Of a stretch of 64,000 nucleotides of DNA, positions 1-64,000 are shown piece by piece; the first letter of the stretch is position 1; every line of letters starts with the position of its first letter. Below the pieces are notes generated by a model that was not told where the DNA came from, did not search any database, and worked only from the letters and a program-made list of their open reading frames with translations. A program made the position numbers and the translations under genes. The stretch lies in NCBI GenBank assembly GCA_963716365.1, contig OY970307.1, positions 2,969,682 through 3,033,681 of the forward strand, in the 5' to 3' direction. This DNA comes from Candidatus Dormiibacterota bacterium. Its GTDB lineage: Bacteria; Chloroflexota; Dormibacteria; Aeolococcales; Aeolococcaceae.

Positions 1-9
1 CCCGCGCCG

Positions 10-477
10 GTGCCGGACCTGCCGCCACAGTTGCGCTCCATCGGCGGCTTCGACCAGTCGTACGACGCGAACAACGCCGAGGGGCTCGCGGAAGTCGCGG
101 CCAACGCCGCGGGCGCGGTGGACCCTGACCTCGACGGGACGACCCAGCTCGCCCCGGTTGCCGTGGCTGCGCTGCACGCCGGTCAGCCCGGTGCTCTGGT
201 CGTGCCGCTCGAAGCACAGCAGACCACCGGCACGGGCACACGGGTCGCGGGACTCGTGTCCTTCTTTGTGGGATGCGGAGACCGCGCGTACTTCGGCTCG
301 GTTGCGGATCTTTCCGCTGTCGGATCCGGCACGACAATCACCTTCCCCACAGTTTCGCCGGCTCAGGCCGGCTCGGAACTGGGCACGACGGCGCCGCAGT
401 TGGTCTATTCAGCCTCCCCGTTCACGCCCGAATGGCGCAATCCACAATCCGGGATGACGATCGCCGCGGGCGAGTGA
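10..477 (+). CDS. Hypothetical protein, probably the C-terminal part of a gene starting upstream of the window
   Basis: Open frame from the window edge to TGA at 475-477 with GC-rich third positions; no recognisable motif. Confidence 0.5.
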   Translation: MPDLPPQLRSIGGFDQSYDANNAEGLAEVAANAAGAVDPDLDGTTQLAPVAVAALHAGQPGALVVPLEAQQTTGTGTRVAGLVSFFVGCGDRAYFGSVADLSAVGSGTTITFPTVSPAQAGSELGTTAPQLVYSASPFTPEWRNPQSGMTIAAGE

Positions 478-508
478 TAGCCGGTCGGCCCATATACTCA
501 ATCGCCCC

Positions 509-3160
509 ATGGACAATCATTTCGACTGGGCCAGCGTGGAGCCGCGCTGGCGCGAACGCTGGCGAGAGCTTGGAGTCGGTCATGCCGACATCAACAGCAC
601 CAAGCCCGTGTATGTCATCGCGCTGCCGCCCCCGAACATCACCGGGGCACTGCACATGGGTCATGCCTCGACGTTCTCCATCCAGGACACGCTCTGCCGG
701 CAGCGGCGGATGCGCGGTTTCGAGGTCGAGTGGTGTCCGGGGACGGACCACGCGGCGATCGCAACCCAGAACGTCATCGAGCGACAGCTCGCCGATGAGG
801 GGACGACCAAGGAAGCGCTCGGCCGGGCAGCGTTCCAGGTTCGAGTCGAGGCCTGGTACGAGGAGTACGGCGGGCGCATCTACGAGCAGATGCGGCGCAT
901 GGGCTATACGTGCGACTGGGACCGGATGCGTTTCACACTCGACGACGCGTACGTGCACAGCATCCGGCTGGTGTTCAAGACGCTGTTCGATGAAGGGCTC
1001 GTGTACCGCGGGCCGCGCATCGTCAACTGGTGCCCGCGCTGCCGCTCGGCCATCAGTGACGAGGAGATCGACTGGCAGGAGCACACCGATCCGCTCTACT
1101 ACCTGAAGTATCCGGTGGTGGAGAACGGCGCGCACATCACCGTCGCAACCGTCCGGCCCGAGACGATGCTCGGCGACACCGGCGTCGCCGTGGCTCCCGG
1201 CGACGCGCGCTACAAGTCGTTGGTGGGGAAGCACGCGACGCTGCCGCTCACCTGGCGTGTCATTCCGATCTTCGAGGATGCCGCGGTGCGGCCGGAGTTC
1301 GGCACGGGCGCGCTCAAGGTGACTCCGGGACACGACGCAACCGATTACGAGATCGGCTCCCGCCACGCCCTGCCGATCATCAACGTCATCGCGCTCGACG
1401 GCACCATGGACGTCCCGTCGTTGCCGCAGTTCCACGGCATGCCCGCGGACCAGGCGCGGATCGCTGTCGCGGACGCGCTGCGCGAGATGGGCGTGCTCGT
1501 GAAAGAGGAGCCGTATCTGCACGAGGTCGGTCACTGCGATCGCTGCGGCACCGTTCTCGAGCCCATCGTCAGCGAGCAGTGGTGGGTCCGTATGCCGTCA
1601 CTGGCGGCGCCTGGCATCGGTGCTGTCGAGAGTGGCGAGATCCGCTTTCATCCGGCGCGCTACACCGACGTGTACCTGAGCTGGATGCGCAACATCAAGG
1701 ACTGGTGCATCAGCCGGCAGATCTGGCTCGGCCATGCCATTCCCGTATCGACATGCGGTAACGGCCATCGCTTCGCATGGATCGATCCACCGACCGAGTG
1801 CGTGGAGTGCGGCGACACTTCGCTGACCAATGACCCGGACGTGCTCGACACCTGGTTCAGCAGCGGTCTCTGGCCGTTCGCGATCTTCGGATGGCCGGAG
1901 CAGACCGCGGAGTTCGAGAAGTTCTACCCGACCGACGCACTGGTGACCGGACGCGACATCATCTTTCTCTGGGTCGCGCGAATGATCATGACGGGCCTCA
2001 AGTTCACGGGTCGCAACCCGTTCACCGACGTCCTCATCACCAGCACGATTCAAGCGGTCGACGGCTCGCGCATGAGCAAGTCGAAGGGCAATGTCATCGA
2101 CCCGCTCGAGCTCATCGACCAGTACGGCGCCGATGCGCTGCGCGCGTGGGCAGGGGCCGTCGGCACGAGCGGTCAGGACATGCGTTTCGACGCGGATCGC
2201 ATCGCCGCGTATCAGCGCTTTGCCAACAAGCTCTGGCAGGTGACGAGCGGCTTTCTCGTCGCGCGCGTGGGCAACGGATCGCCCGCGGAGCTGGATGTGC
2301 ATCCCCCGCGCCCGGACACGCTGCGACCCGAGGACCTATGGATGCTGGGCGAGCTCGCGACGGTGGTCCGCGACTGCGATGCGGGCTTCGAGGCCTTCAG
2401 GTTTCACGACGCCGTCGAGCGTCTCTATGACACGTCGTGGCACACGTTCTGTGACTGGTATATCGAGATGGTCAAGCTCCGCCTCACCGATACCACGGAT
2501 CCGGAGTCGCGCCGCGCTGCGGTATGGACCGCGGTCACCGCGCTCGACGTGCTGCTGCGTCTGCTGCATCCCTTCATGCCGTTCATCACGGAGGAGTGCG
2601 CGCAGTTGCTGCCCAACGCAGCGCCCACGCTGCAGCAGCGCTCGTGGCCCGAGGTGGACGCGCTCTGGACCAACGAGGCGACGACACTCGCGCATCGCGA
2701 GATCGCGGAGGCCATCGAGCTCGTCCAGCGCATCCGTGCCGTTGGCCACGACCACGGCCTGCCCCGCGGTGCGAAGGACCGAGTGGGGATCATCGTCCGC
2801 TCCGACGACGGCACCGGGCCGACGAAGCACATCAGCCGGCTCATCGCCGGTCTGGTGCCGGCGACGGTGGTGGACGCGCACGAGCGTGGGGTTGATCCGC
2901 TGGTCGTGGTTTCGGGTAGGCTCCACGCCGAGGTGGTGATCGCCGACACCGCTGTGGACGCCAGCGCGGCCAGACGTCAGATCGGCACCCTCGAGGCAAC
3001 CGTGACGCGGCTCGAGTCCCAACTCGCGAATCAGGGGTTTGTCGCCGGAGCGCCTCACCACGTCGTCGCCGAGGCACGACGCAGGCTTGCCGAGGCGAAG
3101 GCGCAACTGGATCTGCTGCGCCGCAACCAGTCAGGAGGACCCACCGATGCTGCTCCTTGA
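509..3160 (+). CDS. valS: Valine--tRNA ligase
   Basis: PPPNITGALHMGH (HIGH), DHAAIATQ, DWCISRQIWLGH, DVLDTWFSS, RMSKSKGN (KMSKS), C-terminal coiled-coil arm. Confidence 0.98.
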   Translation: MDNHFDWASVEPRWRERWRELGVGHADINSTKPVYVIALPPPNITGALHMGHASTFSIQDTLCRQRRMRGFEVEWCPGTDHAAIATQNVIERQLADEGTTKEALGRAAFQVRVEAWYEEYGGRIYEQMRRMGYTCDWDRMRFTLDDAYVHSIRLVFKTLFDEGLVYRGPRIVNWCPRCRSAISDEEIDWQEHTDPLYYLKYPVVENGAHITVATVRPETMLGDTGVAVAPGDARYKSLVGKHATLPLTWRVIPIFEDAAVRPEFGTGALKVTPGHDATDYEIGSRHALPIINVIALDGTMDVPSLPQFHGMPADQARIAVADALREMGVLVKEEPYLHEVGHCDRCGTVLEPIVSEQWWVRMPSLAAPGIGAVESGEIRFHPARYTDVYLSWMRNIKDWCISRQIWLGHAIPVSTCGNGHRFAWIDPPTECVECGDTSLTNDPDVLDTWFSSGLWPFAIFGWPEQTAEFEKFYPTDALVTGRDIIFLWVARMIMTGLKFTGRNPFTDVLITSTIQAVDGSRMSKSKGNVIDPLELIDQYGADALRAWAGAVGTSGQDMRFDADRIAAYQRFANKLWQVTSGFLVARVGNGSPAELDVHPPRPDTLRPEDLWMLGELATVVRDCDAGFEAFRFHDAVERLYDTSWHTFCDWYIEMVKLRLTDTTDPESRRAAVWTAVTALDVLLRLLHPFMPFITEECAQLLPNAAPTLQQRSWPEVDALWTNEATTLAHREIAEAIELVQRIRAVGHDHGLPRGAKDRVGIIVRSDDGTGPTKHISRLIAGLVPATVVDAHERGVDPLVVVSGRLHAEVVIADTAVDASAARRQIGTLEATVTRLESQLANQGFVAGAPHHVVAEARRRLAEAKAQLDLLRRNQSGGPTDAAP

Positions 3161-3614
3161 CGTGGGCACGCTGCTCACGCTCGCCATCGTCGTCGTGGTC
3201 GCGTACCTCGCAGTGCTGTGGATCGCGCTCGCCTTCTACGTCGTCCGCGACGCCCGCCGGCGCACGACCTCGCCCGGGTTCACGCTCTTTGCGATGCTCG
3301 TCGGGTTCGTCCCGCCGTTCCTCGGCGCGCTCATCTACTTCATGGTTCGTCCACCGCTGACGATGGAACAGGTGCGGTCGCTCGCCATCGAGGAACAGGT
3401 GCTGCTCGAACCGCCGGTGGAGGGCATCCCGACCCGGCCATGTCCCACGTGCGGCAGGGAGATCGAGCAGGAGTTCATCCTCTGCCCGTACTGCAGAACG
3501 CAGTTCGCGCGACGGTGCACCGGCTGCGACCGAAGCCTCCGGCTCGGCTGGGGGGTCTGTCCGTACTGCGCCACCGAGGTCGGAGCGCCTGCGCTGACCC
3601 GCGCCGGCAGGTAG
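3147..3614 (+). CDS. Membrane-anchored double zinc ribbon protein
   Basis: AGGAGG upstream of ATG 3147; N-terminal TM helices (DARRR...LIYFMVRPP), then CPTC, CPYC, CTGC, CPYC. Confidence 0.85.
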   Translation: MLLLDVGTLLTLAIVVVVAYLAVLWIALAFYVVRDARRRTTSPGFTLFAMLVGFVPPFLGALIYFMVRPPLTMEQVRSLAIEEQVLLEPPVEGIPTRPCPTCGREIEQEFILCPYCRTQFARRCTGCDRSLRLGWGVCPYCATEVGAPALTRAGR

Positions 3615-3621
3615 CGCCACC

Positions 3622-5298
3622 ATGCTGGGCGGTGGGCTCCAGCTGGCGCTCATACCCGCGCCGCTGATCGCCGCCGCGATCATCGTCTTCGCGCTGGCGC
3701 CGCGCCATGCCCGGCTGGGTCGCATCATCGGCGGCATCGGCGGCGTCGCGAGCATCACGCTGCTGGCGGTCGAGACGGGGTTTCTCGGCAGCGGCGGACG
3801 GATCGAGGCCTCCCTCGGAACGCCGGTCACGGGCATCGACTACCTGCTGCGGCTCGATGTCCCTGGCGCAGTGCTCGGCCTTGCGGCGTCCGCCGTGGGT
3901 GTCCTGCTGCTCCTCGATGCCGAACGCCAGACACGCGAGGTGAGCGCGCTTCTTGTGTGCGTCATCGGGGCGCTCGTCGCGGCACTCGCCGGCAACCTCG
4001 TGATGCTCACGGCCGGTGTCGAGATCGCCGGTGTCGGGACGCTGCTGACGACGAGCGCGGCGCGCGGCCGCCCCGGCCGTGGAGGCCTGATGGCGATCGG
4101 GCTTGCGCATCTCGCGTCGATCGGGCTGCTCGTGGCGGCGGTGCAACTGCTCAGCTCGTCCGGGACCACGGATTTCGCGGTCATCCCCGCGGGCGCGGTG
4201 GGGGCGGCCGTCGCGGGGCCGTGGGCCGCCGCAGCTGTCGCGCGCCTGCTCGCGACCGCGTTCGTGCCCGTACGAGGCAACCGCACACCGACGGCTGCCT
4301 GGGCCGCGACCGGAGCGATCCCTTGCGGCGCGATCGTGCTCCTCCGGCTTCGCGAGGTTGTCGACGGACCCCTGCCGCAGGCGATCGCGATCACGCTCGC
4401 CGCCGTCGGGGGCCTGGCCGCCGTCTGGGCGGCAGTGCTGGCGCTTCGCTGGTCATCGGTGCCGAGCGTTGCGGGCAGGGCGCTCTGCGTCATCGCTGCC
4501 GCTCCGGTCGTCGCGCTCGCGGGCGTGGCGAGCGCAGCCGCCGATGCGGCTGTGGCAGCCGGGATCTGCTCGCTAATGCTCGTCGCCTCCCTGACGCCGG
4601 CCTGGGAACGTGTCGCTCGTGGCCGGATCGGCACCGGCCTCGCCGTCGCTGCGCTGGGTATCGCGGGGTCCCTTCCTCTCGGGTTCGGCATCACCGCCCT
4701 GATCCTCGAGTTGGCGGCGACCGTGTCGATCGGCCGTGCCGGAGCCGCGTTGCTCGTCGCGCTGGGACTCGGGGGCCTCCTCGGGGCCGCGGCAGCAGTG
4801 CGGGCAGCGTCGCGGGTCGCCGGGTCACATGGGGCGAACGCTGCCGGCGAGCGGCCGTCGCCCGTTGCCGTCGTGGCCGTGCTCGCGTCCCTCGCGGGTG
4901 CGCTGGTACCGGGCGCCGCGGCGACGACGATCCTTGCCGCGCTCAGCCCGGGAGGGCTCACCGAGCCTGTCGGCGCAGCCGCGATCCGGAGCGCCGCCGG
5001 CGACTGGTCGGGGGGCTACCTGGTGGTCGCATTTGTCGTGATTGCCGCGGGGGTCTGGGCGCTTGCCACGCTGCTGGGCAGCCCTGCGCCCAGCCGGCCC
5101 GCGGTGATCGTCGAGATGGAACCGGTCGGCGTTCAGGCGCTCGGCCTGCGCCCGGCGCGCGCGTTCCGCCCGGCACTGCTCCGTGCAGGTGCGAAGCTGG
5201 GCCAGCTTGACGAGTGGCTGGTCGTGCAGCCCCAGCTCGCACTGGCGCTCGGTGGGGCGATCGTGGCGATCGTCGCCGCCGACTTCCTGGTCCACTGA
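3622..5298 (+). CDS. Degenerate proton-conducting antiporter-like membrane subunit (NuoL/MrpA/HyfB-like)
   Basis: Very hydrophobic 558 aa; LRLD, AGNLVMLTAGVEI (TM5 Glu position), GTTDF, GAIVLLRL, AGSLPLGF echo the antiporter-like module. Confidence 0.6.
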   Translation: MLGGGLQLALIPAPLIAAAIIVFALAPRHARLGRIIGGIGGVASITLLAVETGFLGSGGRIEASLGTPVTGIDYLLRLDVPGAVLGLAASAVGVLLLLDAERQTREVSALLVCVIGALVAALAGNLVMLTAGVEIAGVGTLLTTSAARGRPGRGGLMAIGLAHLASIGLLVAAVQLLSSSGTTDFAVIPAGAVGAAVAGPWAAAAVARLLATAFVPVRGNRTPTAAWAATGAIPCGAIVLLRLREVVDGPLPQAIAITLAAVGGLAAVWAAVLALRWSSVPSVAGRALCVIAAAPVVALAGVASAAADAAVAAGICSLMLVASLTPAWERVARGRIGTGLAVAALGIAGSLPLGFGITALILELAATVSIGRAGAALLVALGLGGLLGAAAAVRAASRVAGSHGANAAGERPSPVAVVAVLASLAGALVPGAAATTILAALSPGGLTEPVGAAAIRSAAGDWSGGYLVVAFVVIAAGVWALATLLGSPAPSRPAVIVEMEPVGVQALGLRPARAFRPALLRAGAKLGQLDEWLVVQPQLALALGGAIVAIVAADFLVH

Positions 5299-5942
5299 TG
5301 GGCGTTTCGGCGCCGCTGCTCTCCGCGGTGGGAGTGCTCGCCGGCGTGGTCGCGATGATGGTGGACGGGCGGCGTGCAGTCGCCATCGCCGTCGTCTTTC
5401 TCGCGGCGGGGATGGCGCCGACTGCCGCGACGTTCGGGGGCGCGCCCGGCGTCGCCGTCCTTGCGGCGTGCGCAGTTGCGGCGGTGGTCTTCGCCTGGGC
5501 GGGTTTCGTTGGGGGACGCCGGCTTCCGTGGGTGGCGGGGCTCGACCCGACCATCCCCGCGTTCGCGCCTCGCGACCGGCTCTTCGGACCGCGGAGCGTC
5601 CGCGCGTTCAGCGCCGCCGTCGCGGTGCCGATCGCCTCGTGGGTGAGCTTCAACATCCCCGTCGGGCAGATCACCACGGCGGTCCAGGGGTTGCTGTTCC
5701 CCACCGCGTACGCCTGGACCTGCGGCGTCATCCGGCTGCTGCTCGCACGGACGGTCGAGGACCTTGCGGTCGGCGTGGCGATGGTCTCGCTCTCGACGGG
5801 CACTGCCTGGCTGCTGCGCAGCGGTTCGGACTCGCTCCCAGGATCCGTCATCGCGTGTGCCGCGACCCCGGTCGCCGCGCTGGTCGCGGGATGGCTTGCG
5901 GGACGCAGCACCCGCCGCCGGCCTGTCGAAGCCGAAGCATGA
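5298..5942 (+). CDS. Polytopic membrane protein (possibly HyfE/NuoJ-K-like)
   Basis: TGATG overlap with the upstream gene; several TM segments; C-terminal LLLARTVEDLAVGVAM is weakly reminiscent of HyfE. Confidence 0.5.
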   Translation: MGVSAPLLSAVGVLAGVVAMMVDGRRAVAIAVVFLAAGMAPTAATFGGAPGVAVLAACAVAAVVFAWAGFVGGRRLPWVAGLDPTIPAFAPRDRLFGPRSVRAFSAAVAVPIASWVSFNIPVGQITTAVQGLLFPTAYAWTCGVIRLLLARTVEDLAVGVAMVSLSTGTAWLLRSGSDSLPGSVIACAATPVAALVAGWLAGRSTRRRPVEAEA

Positions 5943-7183
5943 ATCCGGCCGTCATCGCCGCCGTATGGCTGGCGCTCGGCCTCGTCGCGGCCGTGCTGCT
6001 CCGCCGCCGGACCGCGCGACTGGTCGCCCTCGTCCCCCTCGCCGGCGCCGGGCTGACGCTGCTCGCGACGCGAACGCTCACGCCGGTGGTGCCGCTCGGC
6101 GGGCTCGGCCCCATCACTGGACTTGACCGCGCGGGACAGGGTCTGCTCGTGGCGGCCGGGCTGTCGATGGCGCTCGTGATCGCGCTCCACCCCGCGATCG
6201 ACGTCTCGGTGGCGCGGACGGTCGGGGTCGTCGGAGCGTCGGTCACGCTCGCCCTGGCCAGCGGTGACCCGCTGCTCACCGCCCTGGCGCTGACCGTGGC
6301 GGTCGGCACGCTCGCCCTTCGCTGGATCGGCCAGGCCCCAGGGCGAGCGACGCTGGCGGCGGGACGAGTTGCGGGAAGCGGGACTGCCGCCCTGATCGCC
6401 GCGTCACCGTTTCTGCCGCTCTCGGGCTTCACGACCGGAGCGCGCCCGGTCGTCGTCGGCGGGCTGCTCCTGGCGGGCGTGGCGGCCCTGCTCGCCATCT
6501 ACCCGCTCGGCGGGTGGGCAGCGGGGATGCTCAGCGTGCTCCGACCGCTCGATATCGCACCCTGGATGGTGCTGCTGGTGCCGGCCGTGCTCCTCCTCGC
6601 CGAGCGGATCCCCGAGGGCGTCCTGGGTGACGGGGTACCCGTCTACGAGCACATCCTCCTGGTGGTGGGGCTCGGCAGCGCCGTCTGGGGTGGCTTCTGG
6701 GCGGTGCGCGGACCTGCGCGCACCCGCTACGGCAGGATCTTCATGGCCGATATCGCCCTGAGCATCGCGGCAGTAGGTGGCGCGCACAACTCACCCGCCG
6801 TCACTGGTGCACTGATCATCATGCTCAGCCACCTGACGCTGGCGCCGATCCTGCTCCGGCCGGCCGAAGCAGGTCTCATCTGGCCGCGGCGCGTCGCATG
6901 GGCGCTGCTCAGTGGAGTGCCGCCTTCGCCGTCGTTCTGGGGACGGTTCCTCATTCTCGAAGCGCTCGCCGCCGGCAATGTCGACTCGACGATTGCCGCG
7001 GTGGTGGCGATGACCGGCATCTTCATCGCAACGGTCATGGCCTGCTCGATGCGGTTGGCGAAGCCGCCTGCATCGACATGGCAGGCACGAATCCCGGAAG
7101 CAGGCGCGTGGTTGCTCATTGCGGCGGGCATCGCGATTGGCCTTGCCCCACAATCGTTTTCGGCCTTCGTGTTCGGGAACTGA
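5939..7183 (+). CDS. Degenerate antiporter-like membrane subunit (MrpD/NuoN/HyfF-like)
   Basis: ATGA overlap; LAIYPLGGW (cf. KxxxxPxHxW), SGVPPSPSFWGRFLIL (cf. GxPPxxGFxxK), GLAPQ. Confidence 0.6.
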   Translation: MNPAVIAAVWLALGLVAAVLLRRRTARLVALVPLAGAGLTLLATRTLTPVVPLGGLGPITGLDRAGQGLLVAAGLSMALVIALHPAIDVSVARTVGVVGASVTLALASGDPLLTALALTVAVGTLALRWIGQAPGRATLAAGRVAGSGTAALIAASPFLPLSGFTTGARPVVVGGLLLAGVAALLAIYPLGGWAAGMLSVLRPLDIAPWMVLLVPAVLLLAERIPEGVLGDGVPVYEHILLVVGLGSAVWGGFWAVRGPARTRYGRIFMADIALSIAAVGGAHNSPAVTGALIIMLSHLTLAPILLRPAEAGLIWPRRVAWALLSGVPPSPSFWGRFLILEALAAGNVDSTIAAVVAMTGIFIATVMACSMRLAKPPASTWQARIPEAGAWLLIAAGIAIGLAPQSFSAFVFGN

Positions 7184-7187
7184 CTCG

Positions 7188-7925
7188 ATGGATCCACTCG
7201 GTCTGCTGCTCGACATCGTCGCGGTCGCCGTGTACCCGGGTGGGTTGTTCCTGGTTGTGCTCGCGATGGTCGTGCAGCGCGCCGGCGGTTTGCCGCGCTT
7301 CCGGGAGTTGGACGCGCGCGCGCTCGGCGCGGTCATCGCGGCGACGCTCGCAGCATCCATGGCGTCGCTCCCGGGCTCCCCGGCAGCTTCCCTCCCACCG
7401 CAGGGAGGAGCGACGCCGAACCTTGCGGCAGCGATGCTCCTGCTGTTCGTGGCTGCATCGCTCGCCGCACCGGAGCCGTGGTCGGTCCGGCGGGCGGTGC
7501 TCGGCGGGCTCGGCGGGGCTTCGCTCGTCCTGCTTGGGCTCGTTGCGGCGTCCTTCTCGGTCGCGACCATCGCGGGTGTCGGTGGGGGCGAGGCACTGAC
7601 CGCCCGGATCCTGGCGGCGGCAACCGCATTGATCGTCCTGCCGCTGGTCGTGCAACCCCACAAGCGCGGCGCCGGAGCTGTCGGGCGGATCGCGGTGGTC
7701 GCCGCAACGGCCGAAGTGGTCCTCGCACTCCTCGTGCCGCCGTCGTTGCAATGGCCCGCAACCCTCGTTGCGGTCGGCGCCCTCGTGGGTTGCGTCGCAG
7801 CTTACGGCGTGCTCCTGCGAGCCGCCCGTGCGGCCACCCGTCGTGAGTATCCAGCGCTCGTGGCGCTTGCCATGGCGTGCTGTGCCGCGGCCACTGTGGC
7901 CGCTGTTCTCGCCGCGCGCCCCTAG
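7188..7925 (+). CDS. Polytopic membrane protein (possibly degenerate NuoH/HyfC-like)
   Basis: 4 nt after the upstream stop; hydrophobic; N-terminal VYPGGLF resembles the start of NuoH/HyfC/MbhM-type subunits. Confidence 0.45.
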   Translation: MDPLGLLLDIVAVAVYPGGLFLVVLAMVVQRAGGLPRFRELDARALGAVIAATLAASMASLPGSPAASLPPQGGATPNLAAAMLLLFVAASLAAPEPWSVRRAVLGGLGGASLVLLGLVAASFSVATIAGVGGGEALTARILAAATALIVLPLVVQPHKRGAGAVGRIAVVAATAEVVLALLVPPSLQWPATLVAVGALVGCVAAYGVLLRAARAATRREYPALVALAMACCAAATVAAVLAARP

Positions 7926-8037
7926 TTGATCTCGCGAATCTGCGCTGTTTGATCAACTCGGGGTCCGGCCTCGGTGCTAGCATGAGTCTCGAGTTGGCGC
8001 AAGATTCTCTGCAGTCTGCTGCGCGCGTGAAATCCGC

Positions 8038-8697
8038 GTGATCGGGATCGTTCTCGCCTCTCAGTCACCTCGCCGTCGCGAGTTGCTGACCCGGGCGGGG
8101 ATTCGCTTCCGCATCATCGAGCCGCCCGACGACGTCTCTCTCCCAGCCGGTGTCAGTGCCGAGCTCGCCGTGCAGCTCGTCGCTCGCCAGAAGGCCGTCG
8201 CCGTTGCGAAGGTCGTCCCCTCCGGGACGTACATCCTCAGCGCCGACACGATCGTCGTCGGCCCCAGGGGCCCGCTCGGCAAGCCGAAGACCCCCGAGCT
8301 GGCGCGCGAGATGCTCAACGATCTGCGCGGCAAGCGCCACACGGTCCTCACCGGCGTCTGCGCGATGTGCACGGGCGGCGAGCAGGAAGCGTTGGGCGTC
8401 AGCCGCTCCGCCGTGAAGTTCTGCGATTTCACCGACGACGCGCTCGACATGTACGTCGCCTCCGGTGAGCCACTCGACCGTGCGGGCGCCTATGCGATCC
8501 AGGGTGGAGGCTCGGACTTCGTCGAGGCTGTCGCGGGGCGCATCGACACCGTGATCGGCCTCGACGTCGGCCTTGCGCTCCGGCTGCTCGGTGAGATCGG
8601 ATACCCCGATCCGCTGCCGCGGACCACCGACATCAACCTCACGGCCTCCCGGCAGCGGCGCCCGCTGGCGCCGCTTCGCACCGTAACCAGGGTCTGA
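8038..8697 (+). CDS. maf: Maf family nucleotide pyrophosphatase
   Basis: IVLASQSPRRRELL, ADTIV, GKP, EPLDRAGAYAIQG. Confidence 0.95.
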   Translation: MIGIVLASQSPRRRELLTRAGIRFRIIEPPDDVSLPAGVSAELAVQLVARQKAVAVAKVVPSGTYILSADTIVVGPRGPLGKPKTPELAREMLNDLRGKRHTVLTGVCAMCTGGEQEALGVSRSAVKFCDFTDDALDMYVASGEPLDRAGAYAIQGGGSDFVEAVAGRIDTVIGLDVGLALRLLGEIGYPDPLPRTTDINLTASRQRRPLAPLRTVTRV

Positions 8698-8717
8698 CCG
8701 TTTCGCGTTGCAGGCGG

Positions 8718-9650
8718 GTGCGGATCTTAAGGTCGCGACTGGCAGTCGCCGTCGCATTCTCGGTGCTTGCACCCATCGCGCTCATGGCCTCGGCGTGCAG
8801 CAGCGATGTCGCGCAGCTCTCGGTCGTGCTGCGACCTGACTGGGGAAAGGGATCCTTCACGCCCGGCACGACGCCGCCCAACTTCGAGCTCGTGGTGACG
8901 AACCTGGGTCCGGGCAATGCCTCAGGCGTCGTCGTCCACGCAGTGATGCCAAAAACGTTCGAGTTCGCCACGACCAACTCGATCGACACGAACGGCGCCG
9001 CCCGGACCACCCCGGAGGATGCCACTGCGGGAGGCTCGAATCCCGAGTGGGGTGTGTGGTCACTGTCCGCACCGACTTCGCCGAACGGAACCGTCGACTA
9101 CGCGTCGGTCACCATCGACTTCGCGGCCAACATCACGGCACCGCCGAGCACCTATTCCCTGGACGCTCAGGTGGTCGATGACAACTTGACGTCGACTGTG
9201 GAGAGCCAGCCGCTGCAGGTGGAGGTGACCGAGGCGCCCAGGCTCGGCCTCACCGCATCGGTCAGTCCCGGCGCGGTACACCCCGGCGGCCAGGTCACGT
9301 ACCGCGTCAACGTGACGAACGTCGGGAGCGGCATCTCGCCGGATGTCGACGTGCTCGTGACCCTTCCGCCTGCGCTCCAGTTCGTCTCGACGATCATGCC
9401 CTTCGGCGGCAACTCATCGATCGAGCAGTTGGTCCTTCCCGTCAAGGGCTCGGTGCTCGTCTTCTACGGTGGGTTTGAAGTACCGCCGCAAACCTCGCTC
9501 GGACCGGGCAAGCTCGTCATCCAGTTCATCGCCCAATGCATCTCGGACCCGGGCAAAGGCGTCTTTCCGATTCAGGCGCAGGTGACGGACACCGACAACG
9601 ACAGCGTGACCATCACCAATGTCGCGCCCGTGAACATCTTTTCCTCCTAG
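8718..9650 (+). CDS. Lipoprotein with two DUF11-like Ig-type domains
   Basis: Lipobox-like MASAC; repeated VTNLGPGNASGVVV / VTYRVNVTNVGSG..DVLVTLPPALQFVS pattern. Confidence 0.7.
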   Translation: MRILRSRLAVAVAFSVLAPIALMASACSSDVAQLSVVLRPDWGKGSFTPGTTPPNFELVVTNLGPGNASGVVVHAVMPKTFEFATTNSIDTNGAARTTPEDATAGGSNPEWGVWSLSAPTSPNGTVDYASVTIDFAANITAPPSTYSLDAQVVDDNLTSTVESQPLQVEVTEAPRLGLTASVSPGAVHPGGQVTYRVNVTNVGSGISPDVDVLVTLPPALQFVSTIMPFGGNSSIEQLVLPVKGSVLVFYGGFEVPPQTSLGPGKLVIQFIAQCISDPGKGVFPIQAQVTDTDNDSVTITNVAPVNIFSS

Positions 9651-9766
9651 GCATTTCGAGTTCATTCCGGGCCCGTCCCTGACCGCACGTGGTAATCTCG
9701 CGTATCGCGTCCGGTACCTGCCGGCGTTCCTCAGCGGAGTGAACCCGCTCCCGGCGAGAGAGGCAT

Positions 9767-10399
9767 ATGTACGCAATCCTTCAACACGGCGGTCACCAGT
9801 ACCGAGTTGCTTCCGGCGACCGGATCCTTGTCGATCGCATTCCTGTCGAGGTCGGATCGACGGTCACGCTCGAGTCGGTGCTGCTCATCGGTGACGGCGC
9901 CGAGACCGACGTCGCCAAGGGCTCGCCGGTCGAGGCCTCTGTCACCGCCACGGTGATCGCGCATCGGCGTGGCCGGAAGATTCGCGTCTTCACGTACAAG
10001 CCCAAGAAGCGCCACCGGCGCACGCTTGGATATCGCAGCCAGCTGACCGAGTTGCTCATCGACGACGTGTCTCGCGGCAAGGCGGACACAAAGCCGAAGG
10101 CCGCTGCGAAACCGCGCAAGGCCGCAGAGCCGGACAAGGCCGACGCTGTGGAGGCGAAGGCACCTGCGAAAGCCGCAACCGCGAAAGCGCCGGAGACTGC
10201 GAAGGCTGCGGAGAGCGAGGCGGTCGAAGCCGCTGCCGCAGCAGGCGAGGACGCCGAGGCCGTCGAGGACGCTGCGCCCACGAGCGACAGCGAGGCGGTT
10301 GCAGCAAAGACGACAGCCAAGAAGCCGGCGGTAGCCAAACCGGCAGCCGCGAAGCCCCGGGCCCCACGAGCGAAGAAGGATCCTGCAGATGGCGCATAA
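9767..10399 (+). CDS. rplU: 50S ribosomal protein L21 with long low-complexity C-terminal extension
   Basis: [34 protein letters not shown]; upstream of rpmA. Confidence 0.95.
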
Positions 10400-10709
10400 G
10401 AAAGGCGGCGGGAGCTCCCGCAACGGACGCGACAGCAAAGCCAAGCGCCTCGGCGTGAAGCGCCACACCGGCGAGGTTGTCCTCGCAGGGACGATCCTGG
10501 TCCGTCAGCGCGGCACCAAGATCCTCGCGGGCGAGCACGTCGGCGTCGGCCGCGATCACACGCTTTTCGCGTTGCGCACCGGTACCGTCGCATACGACCA
10601 GACCGGCCATGACCGCACCCGCGCCAACGTCCGCGCGATGGCGATCTTCTCGGTCGGCGAGATGATCGAGGAGCCAGTCGACGAGGAGCCGGTCGCAGCG
10701 ACCGGCTGA
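10389..10709 (+). CDS. rpmA: 50S ribosomal protein L27
   Basis: [38 protein letters not shown]. Confidence 0.97.
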
Positions 10710-10713
10710 GCGT

Positions 10714-12009
10714 ACGGCCACTCGCGGCTCCCCCTTCATCGACGAGGTCGACATCGAGGTCGCGGCGGGAACGGGCGGGCGGGGCGCAGTCAGCTTCCGT
10801 CGCGAGAAGTACGTCCCTGACGGGGGTCCCGACGGGGGTGATGGGGGACGGGGCGGCGATGTCCTCATCGTCGCCGACTCCACCGACAGCACACTGTCCG
10901 GGTTCCGTGAGCGACGCTCGTTCGCGGCCGAGAACGGACAGGCCGGCGGCGGCCAAAAGCGCTCCGGGCATCACGGAGCGGACGTCGTGCTGCACGTTCC
11001 GGTCGGCACCATCGTCCGGGACGGCGAGAGGGTGCTCGCCGATCTCGATCGCCCGGGAGCGACGGCGCTCGGAGCACGCGGGGGCAGAGGCGGCCGCGGC
11101 AACACGCGGTTCGCGACCGCCACGCGTCAGGCACCCCGGGCAGGCGAGCTCGGCGACCCAGGAGAGAAGCGCCGCCTCCATCTCGAGTTGCGCCTCATCG
11201 CGGACATCGGGCTGGTGGGATTACCGAACGGCGGCAAGTCCACATTGCTGGCGGCGTTGACCGGCGCGCACCCGAAGATCGCTGCGTACCCGTTCACGAC
11301 GCTGCATCCCAACCTCGGCGTCGCCGAGCTCGACGGCGGTCACACGCTCGTCCTGGCCGACGTTCCCGGGCTCATCGAGGGCGCGAGCCAGGGCGCGGGG
11401 CTCGGTCTCGAATTCCTGCGCCACCTCGAGCGCACGCGAACGCTGATCCACGTCGTCGATGCGTCTGCCGGCGTCGATGAGGCGCGCACAGCGCTTGCCA
11501 CCGTGCGCGCCGAGCTCGAGGCGTACAGCCCCGAGCTCGCGGGGAGGCCATCGGTCTTCGCGTTCAACAAGATCGATCTCCCTGAAGGTGCCGCGGCCGC
11601 GGCGTCGCTCGCCGCGGAGTTCCCGGAGTCGTTCGGCATCTCGGCGCTGACCGGCGACGGATGCCGGGACATGCTGCTCGCCGCGGCCGCGCTCTCGGGT
11701 CGAGGAACGCGCGACAGGCCGATCCCCGCGGCACCCGGGCTGCACCGCGTCTACCGGCCACGCCCGAGGCGCGTGATCACCAACGACGTGGTCCGCGAGA
11801 GCGACGGGTTCCGCGTGGTCGGCGAGCTCGTCGAACGGATGGTCGGCCGGATCGATCTCGAGAACGACGAGGCCGTCGCCCGGCTCCAGCGCAAGCTCGC
11901 CGCCGCAGGTGTGGACGCTGCGCTCGCGGCGGCCGGAGCCACCGACGGCGACACGGTCCGTATCGGCGAAGCCGAGTTCAGCTATCGCGACGACGGGTTG
12001 TCGGCGTGA
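10714..12009 (+). CDS. obgE: GTPase ObgE (start codon uncertain; conserved N-terminus lies upstream of the ORF-track start)
   Basis: In-frame FIDEV...SFRREKYVPDGGPDGGDGGRGG from 10735; GLPNGGKST, YPFTTLHP, DVPG, NKID; C-terminal Obg domain. Confidence 0.93.
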   Translation, partial: TATRGSPFIDEVDIEVAAGTGGRGAVSFRREKYVPDGGPDGGDGGRGGDVLIVADSTDSTLSGFRERRSFAAENGQAGGGQKRSGHHGADVVLHVPVGTIVRDGERVLADLDRPGATALGARGGRGGRGNTRFATATRQAPRAGELGDPGEKRRLHLELRLIADIGLVGLPNGGKSTLLAALTGAHPKIAAYPFTTLHPNLGVAELDGGHTLVLADVPGLIEGASQGAGLGLEFLRHLERTRTLIHVVDASAGVDEARTALATVRAELEAYSPELAGRPSVFAFNKIDLPEGAAAAASLAAEFPESFGISALTGDGCRDMLLAAAALSGRGTRDRPIPAAPGLHRVYRPRPRRVITNDVVRESDGFRVVGELVERMVGRIDLENDEAVARLQRKLAAAGVDAALAAAGATDGDTVRIGEAEFSYRDDGLSA

Positions 12010-12617
12010 CCTCGGTGCTCGTGTTCGGCGGGAGCTTCGACCCGGTCCACAACGGCCATCTCTCGATCGCGAAACAGGCTCGCGAGCTCACGGGCGCAGC
12101 CGAAGTGTGGTTCGTCCCGTCGGCGATAGCGCCGCTGCGTGACCACCTTGCGGCGCCACCCGAGGAACGCCTGGCGCTGGTCCGCGTGGCAGCCGGGGAC
12201 ATGGCGCACACGCGCGTCCTGGACGTGGCCATCCGCATGGGTGGCGTGTCGTACACCGCGGAGACAATGGACGCGCTGCGTCGCGAGTACCCCGACGACG
12301 ACCTTGCGGTGCTGGTGGGCGCTGACGCTGCGCGCACGCTCCCGAGCTGGCATCGCGCAGCTGATCTGCTCGCGCGCGAGCACTTCGTGGTGGTCAATCG
12401 CACGGGCCCGCCGGTCCTCGACAACGACGAGTTGAGCAGCCTTGGTTTCATCGCCGGATCCACGACGCTGCTGAGCGTCGACTCGCCGAACATCAGTGCC
12501 TCCGAAGTGCGCGAGCGCTGTGCCGGCGGCCAATCGCTCGCCGGCCTCGTGCCCGACGCGGTGGCAGCGTTGATCGCCGGAAGCGGCATGTACCGCTCCA
12601 ATCCGGACGATGCATAA
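12006..12617 (+). CDS. nadD: Nicotinate-nucleotide adenylyltransferase
   Basis: FGGSFDPVHNGH, SYT, GAD, ISASEVR; GTGA overlap with obgE; usual obgE-nadD-rsfS synteny. Confidence 0.95.
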   Translation: MTSVLVFGGSFDPVHNGHLSIAKQARELTGAAEVWFVPSAIAPLRDHLAAPPEERLALVRVAAGDMAHTRVLDVAIRMGGVSYTAETMDALRREYPDDDLAVLVGADAARTLPSWHRAADLLAREHFVVVNRTGPPVLDNDELSSLGFIAGSTTLLSVDSPNISASEVRERCAGGQSLAGLVPDAVAALIAGSGMYRSNPDDA

Positions 12618-12627
12618 TGCGAATCGG

Positions 12628-12969
12628 ATGACATCCACTGAGCTGGCAGACATCGTCGCCGTCGCTGCCACTGACAAGAAGGCGCGCGACGTGGTCATTC
12701 TCGACATTCGGGGCAAGACCACCATCGCCGATTACTTCGTGATCTGCGAAGGCGACACCGATCGGCAAGTTCGTGCCATTACAGAGAATATCTCGGACGT
12801 GTGCAAGGAGCATGGCGTGCGTGCGCTCGCTGTAGCGGGCCTCAAGGACGCGTCGTGGGCGTGCGCGGACTTTGATGCGGTGATCGCGCATGTGTTCCTT
12901 CCTGGCGAGCGAACCTTCTACGACCTCGAGGGACTCTGGGGCGACCCTGCCGGCGAGGAAGCGATCTAG
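12628..12969 (+). CDS. rsfS: Ribosome silencing factor
   Basis: DKKARDVVILD, ADYFVIC, RQVRAI, FYDLEGLW. Confidence 0.95.
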   Translation: MTSTELADIVAVAATDKKARDVVILDIRGKTTIADYFVICEGDTDRQVRAITENISDVCKEHGVRALAVAGLKDASWACADFDAVIAHVFLPGERTFYDLEGLWGDPAGEEAI

Positions 12970-12982
12970 CGTCGTCCGGGCG

Positions 12983-14359
12983 TCACGGCTGGAACAGCGG
13001 GACGCCGTTCACCACGGTGGCGTCGAGGTTGAGCAGCGCGAACACGATCGCGACCGCGCTGAACGCGATCGAGCCCCAGAGGAGTATCCGCTCGGCGAGA
13101 CCGAGATCCTTGCCGCCGATTGCGGCAAGCGGCGGCAGGAAGAGTCCGAGCACCGCGCCGCACAACAGCCCGCCGATGTGCGCGTAGTTGTTGATGTCCT
13201 CGGAGCTGCTGAAGAGAAACGTCAGCGCGACATTGAGCACGATCACCGTCACGGCGTAGTTGCGCACGGTGTGCGAGATGCCCACCGGTACCTTCTTCCC
13301 CTGGATGCGGCCGACCATCAGCAGCAGGCCGACGAGCCCGGCGATGCCGCCCGATGCGCCGATCGAAATGGTCGGCTCGATCGCCGGAAGTTGGAACGGC
13401 AACTGGCTGATACCGACCCAGAAGAGTCCGCCGGCGATCGCGGTGATCAGGAAGGCTCCGAGAAAGACGAGCCGTCCGTAGAGCTGCTCGACGAGCCTGC
13501 CGATGAAGAGCATCGCGATGCTGTTGAAGAGCACGTGGTACACGCTGCTGTTGTCGTGCAGGAATGCGCTGCTGACGAAGCGCCACCACTCGATCGTGCA
13601 TCCGGGACTCTGGCCGACCGCGGGATAGAGGCTCGCGTTCGGCAGCGCACCCCAGGAGCAGAGGTCCGGCCCGGTCGACGTTGGGCTGTTCGAGATGGTC
13701 GTCGACTCGATGAGCCAGATCACGACGAAGATGCCGATGAGGGTGTACGTGAGGATCGGCTGGGTGACCATCGCGCGGCGAACCGGCGCGACGTAGCCGC
13801 CGGCAACGGTCTGGCGCTCGGCGAGGTCCACCGCCGCCAGCGTCGGCGTCGCCGCGCCGTCGTGGACGGCCCGGGCCTTGGCGCGCAACTCGCCGACGGG
13901 CGGGAGGCCCGGCGGGATCGGCAGGATCGCCCCGGCATTGCCCGTGGTGGCGTCGACCCACGCGACGCCGAGGCGAACCGGGTCGTTCGCGTTTGTGGCG
14001 ACTGCGAGCGTCCCCGCCAGCGGCGTGAGCGCGATCAGGAGGATGTCGCATACCTGCGCGCCCTGCTCATGGATGCGATCCAGCCCCCACCGGCGCGCCG
14101 CGTCGCAGCGATCGGCGAGATCCCGGCCTGCGATCGCAGGATCGGCCGGCGGCTCGTAGAAGGCCACCAGAGCGGCGCGTGGGCCGTTCCACATCGCGGC
14201 GGCGAGCACGTAGCTGCCGAGCAACGCCCCGAGCCGACCGTCGCGCTGGTCCGCGAGGCGCAGCCGGTACCTGGTGACCAGATCCATCGCGATCGCGAGC
14301 GCGACCGGGCTCGGCCCGGGCGGCGGGGCGGCGTGGTCAGGTGGAGCCACGTCCGTCAC
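12983..14359 (-). CDS. Rhomboid intramembrane serine protease with extra N-terminal domain
   Basis: EWWRFVSSAFLH, HVLFN, IGASGG (catalytic Ser), NYAHIGG (catalytic His). Confidence 0.9.
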   Translation of the reverse strand: MTDVAPPDHAAPPPGPSPVALAIAMDLVTRYRLRLADQRDGRLGALLGSYVLAAAMWNGPRAALVAFYEPPADPAIAGRDLADRCDAARRWGLDRIHEQGAQVCDILLIALTPLAGTLAVATNANDPVRLGVAWVDATTGNAGAILPIPPGLPPVGELRAKARAVHDGAATPTLAAVDLAERQTVAGGYVAPVRRAMVTQPILTYTLIGIFVVIWLIESTTISNSPTSTGPDLCSWGALPNASLYPAVGQSPGCTIEWWRFVSSAFLHDNSSVYHVLFNSIAMLFIGRLVEQLYGRLVFLGAFLITAIAGGLFWVGISQLPFQLPAIEPTISIGASGGIAGLVGLLLMVGRIQGKKVPVGISHTVRNYAVTVIVLNVALTFLFSSSEDINNYAHIGGLLCGAVLGLFLPPLAAIGGKDLGLAERILLWGSIAFSAVAIVFALLNLDATVVNGVPLFQP

Positions 14360-14429
14360 CCGGTCAGTCTACCCATCGTGTCCGCCGACGCCCCTCGTGT
14401 TCGACCTCGTTTTCGGCTATGGTCACCCG

Positions 14430-15215
14430 GTGCCAACGGCGAGCAGCGCCGCGCAGACAGCGCCGACACTGACCCTCGGCTCGCTGCACCGTTCGCTGCT
14501 CGCGCAACTCGATGCCCACCTCGGTACGCGGGTCGGCATCCACTTCGAGGAACGGACCTCCGTCGTTGCTGAGCACGCTCCGCCCGGCAGCGCGCCCGAG
14601 CGTGTCGAGCGCAGGACGTTCGACGCCGATCTCGTGGTGCGCGACGGTGTCGTGGCGAGCGCGAGCCTCACCGCGGGTGCCGCCGGTGCCGAAACGCTCA
14701 CCGTCCGCGTTGCCGACGTCGGCGGCGTCAGCCGGTACTCGGTGGCTGGTGGAGGCTTCGGGGTGCTCAACACCCGGCCGCATCTCTTCGATCTCGTGGA
14801 CTTCCAGTCGCGCCTCGACGCGGTCCCGGTGGGCGACGCGGTGGTCGACCTCGAGATACCGGACGGCACCGGGCGGATCGTCCTGGACGCCGCGATCGAC
14901 ACTGACTCGTTCGCGCATCTCCTCAGCATCTTCGGGGGCAACGAGCCTTCGAATCCCGAACTGCCACTGCTGTCGCACTCGGTGACGCTCTCGGCCGGCG
15001 ACGATGTGACCCTCGACTACTGGTGGTCGCTGCTTGGGATCGACGAGAACGAGGGGCGCCCAGCGCGCAACAACGTCGTCGTGTGCCACGTGGAGGTCTC
15101 GGTCGCCGCTGCGCCGTCCGGCGAGAGCAGCCCGAGCGTGGAACCGGACCCGGCGCTGCCTGCTCTGGACGACCTCGACTCGGTCTGGGAGCTGGCCAGG
15201 CGGACTCGTCCCTAG
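14430..15215 (+). CDS. Hypothetical protein
   Basis: Long open frame with coding-like bias; TATGGT -10-like box 6 nt before the GTG. Confidence 0.6.
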   Translation: MPTASSAAQTAPTLTLGSLHRSLLAQLDAHLGTRVGIHFEERTSVVAEHAPPGSAPERVERRTFDADLVVRDGVVASASLTAGAAGAETLTVRVADVGGVSRYSVAGGGFGVLNTRPHLFDLVDFQSRLDAVPVGDAVVDLEIPDGTGRIVLDAAIDTDSFAHLLSIFGGNEPSNPELPLLSHSVTLSAGDDVTLDYWWSLLGIDENEGRPARNNVVVCHVEVSVAAAPSGESSPSVEPDPALPALDDLDSVWELARRTRP

Positions 15216-15231
15216 CTACCCTGCCTCGTCG

Positions 15232-17751
15232 CTAATGTGGCGGAAGGGTCGGGCCTGCTGGCGGCGTGGGGGTGGGTCCGGGCGACGGTGACGGCCCGGT
15301 CGTTCCGGGGGGCGGAGTGGGCGGCGCGGCAGTCGGCCCCATGTAGGTGCAGGTCTGGCTCGGGAGCGGGACCGGGCCGTAGTACGTGCAGTTGGTGCTG
15401 GCGCCGGGCTGCGTGCCGGGGATGTAGAAGTCGTCGTCATCGTTGCCTGGGGGGCCCACGGCGATGACGTCGGCCGGCATCTTGTACCAGGTGTCCGGCA
15501 CGCCCTTGAGCGCCTTCAACATGTAGTTGTGCCAGATCGGCGCCGCACCGCTGTATCCCGACACGACGTCGTTCAGGCGCCCACAGCTGGCGTTGTACGG
15601 CTTGAGGCCGTAGTGCTTGAGATCGCCCGGGTTGAAGGGGTCGGTCACGAGGTCGAGACCATCGACGATGTTGCCCCGGTTCAGTTGCGTCTGCATGGTT
15701 TTCACGTCCTGCGGCTTGAGACAGCTCGCGCGGCCGTTCCCCACCCAGACAGCGGTCGTGAGGTTGGGCGTCCAGCCGACGGTGAGGTTGTCGACGAAGA
15801 AGTCCGACGTCCCGGTCTTGGCGCTCACCCGGCGCGGGTTGAGGGTGAGATAGCCGTTGCGTCCGAACTCCCTGATGCGGTTGTTGTCGTTGCTGGTGAT
15901 CTCATCCATGATGTACGCGACGTTCGCGGGGATCACCTGACGCCCTGCGGCGGCCGCGTTGTATGTCCAGACGATCTGCCCGGTTGCCTGGGCAGTGATG
16001 CTGCTCACCGGCATGGGATCGTGCTGCACGCCGAGGTCGGCGAGCGTGGCCGCACCGTCGGCGAGGTCAATGAGGTCGATGCCGCAGGTGAACGCACCCA
16101 GGGTCGCCGCCCACTGATCGGGTGCAGGGCGGTTGTTGTAGATCGGTCCGTTGTTGCCGTCCGGCTGGCAATCGCCGTTGATCGATTGCACGCCCATCGC
16201 CATCTCGACGTTGGTGATGTAGTCGATACCCGTTCCGTATTCCGTCTTCACCGCCGGGATGTTGAACAAGTCGCCGAGACACACCTTGAGCTCGCACACG
16301 CCGTGGGTCCGGCGGTCGTCGTCAGGTGGCCGGTATCCCTTCGTGCCGGCAATCGGGAACGTGTAGTAGTCGTCGAGCAGCGGCGTCGTCATCGTGAATT
16401 TGGTCGATGCGATCGCGGCCGTGTACGTGAAGAGCTTCGTGGTCGACCCGAGCGGGACGGGCGTGTCGGCCATGTTCACCTGCCCGTAGTCCGGGTCCGC
16501 GTAATTCCAGGTGCCGACCATCGCCAGGATGTCACCGGTCTTCGGGTCGAGGCTCACCAGCGCCCCATCGTTCATGTTCTCGGGCTTCCGCTCTGCCGCG
16601 ACCTCCTCGTGCACGGTGGTGTATGCCTCGTTCTGCTTCACCGGGTCGAGCGTCGTGTGGATGATGTAGCCGCCGGGGTTTGCGTACTGCGGGAAGTGCA
16701 CGTTGAGGTAGCCCTCGAGATACGACACGAAGTCGGGGTCGAGGCTCGGGTTCGACTGCGTCCACGAGTGGAAGGTCAGTGGCTCCGCATATGCCGCCGC
16801 CGCCTGTGCTTGCGTGACGTCGTGACTCGCGACCATCGCCTGGAGCACCTGCTTCTGGCGGTTCTTCGCCAGCGGGTTCACCGTCTCGTTGGCCGGGTGG
16901 CTCAGCGGGTTGTACGAGGTCGGTGACTGCGGAAGCCCGGCGAGCATCGCCGCCTGCGCCAGGTCGAGCTGGCTCGCCGGCTTGAGGAAGTAGAGCTCCG
17001 CCGCGGAGCCGACGCCGACGGCGAAGTTCCCGTAGAAGATCCGGTTGATGTACATCTCGAGGATCTGGTCCTTCGAGAAGTTCAGCTGGATCTCGTTCCC
17101 GAGGACGATCTCCTTGATCTTGTAGTCGATGCTCTGGGGCGGATCAGCGCCGCCGTAGAGGCTGATCTTCGCCAGCTGCTCGGTGATCGTCGACCCGCCC
17201 TGGACGGTGCTCGAGCTGTGCGTGATGTCGGCAACACCCAACTCGGCAAGGCGGGCCAGGTCCCACGAGCCCTCGGTATAGAAGTTGTGGTCCTCGACCG
17301 CGACGATCGCCTCCTTGAACAGCGGTGACACAGCAGACAGGTCGACGTGCACGTGCCGGTAGCCGGAGTTGTGGAAGACCTGGATGAGGTCGCCGGCGCC
17401 GTCGTAGACGTCGGTGTCGATCTGCGGCTCCATGTTGGTGATCGTCGACGCGTCGGGCAACTGGCTCTTGTAGGCGTTGTAGCCCGCGAAGACGGCTCCG
17501 ACCGTGCCGGCTCCGATCGCCGCGAAGACCGTGATGAGGATGAGCACGACGCGGAGCACGCGACCGCGGCGACGCGGCTGCCGCAGGTGGCGGTAGGCGC
17601 TGGCACGGCGACGCCGGAGCTCTGCGCGAGCGGCTGCTTGGGAGGCGCCGACGCCGGGGTTGGCCGATCCGGCCGCGCGCATGGGAGCCCGAGATCCGTT
17701 GGGAAGGCCCGCCCGGCGGCGCCGAGCCTCAGGCCCTTGCTCGAGGCTCAC
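15232..17751 (-). CDS. Class A penicillin-binding protein (transglycosylase/transpeptidase)
   Basis: N-terminal TM; EDHNFY, QGGSTITEQLAK, KIKE; STTK (SxxK), KTGT; Pro/Thr-rich tail. Confidence 0.93.
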   Translation of the reverse strand: MSLEQGPEARRRRAGLPNGSRAPMRAAGSANPGVGASQAAARAELRRRRASAYRHLRQPRRRGRVLRVVLILITVFAAIGAGTVGAVFAGYNAYKSQLPDASTITNMEPQIDTDVYDGAGDLIQVFHNSGYRHVHVDLSAVSPLFKEAIVAVEDHNFYTEGSWDLARLAELGVADITHSSSTVQGGSTITEQLAKISLYGGADPPQSIDYKIKEIVLGNEIQLNFSKDQILEMYINRIFYGNFAVGVGSAAELYFLKPASQLDLAQAAMLAGLPQSPTSYNPLSHPANETVNPLAKNRQKQVLQAMVASHDVTQAQAAAAYAEPLTFHSWTQSNPSLDPDFVSYLEGYLNVHFPQYANPGGYIIHTTLDPVKQNEAYTTVHEEVAAERKPENMNDGALVSLDPKTGDILAMVGTWNYADPDYGQVNMADTPVPLGSTTKLFTYTAAIASTKFTMTTPLLDDYYTFPIAGTKGYRPPDDDRRTHGVCELKVCLGDLFNIPAVKTEYGTGIDYITNVEMAMGVQSINGDCQPDGNNGPIYNNRPAPDQWAATLGAFTCGIDLIDLADGAATLADLGVQHDPMPVSSITAQATGQIVWTYNAAAAGRQVIPANVAYIMDEITSNDNNRIREFGRNGYLTLNPRRVSAKTGTSDFFVDNLTVGWTPNLTTAVWVGNGRASCLKPQDVKTMQTQLNRGNIVDGLDLVTDPFNPGDLKHYGLKPYNASCGRLNDVVSGYSGAAPIWHNYMLKALKGVPDTWYKMPADVIAVGPPGNDDDDFYIPGTQPGASTNCTYYGPVPLPSQTCTYMGPTAAPPTPPPGTTGPSPSPGPTPTPPAGPTLPPH

Positions 17752-17859
17752 CCCTGAACCGTCATGTGCATATCCGAGATGGTCTCCTGACTGCCCGGCG
17801 TCGTGGCGCCAAAGCAGTGCTGCCGAGTTCTCCGGTGAAACGCCGGGGTTCGGCTCGGG

Positions 17860-18012
17860 TTACGCCGGCCGCATGGCGACGGCGATGACAAAGAGGACGG
17901 CGAACAGCACGACGATGACCGCCCCCGCGACCAGCGCGCCGGGGCCCTCCTCGATCCAGAAGGGTCCGACGCGGCGCCGTCCGGGGGCCCCTTCGTCAAG
18001 CGGAACCGCCAT
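17860..18012 (-). CDS. Putative 50-aa single-pass membrane protein
   Basis: MAVPLDEG...GPFWIEEGPGALVAGAVIVVLFAVLFVIAVAMRPA fills the intergenic gap; strong hydrophobic helix. Confidence 0.45.
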   Translation of the reverse strand: MAVPLDEGAPGRRRVGPFWIEEGPGALVAGAVIVVLFAVLFVIAVAMRPA

Positions 18013-18109
18013 GCAGGCAAAGGTACCAGGAGGTCCGCTGGAACGGACGTATGACAATCCGCCACGACCGCCGGGACCTGGACTTGGGCCGTGACACAAT
18101 CCAAATCCG

Positions 18110-19426
18110 ATGGCAGTTACCTTGCCTGTGTCTGCGCCGGTGGCCAGTCCGATCGCGCTTCCGCCTGCTCCGCGGACAGCGGAGGAGACGGGACTGCCGT
18201 TTAGCTTTGTCTGCGATCTGGTCCTCAAGGTCCTCTATTTCAACGGCAGCATGCTCGGTCGCGACATCGCGAACCACCTGTGTCTGCCCTTCTCGTTCGT
18301 CGAGACCACGACCCGATTCCTCGCCGATGAGGGGTACTGCTCCTCCACGGGAATGCACACTGCGGCGCTCGACCCGGGCGAGCCGATCAACGCCGGCATG
18401 CAGCACATGATCTCGACGACGGGCAGGCAGCGCGCCCGCGAGCTCCTCGAAATCAACCAGTACGCCGGCCCCGCTCCGGTGCCGATCGCCGATTACACCG
18501 CGATGGCCGAACGCCAGTCGCATGTCGACGGCCAGGTCAACCGGGCCCGCCTGCACGACGCCTTCAGCCATCTCGTCCTCTCCGAGGTCGTCCTCGACCA
18601 CCTCGGTCCCGCGTTGAGCGCACGCCAAGCGGTGTTCCTCTACGGCCCTCCCGGCAACGGCAAGACGACCATCGCGGAGGCTGCGGCGTCGCTGCTGGGC
18701 GCGCCGATGTTCATCCCGCGCGCTCTGTACGTCCACGGCGAGGTCATCCGGTTCTACGACCCGATCCACCACGAGCCGATCGACCGTGACCTGCCGCCCC
18801 ACGACCGTCGCTGGCAGCTGGCCAAGCGTCCGGCCGTCAAGGTCGGCGGGGAGCTGACCCCGCGGATGCTCGAGCTGGGCTTCGACCACACGCTCGGCTT
18901 CTACGAGGCGTCGATGCAGCTCAAGGCCAACGGCGGGCTCTTCCTGATCGACGACTTCGGGCGCCAGCAGAACATGTCACCGCGTGACCTCCTGAACCGG
19001 CTGATCGTGCCGCTCGAGAAGAAGGTCGACTATCTGAACATCCCCCGCGCGGGCTCGAGCATCCCGGTCCCGTTCACATGTCTGGTGATGCTCTCGACCA
19101 ACCTGCGCCCGCAGAACCTCATGGACGAGGCCTTCCTGCGCCGGGTGCGCTTCAAAGTCCACGTGCCCGACCCGACGGTCGACGAGTACAAGGAGATCTG
19201 GCGGCGCAACTGCGTGGACAACAACCTGCGCATGGACGAGGGGCTGGTGGACCGTCTCCTCGAGAACCACTATCACTCCAAGGGACGGCCGCTGCACGGC
19301 ACGCATCCGCGCGACCTGCTCAATCATGTGATTCACGCCGCGCTGTATCTCGGCAAGCCGGTGGAGCTGAACGACGAGCTCCTCGAACTGGCATGCGAGA
19401 CGTATTTCGTCGAGGCCGACGAGTAG
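18110..19426 (+). CDS. AAA+ family ATPase of unknown function
   Basis: Walker A GPPGNGKT, Walker B LFLIDDFGRQ, STNL (sensor 1), DEAFLRR (Arg finger). Confidence 0.9.
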   Translation: MAVTLPVSAPVASPIALPPAPRTAEETGLPFSFVCDLVLKVLYFNGSMLGRDIANHLCLPFSFVETTTRFLADEGYCSSTGMHTAALDPGEPINAGMQHMISTTGRQRARELLEINQYAGPAPVPIADYTAMAERQSHVDGQVNRARLHDAFSHLVLSEVVLDHLGPALSARQAVFLYGPPGNGKTTIAEAAASLLGAPMFIPRALYVHGEVIRFYDPIHHEPIDRDLPPHDRRWQLAKRPAVKVGGELTPRMLELGFDHTLGFYEASMQLKANGGLFLIDDFGRQQNMSPRDLLNRLIVPLEKKVDYLNIPRAGSSIPVPFTCLVMLSTNLRPQNLMDEAFLRRVRFKVHVPDPTVDEYKEIWRRNCVDNNLRMDEGLVDRLLENHYHSKGRPLHGTHPRDLLNHVIHAALYLGKPVELNDELLELACETYFVEADE

Positions 19427-19439
19427 CGCGTCCGCGCGA

Positions 19440-20435
19440 TCAGGTCGACGACTCGGTCGGCCGGCGTTGCAACAGCCGGCGCACGCGGGCGGCAGTCGCT
19501 CGTTTGGCCGTGAGCAATCGCTGCTCGCTCCCGCTCACCTCGATGAGCCGCAGACCAGACGGTTGCGTCGCCTGCCTTGGGTCGCGCGAGGCCGCCAGTG
19601 CACGCGCGCGAGCAACCGACGCAAGCTGTTGTTCCAGCAATGACGTTCGGCCTGCCGAGTGGTCGAGCAGACGCAGGCTCACGTAGAACTCGAGTGTGTT
19701 GTATGCGGTGGGCGTGAAGTCGGCCACCTCGAATTTCGTGAGACCAAGCTGCGCCATTTTCCCGAACACATCGAGAAAGGATTCGGGTGTGAACACGTTG
19801 CAGTGCACGTCGACGAACGCGTCGGAGCTCTGCATCCGTTTGCATGCCTCCAGTGCGTACGCGTCGGGATCGCCGACGCCCTGCCGGGTCGTTGCGCTGT
19901 AGTCGACATCCCCTCGCCACACGGCTTGAGCGTCGACCAGGTCGAGCAGCGCATTCGCGTTGAAGTCGTACACCTGGCTGTAACTCGGTTGCCGCAGGTG
20001 GCGCATGTTGGCGTCGACGAGATCGCTGATTCGCGTCAGCGAGCGATTGATGTCGAAGCAGTACCGCTTGTCGGGTATGACGAGCGAGAGGATGCCGCCG
20101 GGACTGAGGACGCGGGCGATGTCGTCCATCCAGTCGATCGGGTCCGGGATGTGCTCGAGCACATGCGACGCGAGCACGTAGTCGAAAGGCGCATCCGCCT
20201 TGACCGCGTCGGCGATGGTCTGCTTGTCGCCGATGACGTAATCGACGTCGACGATCTCGTCGAGGCGGTTTCCCATCGCGAGGTCGGATTCGTACTTCTG
20301 CTTCAGCTCCGCCGCGCCGGCATGGTCGAGGTAGCGGATCGGGCCTTCACTCCTGCGAACCCGCGGCGACGCCAGCGGCCCGATCTCCAGCCCGCGCATG
20401 GTCGCAACGTCGATGCCGGCCAGCTCAGGCCGCAT
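19440..20435 (-). CDS. Class I SAM-dependent methyltransferase
   Basis: GLEIGP, FDYVLASHVLEHIPDP, VLSPGGILSLVIPDKR. Confidence 0.85.
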   Translation of the reverse strand: MRPELAGIDVATMRGLEIGPLASPRVRRSEGPIRYLDHAGAAELKQKYESDLAMGNRLDEIVDVDYVIGDKQTIADAVKADAPFDYVLASHVLEHIPDPIDWMDDIARVLSPGGILSLVIPDKRYCFDINRSLTRISDLVDANMRHLRQPSYSQVYDFNANALLDLVDAQAVWRGDVDYSATTRQGVGDPDAYALEACKRMQSSDAFVDVHCNVFTPESFLDVFGKMAQLGLTKFEVADFTPTAYNTLEFYVSLRLLDHSAGRTSLLEQQLASVARARALAASRDPRQATQPSGLRLIEVSGSEQRLLTAKRATAARVRRLLQRRPTESST

Positions 20436-20457
20436 CAGAGGCTCGCATTGCGACAGC

Positions 20458-21102
20458 CTAGCGCGCCACCTCCGCGCCGGACTCTGCTGCAACAGGGGCG
20501 CCGGCTCCCGGCAGCTGCGGCCGCTTCTCGATGATCGAGTCGATCATCCCGTAGGCGACGGCCTGTTCCGCGGTCATGTGGTAGTCCCGCTCGATGTCGC
20601 GTCCGATCTGCTCGGCATCACGGCCCGTGTGCCTGTGGTACAGCTCGATGAGCAAGGCGCGCTGACGGAGGATCTCGCGCGCATGTACGTCGAGGTCCGT
20701 CGCCTGTCCCTGCATGCCCTGGGCCCAGGGTTGATGGATGACCACCAGCGAGTTGGGCAGTGCCAGCCGCCGCCCAGGCGCACCCGCGCAGAGCAGGAGC
20801 GAGGCGCCGCTGGCGGCCATCCCGAGGCAGGTCGTTTCAACAAGCGGGCGCACGTACTGCATCGCGTCGTACATCGCCAGCGACGCGGTCATCGATCCGC
20901 CCGGGCTGTTGATGTACAGGTGGATGTCCTTCTCGGCGTCCTCGCCTTCGAGAAAGAGCAGTTGCGCCGTCACGATGTTGGCCATGACGTCGTCGATGAC
21001 ACCGCCGACGAAGATGATCCGGTCGCGCAGCAGCCGCGAGTAGATGTCGTAGGAACGTTCGCCACGGGTGGTCGTCTCGACGACGGTGGGCACGAGGGTC
21101 AT
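20458..21102 (-). CDS. clpP: ATP-dependent Clp protease proteolytic subunit
   Basis: [26 protein letters not shown], triad GMAAS / IHQP / ERD. Confidence 0.97.
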
Positions 21103-21536
21103 CTGGAGTTCTCCGCGTTGGGTGGGACGAAGCCGATGCGACGTCGTGCCGGCTCCGCCTGGTTCATCGCAAGGAATGCGCCGAACTGGGCGACGGTGCG
21201 CAGGGATGCCGCGTCGAGCCCGGAGGTGACGGCGCGCAGCTGGCGGCGGGGGTCGGCCTGCCACGACGGCTCGGCCTGCGGCCATGCGCCGAGACGGCGG
21301 CCGAGGTCGGTGTACACCGCGGCGATGGGGACGGCGAGCGCATAGGTGATCGCCACCAGGAGGTCACTCGAGACGTCCTTGAGGCCGCGTTCGACCTCGG
21401 ACAGGTAGGCGGGGGAGCAACCCGCCTCGCCGGCGATCTCGCCGAGGCTCCGTCCCTGGCCTTCGCGGTGACCGCGAAGGACGGCGCCGAGCTCCTGACG
21501 GATCTCTTCAGGGGTTACGCTCAGAGCAGAACTCAC
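21099..21536 (-). CDS. XRE-family HTH regulator, ClgR-like
   Basis: [25 protein letters not shown] resembles actinobacterial ClgR; ATGA overlap with clpP. Confidence 0.8.
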
Positions 21537-21620
21537 AACGCTCAGAGCATATCACCGCGCCGTCCAGGTGAGACATCTCCTGTTCGCGGAACACCCGGCG
21601 GCGGGTATCGTTCCAATGGC

Positions 21621-22292
21621 ATGGCCACATTGCTGTCGGTGAACCTCGGTCACCGAACCCCCACCCGACACAACGACAGCGGCGTCACCGGCATCGACAA
21701 GCGCCCGTCAGCCGAGCCTGTCCTGATCAGTGATCCGGGCCCGCGAACGGGCCGCAGCGGGCTCCCGGGCGACCTCATCGGCGATCCGCGCTCGCACGGT
21801 GGAACGGACCAGGCGGTCTACGCCTTTGCGCGCGAGGAGCTCGACTTCTGGCAGTCGGAGCTCGGTCGCTCCCTGCCCGGCGGGGTCTTCGGTGAGAACC
21901 TCACCACGCTGGGTCTCGACGTCAATGGCGCACTGGTCGGCGAGCGCTGGCAGATCGGTCGCGAGTGTGTGCTCGAGGTCACCTCGCCGCGCATCCCCTG
22001 CAGTACCTTCGCGACCTGGCTCGAGGATCAGCGCTGGGTGCGTCGCTTCACCGAGCGTGGTGCCCCCGGCGCTTATCTGCGCGTCATCGTTCCGGGGATC
22101 GTCGCGGCCGGTGACGAGATTGCAGTTGTCTACCGTCCATCGCACGACGTGACGATCGCGCTGATGTTCCGGGCGATGACCACCGAGAAAACACTGCAGC
22201 CGCACCTGGCGGTCGCCGGTGATGCGCTGCCCGAGGGCGTGCGCCGCGCCCTCATTCCCGATGTCACGGAGGAGGAGCCCGCGCTCCCGTAG
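21621..22292 (+). CDS. MOSC domain protein (YiiM-like)
   Basis: TGIDKRP, HGGTDQAVYAF, FGENLTT, PRIPC, GAYLRVIVPG. Confidence 0.92.
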   Translation: MATLLSVNLGHRTPTRHNDSGVTGIDKRPSAEPVLISDPGPRTGRSGLPGDLIGDPRSHGGTDQAVYAFAREELDFWQSELGRSLPGGVFGENLTTLGLDVNGALVGERWQIGRECVLEVTSPRIPCSTFATWLEDQRWVRRFTERGAPGAYLRVIVPGIVAAGDEIAVVYRPSHDVTIALMFRAMTTEKTLQPHLAVAGDALPEGVRRALIPDVTEEEPALP

Positions 22293-22299
22293 CGTCGCC

Positions 22300-22707
22300 A
22301 TGAGCACACATCCCCGCACCGCCGTCTGGCCGACCCTCATCTACCGAGACGCCAATGCGGCAATCAGCTTTCTCGTCGACGCGTTCGGCTTCGAGGAGGC
22401 GGCCGTATACCGCAACGACGACAACGTCGTCGAGCACGCGGAGTTGCGCTGGCCCGAAGGCGGCGGCGTCATGCTCGGCAATGTCCGGCCGGACAGTGGC
22501 GTCGGCGACCTGCCGCCCGGCGGCGGAGCCGTCTACGTCGTCGTCAGCGATCCCGACGCGCTGTACGCGCGAGCCACGTCCCACGGCGCAACGATCACGC
22601 GCGCGATGCGCGAGGAGGACTACGGCTCGCGCGGATTCCAGGCTCGCGATCCCGAGGGCGTGATCTGGAGCTTCGGGACCTACGCAGGCGCCGAGCCGGC
22701 TACTTGA
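22300..22707 (+). CDS. VOC/glyoxalase family protein
   Basis: AISFLVDAFGF, HAEL, DYGSRGFQARDPEGVIWSFGTY. Confidence 0.9.
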   Translation: MSTHPRTAVWPTLIYRDANAAISFLVDAFGFEEAAVYRNDDNVVEHAELRWPEGGGVMLGNVRPDSGVGDLPPGGGAVYVVVSDPDALYARATSHGATITRAMREEDYGSRGFQARDPEGVIWSFGTYAGAEPAT

Positions 22708-24848
22708 TCACCTGAAAGACGGCGGCCTCGGTGCCGTTCCAGGGGACCGACGCGACAAGCCGAAGGTCAGGCAACGCGCCGATGCAGCCGACGTCCCACG
22801 GATACTCCGGCTGGGCAATCTGTTGCGCACCGACGAACAGGAAGTCACCGTGGACGCGATTGATCGACGCCACGGCGGTGACGGGGTCGGCACATGCGTC
22901 CGAGAGCGCGATGTCGAGCGGGAGGCTCAGCGTGCCGAACTCGAGCCCGTTCGGGACCAATGGCGTGAGGTCCGTGAGCCCCGTCAGCCACATCCCGGCG
23001 TCGTCGCCGCCGTCGGTCATCACCACGGCGCCTTTCGGAACCACGCGCTCCATGTCCTGCATCAGCGTGAGGTCGGCCGGGCTCACGAGCGACCGCGTCT
23101 GGACCTCGCTCGTGTAGACGCCCAGCTCCGTCGCCCCACCGACGATGACACAGAGCACGGCGACAATCCCGAGCGCGGCGCCCGCGCCGTCGAGCCGTTC
23201 TGCAGTCGGTCCGAGCAGCTTGTGCACGAAACCCGGGAGCGCGATGCCGCGTGCCAGCGCCACCCATGCAGCAATGCCCGCAAGGGCGGCGATCGCGACC
23301 GCGAGAAACCATGGCCGCAGCTCCGATAGGTCCGCGAAGAGACCGAGTGGATACAGGCTGATCGTGTGGGATCCGATGAGCTTGGTCCAGAGCTGGCCGA
23401 GCGGATGTCGCGCGATGACAGCGATGATCGCGACCACGACCGCCGCGATCGGAACGCCCAGTTGCCACCGTCGCGTCCGCGATAACGTGCGCATGACATC
23501 GGCAACGGCAAAGAGTTCCACCGCAAGCACGAGCGGGATCAACCAGTACTGGACGCCGAGAATGCGATCCGCGTCGCCCCATGGGTAGATCAGGCGCCAG
23601 ACGCTGTTGAACTTGTGCAGGTAGAAGTCGTCGACCATCACAACGACGAGGACAACCTGGGCGACGAGTATCCAGAGCATCCGCCGCCGGACGAGCAGTG
23701 CGACCACGCCGATCAGATAGAGCACGAGCGTGATCGGGCTGATCAGGTTGGTTTGCGCGATATCCACCAGCAGCTGGTGCAGCTTCACCTGTGAGCTCCC
23801 CGTTGGGAGGACCACCTGCGACGGTTGCGACGCGATCGGCGTCGGGACGTGCGGCATTCGCGTCAGCACCGTGACCAGTGCCGCGCCGATCAGCGTTGCG
23901 CCGACGGCAATGCCGATGCGGAGCAACGCGGGTCGTGGCGCTGCGCGCACGACCCGTACGGCGGTCACGGCAAACAGCGCGCACGCGACGACAAGCGCCG
24001 TGAGCACCTCGAGCCCATGGATGATCCAGATGGACGCGGTGATTGCCAGCAGCAGCACGGCGTTGTCGCGAGTTGCGACCCCGCGTATCACGCGCAACGC
24101 AACCACGATGAAGGGAACGATCAGCGTCGAGTCGACCATCTCCGGGAAGCGCCCGACGATTGCCTGGTCCGATGGAAACGCCATGCCGAGCGCGAAGAAC
24201 GGCACCACCGCCGCCAGCGCAACCGATCCAGTTGCCTCGAGCGTCAACATCGTCAGCGCCAACGGGATGAGGATGAGCGTCACCGTGATGATGGGCGCCA
24301 TCGACATTGCCGGCGACGGTGCGCCGAGCCACGACACCACCGCCGCCATGGCCTCGAACCCGGGCCGTGGACCGGACGAAATCCGACGCCTCGAGCGGGA
24401 TCGGCACGAGCGGCAGCACGTCGTGTTGACGGGCGATCGTGTTGACGAGCCCTGCGTGCGTTGCCGTGTCCCAGTCGGGGGGCAGCACCTGCCCGTGCAG
24501 CGCCCAGAAGAAGACGCCGGCGCCAACGCAGCCCACGACCAGCGCTGGTATCGGCAGCCACCAGGGGGCGCGCTGCGTTGTGTCCGGTGTGGTTCGGCGC
24601 CAGCGATAGACGGCCGCGGCTCCGAGTACGAGCAGGAGGGGAAGGACGGTCAGCGGCTCGAACGGGATATGCACGTCGTGCATCGCCATCCCGAACACGC
24701 CGATGAACCCTGCGGAGAGTCCAGGGGCCATGGCAACGCGCTGCCATGCGCGCCACTGCGGCGCGATCAGCGTCGCGAGCGCAAAGCCCGGCAGCAACGC
24801 GACGAGCACCACGCCGGGAAGGGTTTGCGCGAAATCCTGCAGTGACAA
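22700..24848 (-). CDS. DUF6541-like polytopic membrane protein (GT-C-like); one apparent frameshift near 24370
   Basis: N-terminus in the 24848 frame (LPG..., PPDWDTATH), continuing in the 24526 frame (PGFEAM...; IIHGLE; soluble C-terminal DAGMWL domain). Confidence 0.65.
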
Positions 24849-24860
24849 ACTGGGTCGAGC

Positions 24861-26237
24861 TCAGCGGCCTTTGAGCGTGGCCACCGCAAAGACCGTGCGC
24901 GCCATGATCAGGAGATCGAGCGCCACCGACTGTCGCTTGATGTAGTAGAGGTCATACGACAGCTTGACCGTCGATCCGTCGACCCCACTGCCGTAGCCGT
25001 AGTTCACCTGCGCCCAGCCGGTGAGCCCCGGACGAACCGAGAGACGCGTGTTGTAGTACGGGATGGTTTTGCGCAAGTCCTCGACGTAGTGTGGTTGTTC
25101 GGGACGCGGGCCCACCACGCTCATGTCGCCGCGCAGGATGTTCCACGACTGCGGCAGCTCGTCGAGGTGCAGCCGGCGCAGGATCCCGCCGACTTTCGTG
25201 ATGCGCACGTCGTCCTCGCCGGTCCACTGCAGCTCCTCGCGCGGTCGCACGCGCATGGTGCGCAGCTTGATGATGTTGAACGGCTTGCCGAAATGGCCGA
25301 CGCGCACCTGTTTGTGGAACACCGGACCGCGATCCTCGATCTTGATCGCCATCCAGACGAAGGGCAGCAGGACGCCGAGGACGATAAGACCCACGAGGCT
25401 TGCGATGACGTCGATGAGCCGCTTGAACAACGCGTACACACGCGAGGTCTCGCCACGCTGTTGCAGGGAGAGGAGCCAGCTCTGGCGGAGGCGTTCGACG
25501 AGCAGACGGCCCGTCAACTCCTCGTAGACGTCGGCGATCGAGCGCACCACCATGCCCCGGTCGTAGCAGTCGACGAGCCCCTCGAACAGCTCGGTGGGGA
25601 GATCTTCGTCGGCGCCGAGCACGATCTGGTCGGCCTCGCCTCCGGTGGCGGCGGCCGTCAGCCGGCTCCCGGCATCCGGATCGCGCGGGTGGATGGTTCC
25701 GACCACGCGGTAGAGACCGGCCATCTGGACGTCGACGTCCGCCCAGACCCGCTCGAGGATGTCGGCATCGGCGACGAGCACCATCCGCCCGGCGAAGATC
25801 GCCCGCGCGAACACGCGACGGTAGACCAGGCGCCAGCAGAGCACGGTGATCGCCGCCAGCGCGACCCAGATGAGGATCGTCGGGCGGGTCACTCCGTACG
25901 GGACTGCGAAGAAGACCGCAAGCAGCGCAATCGTTTCGAGGGTCACCGTCGTCGCGACAACCCGGAAGATCCCGCGCACGCTGACCGCCAGGTGCAGGTC
26001 GTAGGCGTCGACGACGAGCGCCGCAGCCAGCCAGATGACCGTCACGAGCACCACCCCCAGCCACGGGATCGTGAGCTCGTGGTGCTGGATGAGCCCGGAA
26101 CGCAGGTTGAACGCAAGGATCAGGGAGGCTGCGACCAGGATCGTGTCGCCTGCAGCAAGGAGCAGCTTTCGCTCCGAGACGAGAATTCCGCGGCGGCGCG
26201 CGGCGATCGTGGCGCCCGGAACGTCCTGGGCGATCAT
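24861..26237 (-). CDS. Priming polyprenyl-phosphate sugar phosphotransferase (WbaP/WcaJ-like)
   Basis: N-terminal TMs; KRLIDVI, KLRTM, DELPQ.WNILRGDMSVVGPRPE, PGLTGWAQVN, DLYY. Confidence 0.95.
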   Translation of the reverse strand: MIAQDVPGATIAARRRGILVSERKLLLAAGDTILVAASLILAFNLRSGLIQHHELTIPWLGVVLVTVIWLAAALVVDAYDLHLAVSVRGIFRVVATTVTLETIALLAVFFAVPYGVTRPTILIWVALAAITVLCWRLVYRRVFARAIFAGRMVLVADADILERVWADVDVQMAGLYRVVGTIHPRDPDAGSRLTAAATGGEADQIVLGADEDLPTELFEGLVDCYDRGMVVRSIADVYEELTGRLLVERLRQSWLLSLQQRGETSRVYALFKRLIDVIASLVGLIVLGVLLPFVWMAIKIEDRGPVFHKQVRVGHFGKPFNIIKLRTMRVRPREELQWTGEDDVRITKVGGILRRLHLDELPQSWNILRGDMSVVGPRPEQPHYVEDLRKTIPYYNTRLSVRPGLTGWAQVNYGYGSGVDGSTVKLSYDLYYIKRQSVALDLLIMARTVFAVATLKGR

Positions 26238-26247
26238 CGAGGCTAGC

Positions 26248-28503
26248 CTAACCCACAGCCACGATGGTCGCGTCGTGGTTGCTGAAGACGACCGTCCCAA
26301 GCTTCAGGACCGCCGGCGTCGCATCCGCATGCAAGCGATCGATGAACAGGAACCGCACGGAGTACTGCTGGGTGAGCACGCTGAGCGCGTTCGCATCGGC
26401 GTTGACGAAGACCGCATCGTTGAGCGCCTTCCTCCGCGCGAAGTCCGCTCCCACCTTCGTGCTGAGGGACGTGTTGATCTCGTAGCGGTTCGCGTCATAT
26501 CCCTCGACGAACACCTGCCGCTCCGAGAAGGCCGAGTAGTAGTAGTAGCGCCCGTCCGTCTCGGCGGGGTCGATCCAGTGGTTGCTCACGGCGAAGACGG
26601 TGTCGACCGGTGAGTGCTCGCGCAACCACGTCAGCGCTGCCAGCAGATCCGGCGTCAGGCCGCGCACCTTCTGGGGATCGGGCTGCGAGGTCGTGATCGC
26701 ACCTCCGGTCAGCGCCCTGCCGAGGGTCGGTGCCATCTCGATCGGGGACGCGAGCACCGATGCCGCCAGGAGCGGGATGAGCCCGAGCGCGACGAGGCCG
26801 GATGTGATGCGCCCATGCCGGCGACCCACCACCCGTCGCACCGCGATGAACACGAGCGCTCCGCCGCCGAGCACGGAGTACGTGGTCACCTCTGCGGGAG
26901 CGTTGCGGAGCGTGAGCGCCGTCACCGTGGCGATCAGGACGAGGAGGCCCACCCATCCTGCGAACGAGAGAGCGACCGCGCGCCGCGAGAAGGTGATCGC
27001 GCCACCGGCGTCCACCCAGACCAGGCGGAGGCCCGCGGCCGCCGCGATCGCTCCTGCGACGTACCCGGTGTTCTGAAAGTAGAGCTCGCTAAAGCCGGTC
27101 TGGTGGAACACGTTGCCGATCAGCACCCCCGCGACCAGCATGCAGAGGCACAACGACAGCGCCCGGAGCGCATCACGGTGCCGGCGGCGGAACAGATAGA
27201 GCGCCCCCGCAAGTGGAAGGAGCATGCCGGCGAGGGCCGCCACGTAGGCGAGCGGCAGCAGGACCGCCCGGATCGCGAGCGGTATCCCCGTGTTGCTCGC
27301 GTCGATCACCGGCAGCGTGCGAGCGAGCGGCGCCAGTGGATCGATCCCGGTATCCGCGGCGCCCCCGCGATAGATGATGAAAAAGGTGACCACGAAGACG
27401 ACGAACTCGAGGGCGAGCATCGCGAACGCCGCCCGGGGGATGGGCCGGCGCGTGACGAGCAGAACGGCGATGTACAGCGCGGTACCGATGAGCAGTACCG
27501 GCAGGATCGTGGCTTTGGCTCCCGCTGCTCCGATCATCAGGAGGGTGACCAGCGCCCAGTACCCGACGCCACTGGGCACGCGGGATGCCGCACGGTTGTA
27601 TTCGCTCCGCGATCAGGAAGAGCAACGCCACAAAGAACGTCAATCCGAAGAGGAACGTCCAGCTCCCCCAGAGTTGGCTGCTGAAGACGCTGAAGAAGGC
27701 AGGCGCGGCGCGCGTGTCGGTGGTGAGGTCGAGCGGGCCGAGCAGGAACACGACGGCGATCGCCACGACTCCGGTCCACGCCGCGCCGCTGAGCGCGCGC
27801 CCAACCATCAGCAGTTGCGCTCCAAGAAGCACCGCAGTCGGGATGAAGTTGAGCCGGAGTGCGATGGTCGGAATGCCGATATGCGTCACCTGGCTCACGG
27901 CGGCCATGTGGAAGAACACGAACCACTCGTAGGGGAGGGCCACGCCCGAGAGGCCTGGGTTCGTCGGCGGCCAGTGGAGCATCACCTCGGCTGTCTTGCT
28001 CATCTGATAGACGAAGTCGGGGCTGTACGCGACCGCGTTCTGTGTAGACGGCAGCGGGGTCAGCGGCAGGAACATGAGGGCCAGGTAGAGGACGCCGAGC
28101 GAGAGCGCCACCGCCGCCGCCCACATGGCGCGGCCCGAAAGCGGCTCCCCGGCCGGCTCCGAACGCGCCGGCTGACCGCGCCTCCAGATCACCAGCGCGC
28201 TGGCGGCTATCGCCACCACCGGGTAGAGGTCGATACAGGCCACCGGGCGCCCACGGCAGCGGTGGCGCTGAACGCGAGGATCTCGAGCGCGCTGCCGGCG
28301 GCTCCTCCGAGCGCCACCGTCTCGAGGAGGCCGGACCGGCGGCCACGCAATGCCCAGAGCACCGCTGCTCCGGGAATGGCCACGAAGGCGATCTCGTAGC
28401 CGAGAAACAGCAGGATCTGGCCTGCGGAGACGCCGCCGACAACCCAGATTGCGAGGGCGACCACGGTGACGAGGCTGGCGGGTGCGATCCCCCGGCGCGG
28501 CAC
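26248..28503 (-). CDS. Large polytopic membrane protein, GT-C-like, paralog 1 (apparent frameshifts near 28240 and 27590)
   Basis: Joined from three ORF fragments; shares HWPP..GLSG..LPYEWFVFFHMAA, GPLDL, GAKAT, NHWI..YYYY..FSER motifs with paralogs at 39066 and 41325. Confidence 0.75.
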
Positions 28504-28559
28504 CTGCGGAGTATGCCGATTGCAGTGGCAGGGCGACACGTCCGTATGATTCGCCCGTT

Positions 28560-29877
28560 GTGGACCTGACCCGTGACGGGCAGCGATTGGTCGATCGGAT
28601 CCAGGATCGAAGTGCCCGGATCGGCATCGTGGGCCTTGGCTATGTCGGCCTTCCGACCGCAATTGCCTACGCCGATGCCGGATTCACGGTGGTGGGAGTC
28701 GACACGAACCCCGACCGGTGCGCCGCGGTCATGGCCTGCGAGAGCTACATCGAGGACGTGAGCCCGGACGACCTGCGCCGAGTTCGCGAGGATGATCGGC
28801 TCACTGCAGTGACCTCACTCGAGGCTGCGGGCGACCTCGACGTCATCGACATCTGCGTGCATACGCCGCTCGGGGAAAATCGCGAGCCGGATACCTCGGC
28901 GATCGAGGCGGTCGGCGAGGCACTGCTCTCCGTGCAGCGACCCGGACAACTCGTCCTGCTCGACGAGCACGAGCTACCCGGGGACCACCGACGATGTGCT
29001 CCGGCCGATCCTCGAGCGCGGTGGGCTCGCGACAGGCACGAACGTCTTCCTTGCCTTCGCGCCCGAGCGGATCGACCCGGGAAACCGGCAGTACCGCCTC
29101 CGCAACACGCCGAAGATCCTGGGCGGCGTCGATCCTGCATCCACCGAGATCGCGCGCCTCGTGCTCTCGACGATCGTCGACACGCTGGTGCCGGTTCGCG
29201 ATGCGACCACTGCCGAGATGGTCAAAGCACTCGAGAACACCTTTCGCATGGTGAACATCGGCTTCGCGAACGAGGTCGCGAAGATCTGCCGGCGTCTCGG
29301 AGTCGACGTCTGGGAGGTCATTGACAGCGCCGCCACCAAGCCGTACGGCTTCATGCCCTTCTATCCGGGTCCTGGAGTCGGCGGCCACTGCATCCCGGTC
29401 GATCCAGCGTATCTGCAGTGGAAGATGCACAACCTCGAGTTTCCAACGCCGTTCATCGATCTTGGCAACGACGTGAACCGAGGTATGCCGGACTACGTCG
29501 TAAAACGCGCGGGCGACGTGCTCAACGAAGTTGGGAAAGACGTGCGCGGTGCGCGCGTGCTGCTGATCGGCGTCGCGTACAAGCCGAACATCGGGGATGT
29601 CCGCGAGTCACCGGCAATCGAGGTGGCGGAACGGCTCGAGGAAGGCGGCGCCGTGGTTCGTTACGTCGACCCGTATGTCTCCTCGCTCACCGTCAATGAC
29701 AAGACCGCAATTGAACGTGTCGATCTCACGGCGGCAGAGCTGGAGTCGAGTGAGCTCGTCGTCATCACCACGGCGCACGATGCAACCGACTGGACTCTCG
29801 TCCGTGAGCATGCACCGCTCGTGCTGGACACGCGCGGTGTGCGCGGTCAGGGTCGACCGGGGTGGCACACGCTTTAG
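28560..29877 (+). CDS. Nucleotide-sugar dehydrogenase (UDP-GlcNAc/ManNAc dehydrogenase family); apparent +1 frameshift near 28964
   Basis: GLGYVGLP, [E]STSYPGTT across the shift, APERIDPG, KALENTFR, PGPGVGGHCIPVDP, AYKPNIGDVRESP. Confidence 0.92.
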
Positions 29878-30840
29878 GCGCTTGCCCACGAAGCGAACGT
29901 GCGCCGCAGCCCTTCGTCAAGATCGACTGCTGCAGTCCAGCCAAGGCGCTCGGTTGCGCGAGCGGCCGACGGAACGCGCCGCCGGGTGTCCTCGAATCCC
30001 GCGCCGAAATGCGACTCGTAGCTCTCATGCACCATGGTGGAATCGCTGCCGGTCGCGTCGATGACCTTCGCTGCAAGGTCGACGATGGACGTCTCGGTGG
30101 ACTCGTTGCCGATGTTGAACACCTGACCCTCGGCGGACGGCATTTCCATCGCGAGCAGCGTGCCGTCGACGCAGTCGTCGATGTACGTGAAGCATCGCGT
30201 CTGCAGTCCGTCGCCGTATACGGTGAGCGCGTCGCCGGCGATCGCCTGGCGCAGGAAGTTGGCCATGACGCTGCCGTATCCGTCGGGATCCATGCGCGGT
30301 CCATAGATGTTGAAGTAGCGAACAATCACGGTGCGAAGTCCGTGTCGCGGCGTACGCAAGCGCGAGGTGCTCGTCGAGCGCCTTGGCCGTCGAGTACGAC
30401 CAGCGTTGCACGACCGTCGATCCGAGGATGCGATCATCGTCCTCGTGCATCGGGACGTGATCAGTTCTTCCATAGACTTCGCTCGAGCTGGTGATCAGCA
30501 CTTTCCGCTCGTGTCGCGCGCATGCTGCGAGCACGTTCTCGGTCCCGCGGCTGTTGACGAGCAACGATCCGAGCGGGTTCGCGATGATGTGCGCCACGCC
30601 AACCGCCGCGGCAAGGTGGAACACGCGGTCGGCACCGGTGACGAGCCGCTCGACGAGTTCGTCGTCGAGGATGCTGCCCTCGACGAGATGCACGGCTGGA
30701 TTCGCGGCGCTGCGCGAGAGGTTGCTGCGCCTGCCGGTCGACAGATCGTCCAGCACCGTGACGGCGTCGCCCGCTTCGGCAAGACGATCGACGAGGTGGC
30801 TGCCGATGAAACCGGCGCCTCCAGTCACCAACGTCCTCAC
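29874..30840 (-). CDS. NAD-dependent epimerase/dehydratase; apparent frameshift near 30345
   Basis: VTGGAGFIGSHL, SSSEVYG, YSTAK (YxxxK), then RYFNIYGP, GDGLQTRCF in a second frame. Confidence 0.92.
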
Positions 30841-30862
30841 ACGACGGCACCATAGCAGCCAA

Positions 30863-31946
30863 ATGGACCATGGAGCCGATGCCGCACTGCCCTTCGTGAG
30901 CGTGGTCATTCCCGGTCTTCAACGAGGAGCGCTACATCGGGGCGTGCCTCGACTCCGTCCTCGATCAGGACTACCCGCAGGATCGGTACGAAGTCATCGT
31001 CGCCGACGGGGGATCGTCCGATGGGACACGGAGCATCGTCGAGTCCGTTGCCGCGTCCCATCCGAACGTGCGCCTCATCGACAACCCCGGACGTACCCAG
31101 GCATCAGGACTGAACCTCGGGATCATGGCGAGCGCGGGTGAGTACATCGCGCGCCAGGACGGTCACGCCGAATGGACGCGGCAGCACCTGAGTCGCTCGA
31201 TCGCCTTGCTCCGGGAGTCCGGCGCGGACAACGTCGGTGGTCGCGCGGACGGTGTCGGCGCCGGGATGACCGGACGAGCGATCGCGCGCGCGATGCAGTC
31301 GCCGTTCGGTGTCGGCGGAGCCCGGTTTCGATACTCGACACGGCCGGAGGAGGTCGCGACGGTGTTCCCCGGAACGTTCCGGCGGAGCGCCTTCGAGCGT
31401 GTCGGCCTGTTCGACGAGGCCTACCCGCCGCACGAGGACTACGAACTCAACGATCGAATCCGCGCGACCGGGGGCCATGTGCTCTTCAGCCCGGACATCC
31501 CGACTCGCTACTACGTCCGCGATTCGCTGAGCGCGCTCGCGCGCCAGTACTTCCGCTACGGGCGGGCGAAGGTTCGGGTGGCACGGGCTCGCCCAGGCGT
31601 GATCCGCCCGTACCATCTCGCGGCCCCGGCGCTGGTGGCAGCTGTGCCGGCGGCGCTGCTCATGACGCTGAGCGGACGCGGTCGCCGGCTGGTCGTCGCC
31701 GGCAGCGCGGTATATGTCGCTGGGTGTGTTGTGGCCGGCATTCGTGCCGGGCGCGGTGAGCCGATGGCCGTCCGTCTGCGGATCCCCGGCGTCTTTGTGA
31801 TCCTCCACATGGCCTGGGGCACAGGTTTCTGGGCGGGCATCGCCGAGGCGGTGCGAGGCGTCGAGACTGGAGGCGGGTCGCCCCCGGCTCTGAGCTCAAA
31901 CGCGTCGAGCGGCGACGATCAACGAGGTCCCCAGCGGTACGGGTAG
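30863..31946 (+). CDS. GT2 glycosyltransferase (ExoA-like); apparent frameshift near 30912
   Basis: FVSVVIP / VFNEERYI..DQDYP..DGGSSDGT, RQDGH, EDYELN, RQYFRYG; C-terminal TMs. Confidence 0.9.
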
Positions 31947-32843
31947 CCTCGCGTCCCAATATCGCTCGGAGGCCGCAGCCACCCGCCCCACCGCATCCAT
32001 CGCAGACGATTGCCTGCCGAGCTGTCGCGCCGCCGATTGGTCGTCGCGGTGCATGCCGAGACGCCAGGGAAGCGCACGAGTCAACAGCAATTGCGGTAGG
32101 ACGGCGGCGAAGCGATAACTGATGTAGACCGATGCGAAGCCAGTCCGTCGCATGAGTTGCAGCAACGTCTTGCGGCGATATCGGCGATGGTGACCCGCGA
32201 AGATGTCGGCTTCGCTCCACAGGCCGGGGAACGCCGGGACTGAAGCGATGAAAAGGCCCTTGGGAGCGAGCACGCGATGGACTTCGGCCATCAGCAGGTC
32301 CGGGTTTTCAAGATGTTCGAGAACGTCGAAAGCACCGGCAGACGGGATCGACCCGGCAGGGAGCTCGAGTTCCTCGAGAGCCGCCTGGATGACGTGCTGG
32401 ATCCCTCTCATCGCCGCGCCGGTCGTCCCCCGGTCGCCCGGCTCGACCACAACGGGTGTGATCCCCAGCGTCTCGAGGTACCGAGAGACGACTCCGTTGC
32501 CGGCCCCGATGTCCCACAGCGCCGCAGGCGTGCCAACCCGTTGCAGGACATCACCGATGATCTCATTGCGCCAGCGAAACCACAGGCTTTGGTCCTCGAT
32601 TTCGAGGAGCGTCTGGTGGGCATCGGCCGAGAATGCAGACGACGGGACATCGCGATCGCTGACCCACACTCCATCACGGAGCGTGGCGTGATCGCCGATC
32701 CACCATCCGTGATCGTCACGGAGCCGAACGAACTCGCGAGCAGGAGCGCCTGACCCGGTGAGCTTCTGCAGGGTCGTGTTCAGCGGAACTGGCCGCGCGT
32801 GCGTCGCGACATCGCGATCATGTGCCTCACCTACTATCCTCAC
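31896..32843 (-). CDS. Class I SAM-dependent methyltransferase
   Basis: EDQSLWF, WDIGAGNG, FDVLEH, SVPAFPGLWSEAD, HHRRY. Confidence 0.85.
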   Translation of the reverse strand: MRIVGEAHDRDVATHARPVPLNTTLQKLTGSGAPAREFVRLRDDHGWWIGDHATLRDGVWVSDRDVPSSAFSADAHQTLLEIEDQSLWFRWRNEIIGDVLQRVGTPAALWDIGAGNGVVSRYLETLGITPVVVEPGDRGTTGAAMRGIQHVIQAALEELELPAGSIPSAGAFDVLEHLENPDLLMAEVHRVLAPKGLFIASVPAFPGLWSEADIFAGHHRRYRRKTLLQLMRRTGFASVYISYRFAAVLPQLLLTRALPWRLGMHRDDQSAARQLGRQSSAMDAVGRVAAASERYWDARLPVPLGTSLIVAARRV

Positions 32844-32922
32844 GGGTGAGGATCTCACGAACGGCGTGGGCTGGGGAAGGGGTCCGGCACGTGCACCCTG
32901 ACAAATCGAATGCTGAGGGACG

Positions 32923-34007
32923 ATGGAAACGGCGAAGACCAAACAGCCACGGTCGCGCGAGCACGAGCCGAGTCTGGGTGAGAATAGTCCGGTGCAGCCT
33001 CGTGAAGACCGTGCTGACGAAGGACAAAGTCCATACATCTCGGTGGTGATTCCCGTCTATCGTGCAGAAGGGGTGCTGCCCGAGCTGTTCGAGCGTCTGA
33101 CGACGACTCTTCGCACAATTGGACGGCTTTACGAGATCATTCTCGTCGACGACGGCAGCCCTGATGGTTCCTGGCCCGTGGTCCGAGACTTCGCGGCCGC
33201 GTCCGACAACGTGACCGGCGTCCTGCTGAGTCGCAACTTCGGTCAGCATCAGGCAATCAGCGCCGGTCTTGATCTCGCCAAGGGCGAATGGACCGTCGTG
33301 ATGGATTGCGACCTCCAGGATCCGCCCGAGGACATTCCGCGGCTGCTCGATGCTGCTGAAGGCGGCTACGACGTTGTGCTCGCTCGGCGCTCGGCTCGGT
33401 ACGGAACGCCGGTGAAGCGCGTCACATCGGCGCTGTTTTACCGAGTGTTCTCGGTGCTGTCCGGCTATCACATGGACCAGAGTGTCGGGACGTTTCGCAT
33501 CATGCATCGAACGGTTGTCGATGCGGTGCAGTCGATGCCGGAGTCGCCGCGCCTTTTCGGTGGGTTGGTCCGCTGGGTCGGCTTTGCAACGGGATACGTT
33601 GACGTCGAGCGCGCGGAGCGTCCGAATCGCAAGTCTGCGTACGGATGGAGCCAGCTCATCAAGTTGGCGCTCGACGGCATCGTTGCATTCTCGAATCGTC
33701 CGCTCTACATATCCATCTCCATCGGCATCACCATGTCGTTCCTGTCTGCCGCCTATGGACTCTTCTGGTCATCAACTTCCTGATCGACCGTCGAGTTGGC
33801 GTTCCGGGCTGGCTCAGCACCATGACTCTCTCGGCCTTCATCGGAGGCATCGTCCTCTTGAATCTCGGCATCATCGGCATCTATGTCGGCCGCATCTATG
33901 AGCAGACGAAACGCCGCCCTCTCTACGTGATCCGCTCCGTCGCATCGCCCGCTCCGGAGCCCGAAGCTCGGCCGGTTGGGCGAGCTCAGCGCACAACAAG
34001 CAGGTAG
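32923..34007 (+). CDS. GtrB/DPM-like GT2 (polyprenol-phosphate glycosyltransferase); apparent frameshift near 33765
   Basis: SVVIPVY, VDDGSPD, SRNFGQ, MDCDLQDPPE, FSNRPL; two TMs and YVGRIYEQTKRRPLY in a second frame. Confidence 0.9.
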
Positions 34008-34014
34008 CCAGCGA

Positions 34015-35161
34015 ATGCCGAAGATCTCTCAAGTCATGAGTCGAGCCGAGCAGGCGATGTCGATCAAGTACAACACCATGGTGTACGAGCTTCGCCAGCA
34101 GGGGATCGACGTGCTCGTCATAGAGTCTCGGTGAGGCGTACTTCGACGTTCCATCGTTCCCAATTGACGATCTGCCGAAGGACACGATCAACCACTATTC
34201 GCACTCGCGCGGCCTTCCCACCCTTCGCGACCAACTGGCGGACTACTTCGCGAGCGAGTACGGGGTGGGCTTCGACCCTGCGGAGAACATCATCATCACA
34301 GCAGGTTCGAAAGCCGCGATCTACATGACGTTGATGTCGATCCTGGATCCGGGCGACGAGGTCGTGTACACCGAGCCTGCCTGGGTGAGCTATCCCGAAC
34401 AGATCAAGCTCTGCTATGGCGTGCCCATCGGTGTGCCGTGCACCCGCGGGATCGCCGGCATCGCGGAGTACATCACGTCGCGGACGCAAGCCGTGATCAT
34501 CACGAATCCCAACAACCCCAGCGGATACGTGTACACCACCGAAGAGCTGCAGCAGCTCGTCGACCTGGCGCGCGAGCGGGACCTCTGGCTGCTCGCGGAT
34601 GAGGCCTACAGCGATTTTGCACCCGAGGGCGCGTTCGTTTCGCTCGGAAGCCTCGATCCTGACTGGGAACGTGTGGTCATCTTCAACTCCATGTCGAAGA
34701 ACTTCGGCATCTCCGGCTGGCGTATCGGCTACGTCATCGCCAACAGTGAGCTGATCGCGAACATTCTCAAGGCGAACCAGCACTTGATCACCTGCCCGGC
34801 GACGATCCTCGAATACTATCTGGCGAAGCACTTCGACGCGATCATCGAGGTGACGCGGCCGCAGATGCGCGCGTTGCTCGAAACACGGACCGCCCTGTCA
34901 AACCACATGCAGGAGATCGGTTTGTTGCGTCTCGAGGGAGACGCGACGTTCTATTTCTTCGTCTCCATCGGGCGCTCGTCGTTGGGATCGGAGGCCTTCT
35001 GCGATCGCCTGCTCAACGAACGCCATATCAGCGCGGTGCCCGGCGTGGGGTACGGCAACTCCTGTGACCGGTACATCAGGGTGTCATTCGGAACGGCGAC
35101 TCTCGAGGAGAACATGCGCGGGCTGAACGAGATCAAGGAACTCATCGAGCAGACGTCGTAG
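34015..35161 (+). CDS. PLP-dependent aminotransferase class I/II; apparent frameshift near 34122
   Basis: SLGEAYF, YSHSRG, TNPNNPSG, DEAY, SMSKNFGISGWRIG. Confidence 0.88.
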
Positions 35162-35178
35162 CGGAGGCCCGGATCAGA

Positions 35179-36368
35179 ATGCCGAGCGATTGGATCCACG
35201 TCCTCGGTGGTGGGGAGTGGCAGCTGCCGACCATCTCGTTGGCGAGAACGATGGGTTATCGGGTGCTTTGCACCGACATGTATGAGGAACGGCCCGGGTA
35301 CGAGCTGGCCGATGCCCATCACCGAGTCGACATCACAGACCGCGCGGGAACGCTACGAATCGCTCGCGACTACGACATCGGCGGCATCGTATGCGACACG
35401 ACAGATGCCGGCGTCCCCACGATGGCATTTGTCGCGGCGGAGCTCGGCCTTTCGGGGATCTCGCCAGAAGTCGCGGCGCGTTTCACGAACAAGCACCTCA
35501 TGCGTGAAGTGACCGACGCGGCCGGGGTTCCCAGCCCCGCGTTCGATCTGGTGCGAGATCTGGGGGACGCCGAGCGCGTCGCGAAGCTTATCGGGTTTCC
35601 ATTGGTCACCAAACCGATCGCGAACCAGTCGAGCCGGGGTGTTCGCATCGTGCGCAGTGCGGCGGAGCTGGGGGCCGCCGTGGCCGAGGCAGCGCGGTTC
35701 TCGAGCGGCGAGGGCATCCTCGTCGAGGGATTTCTCAACGGCGTGGAGGTGACCGTCGAAGGGTTTTGCATTGACGGTGAGCCGTACGTCGCGGGTATCT
35801 CGGACAAGAGTCATTTCGCGCACCGCCCCGAGGTTGCCAGCCGCCTCACGTACCCGGCAGACGCTCCGCCGGCGACGCTCGAGAACATTCGCGCGACGAA
35901 TCACGCCGTCGTCAAGGCGCTCGGAATGGAGACCGGCATCACGCATGCCGAGTACATGGTCGTCGGCGACACGGTCTACCTGGTCGAGATCGCGGCCCGC
36001 GGTGGCGGGAGTAGCGTCTATTCGCACATCGCGCCATTCCTCGCCGGCGCCCCGATCGCGGAGTTCTATCTCAAAAGCGTGATGGGCGAGAGGACGGACA
36101 TCCGACCGGACGGGCGTGCCCGCGCTGCCAACCTTGCGTTCTTCGACATCCGGCCGGAACCGTTCGCTCGATCGCGGGCCTGGAGGCGGGCCGCGCGATT
36201 CCAGGGGTCCAGGAGATCCTCCTGGAATTGGCGGTTGGTGACGTTGTCGGTGAGCCGCAGGATGATCGATCCCGAGTCGGCCAGGTCGTCGTGTTCGGAT
36301 CCACCCGTTCGGAGGTCATGGCCACGACGCAGGCGGTCTTCGATATGGTGGAAGTGGTGACCGCATGA
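35179..36368 (+). CDS. ATP-grasp domain protein; apparent frameshift near 36150
   Basis: VLGGGEWQ, NKHLMR, KP..QSSRGV, VEGFLNGVEVTVE, HAEY, EIAARGGG; corrected frame ends in an ATGA overlap at 36365-36368. Confidence 0.88.
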
Positions 36369-37814
36369 TCATCGACTGTCATACGCACATCTTCGAGCAG
36401 GGGCGCGGAGGTCCACTCGACCTTCCGGCCGGCGCCGATGACCTGGTGCGCGCAATGGACGAAAACGGCGTCGACATGTCGATCGTCCTGCCGTTGCCGG
36501 GCGTCGCGACGAACGAGTTCGTGCAGGATGCATGTTCGCGTTATCCGGGGAGGCTTATCGGTCTCTACACGCCGGAGTTTGACAAGCCTGATGCAACAGT
36601 GGCACTGATGCAGGCATTCCTTGCCAATCACGAGGTGCGCGGGCTCAAGATCCATCCAAGACACCAGCACGTCCGCGCGGATACGCCGGTGGTGCGTGAG
36701 GTGCTCGCGCTGGCTCAGGAGCGCGGCTTGGCCGATTTGTTCGACGTCTTTCCGTGGGGCCCCGACCTCGATGATCTCGGCATTCATCCCAACGCGTATC
36801 ACCGGCTCGCCCAGGAGATGCCCGATCTGCGAATGGTTCTGGCTCATGCCGGGGGTTACAAGGTGACGGAAGCGTTCCTTGTCGCCAAGTCCAATCCGAA
36901 CGTCTATCTCGACATCTCGTTCACGCCGATCTACTTCAAGGGTTCATCGGTGGCGAACGACATCCGCTTCATCTGCGGTCGCCTGCCCGCAGGACGCGTC
37001 CTCTATGGCAGTGACTTCCCGCACGTGCCGATGCGCGAGAGCATGAACAGTGCAGGGCAGATGGCCAGCGACCTTGATGCGCACAGCCGCGAGGAGCTGT
37101 TCGGTGGGGCCGCCGCGAACGTCTTCGGCATAGGTCAGCCGGATCGCCCAGTGCGTGACGTCGACGCCGCGGAGCTTCGCGCCAGATACCTCGAGCGATT
37201 CCGTGAGTTCGGCGTGGATCGCCGGACGCTCGGCTGGAACAAGGATTGCCAGGGCGCGCGTTTCGCGGCTGCGATTCAGCAGTGCAGTGCCGATGATCTG
37301 CGTGCTGTTCTCGATGTCGGCTGTGGGTTCGGCGACTCTGCTCACCTTTCTGCGGCAGACTGGGTGGCAGGGCAGTTACTTTGGGATTGACCTCGTGCCG
37401 GAGCTCATCGACGAGGCGCGCGTCCTGCACAAGGAGGACCGCATGGCCCACTTCGAGGCAGGGGATCTCGCTGCCTGGAGTGCGGAGTTCCAGCCATCCG
37501 CGGCGATCGCGATCGGGCTCTTCAATCACCGCCTCCACCAGGACAACCTTGCGTTCGCGACCGAGACAATCGATCAGATGTGGGGACTTGCGTCACATGT
37601 CGTCGTCTGCGATTTCCTGAGCACGTCGTCCGATGTCCCGGCTCGGCGTGACGACCTGTATTACGCGAACCCGGCCGCGATGTTGTCGATGGCGCAGTCG
37701 TACAGCCGGCGGGCGCTACTCCATCATGCCTATATGCCGTTCGAGTTCATGCTGAAGATCTGGCACGACGATGCGTTCAGCGTGGCCCGTCCGGTTTTCG
37801 CGCCGTATACGTAG
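36365..37814 (+). CDS. Amidohydrolase domain in frame with a class I SAM methyltransferase domain; apparent frameshift near 37337
   Basis: IDCHTH, GLKIHP, LAHAGG, YGSDFP; then LGWNK, VLDVGCGFGD continuing to GIDL...HAYMPFEF in a second frame. Confidence 0.75.
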
Positions 37815-37850
37815 CCCGCGTCAGCGGCGTCGTCGGCTGACTTGTCGCAG

Positions 37851-38995
37851 TTAGTGCGCTGAGAAGGCACCCACAGCGGCGATGACAGACTCGACATCGC
37901 TCGATGCCATGTTGGTGTAGAAGGGAAGGCGGATCAGCCGCGCGCTCACGTCGGTGGTCACGGGGCAATCAGATGTTGCGTTGAGACGCTGTCCAAACGG
38001 CGACAGGTGCAACGGTTGGTAGTGGAAGACCGCAAGGATGCCAGCCGCTCTCAGGTGGGTGATCAGCGCATCCCGCGCTTCCGGCGTCGGCAGGATCATG
38101 TGGAACAGGTGGTAGGGCGTCTCACAGTGCGCCGGCACGAACGGCAGCTGCACGCCGTTGACCTGCGCCCAGTCAGCGAGTCCTTCCGCGTACTGCATCC
38201 ATGCGGTGCGCCGGCGTTCCCACACCCATTCGCGGTCCTCGAGCTGTGCCAGGAGCATCGCCGCCAGGAGGTCCGATGGCAGATAGCTCGAGCCCAGATC
38301 CACCCACGTGTACTTGTCGACGAGGCCGCGGAAGAAGTTGCGCCGGTTGGTGCCCTTCTCGCGAATGATCTCGGCGCGGTCGACATACTGCGCATCGTTG
38401 ATCACGATTGCGCCACCCTCGCCGCACGAGAAGTTCTTGGTCTCGTGGAAGCTGAGTGCCGCGATGGCCCCGAACGTTCCGAGTGGTCTGCCGCGATACG
38501 TCCCCAGCAAGCCTTGCGCGTCGTCCTCGACCACCGGGATGCCGTGTCGCGTCGCGACATCCATGATGGTATCCATTCGCATCCGATGCCGGCGTAGTGC
38601 ACCGGAACAATCGCGCGAGTCTTGTCCGTGATGAGAGCCTCGAGCTTGGTCTCGTCGAGATTGAGCGTGTCCGGGCGTATGTCGATGAAAACCGGAACGG
38701 CGCCTCGAAGCACAAACGCGTTCACCGTGGACGAGAACGTGAACGACGGCACAATCACCTCATCTCCCGGGCTGATGTCGAGCAACAGTGCCGCGAGTTC
38801 GAGCGCGTGCGTGCACGAGGTGGTGAGCAGGACCGTCGCCTCCTCGAGCAGGCCACTGAGCAGCTCCTGGCATCGTCTGGTGAAATCCCCGTCGCCTGAC
38901 AGATGTCCGCTGTGCAGGGCCTGCGTGACGTACTCGTCGACCAGCCGCGTGTGCGTCGGCCGATTGAACGGGATCCTGAGTGGTGTGGTGGTCAT
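37851..38995 (-). CDS. wecE: dTDP-4-amino-4,6-dideoxygalactose transaminase-like (DegT/DnrJ family); apparent frameshift near 38582
   Basis: IPFNRP, SGDG.FT, LLTTSCTHALE, VHYAG, SFHETKN..CGEGG, REKGTNR..FFRG.VDKYTW..GSSY, AVFHY.PLH. Confidence 0.88.
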
Positions 38996-39065
38996 TGGGG
39001 CACGTCTCGATGCACGGCGTGCAATGTAGCGCCTCAGCCTGGCTCGGGGGGTGGCGCGCCGGGTG

Positions 39066-41314
39066 CTAGCTCACCGCCACGATGATGGCGGCCTGATTCG
39101 TGAACACACACGCCCCAGCTGGGCAACGGCAGGGTCGACCGTGCCGTGCATGCGATCGATGAACAGAAAGCGGACGGAGTACTGGTGGGTGAGCACGCTG
39201 AGCGCCTGTGCATCGGCGTGGTCGAACACCTCGTTGTTGAGCGTCTGGCGGTAGACGAAGTTCATCTCGGCCGGGCTGTCGGACCCGGTCGGGATCCCGA
39301 AGCGAACCGAGTCGTACGCTTCGACGAACACTTCGCGTTCCGAGAACGCGGAGTAGTAGTAGTAGCGCCCATCTGTTTCCGCGGGATTGATCCAGTGGTT
39401 GTTCACCGCGAACACAGTTGTGCCGGTGTGTGGTCCCGGAGCCAGTCGAGCGCCGTCAGGAGGTCAGGTGTGAGACCCCAGACCACCTCGGGATCGCGTG
39501 CGGCGATCGTGATGGGGGTGCCACTGACGATCTTCTTCACGGACGGCGCGACGAGAATCGGTGACGTCAGTGCGGACGCCGCGACGAGCGGGATGAGCGC
39601 CAGCGCCCATGCTCCCGACGCAGAGCGATTCCGGCGGCGCATGACGAAGGTCCACCCGACGACGAGTGCGATGCAGCCGGCTCCCAGCACGACATACCTG
39701 GCGACGAGCGCGTGGCCGGGGGTGATCGTGTGCGAGGTGGCAAGGATGGTGGCGATGAGCACGGCAAACGAGACGGCGAGCGTTACCAGCATTGATCGCA
39801 CCGACATCGGCAATGCCAGCCCGGCATCGAGCCATGCAAGACGGAGACCGGCGGCTGCAACGACGCAGCCGGCGACGAACCCGGTGTCGAGAAAATACTG
39901 CTCGCTGAAGGAGATCTGGTGCACCGCAGTTGCTATCGCGAGCCCTGCAATGAACGTGCAGATGCACAGGGCGTAGCGAGCGAGCTCGGCACGATGTTGC
40001 CGGCGCAGCAGATAGAGGGAGCCTGCGAGTGGCAGCAGGACGCCGGCGACGCCGGCAACGTACGCGAAGGGCAGCACGAGATGGCGAAGGGCAGCGTTGG
40101 TAATGCCCTCGGCGGCCACCATCGGGAACGTGCGCGACAGCGACACGAACGGGTCGATCGGCGTTCCCGGCGAACCGGTGCCGTAGATGATCAGGAACGT
40201 CAGCGCAAAGACCGCGACGCCGAATACCAGTGCGGCACAAGCGGCCATCACTGACGGCCGGTGGCGTCTGAACAGGGCAATCACGATGTACAGAGCGACG
40301 CCGCCGAGGATCACCGGCAGAATCGTCGCCTTGGCTCCCGACGCGCCCACGAGGAGCAAAGCGATCAATGCCCAGGACTGCGACATCGCTGACGCGTCCG
40401 CCAGGTTGGCATCTGCAGGCGTTCGTTGATCAGGTGGAGCAGCGGCAGAAGGAACGTCAATCCGAAGAGAAATGTCCAGCTCGTCCAGAGGTGATAGCTG
40501 AAGCTTTCGGCGAACGGATTCCCTCCGCCGTTGGTCGTGAGATCCAGAGGCCCCAGCAGGAACACGGCGACGATTGCCAGCACTCCGACCCACGCTGATC
40601 GCGCCATCGAGCGCCCGAGCGCCAGCAACTGGCATCCGAGCACGACGATCGTGGGCACGAACTCCAGCCGCAGCGCGATCGTCGAAATGCTCACGCGGGT
40701 CACCTGGCTAACCGCCGCCATGTGGAGAAAGACGAACCACTCGTAATGCAGCGGGCTGCCGGACAGACCGGACTCGTGAGCGGCCAGTGGTTCAAGGCCT
40801 GCGCGATAAGTCCGATGAAGAAGACGAAGTCGACGTTGTAGTCGACCGACGGTGGCGAGGACGGCAGCGGGACCTGAGGAAGGAACATCAGGACCAGATA
40901 GAGGATGGCCGACCGATATGGCCGCAGCCGCCGCCCACATCGACAACCCCGACATTCGAACTTCGCGCGTTTCCGCCGGCGCTGCATGCCGGCGAAGCCA
41001 GATCACCGACGCGCTTATCGCCAGAACAACGAGCGGGTAGACAGAGAAGAGCCCGCGCGCGCCCATCGCCGCGGTCGCGACAAACGCCAGGATCTCGAGG
41101 GTCTGACCGAGCGGCCAGCCGATCGCGATGGCGACGAGCGATCTCGGCCGGCGCCCGCGGACAGCCCAAAGCAGCGCGGCCCCCGGAAGCGCGACGAAGA
41201 GATCTCGTAGCCGAGAAACCGAACGATGTCGAACAGGGCGAACGCCAGAGACGACCCATATCGTCACAGCCACCGCGGAGACCAGCGCGACGGGCCGAGG
41301 GCGCGCGCCGGCAT
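39066..41314 (-). CDS. Large polytopic membrane protein, GT-C-like, paralog 2 (several apparent frameshifts)
   Basis: Fragments carry LHYEWFVFLHMAA, FLLGPLDL, WTSWTFLFG, GASGAKATILPV, NHWINPAETDGRYYYYSAFSERE, YSVRFLFIDR. Confidence 0.72.
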
Positions 41315-41324
41315 CAGTCCTGCG

Positions 41325-43559
41325 CTATCCCACCGCGATGATGGTCGCGTCCTCGTTGCTGAACACGACGTGGCCGAGCTGGAGGACCGCTGGGTTCTGA
41401 CTGCCGAGGAGAGCGTCGACGAACAGGTATCGCACGCCGTAGTCATGCGTCATGATCTTCAGGGCCTCGGTGTTCGCGTCGTCGAACACTTGGTCGTTCA
41501 AAAGCTGACGGTACGCAAACGTGGATCGCCGTCGGAGTCGAAATCCCAGGTGTGACACCGTCTCGAATGGGATCGTAGGCCTCGATGAAAATCTGCCGCT
41601 CCGAGAATGGCGCGTAGTAGTAGTACTTGGCATTCGTCCGCGCCTCGTCGATCCAGTGGTTGTTGACGGCAACACAGCATCCTGTGATGTGTGGTCGCGC
41701 AGCCAGTGCAGTGCCACGACGACTCCCGGCACGAGCACCGGCGTCGTCGTGGTTACGGGCACGCCGGATGTGATCTTGCGAACCGTTGGATACACGAGGA
41801 GCGGCGAGGTGAGCGCGGCAGGCCGCGATCAAGTGGGATCAGGCCCAACGCCAGCGCGCCTGTTCCGCGTGCCGTATCCGGCACGCAGCACGAGCGCGGA
41901 CAGGGCGAGAACGACCAAGGCCGCCGCGAACAAGACCGACGTACAGCTTCATCGTCGATTCCGGGGTGAAAACATCGTGCGAGGTGAATTTCACGACCCC
42001 GCAGAAGCAGGACGAGACACCCGTCGCGAACATGACGACGACGAACCGGCGCGAGACGGCGATCGCGCCGCCAAGATCCAGCCATGCCAGCCGCAGCCCC
42101 GCGGCGGCGACGAGAGCTCCGGCCACATACCCCATGTCCTCGAAGTACAGCTCGCTGTATGAGCTCTGATGCACGGCGCTGTGATCAGAATGCCGGCGAC
42201 GAGCATGCAGAGCGGCAACATCAGCGAGGCGATCTGCGGACGATGCCGGCGTCTGATCAGGTAGAGCGCACCCGCGAGCGGAAGCAGCACTCCGGCAAGC
42301 CCGGCCAGCATACGCGAACGGCAGCAGACGTCGACGCAGCAGAGCGTGATGAATCGTCTCCACGAAGAGCACGGGCGGCGTGGTCTTCAGCCACATGAGC
42401 GGCGTGAAGATCAGGTCCGGGGCCGACCCGCGTAGATGACGCGATAAGTGGCGACGAAGATCACGATGCCGAGCACCGCCGTCAGGAGCATGTTGAGCGG
42501 CACCGAGCGACGTATGAGGACGTGCACGACCACGTAGAGCACCGCACCGACGATGATCACCGGAAGGACGGTTGCCTTCGCGCCGGATGCGCCGATCATC
42601 AGCAGTGCCGATGAGCACCCATGAGCCCAATGTCGCTCCGGGCACGCCATGTGCTCGCTCGCATGCGCTCCGTGATCAGGTAGAGCAGGCCGAGGAAGAA
42701 CATCAAGCCGAACGGGAACGTCCAGCTGTCCCAGAGGTGAACGAACGCGTTGTCGCCGAACGGGCTGCCGTTCGAGCTTGCGATGAGGTCAAGCGGCCCC
42801 AGCAGGAACACGATGATGATGGCGACCGCTCCAGTCCACGCCGACCGGGTGAACAGGCGACCGAGCGCCAGCAGCTGACACGCGATGACAAGAATGCGTT
42901 GGCACGTAGTCGAGCCGGAGCGCGATGACCGGGATCGATACACCGGTCACGTTGCTCGCTGCGGCCATGTGGAAGAAGACGAACCACTCGTACGGCAACG
43001 GCACGCCGGAGAGGCCGGCGAGCGTCGGCGGCCAGTGCTGCGACACCTGGTTGATCAGCCCGAGGAAATACGGGAAGTCGATGTACTCAACCTGCACTGA
43101 GGCGCCAGGCAACGGCGCCTGCGGGACGAACATGATCGCGAGGTAGATGAGTCCGAGCGAGAGTGCCACCGCGACCGTCCACATGAGCGTCGTGGACATG
43201 CCGCTCGAGTCCGTATCCGTAGCGACGTCAGACCGTCGACGCCAGATCACGTAGCGCGCTCGGGACGATGACCACGATCGGGTAGAAGAAGAAGAGCCAA
43301 CGCGCTCCGATGACCGCGGTTGCGCTGAAGGCGAGAATCTCGAGCGCCTGACCGAGCGGCCAGCCGACCGCGACGCTGACGAGAAAGCGCGAGCGACGTC
43401 CGCGCACTGCCCAGAGCAGCGCGATGCCCGGGCAGCGCGACGAACACCAGGTCGTACGCGACGAACTTGATGATGTCGAGCGCGGAGACCCCGTGACGAG
43501 CCACCCACCAGAACGACGACGCCCACGAGCGTTGCAGGTGCGATCCCTCGGCGCATCAT
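41325..43559 (-). CDS. Large polytopic membrane protein, GT-C-like, paralog 3 (several apparent frameshifts)
   Basis: Fragments carry HWPPTLAGLSGVPLPYEWFVFFHMAA, FLLGPLDL, WDSWTF, GASGAKATVLPV, NHWID..KYYYYAPFSERQ, YGVRYLFVD. Confidence 0.72.
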
Positions 43560-43596
43560 CCGGGGGAGTATCGCCGATCCGCGCTTCGGGAAACTG

Positions 43597-45330
43597 TCAA
43601 CCGTTCAAGTCGCCCGGCGGCGCAATCGGGGCAATCCCGTCGAGGATCCCGGCGACGACGCGATCCAGTGCCGGATCCACTCTCGGGTCGAGGTCCGACG
43701 CGACTGTTGCGCGGATACGAGGCCGGCTGCGCCCGTCCTCAGTCACCGCATCGAGCACATTGTGAAATCTGAAGAAGAACAGCACCGCATACCGTCTCGC
43801 GAGCTCGCGTGATCGATCGCGCTCCGTCTCCGACGGCGGTGTCGCCAGGACTCGGTCCGCGGCCGCCCAGTATTCAGCGGCCGTCTCCGGGTCGATCGTG
43901 AATCCCCGTCCGCGGTAGTGCGTTGTCGCCGCAACGATGACGGGCACGCCGCGCGCCGCAAGCTCGAGTCCGACCGTCGACGTGTACACGAGGCCGAGCG
44001 TCGCAGTGTCCATGAGGACGTACGAGCTCGTGGGATCGTCGGCTTCGATCACCCTCACATTGGGCGGGAGCGATGGCACCTCCGCGCTGATGTGGTCGGC
44101 CATGCGCTCGCGCGTCGGATGGTTGCGCAGCTGCACCTCCGCAGGGTGGATGCGCACCACCAGGTCGATCTCGGGATGCGATTCGGCCCAGCGGATCCCC
44201 TCGGTCACCCAGGTGCCCATGGACGGAAATGCGAGATCGCGGCCCACCACAGCGCTGTCCCACAAGATATTGCAGAACATGACTACAAGTGGCCGTCCCG
44301 GTTCGAGGCGAAGCTCAGTGCGGATGCGGTCGAGATCCTCGACGCGAACTCGCCAGAAATTGTCGAGCGAGCCGCCGCCCTGGCGGCGATCACCGAGATA
44401 CGTGTCGATCGCCTCCGACTCGTGCTCGGTGAGCGGCATGTCGCGTGCGGCGGCCCATGCCGCTTCGGGCACCTCGAGACGCGATGCCGCGGCGCCCGGT
44501 GTCATCACGAGCCCGTCGTGGATGAACCCCTTCTCGTAGGTGCCGAACGCGATCCCGTGCTCGGTCGCCAGCGCGGCCATGATGCTCTCGGCGAAGAACG
44601 TGCCGTTGAGCATGAACACCCGCTGCGGTGCGGTCCGCCGCAGGATGTTGCGCAGGCCGCGCGCGACCACGATGCCGCTGACCAGGAACGAGCGGTACGT
44701 GGCAACGGTCTCCGGCGTGTCGTCGAGGCTTCCGCGCGAGAGAAACCACGCGACCGACACCCGAACGAGGTGCCCGAGCGGCAGTCCCTGGTCGACATAG
44801 GCCTCGCACTCGGCGATGGTGGACAGTCCCGCGACGCGCTCACGCGCGAGCTTCACTGTGACCCCCACATCGAGGACGTCGTGGAGCGCGACGCTGTCGA
44901 ATCCCGCTGCGCGGATTGCCCCTGAGGCGTATTCGCGGCACGAGTGGCACGGCATCGGTGGTGCCGCGTTCACCGGCATGACGTCGCAGATCGGGAGCCG
45001 GCCGCCGCAGTACGTGAAGATCGGCGCGCCACCGCGCCGAAGGACGGCATGGGCGAGCACGGTCTCGATCGCGAGGTGCGTCGACCATCCGCGCCAGCTC
45101 ATGAACAGCACCCGCTCAGCGCCGGGCTCGGGAGGGTCAGCGGTGCGCGCGATGGAGCGCAGCGCGTCCCACTCGGGCGGATCGAACGGTCGGGGAAGAC
45201 CGGTGATCCCCACCGCTTCCCGGCCCCTGCCCCAGACCTCGCGCATCCGCCGCTTCCAGCGCGGGTGAGTCCAGGCCCAGTCGAGCACGCGCCCGCGCAG
45301 GCCGCCGCTCTGCGGCCGTTCGTCGATCAC
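43597..45330 (-). CDS. Capsule-biosynthesis (KpsS-like) GT-B protein, candidate nonulosonate transferase
   Basis: NILWDSA, VRIHPAE, YTSTVGLELAARGVPVIV, HYRGRGFT. Confidence 0.65.
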   Translation of the reverse strand: MIDERPQSGGLRGRVLDWAWTHPRWKRRMREVWGRGREAVGITGLPRPFDPPEWDALRSIARTADPPEPGAERVLFMSWRGWSTHLAIETVLAHAVLRRGGAPIFTYCGGRLPICDVMPVNAAPPMPCHSCREYASGAIRAAGFDSVALHDVLDVGVTVKLARERVAGLSTIAECEAYVDQGLPLGHLVRVSVAWFLSRGSLDDTPETVATYRSFLVSGIVVARGLRNILRRTAPQRVFMLNGTFFAESIMAALATEHGIAFGTYEKGFIHDGLVMTPGAAASRLEVPEAAWAAARDMPLTEHESEAIDTYLGDRRQGGGSLDNFWRVRVEDLDRIRTELRLEPGRPLVVMFCNILWDSAVVGRDLAFPSMGTWVTEGIRWAESHPEIDLVVRIHPAEVQLRNHPTRERMADHISAEVPSLPPNVRVIEADDPTSSYVLMDTATLGLVYTSTVGLELAARGVPVIVAATTHYRGRGFTIDPETAAEYWAAADRVLATPPSETERDRSRELARRYAVLFFFRFHNVLDAVTEDGRSRPRIRATVASDLDPRVDPALDRVVAGILDGIAPIAPPGDLNG

Positions 45331-45401
45331 GTGTCCTCGCCCACCTCGCGGAACCTATCATCTGGGCGCATGCCGGATCCTCGGGCGACAGTCGTGGCGG
45401 A

Positions 45402-46481
45402 ATGACCGCCCGCGTCTACGGCAATCAGGAGTTCCGCATCGGGGACCGCCCGGTGGGACCGGGGCATCCCTGCTACGTGATCGCCGAAGCCGGTTCCAAC
45501 CACAATCGCGACCTGCCGACGGCACGACGATTGATCGAGGTCGCCGCCGAAGCTGGCGCCGATGCGGTCAAGTTCCAGACCTACACCGCCGAAGGGCTCT
45601 ACTCGCGGCAGACGCCGGATTTCGAGTATCTGAAGGAGAAGGATCTCCTCGCCAATCAGGAGTTCGTCTGGGAGCTCATCAAGCGTGTCGAGATGCCCTG
45701 GGAGTGGCACGCCGAGCTCGCCCGGTACTCCGCCGAATGCGGCATCACGTTCTTCTCGACCCCGTTCGAGGAGGCCGCCGTCGATGCCCTGGAGGCGGTC
45801 GGTGTGCCCGCGTACAAGATCGCGTCGTACGAGGTGAACCACTTCCCGCTGATCGAACGGGTCGCTGGAACCGGCAAGCCGATATTGATCTCCACCGGCA
45901 TGGCCTCCCTCGGTGACATCGAGCGAGCCCTCGACACTGCTGCAGCAGCCGGGGCACGCGATCTGCTCGTCATGCACTGTGCCGTCAACTACCCGCCGCG
46001 CTTCGAGAACCTGAACCTTCGGGCGATTACGACGATGCGTGACGCATTTCAGATCCCGGTCGGATGGTCGGACCACACTCCGGGCCATACCGCTGATGTC
46101 GTGGCCGTGACCCTCGGCGCGTGCGCCGTCGAGAAGCACTTCACGCTGAGCCGAAACCAGTCAGGCCCGGACCATCCCTTCGCGCTGGAGCCCTCGGAGC
46201 TCAAGGCCATGGTGACGGCCATTCGCGAGACGGAGGAGGCGCTGGGCTCCAGCGTGAAGCGCGTCACCGACGCCGAGGCCGACCTGTTCCGGCTGGGGCG
46301 CCGGAGCATCGTCGCGGCGCGGGATGTCCCCGCCGGAGGCGAACTCAAACGCGAGGATCTCGCGATCAAGCGCCCGGGATTCGGCATCCCTGTCGACGCC
46401 CTGGACCAGGTCGTCGGCAGGCACGTCGTCAAGGACCTGGTCGCGGACCAGGTGCTCGTGTGGGACGACCTGGTCCGCTGA
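45402..46481 (+). CDS. pseI: Nonulosonic acid synthase (NeuB/PseI family)
   Basis: IAEAGSNH, VKFQTY, STPF, KIASYE, STGMA, GWSDH, EKHFTL, C-terminal SAF domain (KRPG.GI); clustered with pseB/C/G. Confidence 0.85.
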   Translation: MTARVYGNQEFRIGDRPVGPGHPCYVIAEAGSNHNRDLPTARRLIEVAAEAGADAVKFQTYTAEGLYSRQTPDFEYLKEKDLLANQEFVWELIKRVEMPWEWHAELARYSAECGITFFSTPFEEAAVDALEAVGVPAYKIASYEVNHFPLIERVAGTGKPILISTGMASLGDIERALDTAAAAGARDLLVMHCAVNYPPRFENLNLRAITTMRDAFQIPVGWSDHTPGHTADVVAVTLGACAVEKHFTLSRNQSGPDHPFALEPSELKAMVTAIRETEEALGSSVKRVTDAEADLFRLGRRSIVAARDVPAGGELKREDLAIKRPGFGIPVDALDQVVGRHVVKDLVADQVLVWDDLVR

Positions 46482-46504
46482 CGAGCCCAGGACGCCCCGA
46501 GGCG

Positions 46505-46966
46505 ATGCTCACGCTGCGTGCAGCCACCTCAGGCGACGCTGCGTTGCTCCTCGCCTGGCGCAACGATCCCGAGGCCATTCGGTTCAGTGTCAGCGGCGCG
46601 GGCGTGACCCCCGAGGAGCACGCAAAGTGGCTCGCGCGACGCCTGGCCGATCCCGGCACGCATCTCTGGATCGCCGAGGAGCGTGGCACCCCGGTCGGAC
46701 AGGTCCGGGTCGATGTCGAAGGCGGCACGGGAACGGTCTCGATCGCCGTTGCTCCCGGAGAGCGCGGACGAGGGCTGGGGACGGCCGCGCTGCGGGCCAT
46801 GGCCGGCGAGGTCGAGAGCGATCCGGCCGTACTGACGCTCCGGGCGCTGGTCCACACCGACAACCCGGCGTCGGGGCGCGCGTTCGAGCTCGCCGGCTTC
46901 CATCGGCTGGAACGCCGCGAAGGCGAGTTCATCGTCCTCGAACGTGCGATGCGGACCCATCGGTGA
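46505..46966 (+). CDS. GNAT N-acetyltransferase (PseH-like)
   Basis: LLAWRNDP, EEHAKWL, GQVR, RGRGLG, NPAS..FE.AGF. Confidence 0.8.
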   Translation: MLTLRAATSGDAALLLAWRNDPEAIRFSVSGAGVTPEEHAKWLARRLADPGTHLWIAEERGTPVGQVRVDVEGGTGTVSIAVAPGERGRGLGTAALRAMAGEVESDPAVLTLRALVHTDNPASGRAFELAGFHRLERREGEFIVLERAMRTHR

Positions 46967-47027
46967 CGCGGCGCCATAATCAGCGCGGCACCGACTTTCG
47001 ACTCGTCCGCCATCCTGGGGAAGGAAC

Positions 47028-49014
47028 ATGAGCACTCGACCGCCGTCAGCACGTCCGCTTCGCAGCGAGGTCGCCCGAGCCGTCGCGACCCTGCGCACCG
47101 ACCCCGGCCTCCTGGGGATGAAGATCCGCCAGCGGTGGCGGCAGCGGAACCAGCAGCCCGAAGTCGCGCCGACGGGTGCGCCACGGCCGAGGATCGCGTC
47201 GATCGACCAGGCCATCGGCGACGTGGTGGTCCAGCTTCGGGAGACCCGCGTGCGTACCGGCATCGTCTACAGCGACACCGAGTTCCGGGATGCCCTCGGC
47301 GCCGCGGCCTCGGACGTGACGTGGACGTGGGTCTCCCACCGCGACGGCGATCTCCTCGCCGGCGCAGCGCTTCCGGCCTCCGTCGACATCGCCAAATTCG
47401 ACGCCGTCGTCGTGGGCGGGGCGGACGTCAAGACCGCGTATCTCAACGCGATGCGCTGGGTGGAGCGCAGCGGCTCCGTCACCCCCGTCTTCTGGGTTGG
47501 CCAGGGCTGGGAGTACTGCGGCTCGACGATTCCCATCCCCGCCGAGGTGGAAGCCGCCGACATCTACCTCTTCAACCACTTCGCCGACTTCTTCCCTATC
47601 AAAGACCCCCTCCTGGTACGGGTGACGAGCAGTGACGCTCGAAGCCATCACCAGCAGTTCGTGGTGATGCGCCCGCAGGCGACACGGCATTTCACGCTCG
47701 ACGAGCTCCTCCCGGAACGCGAGGGGACGGCGGTGATCGAGATACGCACGACGCATCCTGCGCTGACTGGGAATCGACACCCGCGCTGGCGGGTGTGGGC
47801 GGATCTCTTCTGGCGGGACTCGCTCACGAGCCTCCACGGTGCGCATGACTACGGACCCGACCACATCTGCGAATCGCGGCTTCCGGTCAGTGAGTTCAGC
47901 GGTGGGAGCCTCGTGCTGACGCTGCCGAACTATGACCACCAGTTGAGCGAGTTCGGACAGCGCGGTGCGCTGGACTCGCAGCGGCGAGAAGGGGTCGTTC
48001 GCTCGCGACGGCGCGCGGAGCATCGAGGAGATCACGGTACCGGGGAAGGCGAATGCCACGGAACCGTCGGGATTCTGGAGCTACCGGTACCAGGGACATG
48101 GCACCTCGTACTGGTTCGCGTTCGACGAAGGATCCGGCGACGTCCATCCATCGCTGCGCGGCAACCACGAGGTCACCATCGCGCAGGTCGAGCATCGCCC
48201 TCCACTTGCCGACGAGAAGAAGGCGTTCCTCGAGGCGATGGAGGAGCAGGGATTCCTGTTCTGGCCGCACGGGCTGCCGCTGCTCGACGAGACGTCGGAG
48301 ATCGAGTTCGGATGCTCGTTCGAGTTGGCGAACCCGCAGATCTCGGACTTCGTGACCGTGCTCTTCGACGCCGAGGGCAAAGTGCTCGCACGCCGGAACG
48401 TGTCGCTCCCCGTCCGCGGATACCACTACCGGGACGAGCTGCTTGCGGGATACGAGGCGCCCAAGGGGCGCACTCCCAGGCTCGCGCTCATCAGTCCCGA
48501 CTGGAAGGGCATGAACGTCGACCCGCAGCGCATCAACGCGTTCGGCAACCTGGTCGTGCGCAACAAGAAGACCGGCGATCGCGACATCACGGAGTTCCAG
48601 AGCTGCTGGCGGAATCTCAACGCCACGATCGACGGATTTCCGCACTGGCTGCACCCGAGCAAGGGCGTCGTGGGTCGCACCAACATCGTCGGCCACGTGC
48701 GTACCGCGCGCGGCCTTCGCACCGGCATCCTCGCCGTCAACGCCGCCGGCAACCTCGCTCACTCGGCGCACGCGACCGTCAAGGTCAAGCTCCACGCACC
48801 CTCGGGTGAGGAGCGCCTCGGAGCAGTCGAGCTCGACGCCTTCACGGGCAAGGTCACGTGGATCGATGAGCTCTTCGACGGTCTCGGCGACTTCCTCGGC
48901 CCAGGCGGCTATGGCACGGTGCTCGTGACCTGCGGGGACGCCGACGTCAACTGCCAGATCCTCACATGCTCAACGGCCGGCAGCGTGTCGCTCCAGCACA
49001 TGTGGGGGTACTGA
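47028..49014 (+). CDS. Large soluble hypothetical protein (~660 aa); apparent frameshift near 47955
   Basis: AAGGAA upstream of the ATG; coding-like composition in the 47028 frame to ~47950, then in the 47965 frame to ...SLQHMWGY. Confidence 0.65.
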
Positions 49015-49032
49015 GGGGCGGGGCAGAGCCGC

Positions 49033-50118
49033 GTGCCGTTGGTTAGAGGCACTCGTCAACGTGTGCGCGCGCTCGCGGAGTCCCGGCACCAGGCTCGCAG
49101 CCGGCAGGCGCCGCTTGACCCTGCCGGCGCGCTAGCGACCGCCCTCGCGGGGGGTGCGATCCACGCGATGGACGTGGGTGCTGCGGGCGGTGTCGCACCG
49201 CACTGGCGCGAGTACCTCGCGGTGATGGAGGTGGATTGCTTCGAGCCCGACGCGTCCGAGTGCGCTGCGCGTCAACGCGACTCACCGCCCAACATTCGGT
49301 GGTTCCCGGTGGCGCTTGCGGGGACGACCGGTCGTCGAAAGTTCTACGTGCTCAACCGCGCGACGGGATCATCGCTGTTTCCGCCGAACGATCCGGTCAT
49401 CCTCGAATACAGCGGACGCTCGTACGCGGGCGTGCGTCGCGTCATCGACGTCGACTGCATGTCGCTTGCCGACTTCCTCGCCGAGCACCAGCGTCCCGTG
49501 CCGGTGCTGATGAAGCTGGACACGCAGGGGACGGAGCTCGAGATCCTTTCGTCGCTGAGCGCAGCACAGCTCGAGAGCCTGACAGTCGTCGAGCTGGAGG
49601 TCGAGTTCCTCGAGCTCTACAAGGGCCAGCCCACCTTCGGTGACGTGCACGCCTTCATGCAGGGACAGGGCTTTCGCCTCCTGGACCTCCGCACCCACCG
49701 GTCGTATCGCAACGCGGAAGGTCAGCCGTATCACTACCTGCGCAAGTACCTCAACACGAGCGCGGGCAGCTCGGCACTGAGCGCGGAACTCGTTGCCGGC
49801 GATGCCCTGTACATTCGCGAATCGCGGGTGCAGGAACCCGCCGCGAGTGTGGCGGAGCTTGCGACGACGCTGTGTCTGCTGCGTCTCTACGGCTTCTACG
49901 ACCTTGCGTTCTGGCTGGTGGAGAAGGCTGCGCGCGAGTCAACCCTCAGCGCCACCGAGCGCCGAGCGTTTGCCGCGGACATCGCCCACGACGCGCCGCG
50001 ACCGAACCTTGCACAGCGAGCGGGCGTCGCGGGAGCCCTCACGCGACGGATCCTCTGGGCGCTCGGGTACGACGACTACGAGGCGTTCTGGACGAGGCGC
50101 AAGTGGCCGAACCAGTAA
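49033..50118 (+). CDS. FkbM family methyltransferase
   Basis: MDVGAAGG, FEPD, SSLFPPN, KLDTQGTELEIL, EVEF.ELYKGQP.F, GDALY. Confidence 0.88.
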   Translation: MPLVRGTRQRVRALAESRHQARSRQAPLDPAGALATALAGGAIHAMDVGAAGGVAPHWREYLAVMEVDCFEPDASECAARQRDSPPNIRWFPVALAGTTGRRKFYVLNRATGSSLFPPNDPVILEYSGRSYAGVRRVIDVDCMSLADFLAEHQRPVPVLMKLDTQGTELEILSSLSAAQLESLTVVELEVEFLELYKGQPTFGDVHAFMQGQGFRLLDLRTHRSYRNAEGQPYHYLRKYLNTSAGSSALSAELVAGDALYIRESRVQEPAASVAELATTLCLLRLYGFYDLAFWLVEKAARESTLSATERRAFAADIAHDAPRPNLAQRAGVAGALTRRILWALGYDDYEAFWTRRKWPNQ

Positions 50119-50138
50119 GGTCGAACGAGACCGGCTGA

Positions 50139-51506
50139 TCAGGGCTTGCCGGGGGCGTCTGCGTTCCGGAGCGTTGCGACAGCGGTCACGCGAGCTTCCC
50201 GGGCGCGCTTGCGTCTGACTCCGACGCGGCGCTGCTCGCCGGCGATAACGGCCACGGGCGCCGCGACCGTCCAGACCGTCTCGGCAGCGACCGATCGCGC
50301 GAGGTACCCGAGCGCATAGCGGCGCCGGCGCGCATCGAGCTCGTGGCGCCGGTCGGTCGCGCTCCACGCTCCCGCCACGGCTTCGAGGCGCCGCGCCACT
50401 CGCTCGGTTGCCTGGCCGTCGAGCGGTCCGAGCGCCTCCTCGGACCACGTGATGCAGTGCGAATCGCTGGCCGGAGCGCTGTCATCGATCATCGTCGTGA
50501 GCGAGTGGGGTGAGGTCGCGTGCCGCACACAGTCGCTCGGCGCCGCGTCGAACGGGATCAGTCCGTCGCGGTGGCGCTCGTACTCGTCTCCCCACGCGGC
50601 ATAGATGACCGTTCTGCGCGCTGCGACAGCCTCGTACAGCGCGGTAGTCTGAAAGCCGACGACGACATCGCAACCGAGAATGAGCTCGCGCGTGTCAGCG
50701 TCCTCATCTGCCAGTGTGACGGCGCGGCCGTAGTCGGCACCGGCAAGACGCGCGAGACGCGCCGCCTCGGCGCGCCGGTCCTGTTGCGGATGGCACTTGA
50801 CGACCAGCTCGCATGCGCCCGCGCGAACCTGCTCGATGAGCGCCGTCTCGGTTGCATCGCGCAGGGACTCCCAGGTTCGCAAGCCCTGGCCTCGTCCGGC
50901 GCCAGGGACATAGGCGTCGAGCGCGTATGTGAGATGCAGCACGCGCCGGCGAGCCGCTCCGCGCGGAGCGGATGCTGACGAGTAGACGTCGAAGCGCGGC
51001 TGTCCGGTCACCTCGATGCGTTCCGCGGCGGCGCCAGCTCGACGCCAGAACTCGCCTTGGCGCCCACTGCAGACGGTCATGAAGTCGGAGACAAACGGCG
51101 CCTCGACGCCGATCTCGAGGCTGAAGGTGTCCATCGTCGCCTGCGAGATGGTGGTCTCCTTTTGCACGACGACCACCGGAATGCCGAGCCGATGCGCCGC
51201 GGCCGGCAGCGTGCGCACGTAGAAGAACGTGTCCGACGGCAAGACGATGACGTCGAATGCGTGCTCGAGATACAGTCGTTCCACCTCGCGCGCAAGCCAG
51301 GCCGCGTAGCGTCCGCGCGCCGTTGCGATGTCGGGGTCGTTGTAGGGATGCAGGCCACGGGCGACCTGCGGTCCCATGAGGCGAACCGCGCGGCCACGGA
51401 GGCGCTGGTATGGAAAGCGCCGGAGCTCCAGTCCTGGGTGTGCCTCGAGCGCACGGAGATCCTGGTCGAAGAAGTGATCGAGCGCCAGGACGCGGGTTGC
51501 GCTCAT
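50139..51506 (-). CDS. GT-B-fold protein, candidate nonulosonate/glycerophosphate-type transferase
   Basis: VTGQPRFD, VKCHPQ, DVVVGFQTTALYEA, DGQATERVA. Confidence 0.6.
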   Translation of the reverse strand: MSATRVLALDHFFDQDLRALEAHPGLELRRFPYQRLRGRAVRLMGPQVARGLHPYNDPDIATARGRYAAWLAREVERLYLEHAFDVIVLPSDTFFYVRTLPAAAHRLGIPVVVVQKETTISQATMDTFSLEIGVEAPFVSDFMTVCSGRQGEFWRRAGAAAERIEVTGQPRFDVYSSASAPRGAARRRVLHLTYALDAYVPGAGRGQGLRTWESLRDATETALIEQVRAGACELVVKCHPQQDRRAEAARLARLAGADYGRAVTLADEDADTRELILGCDVVVGFQTTALYEAVAARRTVIYAAWGDEYERHRDGLIPFDAAPSDCVRHATSPHSLTTMIDDSAPASDSHCITWSEEALGPLDGQATERVARRLEAVAGAWSATDRRHELDARRRRYALGYLARSVAAETVWTVAAPVAVIAGEQRRVGVRRKRAREARVTAVATLRNADAPGKP

Positions 51507-53056
51507 CCGTGCGACGTTCGTGACGGCAGCACGAATCCCAGCAGCGCCAGACGCTCCTCACCGGTCATCGCGAAACGGACCACACCACCGATGTACACCA
51601 GCCCGGCTGGGACGCAGCAGAGCGCGACGGGGACCAGCCCGACCGGATTGACCAGGATCGCGGTCAGCAGGATCACGCCGGCGAACAGGAGCGCCCACGG
51701 AATGATCGGCAAGATGGCACCTCGGAGAAACGCGCTGATCGGCATCGCGAGCTCACGTGTGACCAGGCGTATGTAGAGCGGTGCGGTGATGCCGTATCCG
51801 ATCAGCGTGCCGATCACGACGCCCGTGACCCCCAGTGGTTTCGCGAGCGCGATCGAGACGGCGAGATTCACAACGACCGCGAGCGAGACATATGCGGTGA
51901 CCGTTCGCATCCGTCCGATGCCGATCAGGATCGTCAAGGCGATATTGGCCGAACATGACAGTAACTGATAGGTGAGGAACAGCTGCGCCGGCCCGGCATA
52001 CGAGGAATAGCGAGCGCCCACCCATGCGACGATGAACGGCCGCGCGAGCACCAGGGCGGCGATCGTGACCGGCAGTGACAGCATGAGCGTGTATCGCGTC
52101 CCACGGATCAGGAGCTCGCGAAGGCGTGTGCGCGAGTCCAGGGCAAGGAGGTTGGCAGCTGCCGGGACGATTGCCGCTGCTGTCAGTGAGAGCGGATATG
52201 ACACCGCGGACTCGAGACGCGCGATGACGCTGTACCCGGCGAGGACATTGATCCCCACCAGCACTGACAGGATCAGCGTGTCCATCTGTGCCCAGATGAC
52301 ACCGAGGATTCGGGTGATGAATACCCACGCGCTAAAACCTGCCAGCGGGCGCAGAGCAGCGCGATTGATCAGGCGCACCGAGATGCGCAGCTCGGGGCAG
52401 AGGATCCGAGCCGCCACGGCGTACCCGACAGCCGCGAAGATCGTTCCAGAGATCATCGCCACGCCGAAGGCAACGACACCCTGACCGGTGAGCAGCACGA
52501 TCAGGGCCACGACGGTGTAGAGGATCTGGCGCGAGAGGTCGACCATCTTCACCCAGCCGTAGCGCTGGAGACCCTGCAGGACGCCGACGAACGCCAGCGC
52601 CGGCAGGCCGAACAGCGCTTCGGTGGCGAACAGGATGAAGAGGAGATGCAGATCGTTCTGCAACGCGGCGCCGTGGACGTTCGTGAAGATGTGGCCCGCG
52701 ACCACGGACAGTGTCAGGAGAATGGCGACGGCGACAACGGCCGCGCCGGACAGCACGGCCAGCGCAGAGCTGACCACTTCGCCGATGCGGTCGCGCTGAC
52801 CGCGGCCATCGGCGTCAGCGACGAATCGGGTCACCCCGGACTGCAGGCCGAGATCCGAGATGCTCAGAAAACCGGCGGAGAGCGAGAACGCCAGCGCGAG
52901 CGTGAGCACCCCATACGGTCCCATCCCGAGGTGTCGAACCGCCTCGCCGATGACGAAGAAGTTGGCGAGCAGCGAGAGCACACCGACGACGCCGGTGATG
53001 AGGGTGTTGCGAAAGACACGCCGGCCGTGAGCGACCGGTACGGCCGGTGCGGTCAT
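51503..53056 (-). CDS. Wzx-type oligosaccharide flippase
   Basis: RNT, LGMGPYG, DLGL, QGLQRY, QMDTLILS, many TMs, GVTGVVIGT. Confidence 0.9.
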   Translation of the reverse strand: MTAPAVPVAHGRRVFRNTLITGVVGVLSLLANFFVIGEAVRHLGMGPYGVLTLALAFSLSAGFLSISDLGLQSGVTRFVADADGRGQRDRIGEVVSSALAVLSGAAVVAVAILLTLSVVAGHIFTNVHGAALQNDLHLLFILFATEALFGLPALAFVGVLQGLQRYGWVKMVDLSRQILYTVVALIVLLTGQGVVAFGVAMISGTIFAAVGYAVAARILCPELRISVRLINRAALRPLAGFSAWVFITRILGVIWAQMDTLILSVLVGINVLAGYSVIARLESAVSYPLSLTAAAIVPAAANLLALDSRTRLRELLIRGTRYTLMLSLPVTIAALVLARPFIVAWVGARYSSYAGPAQLFLTYQLLSCSANIALTILIGIGRMRTVTAYVSLAVVVNLAVSIALAKPLGVTGVVIGTLIGYGITAPLYIRLVTRELAMPISAFLRGAILPIIPWALLFAGVILLTAILVNPVGLVPVALCCVPAGLVYIGGVVRFAMTGEERLALLGFVLPSRTSHG

Positions 53057-53808
53057 GCGCGGTGAGCAGCCTCGCGTTGCGCGTGGTAGCGCTCGTTGCG
53101 CAGCGGCAGGCCGCTCTGATCGTGGAGTGCCGGGTCGGCGTCGAACGCCGCCACGACGGCCGCCAGACCCGGGGGCGGCGATTCGGGGAGCACGCTCAGC
53201 AGGTGCGCGATGCGGTCCAGGTCGGCGGGGACGTCGACCGTCAACCGCATCCATGAAAGATCGGGATCATGCGCGACGTGCGCGGTGACGAACTGGTCGA
53301 GGTGCTCGCGAATGCGAACGGTGACGTGCTCGCGCTCGTACGGCAGCGTCGCCTCGCGGTCAACGCGCGCCAGACACGCGGCCGTGAACGCCTCGCAATC
53401 GTAGCCCTCGGGGAACGTTGCGGGTTCCTCGTTGCTTGCGTACTCGGCGCTGTGCTCTGCACGCGCGCGCAGGACCGCGTCGACGATCTCCGGGTCGGCG
53501 AGCGGGCAGTCCGCGGTGATGCGCACGATGACGTCGGCGTCGTGCTCGCGTGCGGCGAGCACGTACCGGCTCAAGACGTCGTCTTCCGACCCGCGTGACA
53601 CCCCCGCGCCGAGGGAGGCCGCGAGCGTCGCAACCTCGTCGTCGCCGTGACCGTCGGTGGTGGCGACGACGACGCGATCGACGAGCGTTGCGCGCGAGAC
53701 GCGTTCGACGATGTGGGCGAGCATTGGACGGCCCTGCAGCGTCGCAAGCACTTTGCGCGGGAATCGCGTCGAACCGTTGCGAGCCTGAATGACCGCGACG
53801 GTCGTCAT
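53053..53808 (-). CDS. Acylneuraminate-type cytidylyltransferase (SpsF/PseF-like)
   Basis: IQARNGSTRFPRKVL, GSEDDVLSRY, RITADCP, REHVT, RLTVD. Confidence 0.9.
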   Translation of the reverse strand: MTTVAVIQARNGSTRFPRKVLATLQGRPMLAHIVERVSRATLVDRVVVATTDGHGDDEVATLAASLGAGVSRGSEDDVLSRYVLAAREHDADVIVRITADCPLADPEIVDAVLRARAEHSAEYASNEEPATFPEGYDCEAFTAACLARVDREATLPYEREHVTVRIREHLDQFVTAHVAHDPDLSWMRLTVDVPADLDRIAHLLSVLPESPPPGLAAVVAAFDADPALHDQSGLPLRNERYHAQREAAHRA

Positions 53809-54791
53809 CAGGCAGCCCGGTCCGCAGCGAGGCTGCGTATGGCCTCAGCGACTCGTGCAGCGCCGTGCCCGTCGACGAGCGCCCGGCCTCGCAGCGCCAT
53901 CTGCTCGCAGCGCGCAGGATCGTCGAGCAGCTCGAGGCATGTGCGCGCGAGACCATGTGCGTCGGTCACCACCGCGCACCCTCCCTCCGCAAGCGCTGCG
54001 GCTTGGGCGACCTGATTCGGCACCGCTGCGGTGATCGCGGCAGGGATGCCCACGCACGCTGCCTGCACTGCTGTTGTCCCAGCGGCGCCGACGTAGACGG
54101 TGGCACCGGCGAGCGCCTCGGCAAGACTAGCTGGCGCGACGAGCCGGCGCGACCGCGGCTGATCACGGTCCGCGCGTGCATCGGTATCGGGGCCGACGAC
54201 CCGGATCACCTCCACCGTGGCGTCCGCTCCAAGCAACTCCGCGGTGATTGCCGCCCCGACGCCGTCAGGGTCGGTCGCACCGGTGGAGACGAGGACGGTG
54301 CGCACAGGACGCCCGCGACTGATCACCCGCTCACGTGCATCGAGAAACGCCGCACGCATGAGGGCGAAAGCAGCGCCACCGAGAAACGCGTCCGCGCCGG
54401 CGGGCCGCATCCGCTCGCCGCCGGGGGACGGGTTGACGCCCAGATGACAGTCGGCGGGGAGGCAGAGATCGTCGACGACCGTGAGGTGTGCGAGTGACCG
54501 AAGCCGGCGCTGCAACGCCACGTCGAAGACGTATCCGTCGAGCACCACCACGCCGACCGAATCGGCTGCCGCGACCGCAGCCTCCGCGCGTTGCGATGCG
54601 TCGCCGGATATCTCGATCGCGGCATGGCCGCGGTCGGTCACGCGACGGCGCAGCGTTTCGTCGCCTTCCGGCACGACGACCGAGACCTCCAGATCCGCAC
54701 GCAGCGCGTCGGCAAGCGCGAGCATGCGCTCGAGATGACCGAGACCCACGCCACTGCCGCAGTCCGCGGTCAGGAGCGCACGCGGAGTCAT
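53808..54791 (-). CDS. pseG: UDP-sugar hydrolase, PseG/SpsG-like
   Basis: GLGHLERMLALA, LDGY, VVDD, STGATD, AAGTT, NQ, VDGHGA. Confidence 0.8.
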   Translation of the reverse strand: MTPRALLTADCGSGVGLGHLERMLALADALRADLEVSVVVPEGDETLRRRVTDRGHAAIEISGDASQRAEAAVAAADSVGVVVLDGYVFDVALQRRLRSLAHLTVVDDLCLPADCHLGVNPSPGGERMRPAGADAFLGGAAFALMRAAFLDARERVISRGRPVRTVLVSTGATDPDGVGAAITAELLGADATVEVIRVVGPDTDARADRDQPRSRRLVAPASLAEALAGATVYVGAAGTTAVQAACVGIPAAITAAVPNQVAQAAALAEGGCAVVTDAHGLARTCLELLDDPARCEQMALRGRALVDGHGAARVAEAIRSLAADRAA

Positions 54792-55990
54792 GACCTCGAC
54801 GCGCGCGCCGCCGCCCACGCTTGTATCCGGTGCAGCGCGATCACGACGTCGTCCTGGTCAGACGCGGTCATGCTCGGATACAAGGGCAGTGTGACGAGCC
54901 GCTCGCACAGCCGCTCGGCCTGTGGTGCTGTTCCGGGGACGCCGCCACGTTCGCGATACAGCGCGAGCAAATGCACGGCGGGGTAGTGGAGCGTCGCCTC
55001 GATGCCCTCCGCGCGCAGCGCGTCGATCACCGTGTCCCGCTCGCACCCGAACGACTCCGGGTCGATCTCCACCGCGTACAGATGCCATGCGCTCCGGCGC
55101 CCGGACGGCCGTGGTGGCAGTCCGACACCGGGGATGTCGCTGAGCATCGCGTCGTACCGGTCGGCGATCTCGCTGCGTTCGGCGACGACCTCGTCGAGCC
55201 GGCGCAGCTGCGACGACCCGAGCGCAGCCTGGAACGACGTCATGCGGTGGTTGTCGCCGAGCATTGTCACGTCGTACTTCCAGACTGCTCCGGTGCGCTC
55301 CGCCGCGGTGCTCGTCATCCCATGGTTGCGCAGGCTGCGAAGACGCGCGGCGATCGCGTCGTCATCGGTGAGGCATGCGCCACCTTCACCTGTGGTCATC
55401 TGCTTGACCGGATGAAAGCTCAGCGTGGTGATGTCGGCGATGGAGCCTGCGGGTCGCCCGCCGAGTGATGCGCCGAGCGAGTGCGCCCCGTCGACGATGA
55501 TCGGCAGCGGACGCGGCAGCGCGGCTCGCAATGCCGGCACGTCGGCGGGGAGTCCCGAGTAGTCGACGGTGATCACGGCGCGCGTTCGTGGCGTCACCGC
55601 GCGCGCGACGGCTTCGGGGTCGAGGCAACGATCGTCACCGATGTCGGCGAACACGGGCGTCGCACCCATGCGCAGCACCGCGTTCGCCGTGGCGACAAAG
55701 GTCAGCGGCGTGGTGATCACCTCGTCACCCGGCTGGATCCCGAGTGCGAGGACGCTGATGTCGAGTGCGACGCTGCCGTTGGCCACCGCCACCGCGTTCG
55801 CGACCTTGCACCGCGCGGCGAGCGCCTGCTCGAAATCCGCGATCGCCGCGCCGCCAGTGAGCGTTCCGGAGCGCAGTGCGTCGACGACCGCTGTGACGTC
55901 ACCTTCGTCGAGCTGGTGGCGACCGTAGGGGAGGGGCCGCTCGCGTATCGGCGTGCCGCCGGCGATAGCCGGCGGGCTTGTGACGCTCAT
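54788..55990 (-). CDS. pseC: DegT/DnrJ aminotransferase, PseC-like
   Basis: LPYGRH, TFVATAN, DGAHSLG, SFHPVKQMTTGEGG, LRNHG, AWHLY; follows pseB. Confidence 0.85.
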   Translation of the reverse strand: MSVTSPPAIAGGTPIRERPLPYGRHQLDEGDVTAVVDALRSGTLTGGAAIADFEQALAARCKVANAVAVANGSVALDISVLALGIQPGDEVITTPLTFVATANAVLRMGATPVFADIGDDRCLDPEAVARAVTPRTRAVITVDYSGLPADVPALRAALPRPLPIIVDGAHSLGASLGGRPAGSIADITTLSFHPVKQMTTGEGGACLTDDDAIAARLRSLRNHGMTSTAAERTGAVWKYDVTMLGDNHRMTSFQAALGSSQLRRLDEVVAERSEIADRYDAMLSDIPGVGLPPRPSGRRSAWHLYAVEIDPESFGCERDTVIDALRAEGIEATLHYPAVHLLALYRERGGVPGTAPQAERLCERLVTLPLYPSMTASDQDDVVIALHRIQAWAAARASRS

Positions 55991-56997
55991 CCCGCCGGCG
56001 TTGGAAGCGCCGTCGTGGTATGCGGCACGGTTGCGAGGAGCTCGCGCAACTCCGCGATGTCGAGCCATTGCGTGTTGCTGTCGCTGGTATAGACGAAGTT
56101 CTCCGCGACGGGCGTGCCGTCTGCGGGGTCGTGCCGAGTCCAGAAGGCGTGTTCCGGCTCGACGATGTAGCACCAGCCGTGGTCACTCGTGTGCCGCGAC
56201 TCCTCCGGCGTGATCAGCGATTCGTGCAGCTTCTCGCCGGGCCGGATGCCCGTGTAGCTGATCGGCACGCCGGGCGCGATCGCCTCAGCGAGATCGAGCA
56301 CGCGTGTGCTCGGAATCTTGGGCACGAACACCTCGCCGCCTGACATCGCGACGACGCAGTCTGCGACGAACTGGACTGCCTGGTCGAGCGTGATCCAGAA
56401 GCGGGTCATCCGCTCATCGGTGACGGTGAGCTCGCCGGAGGTCAGCTGGTCGCGGAAGAGCGGTACGACGCTGCCACGAGACCCGACGACGTTGCCGTAG
56501 CGGACACAGGAGAGGCGCGTGTCGTGCGTCCCTGTGTAGACATTTGCCTGCACGAAGAGCTTCTCGGCGCAGAGCTTGGTGGCACCGTAGAGATTCACCG
56601 GGCTGACCGCCTTGTCGGTGCTCAGCGCGACGGCGCGCGGGACGCGAGCGTCGATACAGGCCTGGGCGACGTTCTGGGTACCGAGGATGTTGGTCTTGAT
56701 CGCCTCGAAGGGGTTGTACTCGCAGACCGGGACGTGCTTGAGCGCGGCAGCATGGATGACGACGTCGACGCCCTCGATGGCGCGGCGCAACCGGTCGCCG
56801 TCGCGGACGTCACCGATGAAGAACCGAAGGCGCGGGTCGTCGAACTTCCGCTCCATGTCGGTCTGCTTGAGCTCGTCTCGGCTGAAGATGCGGATGGCGG
56901 CCGGGTTCCACTTCGCGAGCGCGGTGCGCGTGAAGTGCTGGCCGAAGGAGCCGGTACCTCCGGTGACAAGAATGGTCCGCCCCTCGAAATCGTTCAC
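55987..56997 (-). CDS. pseB: UDP-N-acetylglucosamine 4,6-dehydratase (inverting)
   Basis: GGTGSFG, SRDELKQ, HAAALKHVP.CEYNP, STDKA, YGATK, RYGNVVGSRGSV, MTRFWITL, RPGEKLHE. Confidence 0.93.
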   Translation of the reverse strand: MNDFEGRTILVTGGTGSFGQHFTRTALAKWNPAAIRIFSRDELKQTDMERKFDDPRLRFFIGDVRDGDRLRRAIEGVDVVIHAAALKHVPVCEYNPFEAIKTNILGTQNVAQACIDARVPRAVALSTDKAVSPVNLYGATKLCAEKLFVQANVYTGTHDTRLSCVRYGNVVGSRGSVVPLFRDQLTSGELTVTDERMTRFWITLDQAVQFVADCVVAMSGGEVFVPKIPSTRVLDLAEAIAPGVPISYTGIRPGEKLHESLITPEESRHTSDHGWCYIVEPEHAFWTRHDPADGTPVAENFVYTSDSNTQWLDIAELRELLATVPHTTTALPTPAG

Positions 56998-57092
56998 GAC
57001 TGATCCTTTGTGAATATGCGCACGGCTCGCGGGTAGCCTACGGGACGTCAGCCCTGGGCGGCACGCCTCGGCCGAATCTCGACGACCGACAA

Positions 57093-57138
57093 TACACACT
57101 TGAAGTGCGCATAGGGAGTATGTAGCATATGGTGTGTA
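57093..57138 (+). promoter_or_regulatory. Sigma70-type promoter of the EXLDI gene, flanked by an inverted repeat
   Basis: TTGAAG (57100-57105), 17 nt, TAGCAT (57123-57128); TACACAC (57093-57099) and GTGTGTA (57132-57138) flank it; AGGAGG before ATG 57169. Confidence 0.6.
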
Positions 57139-57168
57139 CTGAAGTGGAGCCTGCCAGGAGGGCCGTCG

Positions 57169-57660
57169 ATGGGTCGCCGGAACATCTACATCCGGGACGA
57201 GGACGAGGGGGTCTGGGAGACGGCTGTCGCGCTCGCCGGTAAAGAGCAGTCGATGTCGCAGATCATCGTTCGCGGTCTCAAGGCCTACATCAGCACTCGC
57301 GAAGGTGAGGCCCTGGAGATGCTCCTCGTCGAGGTCGAGGACGAGCACGGCCAGAAGAGCGCCAAGAAGTTCTCCGGGCGCTGGCTGATCTCGAACTTCT
57401 CATCCACCGGCGGTGATGTGTGGGTGAGCCACGCCGGCGCCGCTCGCACGGTCAACCACGACTGCGACGAGACCCCCTGGTGGGTGGCCGAGACCGCGAG
57501 AGGTCAGATCGCCGTCTGGGCCAATCCGCCTTCAGGAGCGGGCGGTTTCTACGTCTATCGCGATCTCGATGAGGCCGAGGAGAACGGCATCCCGGGCGAC
57601 GTCGTCTCGGCCGCATCGCGGGCGCTCGGCATCCAACGCGCTGAATTGCTCGACATCTAG
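57169..57660 (+). CDS. EXLDI family protein (N-terminal ribbon-helix-helix-like)
   Basis: RNIYIRDED..W..A..LAG...MSQII...LKAY N-terminus, KFSGRWL, C-terminal ELLDI. Confidence 0.75.
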   Translation: MGRRNIYIRDEDEGVWETAVALAGKEQSMSQIIVRGLKAYISTREGEALEMLLVEVEDEHGQKSAKKFSGRWLISNFSSTGGDVWVSHAGAARTVNHDCDETPWWVAETARGQIAVWANPPSGAGGFYVYRDLDEAEENGIPGDVVSAASRALGIQRAELLDI

Positions 57661-57734
57661 CAGCCACGCGGGTTGCGTTGCCATGGTGACAAGGCATCGG
57701 GCACGGTCCGCGCCGTCCGAGGCACGATAGACGC

Positions 57735-59255
57735 GTGTCTGACCGGGCATCTTTCGTTCCTCTGCAGGGCAGCGACCGTTCTGCCCCTCTGCATCCGGAA
57801 GCCGGCGCCTGCGACTCCACTGCCACCGCGACGATCACCGTGTACGTGCGCAGCTCCGGGGTTGATCCCGCACCGGGCTACCTGAGCCGCGAGGAGTACG
57901 CAGCGGCCCACGGGGCGGCGGCAAGCGACATCGACACCGTGCGCGAGTTCGCATCGCAATGGGGTCTCACGGTCGGCAACGTCGACACAGGGAGACGGAG
58001 CGTCGAGCTCGCAGGGACACTCGACGCGCTCGCCGCGGCATTCGGCACAACGCTCTCGCTCTTTCGTGACGTCGACGGCGTCGAGTATCGAGGCAGGAGC
58101 GGTCAACTCTTCGTGCCGTCCGAGCTCGATGGCGTCGTCACCGGAGTCTTCGGGCTCGACGAGCGACCGCAGGCACGGCCTCACTTTCGGCCGCGGGCCA
58201 ACGCGACATCGCAGTACACGCCGCCGCAGGTCGCCGCCGCGTACGCCTTCCCCGCAAGGCTCACCGGGAAGGGTGAGTGCATCGCGTTGATCGAGCTCGG
58301 CGGTGGTTTTCGCACCACGGATCTGTCTGCGTATTTCGCGATGCTCGGCATCGCACAACCGTCCGTCATCGCGGTGCCTGTGGACGGCGGCAGCAACGCT
58401 CCCGGCACTCCCGACGGACCGGACGGCGAGGTGATGCTCGACATCGAAGTTGCAGGCAGCGTCGCGCCCGACGCGACGATTGCCGTGTACTTCGCACCCA
58501 ACACCGACCGCGGCTTCATCGATGCAGTCACGACAGCAGTCCACGACACGAACCACCGGCCGTCGGTTGTTTCCATCAGTTGGGGAAGCGCCGAGGACAC
58601 GTGGACCGCGCAGGCGATGAGCCAGATGGAGCAAGCGTTTGTCGCAGCTGCGGCGATGGGCGTGACCGTGACCGTTGCAGCCGGTGACAACGGTTCGTCC
58701 GACGGTGCGAGCGATGGTCTGCAGCACGCCGACTTTCCCGCGTCCGCACCACACGCACTCGGATGCGGCGGCACGCGTCTGAAAATCGTGGACGCGGCCA
58801 TAGCCGCTGAGACGGTGTGGAACGATGGACCGGGCGATGGCGCCGGCGGTGGTGGTATCAGCGACGTCTTTCCGGTGCCCGACTACCAGCAGCACGCGTC
58901 GATCCCACCGTCAGTCAACCCCGGTGGCCGCATCGGTCGCGGCGTTCCCGATGTCTGCGGCGACGCTGATCCCGACACGGGTTACACGGTGCGTGTCGAT
59001 GGCGAGACCATCCCGATCGGTGGCACGAGTGCGGTGGCACCCCTCTGGGCGGGGCTCATCGCAGTGCTGAACCAGGCCCTCGGCAAGCCCGTCGGCTTCC
59101 TGCACCCGTTCCTGTACTCGGCGGCCGGGAAAGGACTCCACGACATCGTGTCGGGATCGAACGGCGCGTATTCCGCCGGCCCCGGCTGGGACGCATGCAC
59201 CGGGCTTGGATCCCCGGACGGGACAGTGTTGCTCGAGGGCCTGCATGCGGAGTAG
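57735..59255 (+). CDS. S53 (kumamolisin/sedolisin) peptidase with pro-domain
   Basis: IELGGG, GEVMLDIE, SISWG, AAGDNG, RGVPDV, GGTSAVAP, GWDACTGLGSP. Confidence 0.95.
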   Translation: MSDRASFVPLQGSDRSAPLHPEAGACDSTATATITVYVRSSGVDPAPGYLSREEYAAAHGAAASDIDTVREFASQWGLTVGNVDTGRRSVELAGTLDALAAAFGTTLSLFRDVDGVEYRGRSGQLFVPSELDGVVTGVFGLDERPQARPHFRPRANATSQYTPPQVAAAYAFPARLTGKGECIALIELGGGFRTTDLSAYFAMLGIAQPSVIAVPVDGGSNAPGTPDGPDGEVMLDIEVAGSVAPDATIAVYFAPNTDRGFIDAVTTAVHDTNHRPSVVSISWGSAEDTWTAQAMSQMEQAFVAAAAMGVTVTVAAGDNGSSDGASDGLQHADFPASAPHALGCGGTRLKIVDAAIAAETVWNDGPGDGAGGGGISDVFPVPDYQQHASIPPSVNPGGRIGRGVPDVCGDADPDTGYTVRVDGETIPIGGTSAVAPLWAGLIAVLNQALGKPVGFLHPFLYSAAGKGLHDIVSGSNGAYSAGPGWDACTGLGSPDGTVLLEGLHAE

Positions 59256-59895
59256 GCGGGCCGGCTCGTCGAAGCAGCGCCGGGGGCTGCTGCGCTGTGG
59301 CGCCGTCGCGGGGCCGCTGTTCATCACGACGTTCCTCGTGGAGGGTTCGAGGCGCGCCGACTACAACCCGCTCCGCCACCCCGTCAGCACGCTCTCGCTC
59401 GGTCCACGCGGCGCGGTGCAGATCGCGAACTTTGCGGCTGCCGGGATGCTGTATCTGGCCGGTGCAGGTGGACTGTCACGAGTGCCGCGCGATCGCGGTG
59501 GCGGCCGGCTCGGCGCTGCCATCCTCGGCGCGACCGGTGTCGGCCTGATCGGCTCGGCGCTGTTCAACACCGCCCCCGTCAGCGGCTACCCGCCAGGGCC
59601 ATCCGACGAAAGCGCCACCGCGATGACGATGCACAGCCTCTCCGCAGTGCCGATCTTCTTCGGCGTCCCGGCGGGATCGTTTGTCTATGCGTGGCGGTTT
59701 GCCCGGAGCGGCGAGCCGGTATGGGCGTTGTATTCCGCCGCGTCCGGCGTGTCCATGCTCGCGTCGATGGGCATGGCCGGAGCAGGTTTCAGCCAGTCAC
59801 CGAGGTTTGTCAGGCTCGCGGGGCTGTCGCAACGAGTGGCCATCGTCGCGGGGCTCGGCTGGCTCACGGCGATCTGCCTGCGAGCGCTCAGGTAA
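59245..59895 (+). CDS. DUF998-like membrane protein
   Basis: GPLF, DYNPLRHPVSTLSLGPRG..QIANF, GYPPG, H, GLSQR. Confidence 0.8.
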   Translation: MRSRRAGSSKQRRGLLRCGAVAGPLFITTFLVEGSRRADYNPLRHPVSTLSLGPRGAVQIANFAAAGMLYLAGAGGLSRVPRDRGGGRLGAAILGATGVGLIGSALFNTAPVSGYPPGPSDESATAMTMHSLSAVPIFFGVPAGSFVYAWRFARSGEPVWALYSAASGVSMLASMGMAGAGFSQSPRFVRLAGLSQRVAIVAGLGWLTAICLRALR

Positions 59896-59907
59896 CCAAC
59901 GTTCGAT

Positions 59908-59983
59908 TGGTGGAGCGGAGGGGATTCGAACCCCTGACCTCTGCCGTGCGAGGGCAGCGCTCTCCCAGCTGAGCTACCGCCCC
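59908..59983 (-). tRNA. tRNA-Ala (anticodon CGC), CCA encoded
   Basis: GGGGCGGTAGCTCAGCTGGGAGAGCGCTGCCCT-CGC-ACGGCAGAGGTCAGGGGTTCGAATCCCCTCCGCTCCACCA; 76 nt, G3:U70 pair. Confidence 0.96.
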
Positions 59984-60051
59984 GAGACGCCGGTCACACC
60001 GAGGCGTTTCGCAGTATAGAGCCGGTCCCCGAGCCGCCTAGCCGGAAAGGC

Positions 60052-60441
60052 TCAGGGCGAGACGGTGCGGCTGGCGAAGAACGTCTTCACCGCCTCGGCC
60101 AGGGCAGGGAGATTGAAGGGCTTGGGGAGCATGCCGTCAGCGCCGGCGAGACGGGCCTGCTCGGCCTCTTCCGAGAGGGCGCTGAACATGAGGACGGGCG
60201 TCTGCGCGGTGGCGGCGTTCGCACGGATCCTGCGGCAGGCTTCGATGCCGTCGATGCCCGGCATCATGATGTCCAGGATGATGAGATCGGGCACGTCGGT
60301 CGTGGCCATGCGAACGGCCGCCTCACCATCGGACACGGTCGACATCTCGTAGCCCTCGAGGGCGAGGTAACGGGAGACGACGGAGAGCACGCGAGGGTCG
60401 TCGTCGGCAAGCAAGACGCGCGGCCGGGACATTGGCTCCAT
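60052..60441 (-). CDS. Stand-alone response regulator receiver protein
   Basis: VLLADDD, DLIILDIMMP..DG, SA, KPF. Confidence 0.9.
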   Translation of the reverse strand: MEPMSRPRVLLADDDPRVLSVVSRYLALEGYEMSTVSDGEAAVRMATTDVPDLIILDIMMPGIDGIEACRRIRANAATAQTPVLMFSALSEEAEQARLAGADGMLPKPFNLPALAEAVKTFFASRTVSP

Positions 60442-60575
60442 GGTAAGGAGGCGCCCAAGAAACGGGAACCTCGCGTCCATTCCTTTACAGGGGAGTCGAC
60501 ACCTCGAAGCACGCCGAGGGTCGGAGCTCGTTGCGGCGGTCATCCCCTGCTCGGTGGCTATACTCGCCCGCAGGC

Positions 60576-61541
60576 ATGTCGAGTACCCCGGCGTCCCTGG
60601 TTCTCTTCGGGATCGCTGTCGGCGCATACACGCTGGCTGTGTTGGCTTTCGTGCTCCATCTGGCCTTCCGGAAGCGCTGGCTCGGCGACGCGGGCATGGC
60701 CCTGGTCCTCATCGGCTGGCCCATCCATTTCGCGTCGATCTTCACCCGGGCGCTCGAGGCCGGGCACTGGCCGCTCGGCAACATGTACGAGTACTCGACC
60801 GGCATCGCATTCGTGATCGTCACGGTCTGCGTCATCCTCATGGTCCGGGCCAGGATGCGACTGATCGGCCTGCCGGCCATGATCGTCACGGTCGCGCTCA
60901 TGGGTGTCGCCTACATGCTCTACGTGCCGCCCGGACAGCTCGTGCCGGCGCTGCACAGCTACTGGCTGACGATCCACGTCACGTCCATGGCAACGTCGTC
61001 GGCCGTCCTCAGCTTCTCGTTCTTCTTCGGGATGGCGTATCTCGCCAAGCGCTGGGCCGACAACCGCGTGATGGCGTTCGCACCGGCCGCCGTTCCGGCC
61101 AGCGTGACCAGTGGTGGCGGCGGCGTCGCCACCTTGACCATGGGCGGCGGCGGAGGCTCAGGAGCGGGTAGCGGCACCGACGGCGGCATCCGCGGGCCGC
61201 TGGCGAGCTGGCTGCAGCGGTCCCTGCCCAAAGCGGGGTTGCTCGACAGCTGGAGCTACCGGTTCGTGATGATCGGCTTCCCGATCTGGACGTTCGGGGT
61301 CATCTGCGGCGCGATCTGGGGCGAGCACGCCTGGGGCCGCTATTGGGGATGGGACCCCAAGGAGACCTTCGCGTTTATCACGTGGGTCATCTTCGCCATC
61401 TACCTGCACGCGCGCGTCACCTACGGTTGGAAAGAGAAGCGCGCGGCGATCATCACCGCGTTCGGGTTCGCCGCGATCCTCTTCACGCTGTACGCGGTCA
61501 ACCTCTGGATCGCCGGTCTGCACTCGTACGCCCGCGCCTGA
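60576..61541 (+). CDS. ccsA: Cytochrome c biogenesis protein CcsA/ResC (system II)
   Basis: PLGNMYE, PALHSYWLTIHV, WGRYWGWDPKE (WWD), GLHSYA. Confidence 0.93.
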   Translation: MSSTPASLVLFGIAVGAYTLAVLAFVLHLAFRKRWLGDAGMALVLIGWPIHFASIFTRALEAGHWPLGNMYEYSTGIAFVIVTVCVILMVRARMRLIGLPAMIVTVALMGVAYMLYVPPGQLVPALHSYWLTIHVTSMATSSAVLSFSFFFGMAYLAKRWADNRVMAFAPAAVPASVTSGGGGVATLTMGGGGGSGAGSGTDGGIRGPLASWLQRSLPKAGLLDSWSYRFVMIGFPIWTFGVICGAIWGEHAWGRYWGWDPKETFAFITWVIFAIYLHARVTYGWKEKRAAIITAFGFAAILFTLYAVNLWIAGLHSYARA

Positions 61542-61689
61542 CACATCCTCATCGCGCGATCCGCGGTCAGTGTCCGGCGTCTCCGGTCTGCAGTCGTTGA
61601 GCGCGTGCGCTCAGACGGACGCGATGTTGCGCTGCGGGCGCTGGCATGCAGCTGAACGACTCAAGCAGCGCTGACGACGTTGCACACGA

Positions 61690-61728
61690 GCGCTCCAGGG
61701 CGTGCCTTCACGATCTGCCCTGGAGCGC
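61690..61728. repeat. Perfect 12-bp inverted repeat between convergent genes (possible terminator or structured RNA)
   Basis: GCGCTCCAGGGC, 15-nt loop, GCCCTGGAGCGC. Confidence 0.6.
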
Positions 61729-61764
61729 CGGCGCGCATTGAAGCGGACGAGATAAGCACCGCGG

Positions 61765-61857
61765 TTACCCGCGACGCGCCCACCTTGTCTTCTTCAGCAT
61801 TTTCTTATGCTTGTGCTTGCGCATTTTCTTGCGCCGCTTCTTGATGACGGAACCCAT
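61765..61857 (-). CDS. Small basic ribosomal protein bS22-like (AURKAIP1/COX24/mS38 domain), 30 aa
   Basis: MGSVIKKRRKKMRKHKHKKMLKKTRWARRG; below the ORF-track cutoff. Confidence 0.88.
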   Translation of the reverse strand: MGSVIKKRRKKMRKHKHKKMLKKTRWARRG

Positions 61858-61867
61858 CTGCCCTCGA

Positions 61868-62365
61868 CTATAGCGGTCGGAGGCGATCGAACGCCGCGCG
61901 CAAGTTCACTGCGGTGTTCTCGAGGTGCTCGGGCAGCACCTTCACGTCAGCCAGCACGGGCATGAAATTCGTGTCGCCGCCCCAGCGTGGGACGACATGC
62001 AGGTGCACGTGCTCGACACTTGCGCCCGCCGCCGCGCCCTGGTTGATTCCGATGTTGAATCCGCCGGGATGCATTGCCTCGGTCAGCGCTCGGATCGCGC
62101 GCTGGGTCGCGGCGAACACCGCGGCGCCTTCGTCCGGTGTCAGCGAGACAAGGTCGGGCGCGTGGCGCACCGGGACCACCATGACGTGGCCGCTGCTGTA
62201 CGGGTAGCGGTTGAGCAGCGTGATGGTGAGCTCGTCGCGATCCACCACGAGCGATTCGTCGGTGCTCTGCTCGGCGGCGGCGGCGCAGAGGAAGCACCCG
62301 GAGTCGGCGGCGCTGGGTCCGCTCGAGACGTACGTCATTCGCCAGGGCGCCCAGAGCTGCCTCAC
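61868..62365 (-). CDS. HIT family nucleotide hydrolase/phosphorylase
   Basis: LWAPWRMTY, CFLC, LNRYPY..GH, HVHLHVVPRW. Confidence 0.93.
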   Translation of the reverse strand: MRQLWAPWRMTYVSSGPSAADSGCFLCAAAAEQSTDESLVVDRDELTITLLNRYPYSSGHVMVVPVRHAPDLVSLTPDEGAAVFAATQRAIRALTEAMHPGGFNIGINQGAAAGASVEHVHLHVVPRWGGDTNFMPVLADVKVLPEHLENTAVNLRAAFDRLRPL

Positions 62366-62375
62366 GAGCGTGACG

Positions 62376-63611
62376 TTAGCCGACTACCGCCGCCGTCGGT
62401 CGCGTCGGCACGGGTGTCTCGGGCTCGCGGGTGAGCAGCCCCGGTCGCCACGCTGCCAGACAGGCGATCACCGCCGCGCCGATGAGTGCCCACGCCGCCA
62501 GCGGCCCAGGCGGGAACGCGCCCGCGTCGATGAGATCGACGACCGCCGCGGCGGTGATCAGCGTCCAGATGCCGACGACAGCCAGCCTGCGCGCATCCGC
62601 AAGCGCGATTGCCCAGATGACGACAGGCGCAAGCATCACGAGGTCCTGGGCATACGCGTGCGGTGCGCCCAGCAGCGAAAGGACCGCCGCCGCGATCAGT
62701 GCGCGGTCGAACCGCTGCGGGCGGCGGCGGGCCAGGTCCCCAAGCGCCCATGCGATCGCGCAGGCGATGGCCGTTCCGCCAAGGCCGATCACCTCGCTCG
62801 CGGTCCCGTTGCCGGCGATTGCGCCGGGGATCGCGATGAAGCTCAGCATCCGCCCCAGGTCCCAGGCACCGCCCTGTGCCGTGGCAAGGCCGGCAAACGC
62901 CAGCACCCCCGCCACACCGACGACCGCAAGGCTCGCGACCGCCAGGCCGGCCAGGCCTGCGACGGCGCCGATGATGACCTTCCGTTGCCGCCAGCCGATG
63001 AGGAAGGCCGCCAGCCCCAGCGCGAGATGGGGTTTCGCCACGCCCGCCGCCAGGACGAGGATCACGGCCCCGCGTGCCTCGTGGCCGTGGCGCCAGTCGC
63101 GATACGCCAGGGCGAGCCCCAGCGCCGTCAGCGACGACCACTGGCCCTGGAGCAGGAGCGTCCAAGTGCCGACGGATCCCATCGCCACCATCCCGGCAGT
63201 GACGCGCCACACCTTCGGGGTCGTCGCGGGCCACGGAGCGCTGCGCACGGCGATGACGACCGCGAGCGCGAGGATGAGCAGGGAGAGCGCCGACCAGAGC
63301 CGGTACGAGGCGGTCAGGCTCAGGAAGGTGACCGGGACGACGAGCAACGCAGCCGGAGGGCCGTCGACGAATGGCACGGCGCCGTTGTGGACCGGCGCGA
63401 TGAGCGCGTTCCGAAGCGCGGTCTGCGTGGCCAGGTTGTAGACCGCGGCGCCACCGTGGTGGCGCAGGAGCAGTCCGGCGACGTACGACGACGTGAAGTC
63501 GGAGCGGTCGATGTCCGCGGTCGGCAGACGCGCCCAGATGAGCACATAGGCGAGGAGAAGGGCAGCCGCGACCGCCATGACGAGGCGTGCCTGCCGGGCG
63601 TGCGCACCCAC
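62376..63611 (-). CDS. GT87 (DUF2029)-like GT-C glycosyltransferase
   Basis: SDF..Y in the first loop, PF..PP, GQ, KPH, PHAYAQD; many TMs. Confidence 0.8.
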   Translation of the reverse strand: MGAHARQARLVMAVAAALLLAYVLIWARLPTADIDRSDFTSSYVAGLLLRHHGGAAVYNLATQTALRNALIAPVHNGAVPFVDGPPAALLVVPVTFLSLTASYRLWSALSLLILALAVVIAVRSAPWPATTPKVWRVTAGMVAMGSVGTWTLLLQGQWSSLTALGLALAYRDWRHGHEARGAVILVLAAGVAKPHLALGLAAFLIGWRQRKVIIGAVAGLAGLAVASLAVVGVAGVLAFAGLATAQGGAWDLGRMLSFIAIPGAIAGNGTASEVIGLGGTAIACAIAWALGDLARRRPQRFDRALIAAAVLSLLGAPHAYAQDLVMLAPVVIWAIALADARRLAVVGIWTLITAAAVVDLIDAGAFPPGPLAAWALIGAAVIACLAAWRPGLLTREPETPVPTRPTAAVVG

Positions 63612-63717
63612 GCCCCGACGCTAGCAGCCATTCGGTCGCTCCAGATCGAGTGCGACCGGAGCGTGACCTGCGCGTTGAGCCGGTTGACACGGCGCCTTCG
63701 GACGCTCCAGGCCGGGT

Positions 63718-64000
63718 TCAGAGCAGGGTGAGGGTCACCTCGACGTTGCCGCGGACCGCGTTGGAGTACGGGCAGCGCTGCTCGGTCTCGTCGATGAGCG
63801 CCATCGCCTGCTCCCGATCGGGGATCGAGGGGAGCGTGATCAGCAGCTCGACGGTCAGACCAAGGCGGCCGGAGCCGATCACCCCGATGCCGACACGAGC
63901 CGTGACGACGGAATCGAGCACGTCGAGGCCCTTCCGCCGCGCGATCCCGATCATTGCGTTCTGCCAGCATGCCCCGTAGCCGAGCGCGAAGAGTTGCTCG
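63718..64000 (-). CDS. ohr: Ohr/OsmC family peroxiredoxin (5' end outside window)
   Basis: EQLFALGYGAC and CPYSNA motifs. Confidence 0.85.
   Translation of the reverse strand, partial: EQLFALGYGACWQNAMIGIARRKGLDVLDSVVTARVGIGVIGSGRLGLTVELLITLPSIPDREQAMALIDETEQRCPYSNAVRGNVEVTLTLL

Follow-up and report, generated by a model that had tools for sequence, protein, structure and literature searches.

Three paralogous membrane proteins with a predicted GT-C(A) fold in a glycan locus of Candidatus Dormibacterota

Gene content of the locus

The window analysed here, a stretch of 64,000 nucleotides from a soil bacterium of Ca. Dormibacterota, carries a glycan locus (Table 1) whose minus strand encodes three paralogous proteins of about 750 amino acids, each readable only with frame changes. 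An earlier sequence-only reading had placed these genes correctly, except that its end for gene 2 (39066) is 5 nt off, the stop codon being at 39071-39073. Every motif that it had listed as shared is present in the paralogs: YSPDF/YNVDF/YIDF, HWP..GLSG..YEWFVF.HMAA, LLGPLDL, SWTF, GAKAT and SE.YF, together with WLR.H..NHW..YYYY..FSER..VR(F/Y)LF.D in the C-terminal region. Gene 1 shows 91-92% identity to an intact relative (L008) over residues 92-750 and 76% over the frameshift-affected first 118 residues, while the same relative matches gene 2 with 48-60% and gene 3 with 33-63% per piece. Summed E-values of L008 against the window genes range from 1e-87 to 0, a similarity that, judged at the sequence level, is far beyond chance. 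In a tree of the family the paralogs fall into three separate clades, each with its own locus position across the genus (the gene 3 clade comprises eight rows with 100/100 support), which fits the earlier proposal of a different substrate for each paralog.

Table 1. Features of the glycan locus in the window
Feature	Position	Strand	Remarks
DUF6541 membrane protein	22700-24848	-	Pfam PF20176; one frameshift at 24368
Priming polyprenyl-phosphate glycosylphosphotransferase (Bac_transf, EPS_sugtrans)	24861-26300	-	PF02397 E 8e-61; TIGR03025 339.8 bits (cut-off 295.55)
Gene 1, family GT-C	26248-28503	-	~750 aa; 3 frame pieces (family profile)
NDP-sugar dehydrogenase	28482-29877	+	UDPG_MGDP_dh N-terminal, central and C-terminal domains; TIGR03026 291 bits (cut-off 189.8); frameshift at 28961
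NAD-dependent epimerase/dehydratase	29874-30909	-	NF008872 E 2.8e-23, below cut-off; frameshift at 30344
GT2 glycosyltransferase (GT2a)	30900-31946	+	Pfam GT2
ArnC/PgfS/GtrB-like GT2	32917-34007	+	PgfS E 4e-48; ArnC (NF007986) 1.3e-44; frameshift near 33700
Class I/II aminotransferase, ATP-grasp ligase, amidohydrolase	34124-37390	+	Sugar- or amino-acid-tailoring cassette genes
DegT-family, WecE-type sugar 4-aminotransferase	37851-39070	-	Frameshift at 38576; directly downstream of gene 2
Gene 2, family GT-C	39071-41314	-	5 frame pieces (family profile); start near 41314
Gene 3, family GT-C	41325-43559	-	At least 7 frame pieces (family profile)
Soluble protein, ~577-585 aa	43597-45330	-	No hydrophobic helix; directly upstream of gene 3
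Wzx-type (Polysacc_synt, MOP) flippase	51506-53266	-	PF01943 E 3.4e-16; 13 hydrophobic helices

The GtrB-like synthase, priming phosphotransferase and Wzx reported earlier were all found. PgfS and ArnC are both the best NCBIfam matches of the ArnC-like GT2, each below its equivalog cut-off, and the protein, which has a C-terminal helix and no second strong copy in the genome, is a candidate polyprenyl-phosphate-sugar synthase. One strong ArnC-like GT2 for three paralogs sits uneasily with the function that we favour below. The trio of aminotransferase, ATP-grasp and amidohydrolase genes is also present in another genome (G008) with 60-64% identity. The C-terminal piece of the WecE-type gene alone scores 314.9 bits against NF008687 (dTDP-4-amino-4,6-dideoxygalactose transaminase), whose cut-off of 375 is for the whole protein. 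The best match of the epimerase/dehydratase is UDP-4-keto-pentose/UDP-xylose synthase, i.e. it resembles the C-terminal half of ArnA. GT2a has two hydrophobic helices after its GT-A domain (residues 240-281), and a GT2a-type gene adjoins a family gene in L065 and L072 (gene-1-type in other species). The soluble protein upstream of gene 3 has no Pfam or NCBIfam match.

Pfam and NCBIfam scans, a helix scan and Foldseek revealed no Wzy/WaaL-like protein among the membrane proteins of the locus, in agreement with the sequence-only reading. The only other large membrane protein in this search was the DUF6541 protein. The model of its G014 ortholog (pLDDT 74.6) has ArnT as first Foldseek match (E 7.9e-6) and matches AglB in VIA-align (Z 13.8; C-terminal domain against 3vu0, Z 8.3), which makes it, by its model, a predicted fourth member of the locus with a GT-C(A) fold. 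Searches of the window for a GtrA-like or ArnE/F-like flippase gave no match, which speaks against the function favoured below; genome-wide there is a single GtrA domain, at 1608508-1608846, and no ArnF match.

Frame changes in the three genes

Compared with the syntenic contig of G014 (88-92% nucleotide identity in the shared flanks), the window carries single extra bases throughout, in other genes too (20439, 24368, 28961, 30344, 30914, 47953 and 57024), and about seven frame changes were counted in some 40 kb of coding sequence elsewhere. Four soil-metagenome runs of a single study yielded short-read contigs, some of them otherwise identical to the window, that lack one base at 27592, 28233 and 28238 (gene 1), at 40381 and 40389 (gene 2) and at 28961, 30346 and 30915 (other window genes), and carry one added base at 42429, 43489 and 43506 (gene 3) and at 38576 (the DegT-family gene). 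Among the matches listed, these contigs correct all the indels of gene 1, a single junction in gene 2 and three sites in gene 3. Because near-identical short-read contigs are without the extra bases, the breaks that the sequence-only reading had seen in these genes are best explained as assembly errors, and the organism most likely carries all three genes intact. The G014 ortholog of gene 1 is an intact 750-aa open reading frame (91-92% over residues 92-750), and intact orthologs of about 750 aa occur in 22 of the 24 same-genus genomes.

Frame breaks are far more numerous in gene 3 than in the genes beside it, at least six by the family profile or about 13 by frame-by-frame reading in 2.2 kb; three were seen corrected, and this gene may be undergoing decay. 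This density, set against that in the other coding sequence, and a genome only 90.98% complete by marker genes although in one contig would suit real pseudogenes, with the three genes, gene 3 above all, as decaying leftovers of cassette exchange in a variable glycan locus. However, we regard this as extremely unlikely, given the corrections in the short-read contigs. One-base insertions also affect the dehydrogenase, epimerase, GT2a, PseB and DUF6541 genes, three of them likewise missing from the contigs, and the conserved residues are all kept in all three genes.

Predicted fold and conserved residues

A nine-sequence profile searched against 1.84 billion representatives retrieved 1602 clusters at E<=1e-3 and 534 at E<=1e-30. 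The family has no matching Pfam or NCBIfam model. Pfam scans gave no shared family for 64 members, nor for eight distant members at E<=1, and a PDB sequence search gave no match; by sequence, these searches connect the family to no known GT-C family. UniRef names the Thermosyntropha lipolytica homolog 'Glycosyltransferase RgtA/B/C/D-like domain-containing protein'. Since the hosts are mostly Terrabacteria (Dormibacterota, Thermoleophilia, Syntrophomonadaceae) with one archaeon, lipid A is an unlikely acceptor.

The AlphaFold (AF2) model of a family protein (pLDDT 91.0, pTM 0.93) has a GT-C(A) fold, which bears out the GT-C-like reading made from the letters alone. Foldseek gave 25 PDB matches at E<=0.001 (best E 2.4e-7), and all ranks to 32 are GT-C enzymes (STT3A/B, DPY19, AglB, ArnT, PglB, AftA, AftD, Pmt4, Emb and ALG12) except rank 32 itself, a GPI transamidase subunit (E 4.2e-2). 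The best 13 VIA-align matches among 48,161 chains are likewise all GT-C, including AglB (3waj; Z 15.0, rmsd 6.2, 439 aligned), STT3B (Z 14.5), ALG12 (Z 14.5) and ArnT (5f15; Z 13.7, rmsd 5.5, 417 aligned). In nine of the 13, the alignment begins at model residue 115-127. In the model, four N-terminal helices precede a 13-helix GT-C core, which is followed by an alpha/beta C-terminal domain predicted to be extracytoplasmic. This domain (residues 613-750) matches the globular domain of AglB-S2 (3vu0; Z 8.5, rmsd 2.3, 108 aligned) and the C-terminal domain of PglB (3aag; Z 7.4), and the ArnT and AftA alignments likewise extend to residue 750. Model helices and the positive-inside rule would place R107/R108 inside and the D162 loop outside.

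The first-loop Asp of GT-C enzymes is catalytic. D162, the Asp of YSPDF, is invariant in all 64 sequences, as are Y191, G186, P44, G45, G70 and W625. The sequence-only reading had recognized this conserved Asp in an early loop and compared it with the acidic residue in the first external loop of GT-C enzymes; in the model its loop is the first outer one of the core but not of the protein, and follows the fifth helix, because four extra helices precede the core. R216 and K329 are kept in 63 of 64 sequences. All three window paralogs share nine residues (D162, H176, P178, Y191, R216, K329, E660, R661 and D721) with homologs from Thermosyntropha, a Methanobacteriota MAG, Solirubrobacteraceae and Gaiellaceae; gene 1 keeps the whole H176-W177-P178 stretch along with D162, Y191, R216 and K329.

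The absence of a Wzy-like protein among the membrane proteins of the locus raises the idea that at least one paralog is the missing polymerase of the Wzx-dependent pathway, replacing Wzy and linking repeat units outside the membrane. Positional orthologs are strongly divergent, as in serotype-specific polymerase genes (gene 3 shares about 60-68% identity with its G014 counterpart over the N-terminal part, against 88-92% in the flanks), and one of 64 members has a marginal Wzy_C match (E 0.0012). However, the best-matching solved GT-C enzymes are single-step transferases or oligosaccharyltransferases, no Wzy, WaaL or SEDS chain is among the best 50 matches listed for Foldseek and VIA-align, an absence to be read with caution, and the Thermosyntropha operon described below lacks repeat-unit machinery, making such a role very unlikely.

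Gene neighbourhoods, proposed function and related systems

The association of the family with sugar-pathway genes, which the sequence-only reading had proposed to survey in homologs, extends to distant relatives. In 38 such loci (five shorter than 8 kb), tblastn within 10 kb found an ArnC/PgfS-like GT2 in 24 and a DegT aminotransferase in 20, and found no GT2 in 14. The window's own genome has only four such GT2 matches in 3.23 Mb, so roughly one chance co-occurrence is expected in 38 loci. In L022-L025 the GT2 begins 39-177 bp after the family gene. In three annotated loci (L055, L030 and L043) the aminotransferase passes the WecE equivalog cut-off of 375 (526, 563 and 577 bits), and their GT2s, like that of L023, have ArnC and PgfS as best matches. 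L055 and L043 also carry RmlA-like and RmlB-like genes (RmlB of L055, 438 bits against 365), and ArnE/ArnF-like small proteins occur in L030 and L043. Relatives with GT2, WecE-type and ArnE/F-like neighbours belong to Thermoleophilia, Syntrophomonadaceae and an archaeon. The T. lipolytica operon has the order RmlB-RmlA-WecE-GT2-ATP-grasp-ABC-family gene, and neither a priming transferase nor Wzx was found among the ORFs scanned.

Closer to the window, gene 2 is the last gene of a WecE/ATP-grasp/ArnC-like cassette and abuts the WecE-type gene; this cassette, with its family gene, also occurs in G008 (L060) with 60-71% identity. The gene 3 clade sits beside the 585-aa protein, which adjoins gene-3-type genes in L063, L064, L066, L068, L069 and L070, and beside Pse genes.

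Oligosaccharyltransferase (OST) Z-scores (15.0, 14.5) lie within about 1 of those of enzymes using polyprenyl-phosphate-monosaccharides (14.5, 13.7), too close for the predicted fold to tell which type of donor is used. The paralogs, at least gene 1 beside the priming transferase, could therefore be pictured as OST- or ligase-like, on the model of PglB and AglB, transferring a Wzx-flipped polyprenyl-diphosphate oligosaccharide en bloc to a wall polymer or a protein. In favour of this, OSTs are the two top structural matches, the C-terminal domain is like that of AglB and PglB, a priming transferase and Wzx are present without a recognisable Wzy or ligase, and in L008, L010, L011, L012 and L072 the priming transferase has a gene-1-type gene directly beside it. 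However, the family has no STT3 Pfam match at E<=10, and no WWDYG motif is visible in its sequence, the nearest conserved stretch being N-H-W in the genus and RAF, RFY, NHY or NYR elsewhere. The C-terminal domain may not be OST-specific, as the ArnT and AftA alignments reach it too, and the partners conserved across phyla are ArnC-like GT2, WecE and ArnE/F-like genes. With the Thermosyntropha operon also against it, we consider this picture unlikely.

It is likely, in our view, that the three paralogs are polyprenyl-phosphate-sugar-dependent extracytoplasmic GT-C(A) glycosyltransferases of Arn/Gtr-like three-component systems. A cytoplasmic pathway would make the nucleotide sugar, the ArnC/GtrB-like GT2 would put the sugar onto polyprenyl phosphate, the lipid-linked sugar would be flipped across the membrane, and the GT-C would move it, outside the membrane, to a surface glycan or protein. 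Asp162 is the predicted catalytic residue, and Arg216 and Lys329 may hold the lipid phosphate at the outer membrane boundary. The sugar of the gene 2 cassette is most likely a 4-amino-4,6-dideoxyhexose, possibly N-acylated, which would make this cassette an Arn-like pathway. Genes 1 and 3 belong to two other clades with their own neighbouring sugar genes, so their proteins probably attach different residues to the product of this pseudaminic-acid-containing glycan locus or work on different acceptor sites of it. The overall interpretation of the sequence-only reading is partly supported, with function, donors and acceptor inferred. Its term 'undescribed' is too strong for the system and fits the GT-C sequence family, which is new but of a familiar enzyme type; the scheme of GT2 synthase, flippase and GT-C is already well described (PMC11127046).

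Among known systems, STT3/AglB/PglB (GT66) match the family best in overall structure (Z 15.0, 14.5 and 12.1) and share with it the 13-helix core, the acidic residue in the first outer loop and the fold of the C-terminal globular domain. In contrast, the family has extra N-terminal helices and neither an STT3 Pfam match nor WWDYG, and its conserved gene partners point to monophosphate-linked monosaccharide donors. DUF6541, DUF6077 and DUF2298 are the nearest named clusters in the protein atlas. Profile-profile comparison with DUF6541 (function unknown in Pfam) is not significant (probability 1.3%), and its model matched only one of 64 members (E 0.001). However, the overall architecture in the models is the same: an N-terminal extension of about three helices with an invariant Pro-Gly, as read from alignment and model, followed by a GT-C(A) core and a C-terminal domain like that of AglB.

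ArnT (GT83) has the same GT-C(A) fold, but the family carries four additional helices at the N-terminus, and its sequences show no similarity to PMT_2/ArnT models. The neighbourhoods of relatives show the logic of the Arn pathway (ArnB aminotransferase, ArnC GT2, ArnE/F flippase, ArnT GT-C), the counterparts being a sugar 4-aminotransferase, an ArnC-like GT2, ArnE/F-like small membrane proteins and the GT-C, and the window has, beside gene 1, the sugar dehydrogenase and the decarboxylase-like gene akin to the C-terminal half of ArnA. However, the associated aminotransferase is WecE-type (4-amino-4,6-dideoxyhexose) and not ArnB-type. The Gtr-type extracytoplasmic systems covered in PMC11127046 include GtrA/GtrB/GtrC, PgfS-PgfM and the GT136 system of Citrobacter youngae. 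As compared with these, the window family is a different GT-C sequence family, its locus is without GtrA, and its sugar is probably an amino-dideoxyhexose. These systems likewise encode a polyprenyl-phosphate-sugar synthase GT2 and a GT-C together in a glycan locus, with several GT-C paralogs per locus and cassette-like genes that vary between related strains.

Predicted fold and conserved residues of the family

The three paralogous membrane proteins of about 750 amino acids encoded by genes 1, 2 and 3 belong to one family, for which an AlphaFold2 model was built on 64 sequences using the ortholog of gene 1 from G014, a genome of the same genus (91-92% identical over residues 92-750). The mean pLDDT of the model is 91.0 and its pTM is 0.93. 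A Foldseek search against the PDB gave 25 matches at E<=0.001 (best E 2.4e-7, probability 1.00), and the matches listed to rank 32 are all GT-C proteins (STT3A/B, DPY19, AglB, ArnT, PglB, AftA, AftD, Pmt4, Emb and ALG12) except rank 32 itself, a GPI transamidase subunit (E 4.2e-2). An independent VIA alignment with 48,161 chains placed GT-C proteins in all of the top 13 positions, with Z from 15.0 to 8.7 (AglB 15.0, STT3B 14.5, ALG12 14.5, ArnT 13.7, DPY19 12.5, ALG9 12.5, AftA 12.3, PglB 12.1, AftB 11.6, Pmt1/2 11.5, Pmt4 11.5, EmbA/B 11.4, AftD 8.7). The membrane core of the model thus resembles solved GT-C(A) enzymes, which supports a GT-C(A) fold for the family protein. Since the Z-scores of both groups are tied, the predicted fold does not separate users of monophosphate-linked monosaccharides from OSTs. 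A transporter fold was rejected, as transporters appear only at a Foldseek probability of about 0.25 or less. Wzy, WaaL and SEDS chains are not among the Foldseek or VIA matches listed, an absence from the listing that does not by itself exclude such a family.

The architecture counted on the model consists of 4 + 13 helices plus an alpha/beta domain. Alignments start at model residues 115-127 in nine of the 13 top VIA matches, and the first four helices (residues 2-108) therefore appear to be an addition before the canonical core. Core helix 1 spans residues 123-147 and the loop that follows (148-207) holds D162, the Asp of the YSPDF motif (residue numbers are those of the modelled protein), giving the long, predicted extracytoplasmic loop with a conserved acidic residue that is a feature of GT-C(A) enzymes. 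The C-terminal soluble domain (613-750) resembles that of AglB-S2 (3vu0; Z 8.5, rmsd 2.3 Å, 108 aligned residues) and of PglB (3aag; Z 7.4, rmsd 2.6, 106 aligned), a likeness of fold only.

Seven residues (D162, Y191, G186, P44, G45, G70 and W625) are invariant in all 64 sequences, while R216 and K329 are kept in 63, E660 and R661 in 60 and H176 in 59. All three window paralogs carry D162, H176, P178, Y191, R216, K329, E660, R661 and D721, and the same nine residues are found in the homologs from Thermosyntropha, an archaeal MAG, Solirubrobacteraceae and Gaiellaceae. The positive-inside rule suggests that R107 and R108 are cytoplasmic; with these placed inside, D162, H176, Y191, R216 and K329 would lie at the outer face of the membrane. 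GT-C enzymes bind their lipid-phosphate donor at this face.

A fourth membrane protein of the locus, the DUF6541 protein (also at L021:259-2418), was modelled from its G014 ortholog (pLDDT 74.6). Its model is also of GT-C(A) type (ArnT E 7.9e-6 in Foldseek, AglB Z 13.8 in VIA), with alignments beginning near residue 88-100 after an N-terminal extension and with an AglB-like C-terminal domain (Z 8.3). The predicted architecture is thus common to the DUF6541 protein and the new family, with no significant sequence similarity between the two profiles (probability 1.3%). DUF6541, a domain of unknown function, thereby gains a fold assignment, and the models give the locus four proteins of GT-C type, alongside which no Wzy is recognisable.

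A new sequence family within known machinery

Of 24 genomes of the genus, 22 carry intact orthologs of about 750 amino acids that share the start M/V-x-R-R-G-I-A-P; none was found in 16 genomes of the other family sampled in the order. Among 200 other genomes sampled from the phylum, one weak match was seen outside the own genome, with five candidates scored per genome, so that absence is not implied. A profile of nine orthologs matched 1602 clusters at E<=1e-3, of which 534 reach E<=1e-30 (1.84 billion representatives), and a scan of species-representative genomes gave 38 loci in Thermoleophilaceae, Gaiellaceae, Solirubrobacterales, other Actinomycetota MAGs and Syntrophomonadaceae, the last including a cultured carrier, Thermosyntropha lipolytica DSM 11003. 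Single MAGs among the 38 loci are labelled Planctomycetales, Verrucomicrobia, Oscillospiraceae and Methanobacteriota. Of the 120 close homologs listed, all are 'hypothetical protein' or unnamed and lack a precomputed Pfam domain. Only three proteins have an organism given by a source, namely P0226, P0250 and P0273 (the last identical to the G014 DUF6541 protein), and these carry the label Candidatus Dormibacteria or Dormibacteraeota, in agreement with what is reported for this uncultured group on its soil origin and G+C content (PMC10608941).

Pfam and NCBIfam hold no family for the full-length proteins and none common to the 64 members; for the window ORF pieces and the intact orthologs all matches stayed below threshold and were regarded as noise (CPP1-like, DUF6798, CrgA and others). 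The PMT_2 and PMT models (PF13231, PF02366; GT83, GT39) found no match in two proteins at E<=10, in the 64 members at E<=0.01 or in eight distant members at E<=1, and the STT3 model (PF02516, GT66) found none in the family sequences. The WWDYG motif, which defines the STT3/AglB/PglB family, is absent from the family sequences inspected. Wzy_C (PF04932) matched one of the 64 members (E 0.0012) and DUF6541 (PF20176) likewise matched one (E 0.001), under its gathering score. DUF6798 gave weak matches in five of seven C-terminal domains (best E 0.0099), under its cut-off. Sequence-profile searches of the PDB returned nothing relevant for the whole protein or for the C-terminal domain alone, and hhalign of the family profile with the DUF6541 protein, the 585-aa neighbour and a 667-aa neighbour in G014 showed no relation. 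The UniRef name of the T. lipolytica homolog is 'Glycosyltransferase RgtA/B/C/D-like domain-containing protein', for which current Pfam gives no match.

Literature searches found no paper on the family, DUF6541, DUF6077, DUF6798 or PF20176, which, for a family without a searchable name, is weak evidence of its absence from the literature. They also found, by title and abstract, no system joining a 4-amino-4,6-dideoxyhexose (viosamine, Fuc4N) with GT-C, ArnT or undecaprenyl phosphate, and no paper linking GT-C and DUF2298. The sequence-only reading had proposed an undescribed glycosylation system; what is new is the sequence family, while the machinery to which it belongs is of a known kind. 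Both the structure (the model and the fold searches) and the conserved gene context support its interpretation of the paralogs as GT-C proteins.

Proof of activity would probably make the family the founder of a new CAZy GT family, as in the case of GT136 in 2024 (PMC11127046). Such proof would also assign a function to some 1600 soil 'hypothetical protein' clusters and provide a first handle on the building and variation of the cell surface in uncultured Dormibacterota.

Reading frames, glycan locus and cassette exchange

The genome is a single contig of 3.23 Mb, 90.98% complete by marker genes, and the 64 kb window has about 67% G+C. The coordinates of the locus are collected in the table. 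Three related genes sharing a set of motifs had been recognised from the sequence alone, and every one of these motifs was found; the gene coordinates also hold, except that gene 2 ends at 39071 and not at 39066.

Features of the glycan locus in the window
Feature	Coordinates	Strand	Database match
DUF6541 membrane protein	22700-24848	-	Pfam
Priming phosphoglycosyltransferase	24861-26300		
Gene 1	26248-28503	-	
NDP-sugar dehydrogenase	28482-29877		
Dehydratase like ArnA C-terminal half	29874-30909		
GT2 (GT2a)	30900-31946		
Methyltransferase	31896-33038		
ArnC/PgfS-like GT2	32917-34007		
Aminotransferase, ATP-grasp ligase, amidohydrolase	34124-37390		
WecE-type DegT aminotransferase	37851-39070		
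Gene 2	39071-41314	-	
Gene 3	41325-43559	-	
585-aa soluble protein	43597-45330	-	no Pfam or NCBIfam match
Pseudaminic-acid genes PseI/NeuB, PseH-like, cytidylyltransferase, PseC, PseB	45207-57399, scattered		
TagF-like protein	50139-51557		
Wzx	51506-53266		

Each of the three genes has to be read by switching frame, in three pieces for gene 1, five for gene 2 and at least seven for gene 3 (tblastn with an intact relative and the family profile over three frames). Over 10168-31892 and 41327-64000 the window has a syntenic counterpart on a G014 contig, with a nucleotide identity of 88-92%. Against it, the window has lone extra bases at 20439, 24368, 27590, 28230, 28242, 28961, 30344, 30914, 47953 and 57024, spread over many genes beyond the three paralogs. 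Window positions 26200-43620 were also compared with short-read contigs of four runs from a single soil-metagenome study; as the window itself may come from this study, the contigs are not independent support. Several of them are otherwise identical to the window, one of 1061 bases having three gaps and no other difference. Among the indels listed, the contigs lack one base at 27592, 28233, 28238, 28961, 30346, 30915, 40381 and 40389 and add one at 38576, 42429, 43489 and 43506. With these corrections gene 1 has no break left, and one junction in gene 2 and three sites in gene 3 are also accounted for. The frameshifts stem from errors in the assembly. Programmed frameshifting and an alternative genetic code were rejected because the short-read contigs remove the breaks. 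The gene 3 copy may nevertheless be a decaying gene, since its breaks far outnumber those of its neighbours.

Isolated one-base insertions and a few deletions also break the DUF6541, dehydrogenase, epimerase, GT2a, DegT (38576) and PseB genes. Such errors probably explain why a one-contig genome reaches only 91% marker completeness and, as one-base insertions occur throughout, the gene calls of this assembly need short-read polishing. In three runs there are contigs that lead from position 37413 to 26781 through an identical stretch of 34 other letters (depths 7.8 to 12), which points to a related strain whose gene order differs, or else to a shared segment.

The pseudaminic-acid pathway is near-complete (45207-46966 and 53053-57399; PseB 476 bits, above its cut-off; the PseH-like protein is a GNAT) and is accompanied by the TagF-like protein and an FkbM methyltransferase. 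The product of the locus is probably a glycan containing nonulosonic acid. Across the genus, the protein of about 585 amino acids adjoins family genes of the gene 3 type, and a relative (37% identity over 499 aa) lies beside TagF-like and Pse genes in a Solirubrobacteraceae MAG (L027:18000-19415). Two overlapping plus-strand frames of 593 and 355 aa at 47028-49014, without a family match, are conserved in the genus beside the FkbM methyltransferase and are probably split by the insertion at 47953.

Between the 88-92% identical flanks, window positions 31892-41327 (9.4 kb, gene 2 included) are swapped in G014 for a 7.5-kb cassette (L020:5697-13233) which encodes the 667-aa unknown protein, two methyltransferases, a different PgfS-like GT2, an epimerase and a transketolase-like gene. 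This cassette exchange is serotype-like. The family gene is always inside this glycan locus in 13 further loci of the genus, and most copies occupy one of three positions, adjoining the priming transferase and GT2a, adjoining the 585-aa protein and NeuB, or at the end of a WecE/ATP-grasp/GT2 cassette as in the same-genus genome G008; exceptions include L061, L062, L067 and L071. A maximum-likelihood tree places gene 1 in a six-row clade (95/93) and gene 3 in an eight-row clade (100/100), with gene 2 in a group that lacks resolution, where by path the copy from the corresponding cassette of G008 is closest to it. Relative to three distant members, the copies of the genus as a whole are monophyletic. 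In another genome of the genus (G023), a second, very divergent and partial family match (L070:13393-14421; 26% identity over 372 aa) lies 3 kb from the full-length copy, beside a WecE-like gene.

Gene neighbourhoods and comparison with Arn- and Gtr-type systems

In a tblastn search with proteins of the window locus, 24 of the 38 distant loci showed an ArnC/PgfS-like GT2 within 10 kb and 20 showed a DegT aminotransferase; no GT2 was found in the other 14, and five of the 38 loci are under 8 kb. In L022-L025 the GT2 starts 39-177 bp past the family gene. The window's genome holds four such GT2 matches in 3.23 Mb, from which about one chance co-occurrence in 38 loci would be expected, a rough figure calculated with no matched control.

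Four distant loci were annotated in full. At the T. lipolytica locus the family gene stands in a row with RmlB (438 bits against a cut-off of 365), RmlA, a WecE-type aminotransferase (526 against 375), an ArnC-like GT2, an ATP-grasp ligase and ABC transporter genes. Neither a priming transferase nor a Wzx appeared in the ORFs that were scanned. The ABC transporter (NMT1-like binding protein, permease and ATPase; L055:7353-9978) lies between the ATP-grasp ligase and the family gene, co-directional with them. The Methanobacteriota MAG (L043) has RmlB-like and RmlA-like genes, a GT2, WecE (577 bits), the family gene and two small EamA proteins with best matches to ArnE/ArnF. The Solirubrobacteraceae MAG (L030) has WecE (563 bits), a GT2, an ArnF-like protein, a WbqC-like protein, an acetyltransferase and the family gene. 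In the Gaiellaceae MAG an ArnC-like GT2 directly follows the family gene and an acyltransferase is also present; the scanned ORFs include no aminotransferase. L030 and L043 thus combine an ArnC-type GT2 with a sugar 4-aminotransferase and an ArnE/F-type flippase, while the T. lipolytica locus and the window have the aminotransferase and the GT2. Such neighbourhoods follow the gene logic of the Arn pathway and of the Gtr-type three-component systems (PMC11127046), here probably with a 4-amino-4,6-dideoxyhexose. In the window, gene 2 sits in a WecE/ArnC-like GT2 cassette of this type, and RmlA-like and RmlB-like genes sit elsewhere in the genome.

Judging from gene context in 24 of 38 loci and in the window, the GT-C protein would use a polyprenyl-phosphate-linked sugar donor, and the linkage with a WecE-type aminotransferase predicts an amino-dideoxyhexose added outside the membrane. 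The window has one strong ArnC-like GT2 for three paralogs; GT2a is built as a GT-A domain plus two helices, yet its best family matches are not of ArnC/GtrB type. Searches of the window for a GtrA-like or ArnE/F-like gene were negative. Outside the window and distant from the glycan locus, at C1:1607733-1608846, the genome's only GtrA-like domain directly follows a weaker, second DPM1/GtrB-like GT2 match. Alongside a synthase-type GT2 and GT-C proteins the window encodes a Wzx/MOP protein that could act as the flippase, by analogy with the C. youngae system, for which a MATE-family flippase is proposed (PMC11127046); more speculatively, the N-terminal four-helix module might replace the flippase.

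An en-bloc transferase or polymerase role is a live alternative for at least one paralog: gene 1 adjoins the priming transferase, the C-terminal domain is OST-like, and no Wzy or ligase is recognised in the locus. It is a tentative and rather doubtful proposal that the family belongs to an Arn-like pathway, unrecognised so far, that would be widespread in soil Terrabacteria (Dormibacterota, Thermoleophilia, Syntrophomonadaceae) and occur in some archaea. The family protein would be the transferase that adds a positively charged, polyprenyl-phosphate-carried 4-amino-4,6-dideoxyhexose to envelope polymers or surface proteins of lipid A-free cells, and its four-helix module, with an invariant Pro-Gly and conserved Glu residues embedded in the membrane, might deliver or flip the donor where ArnE/F or GtrA is missing.
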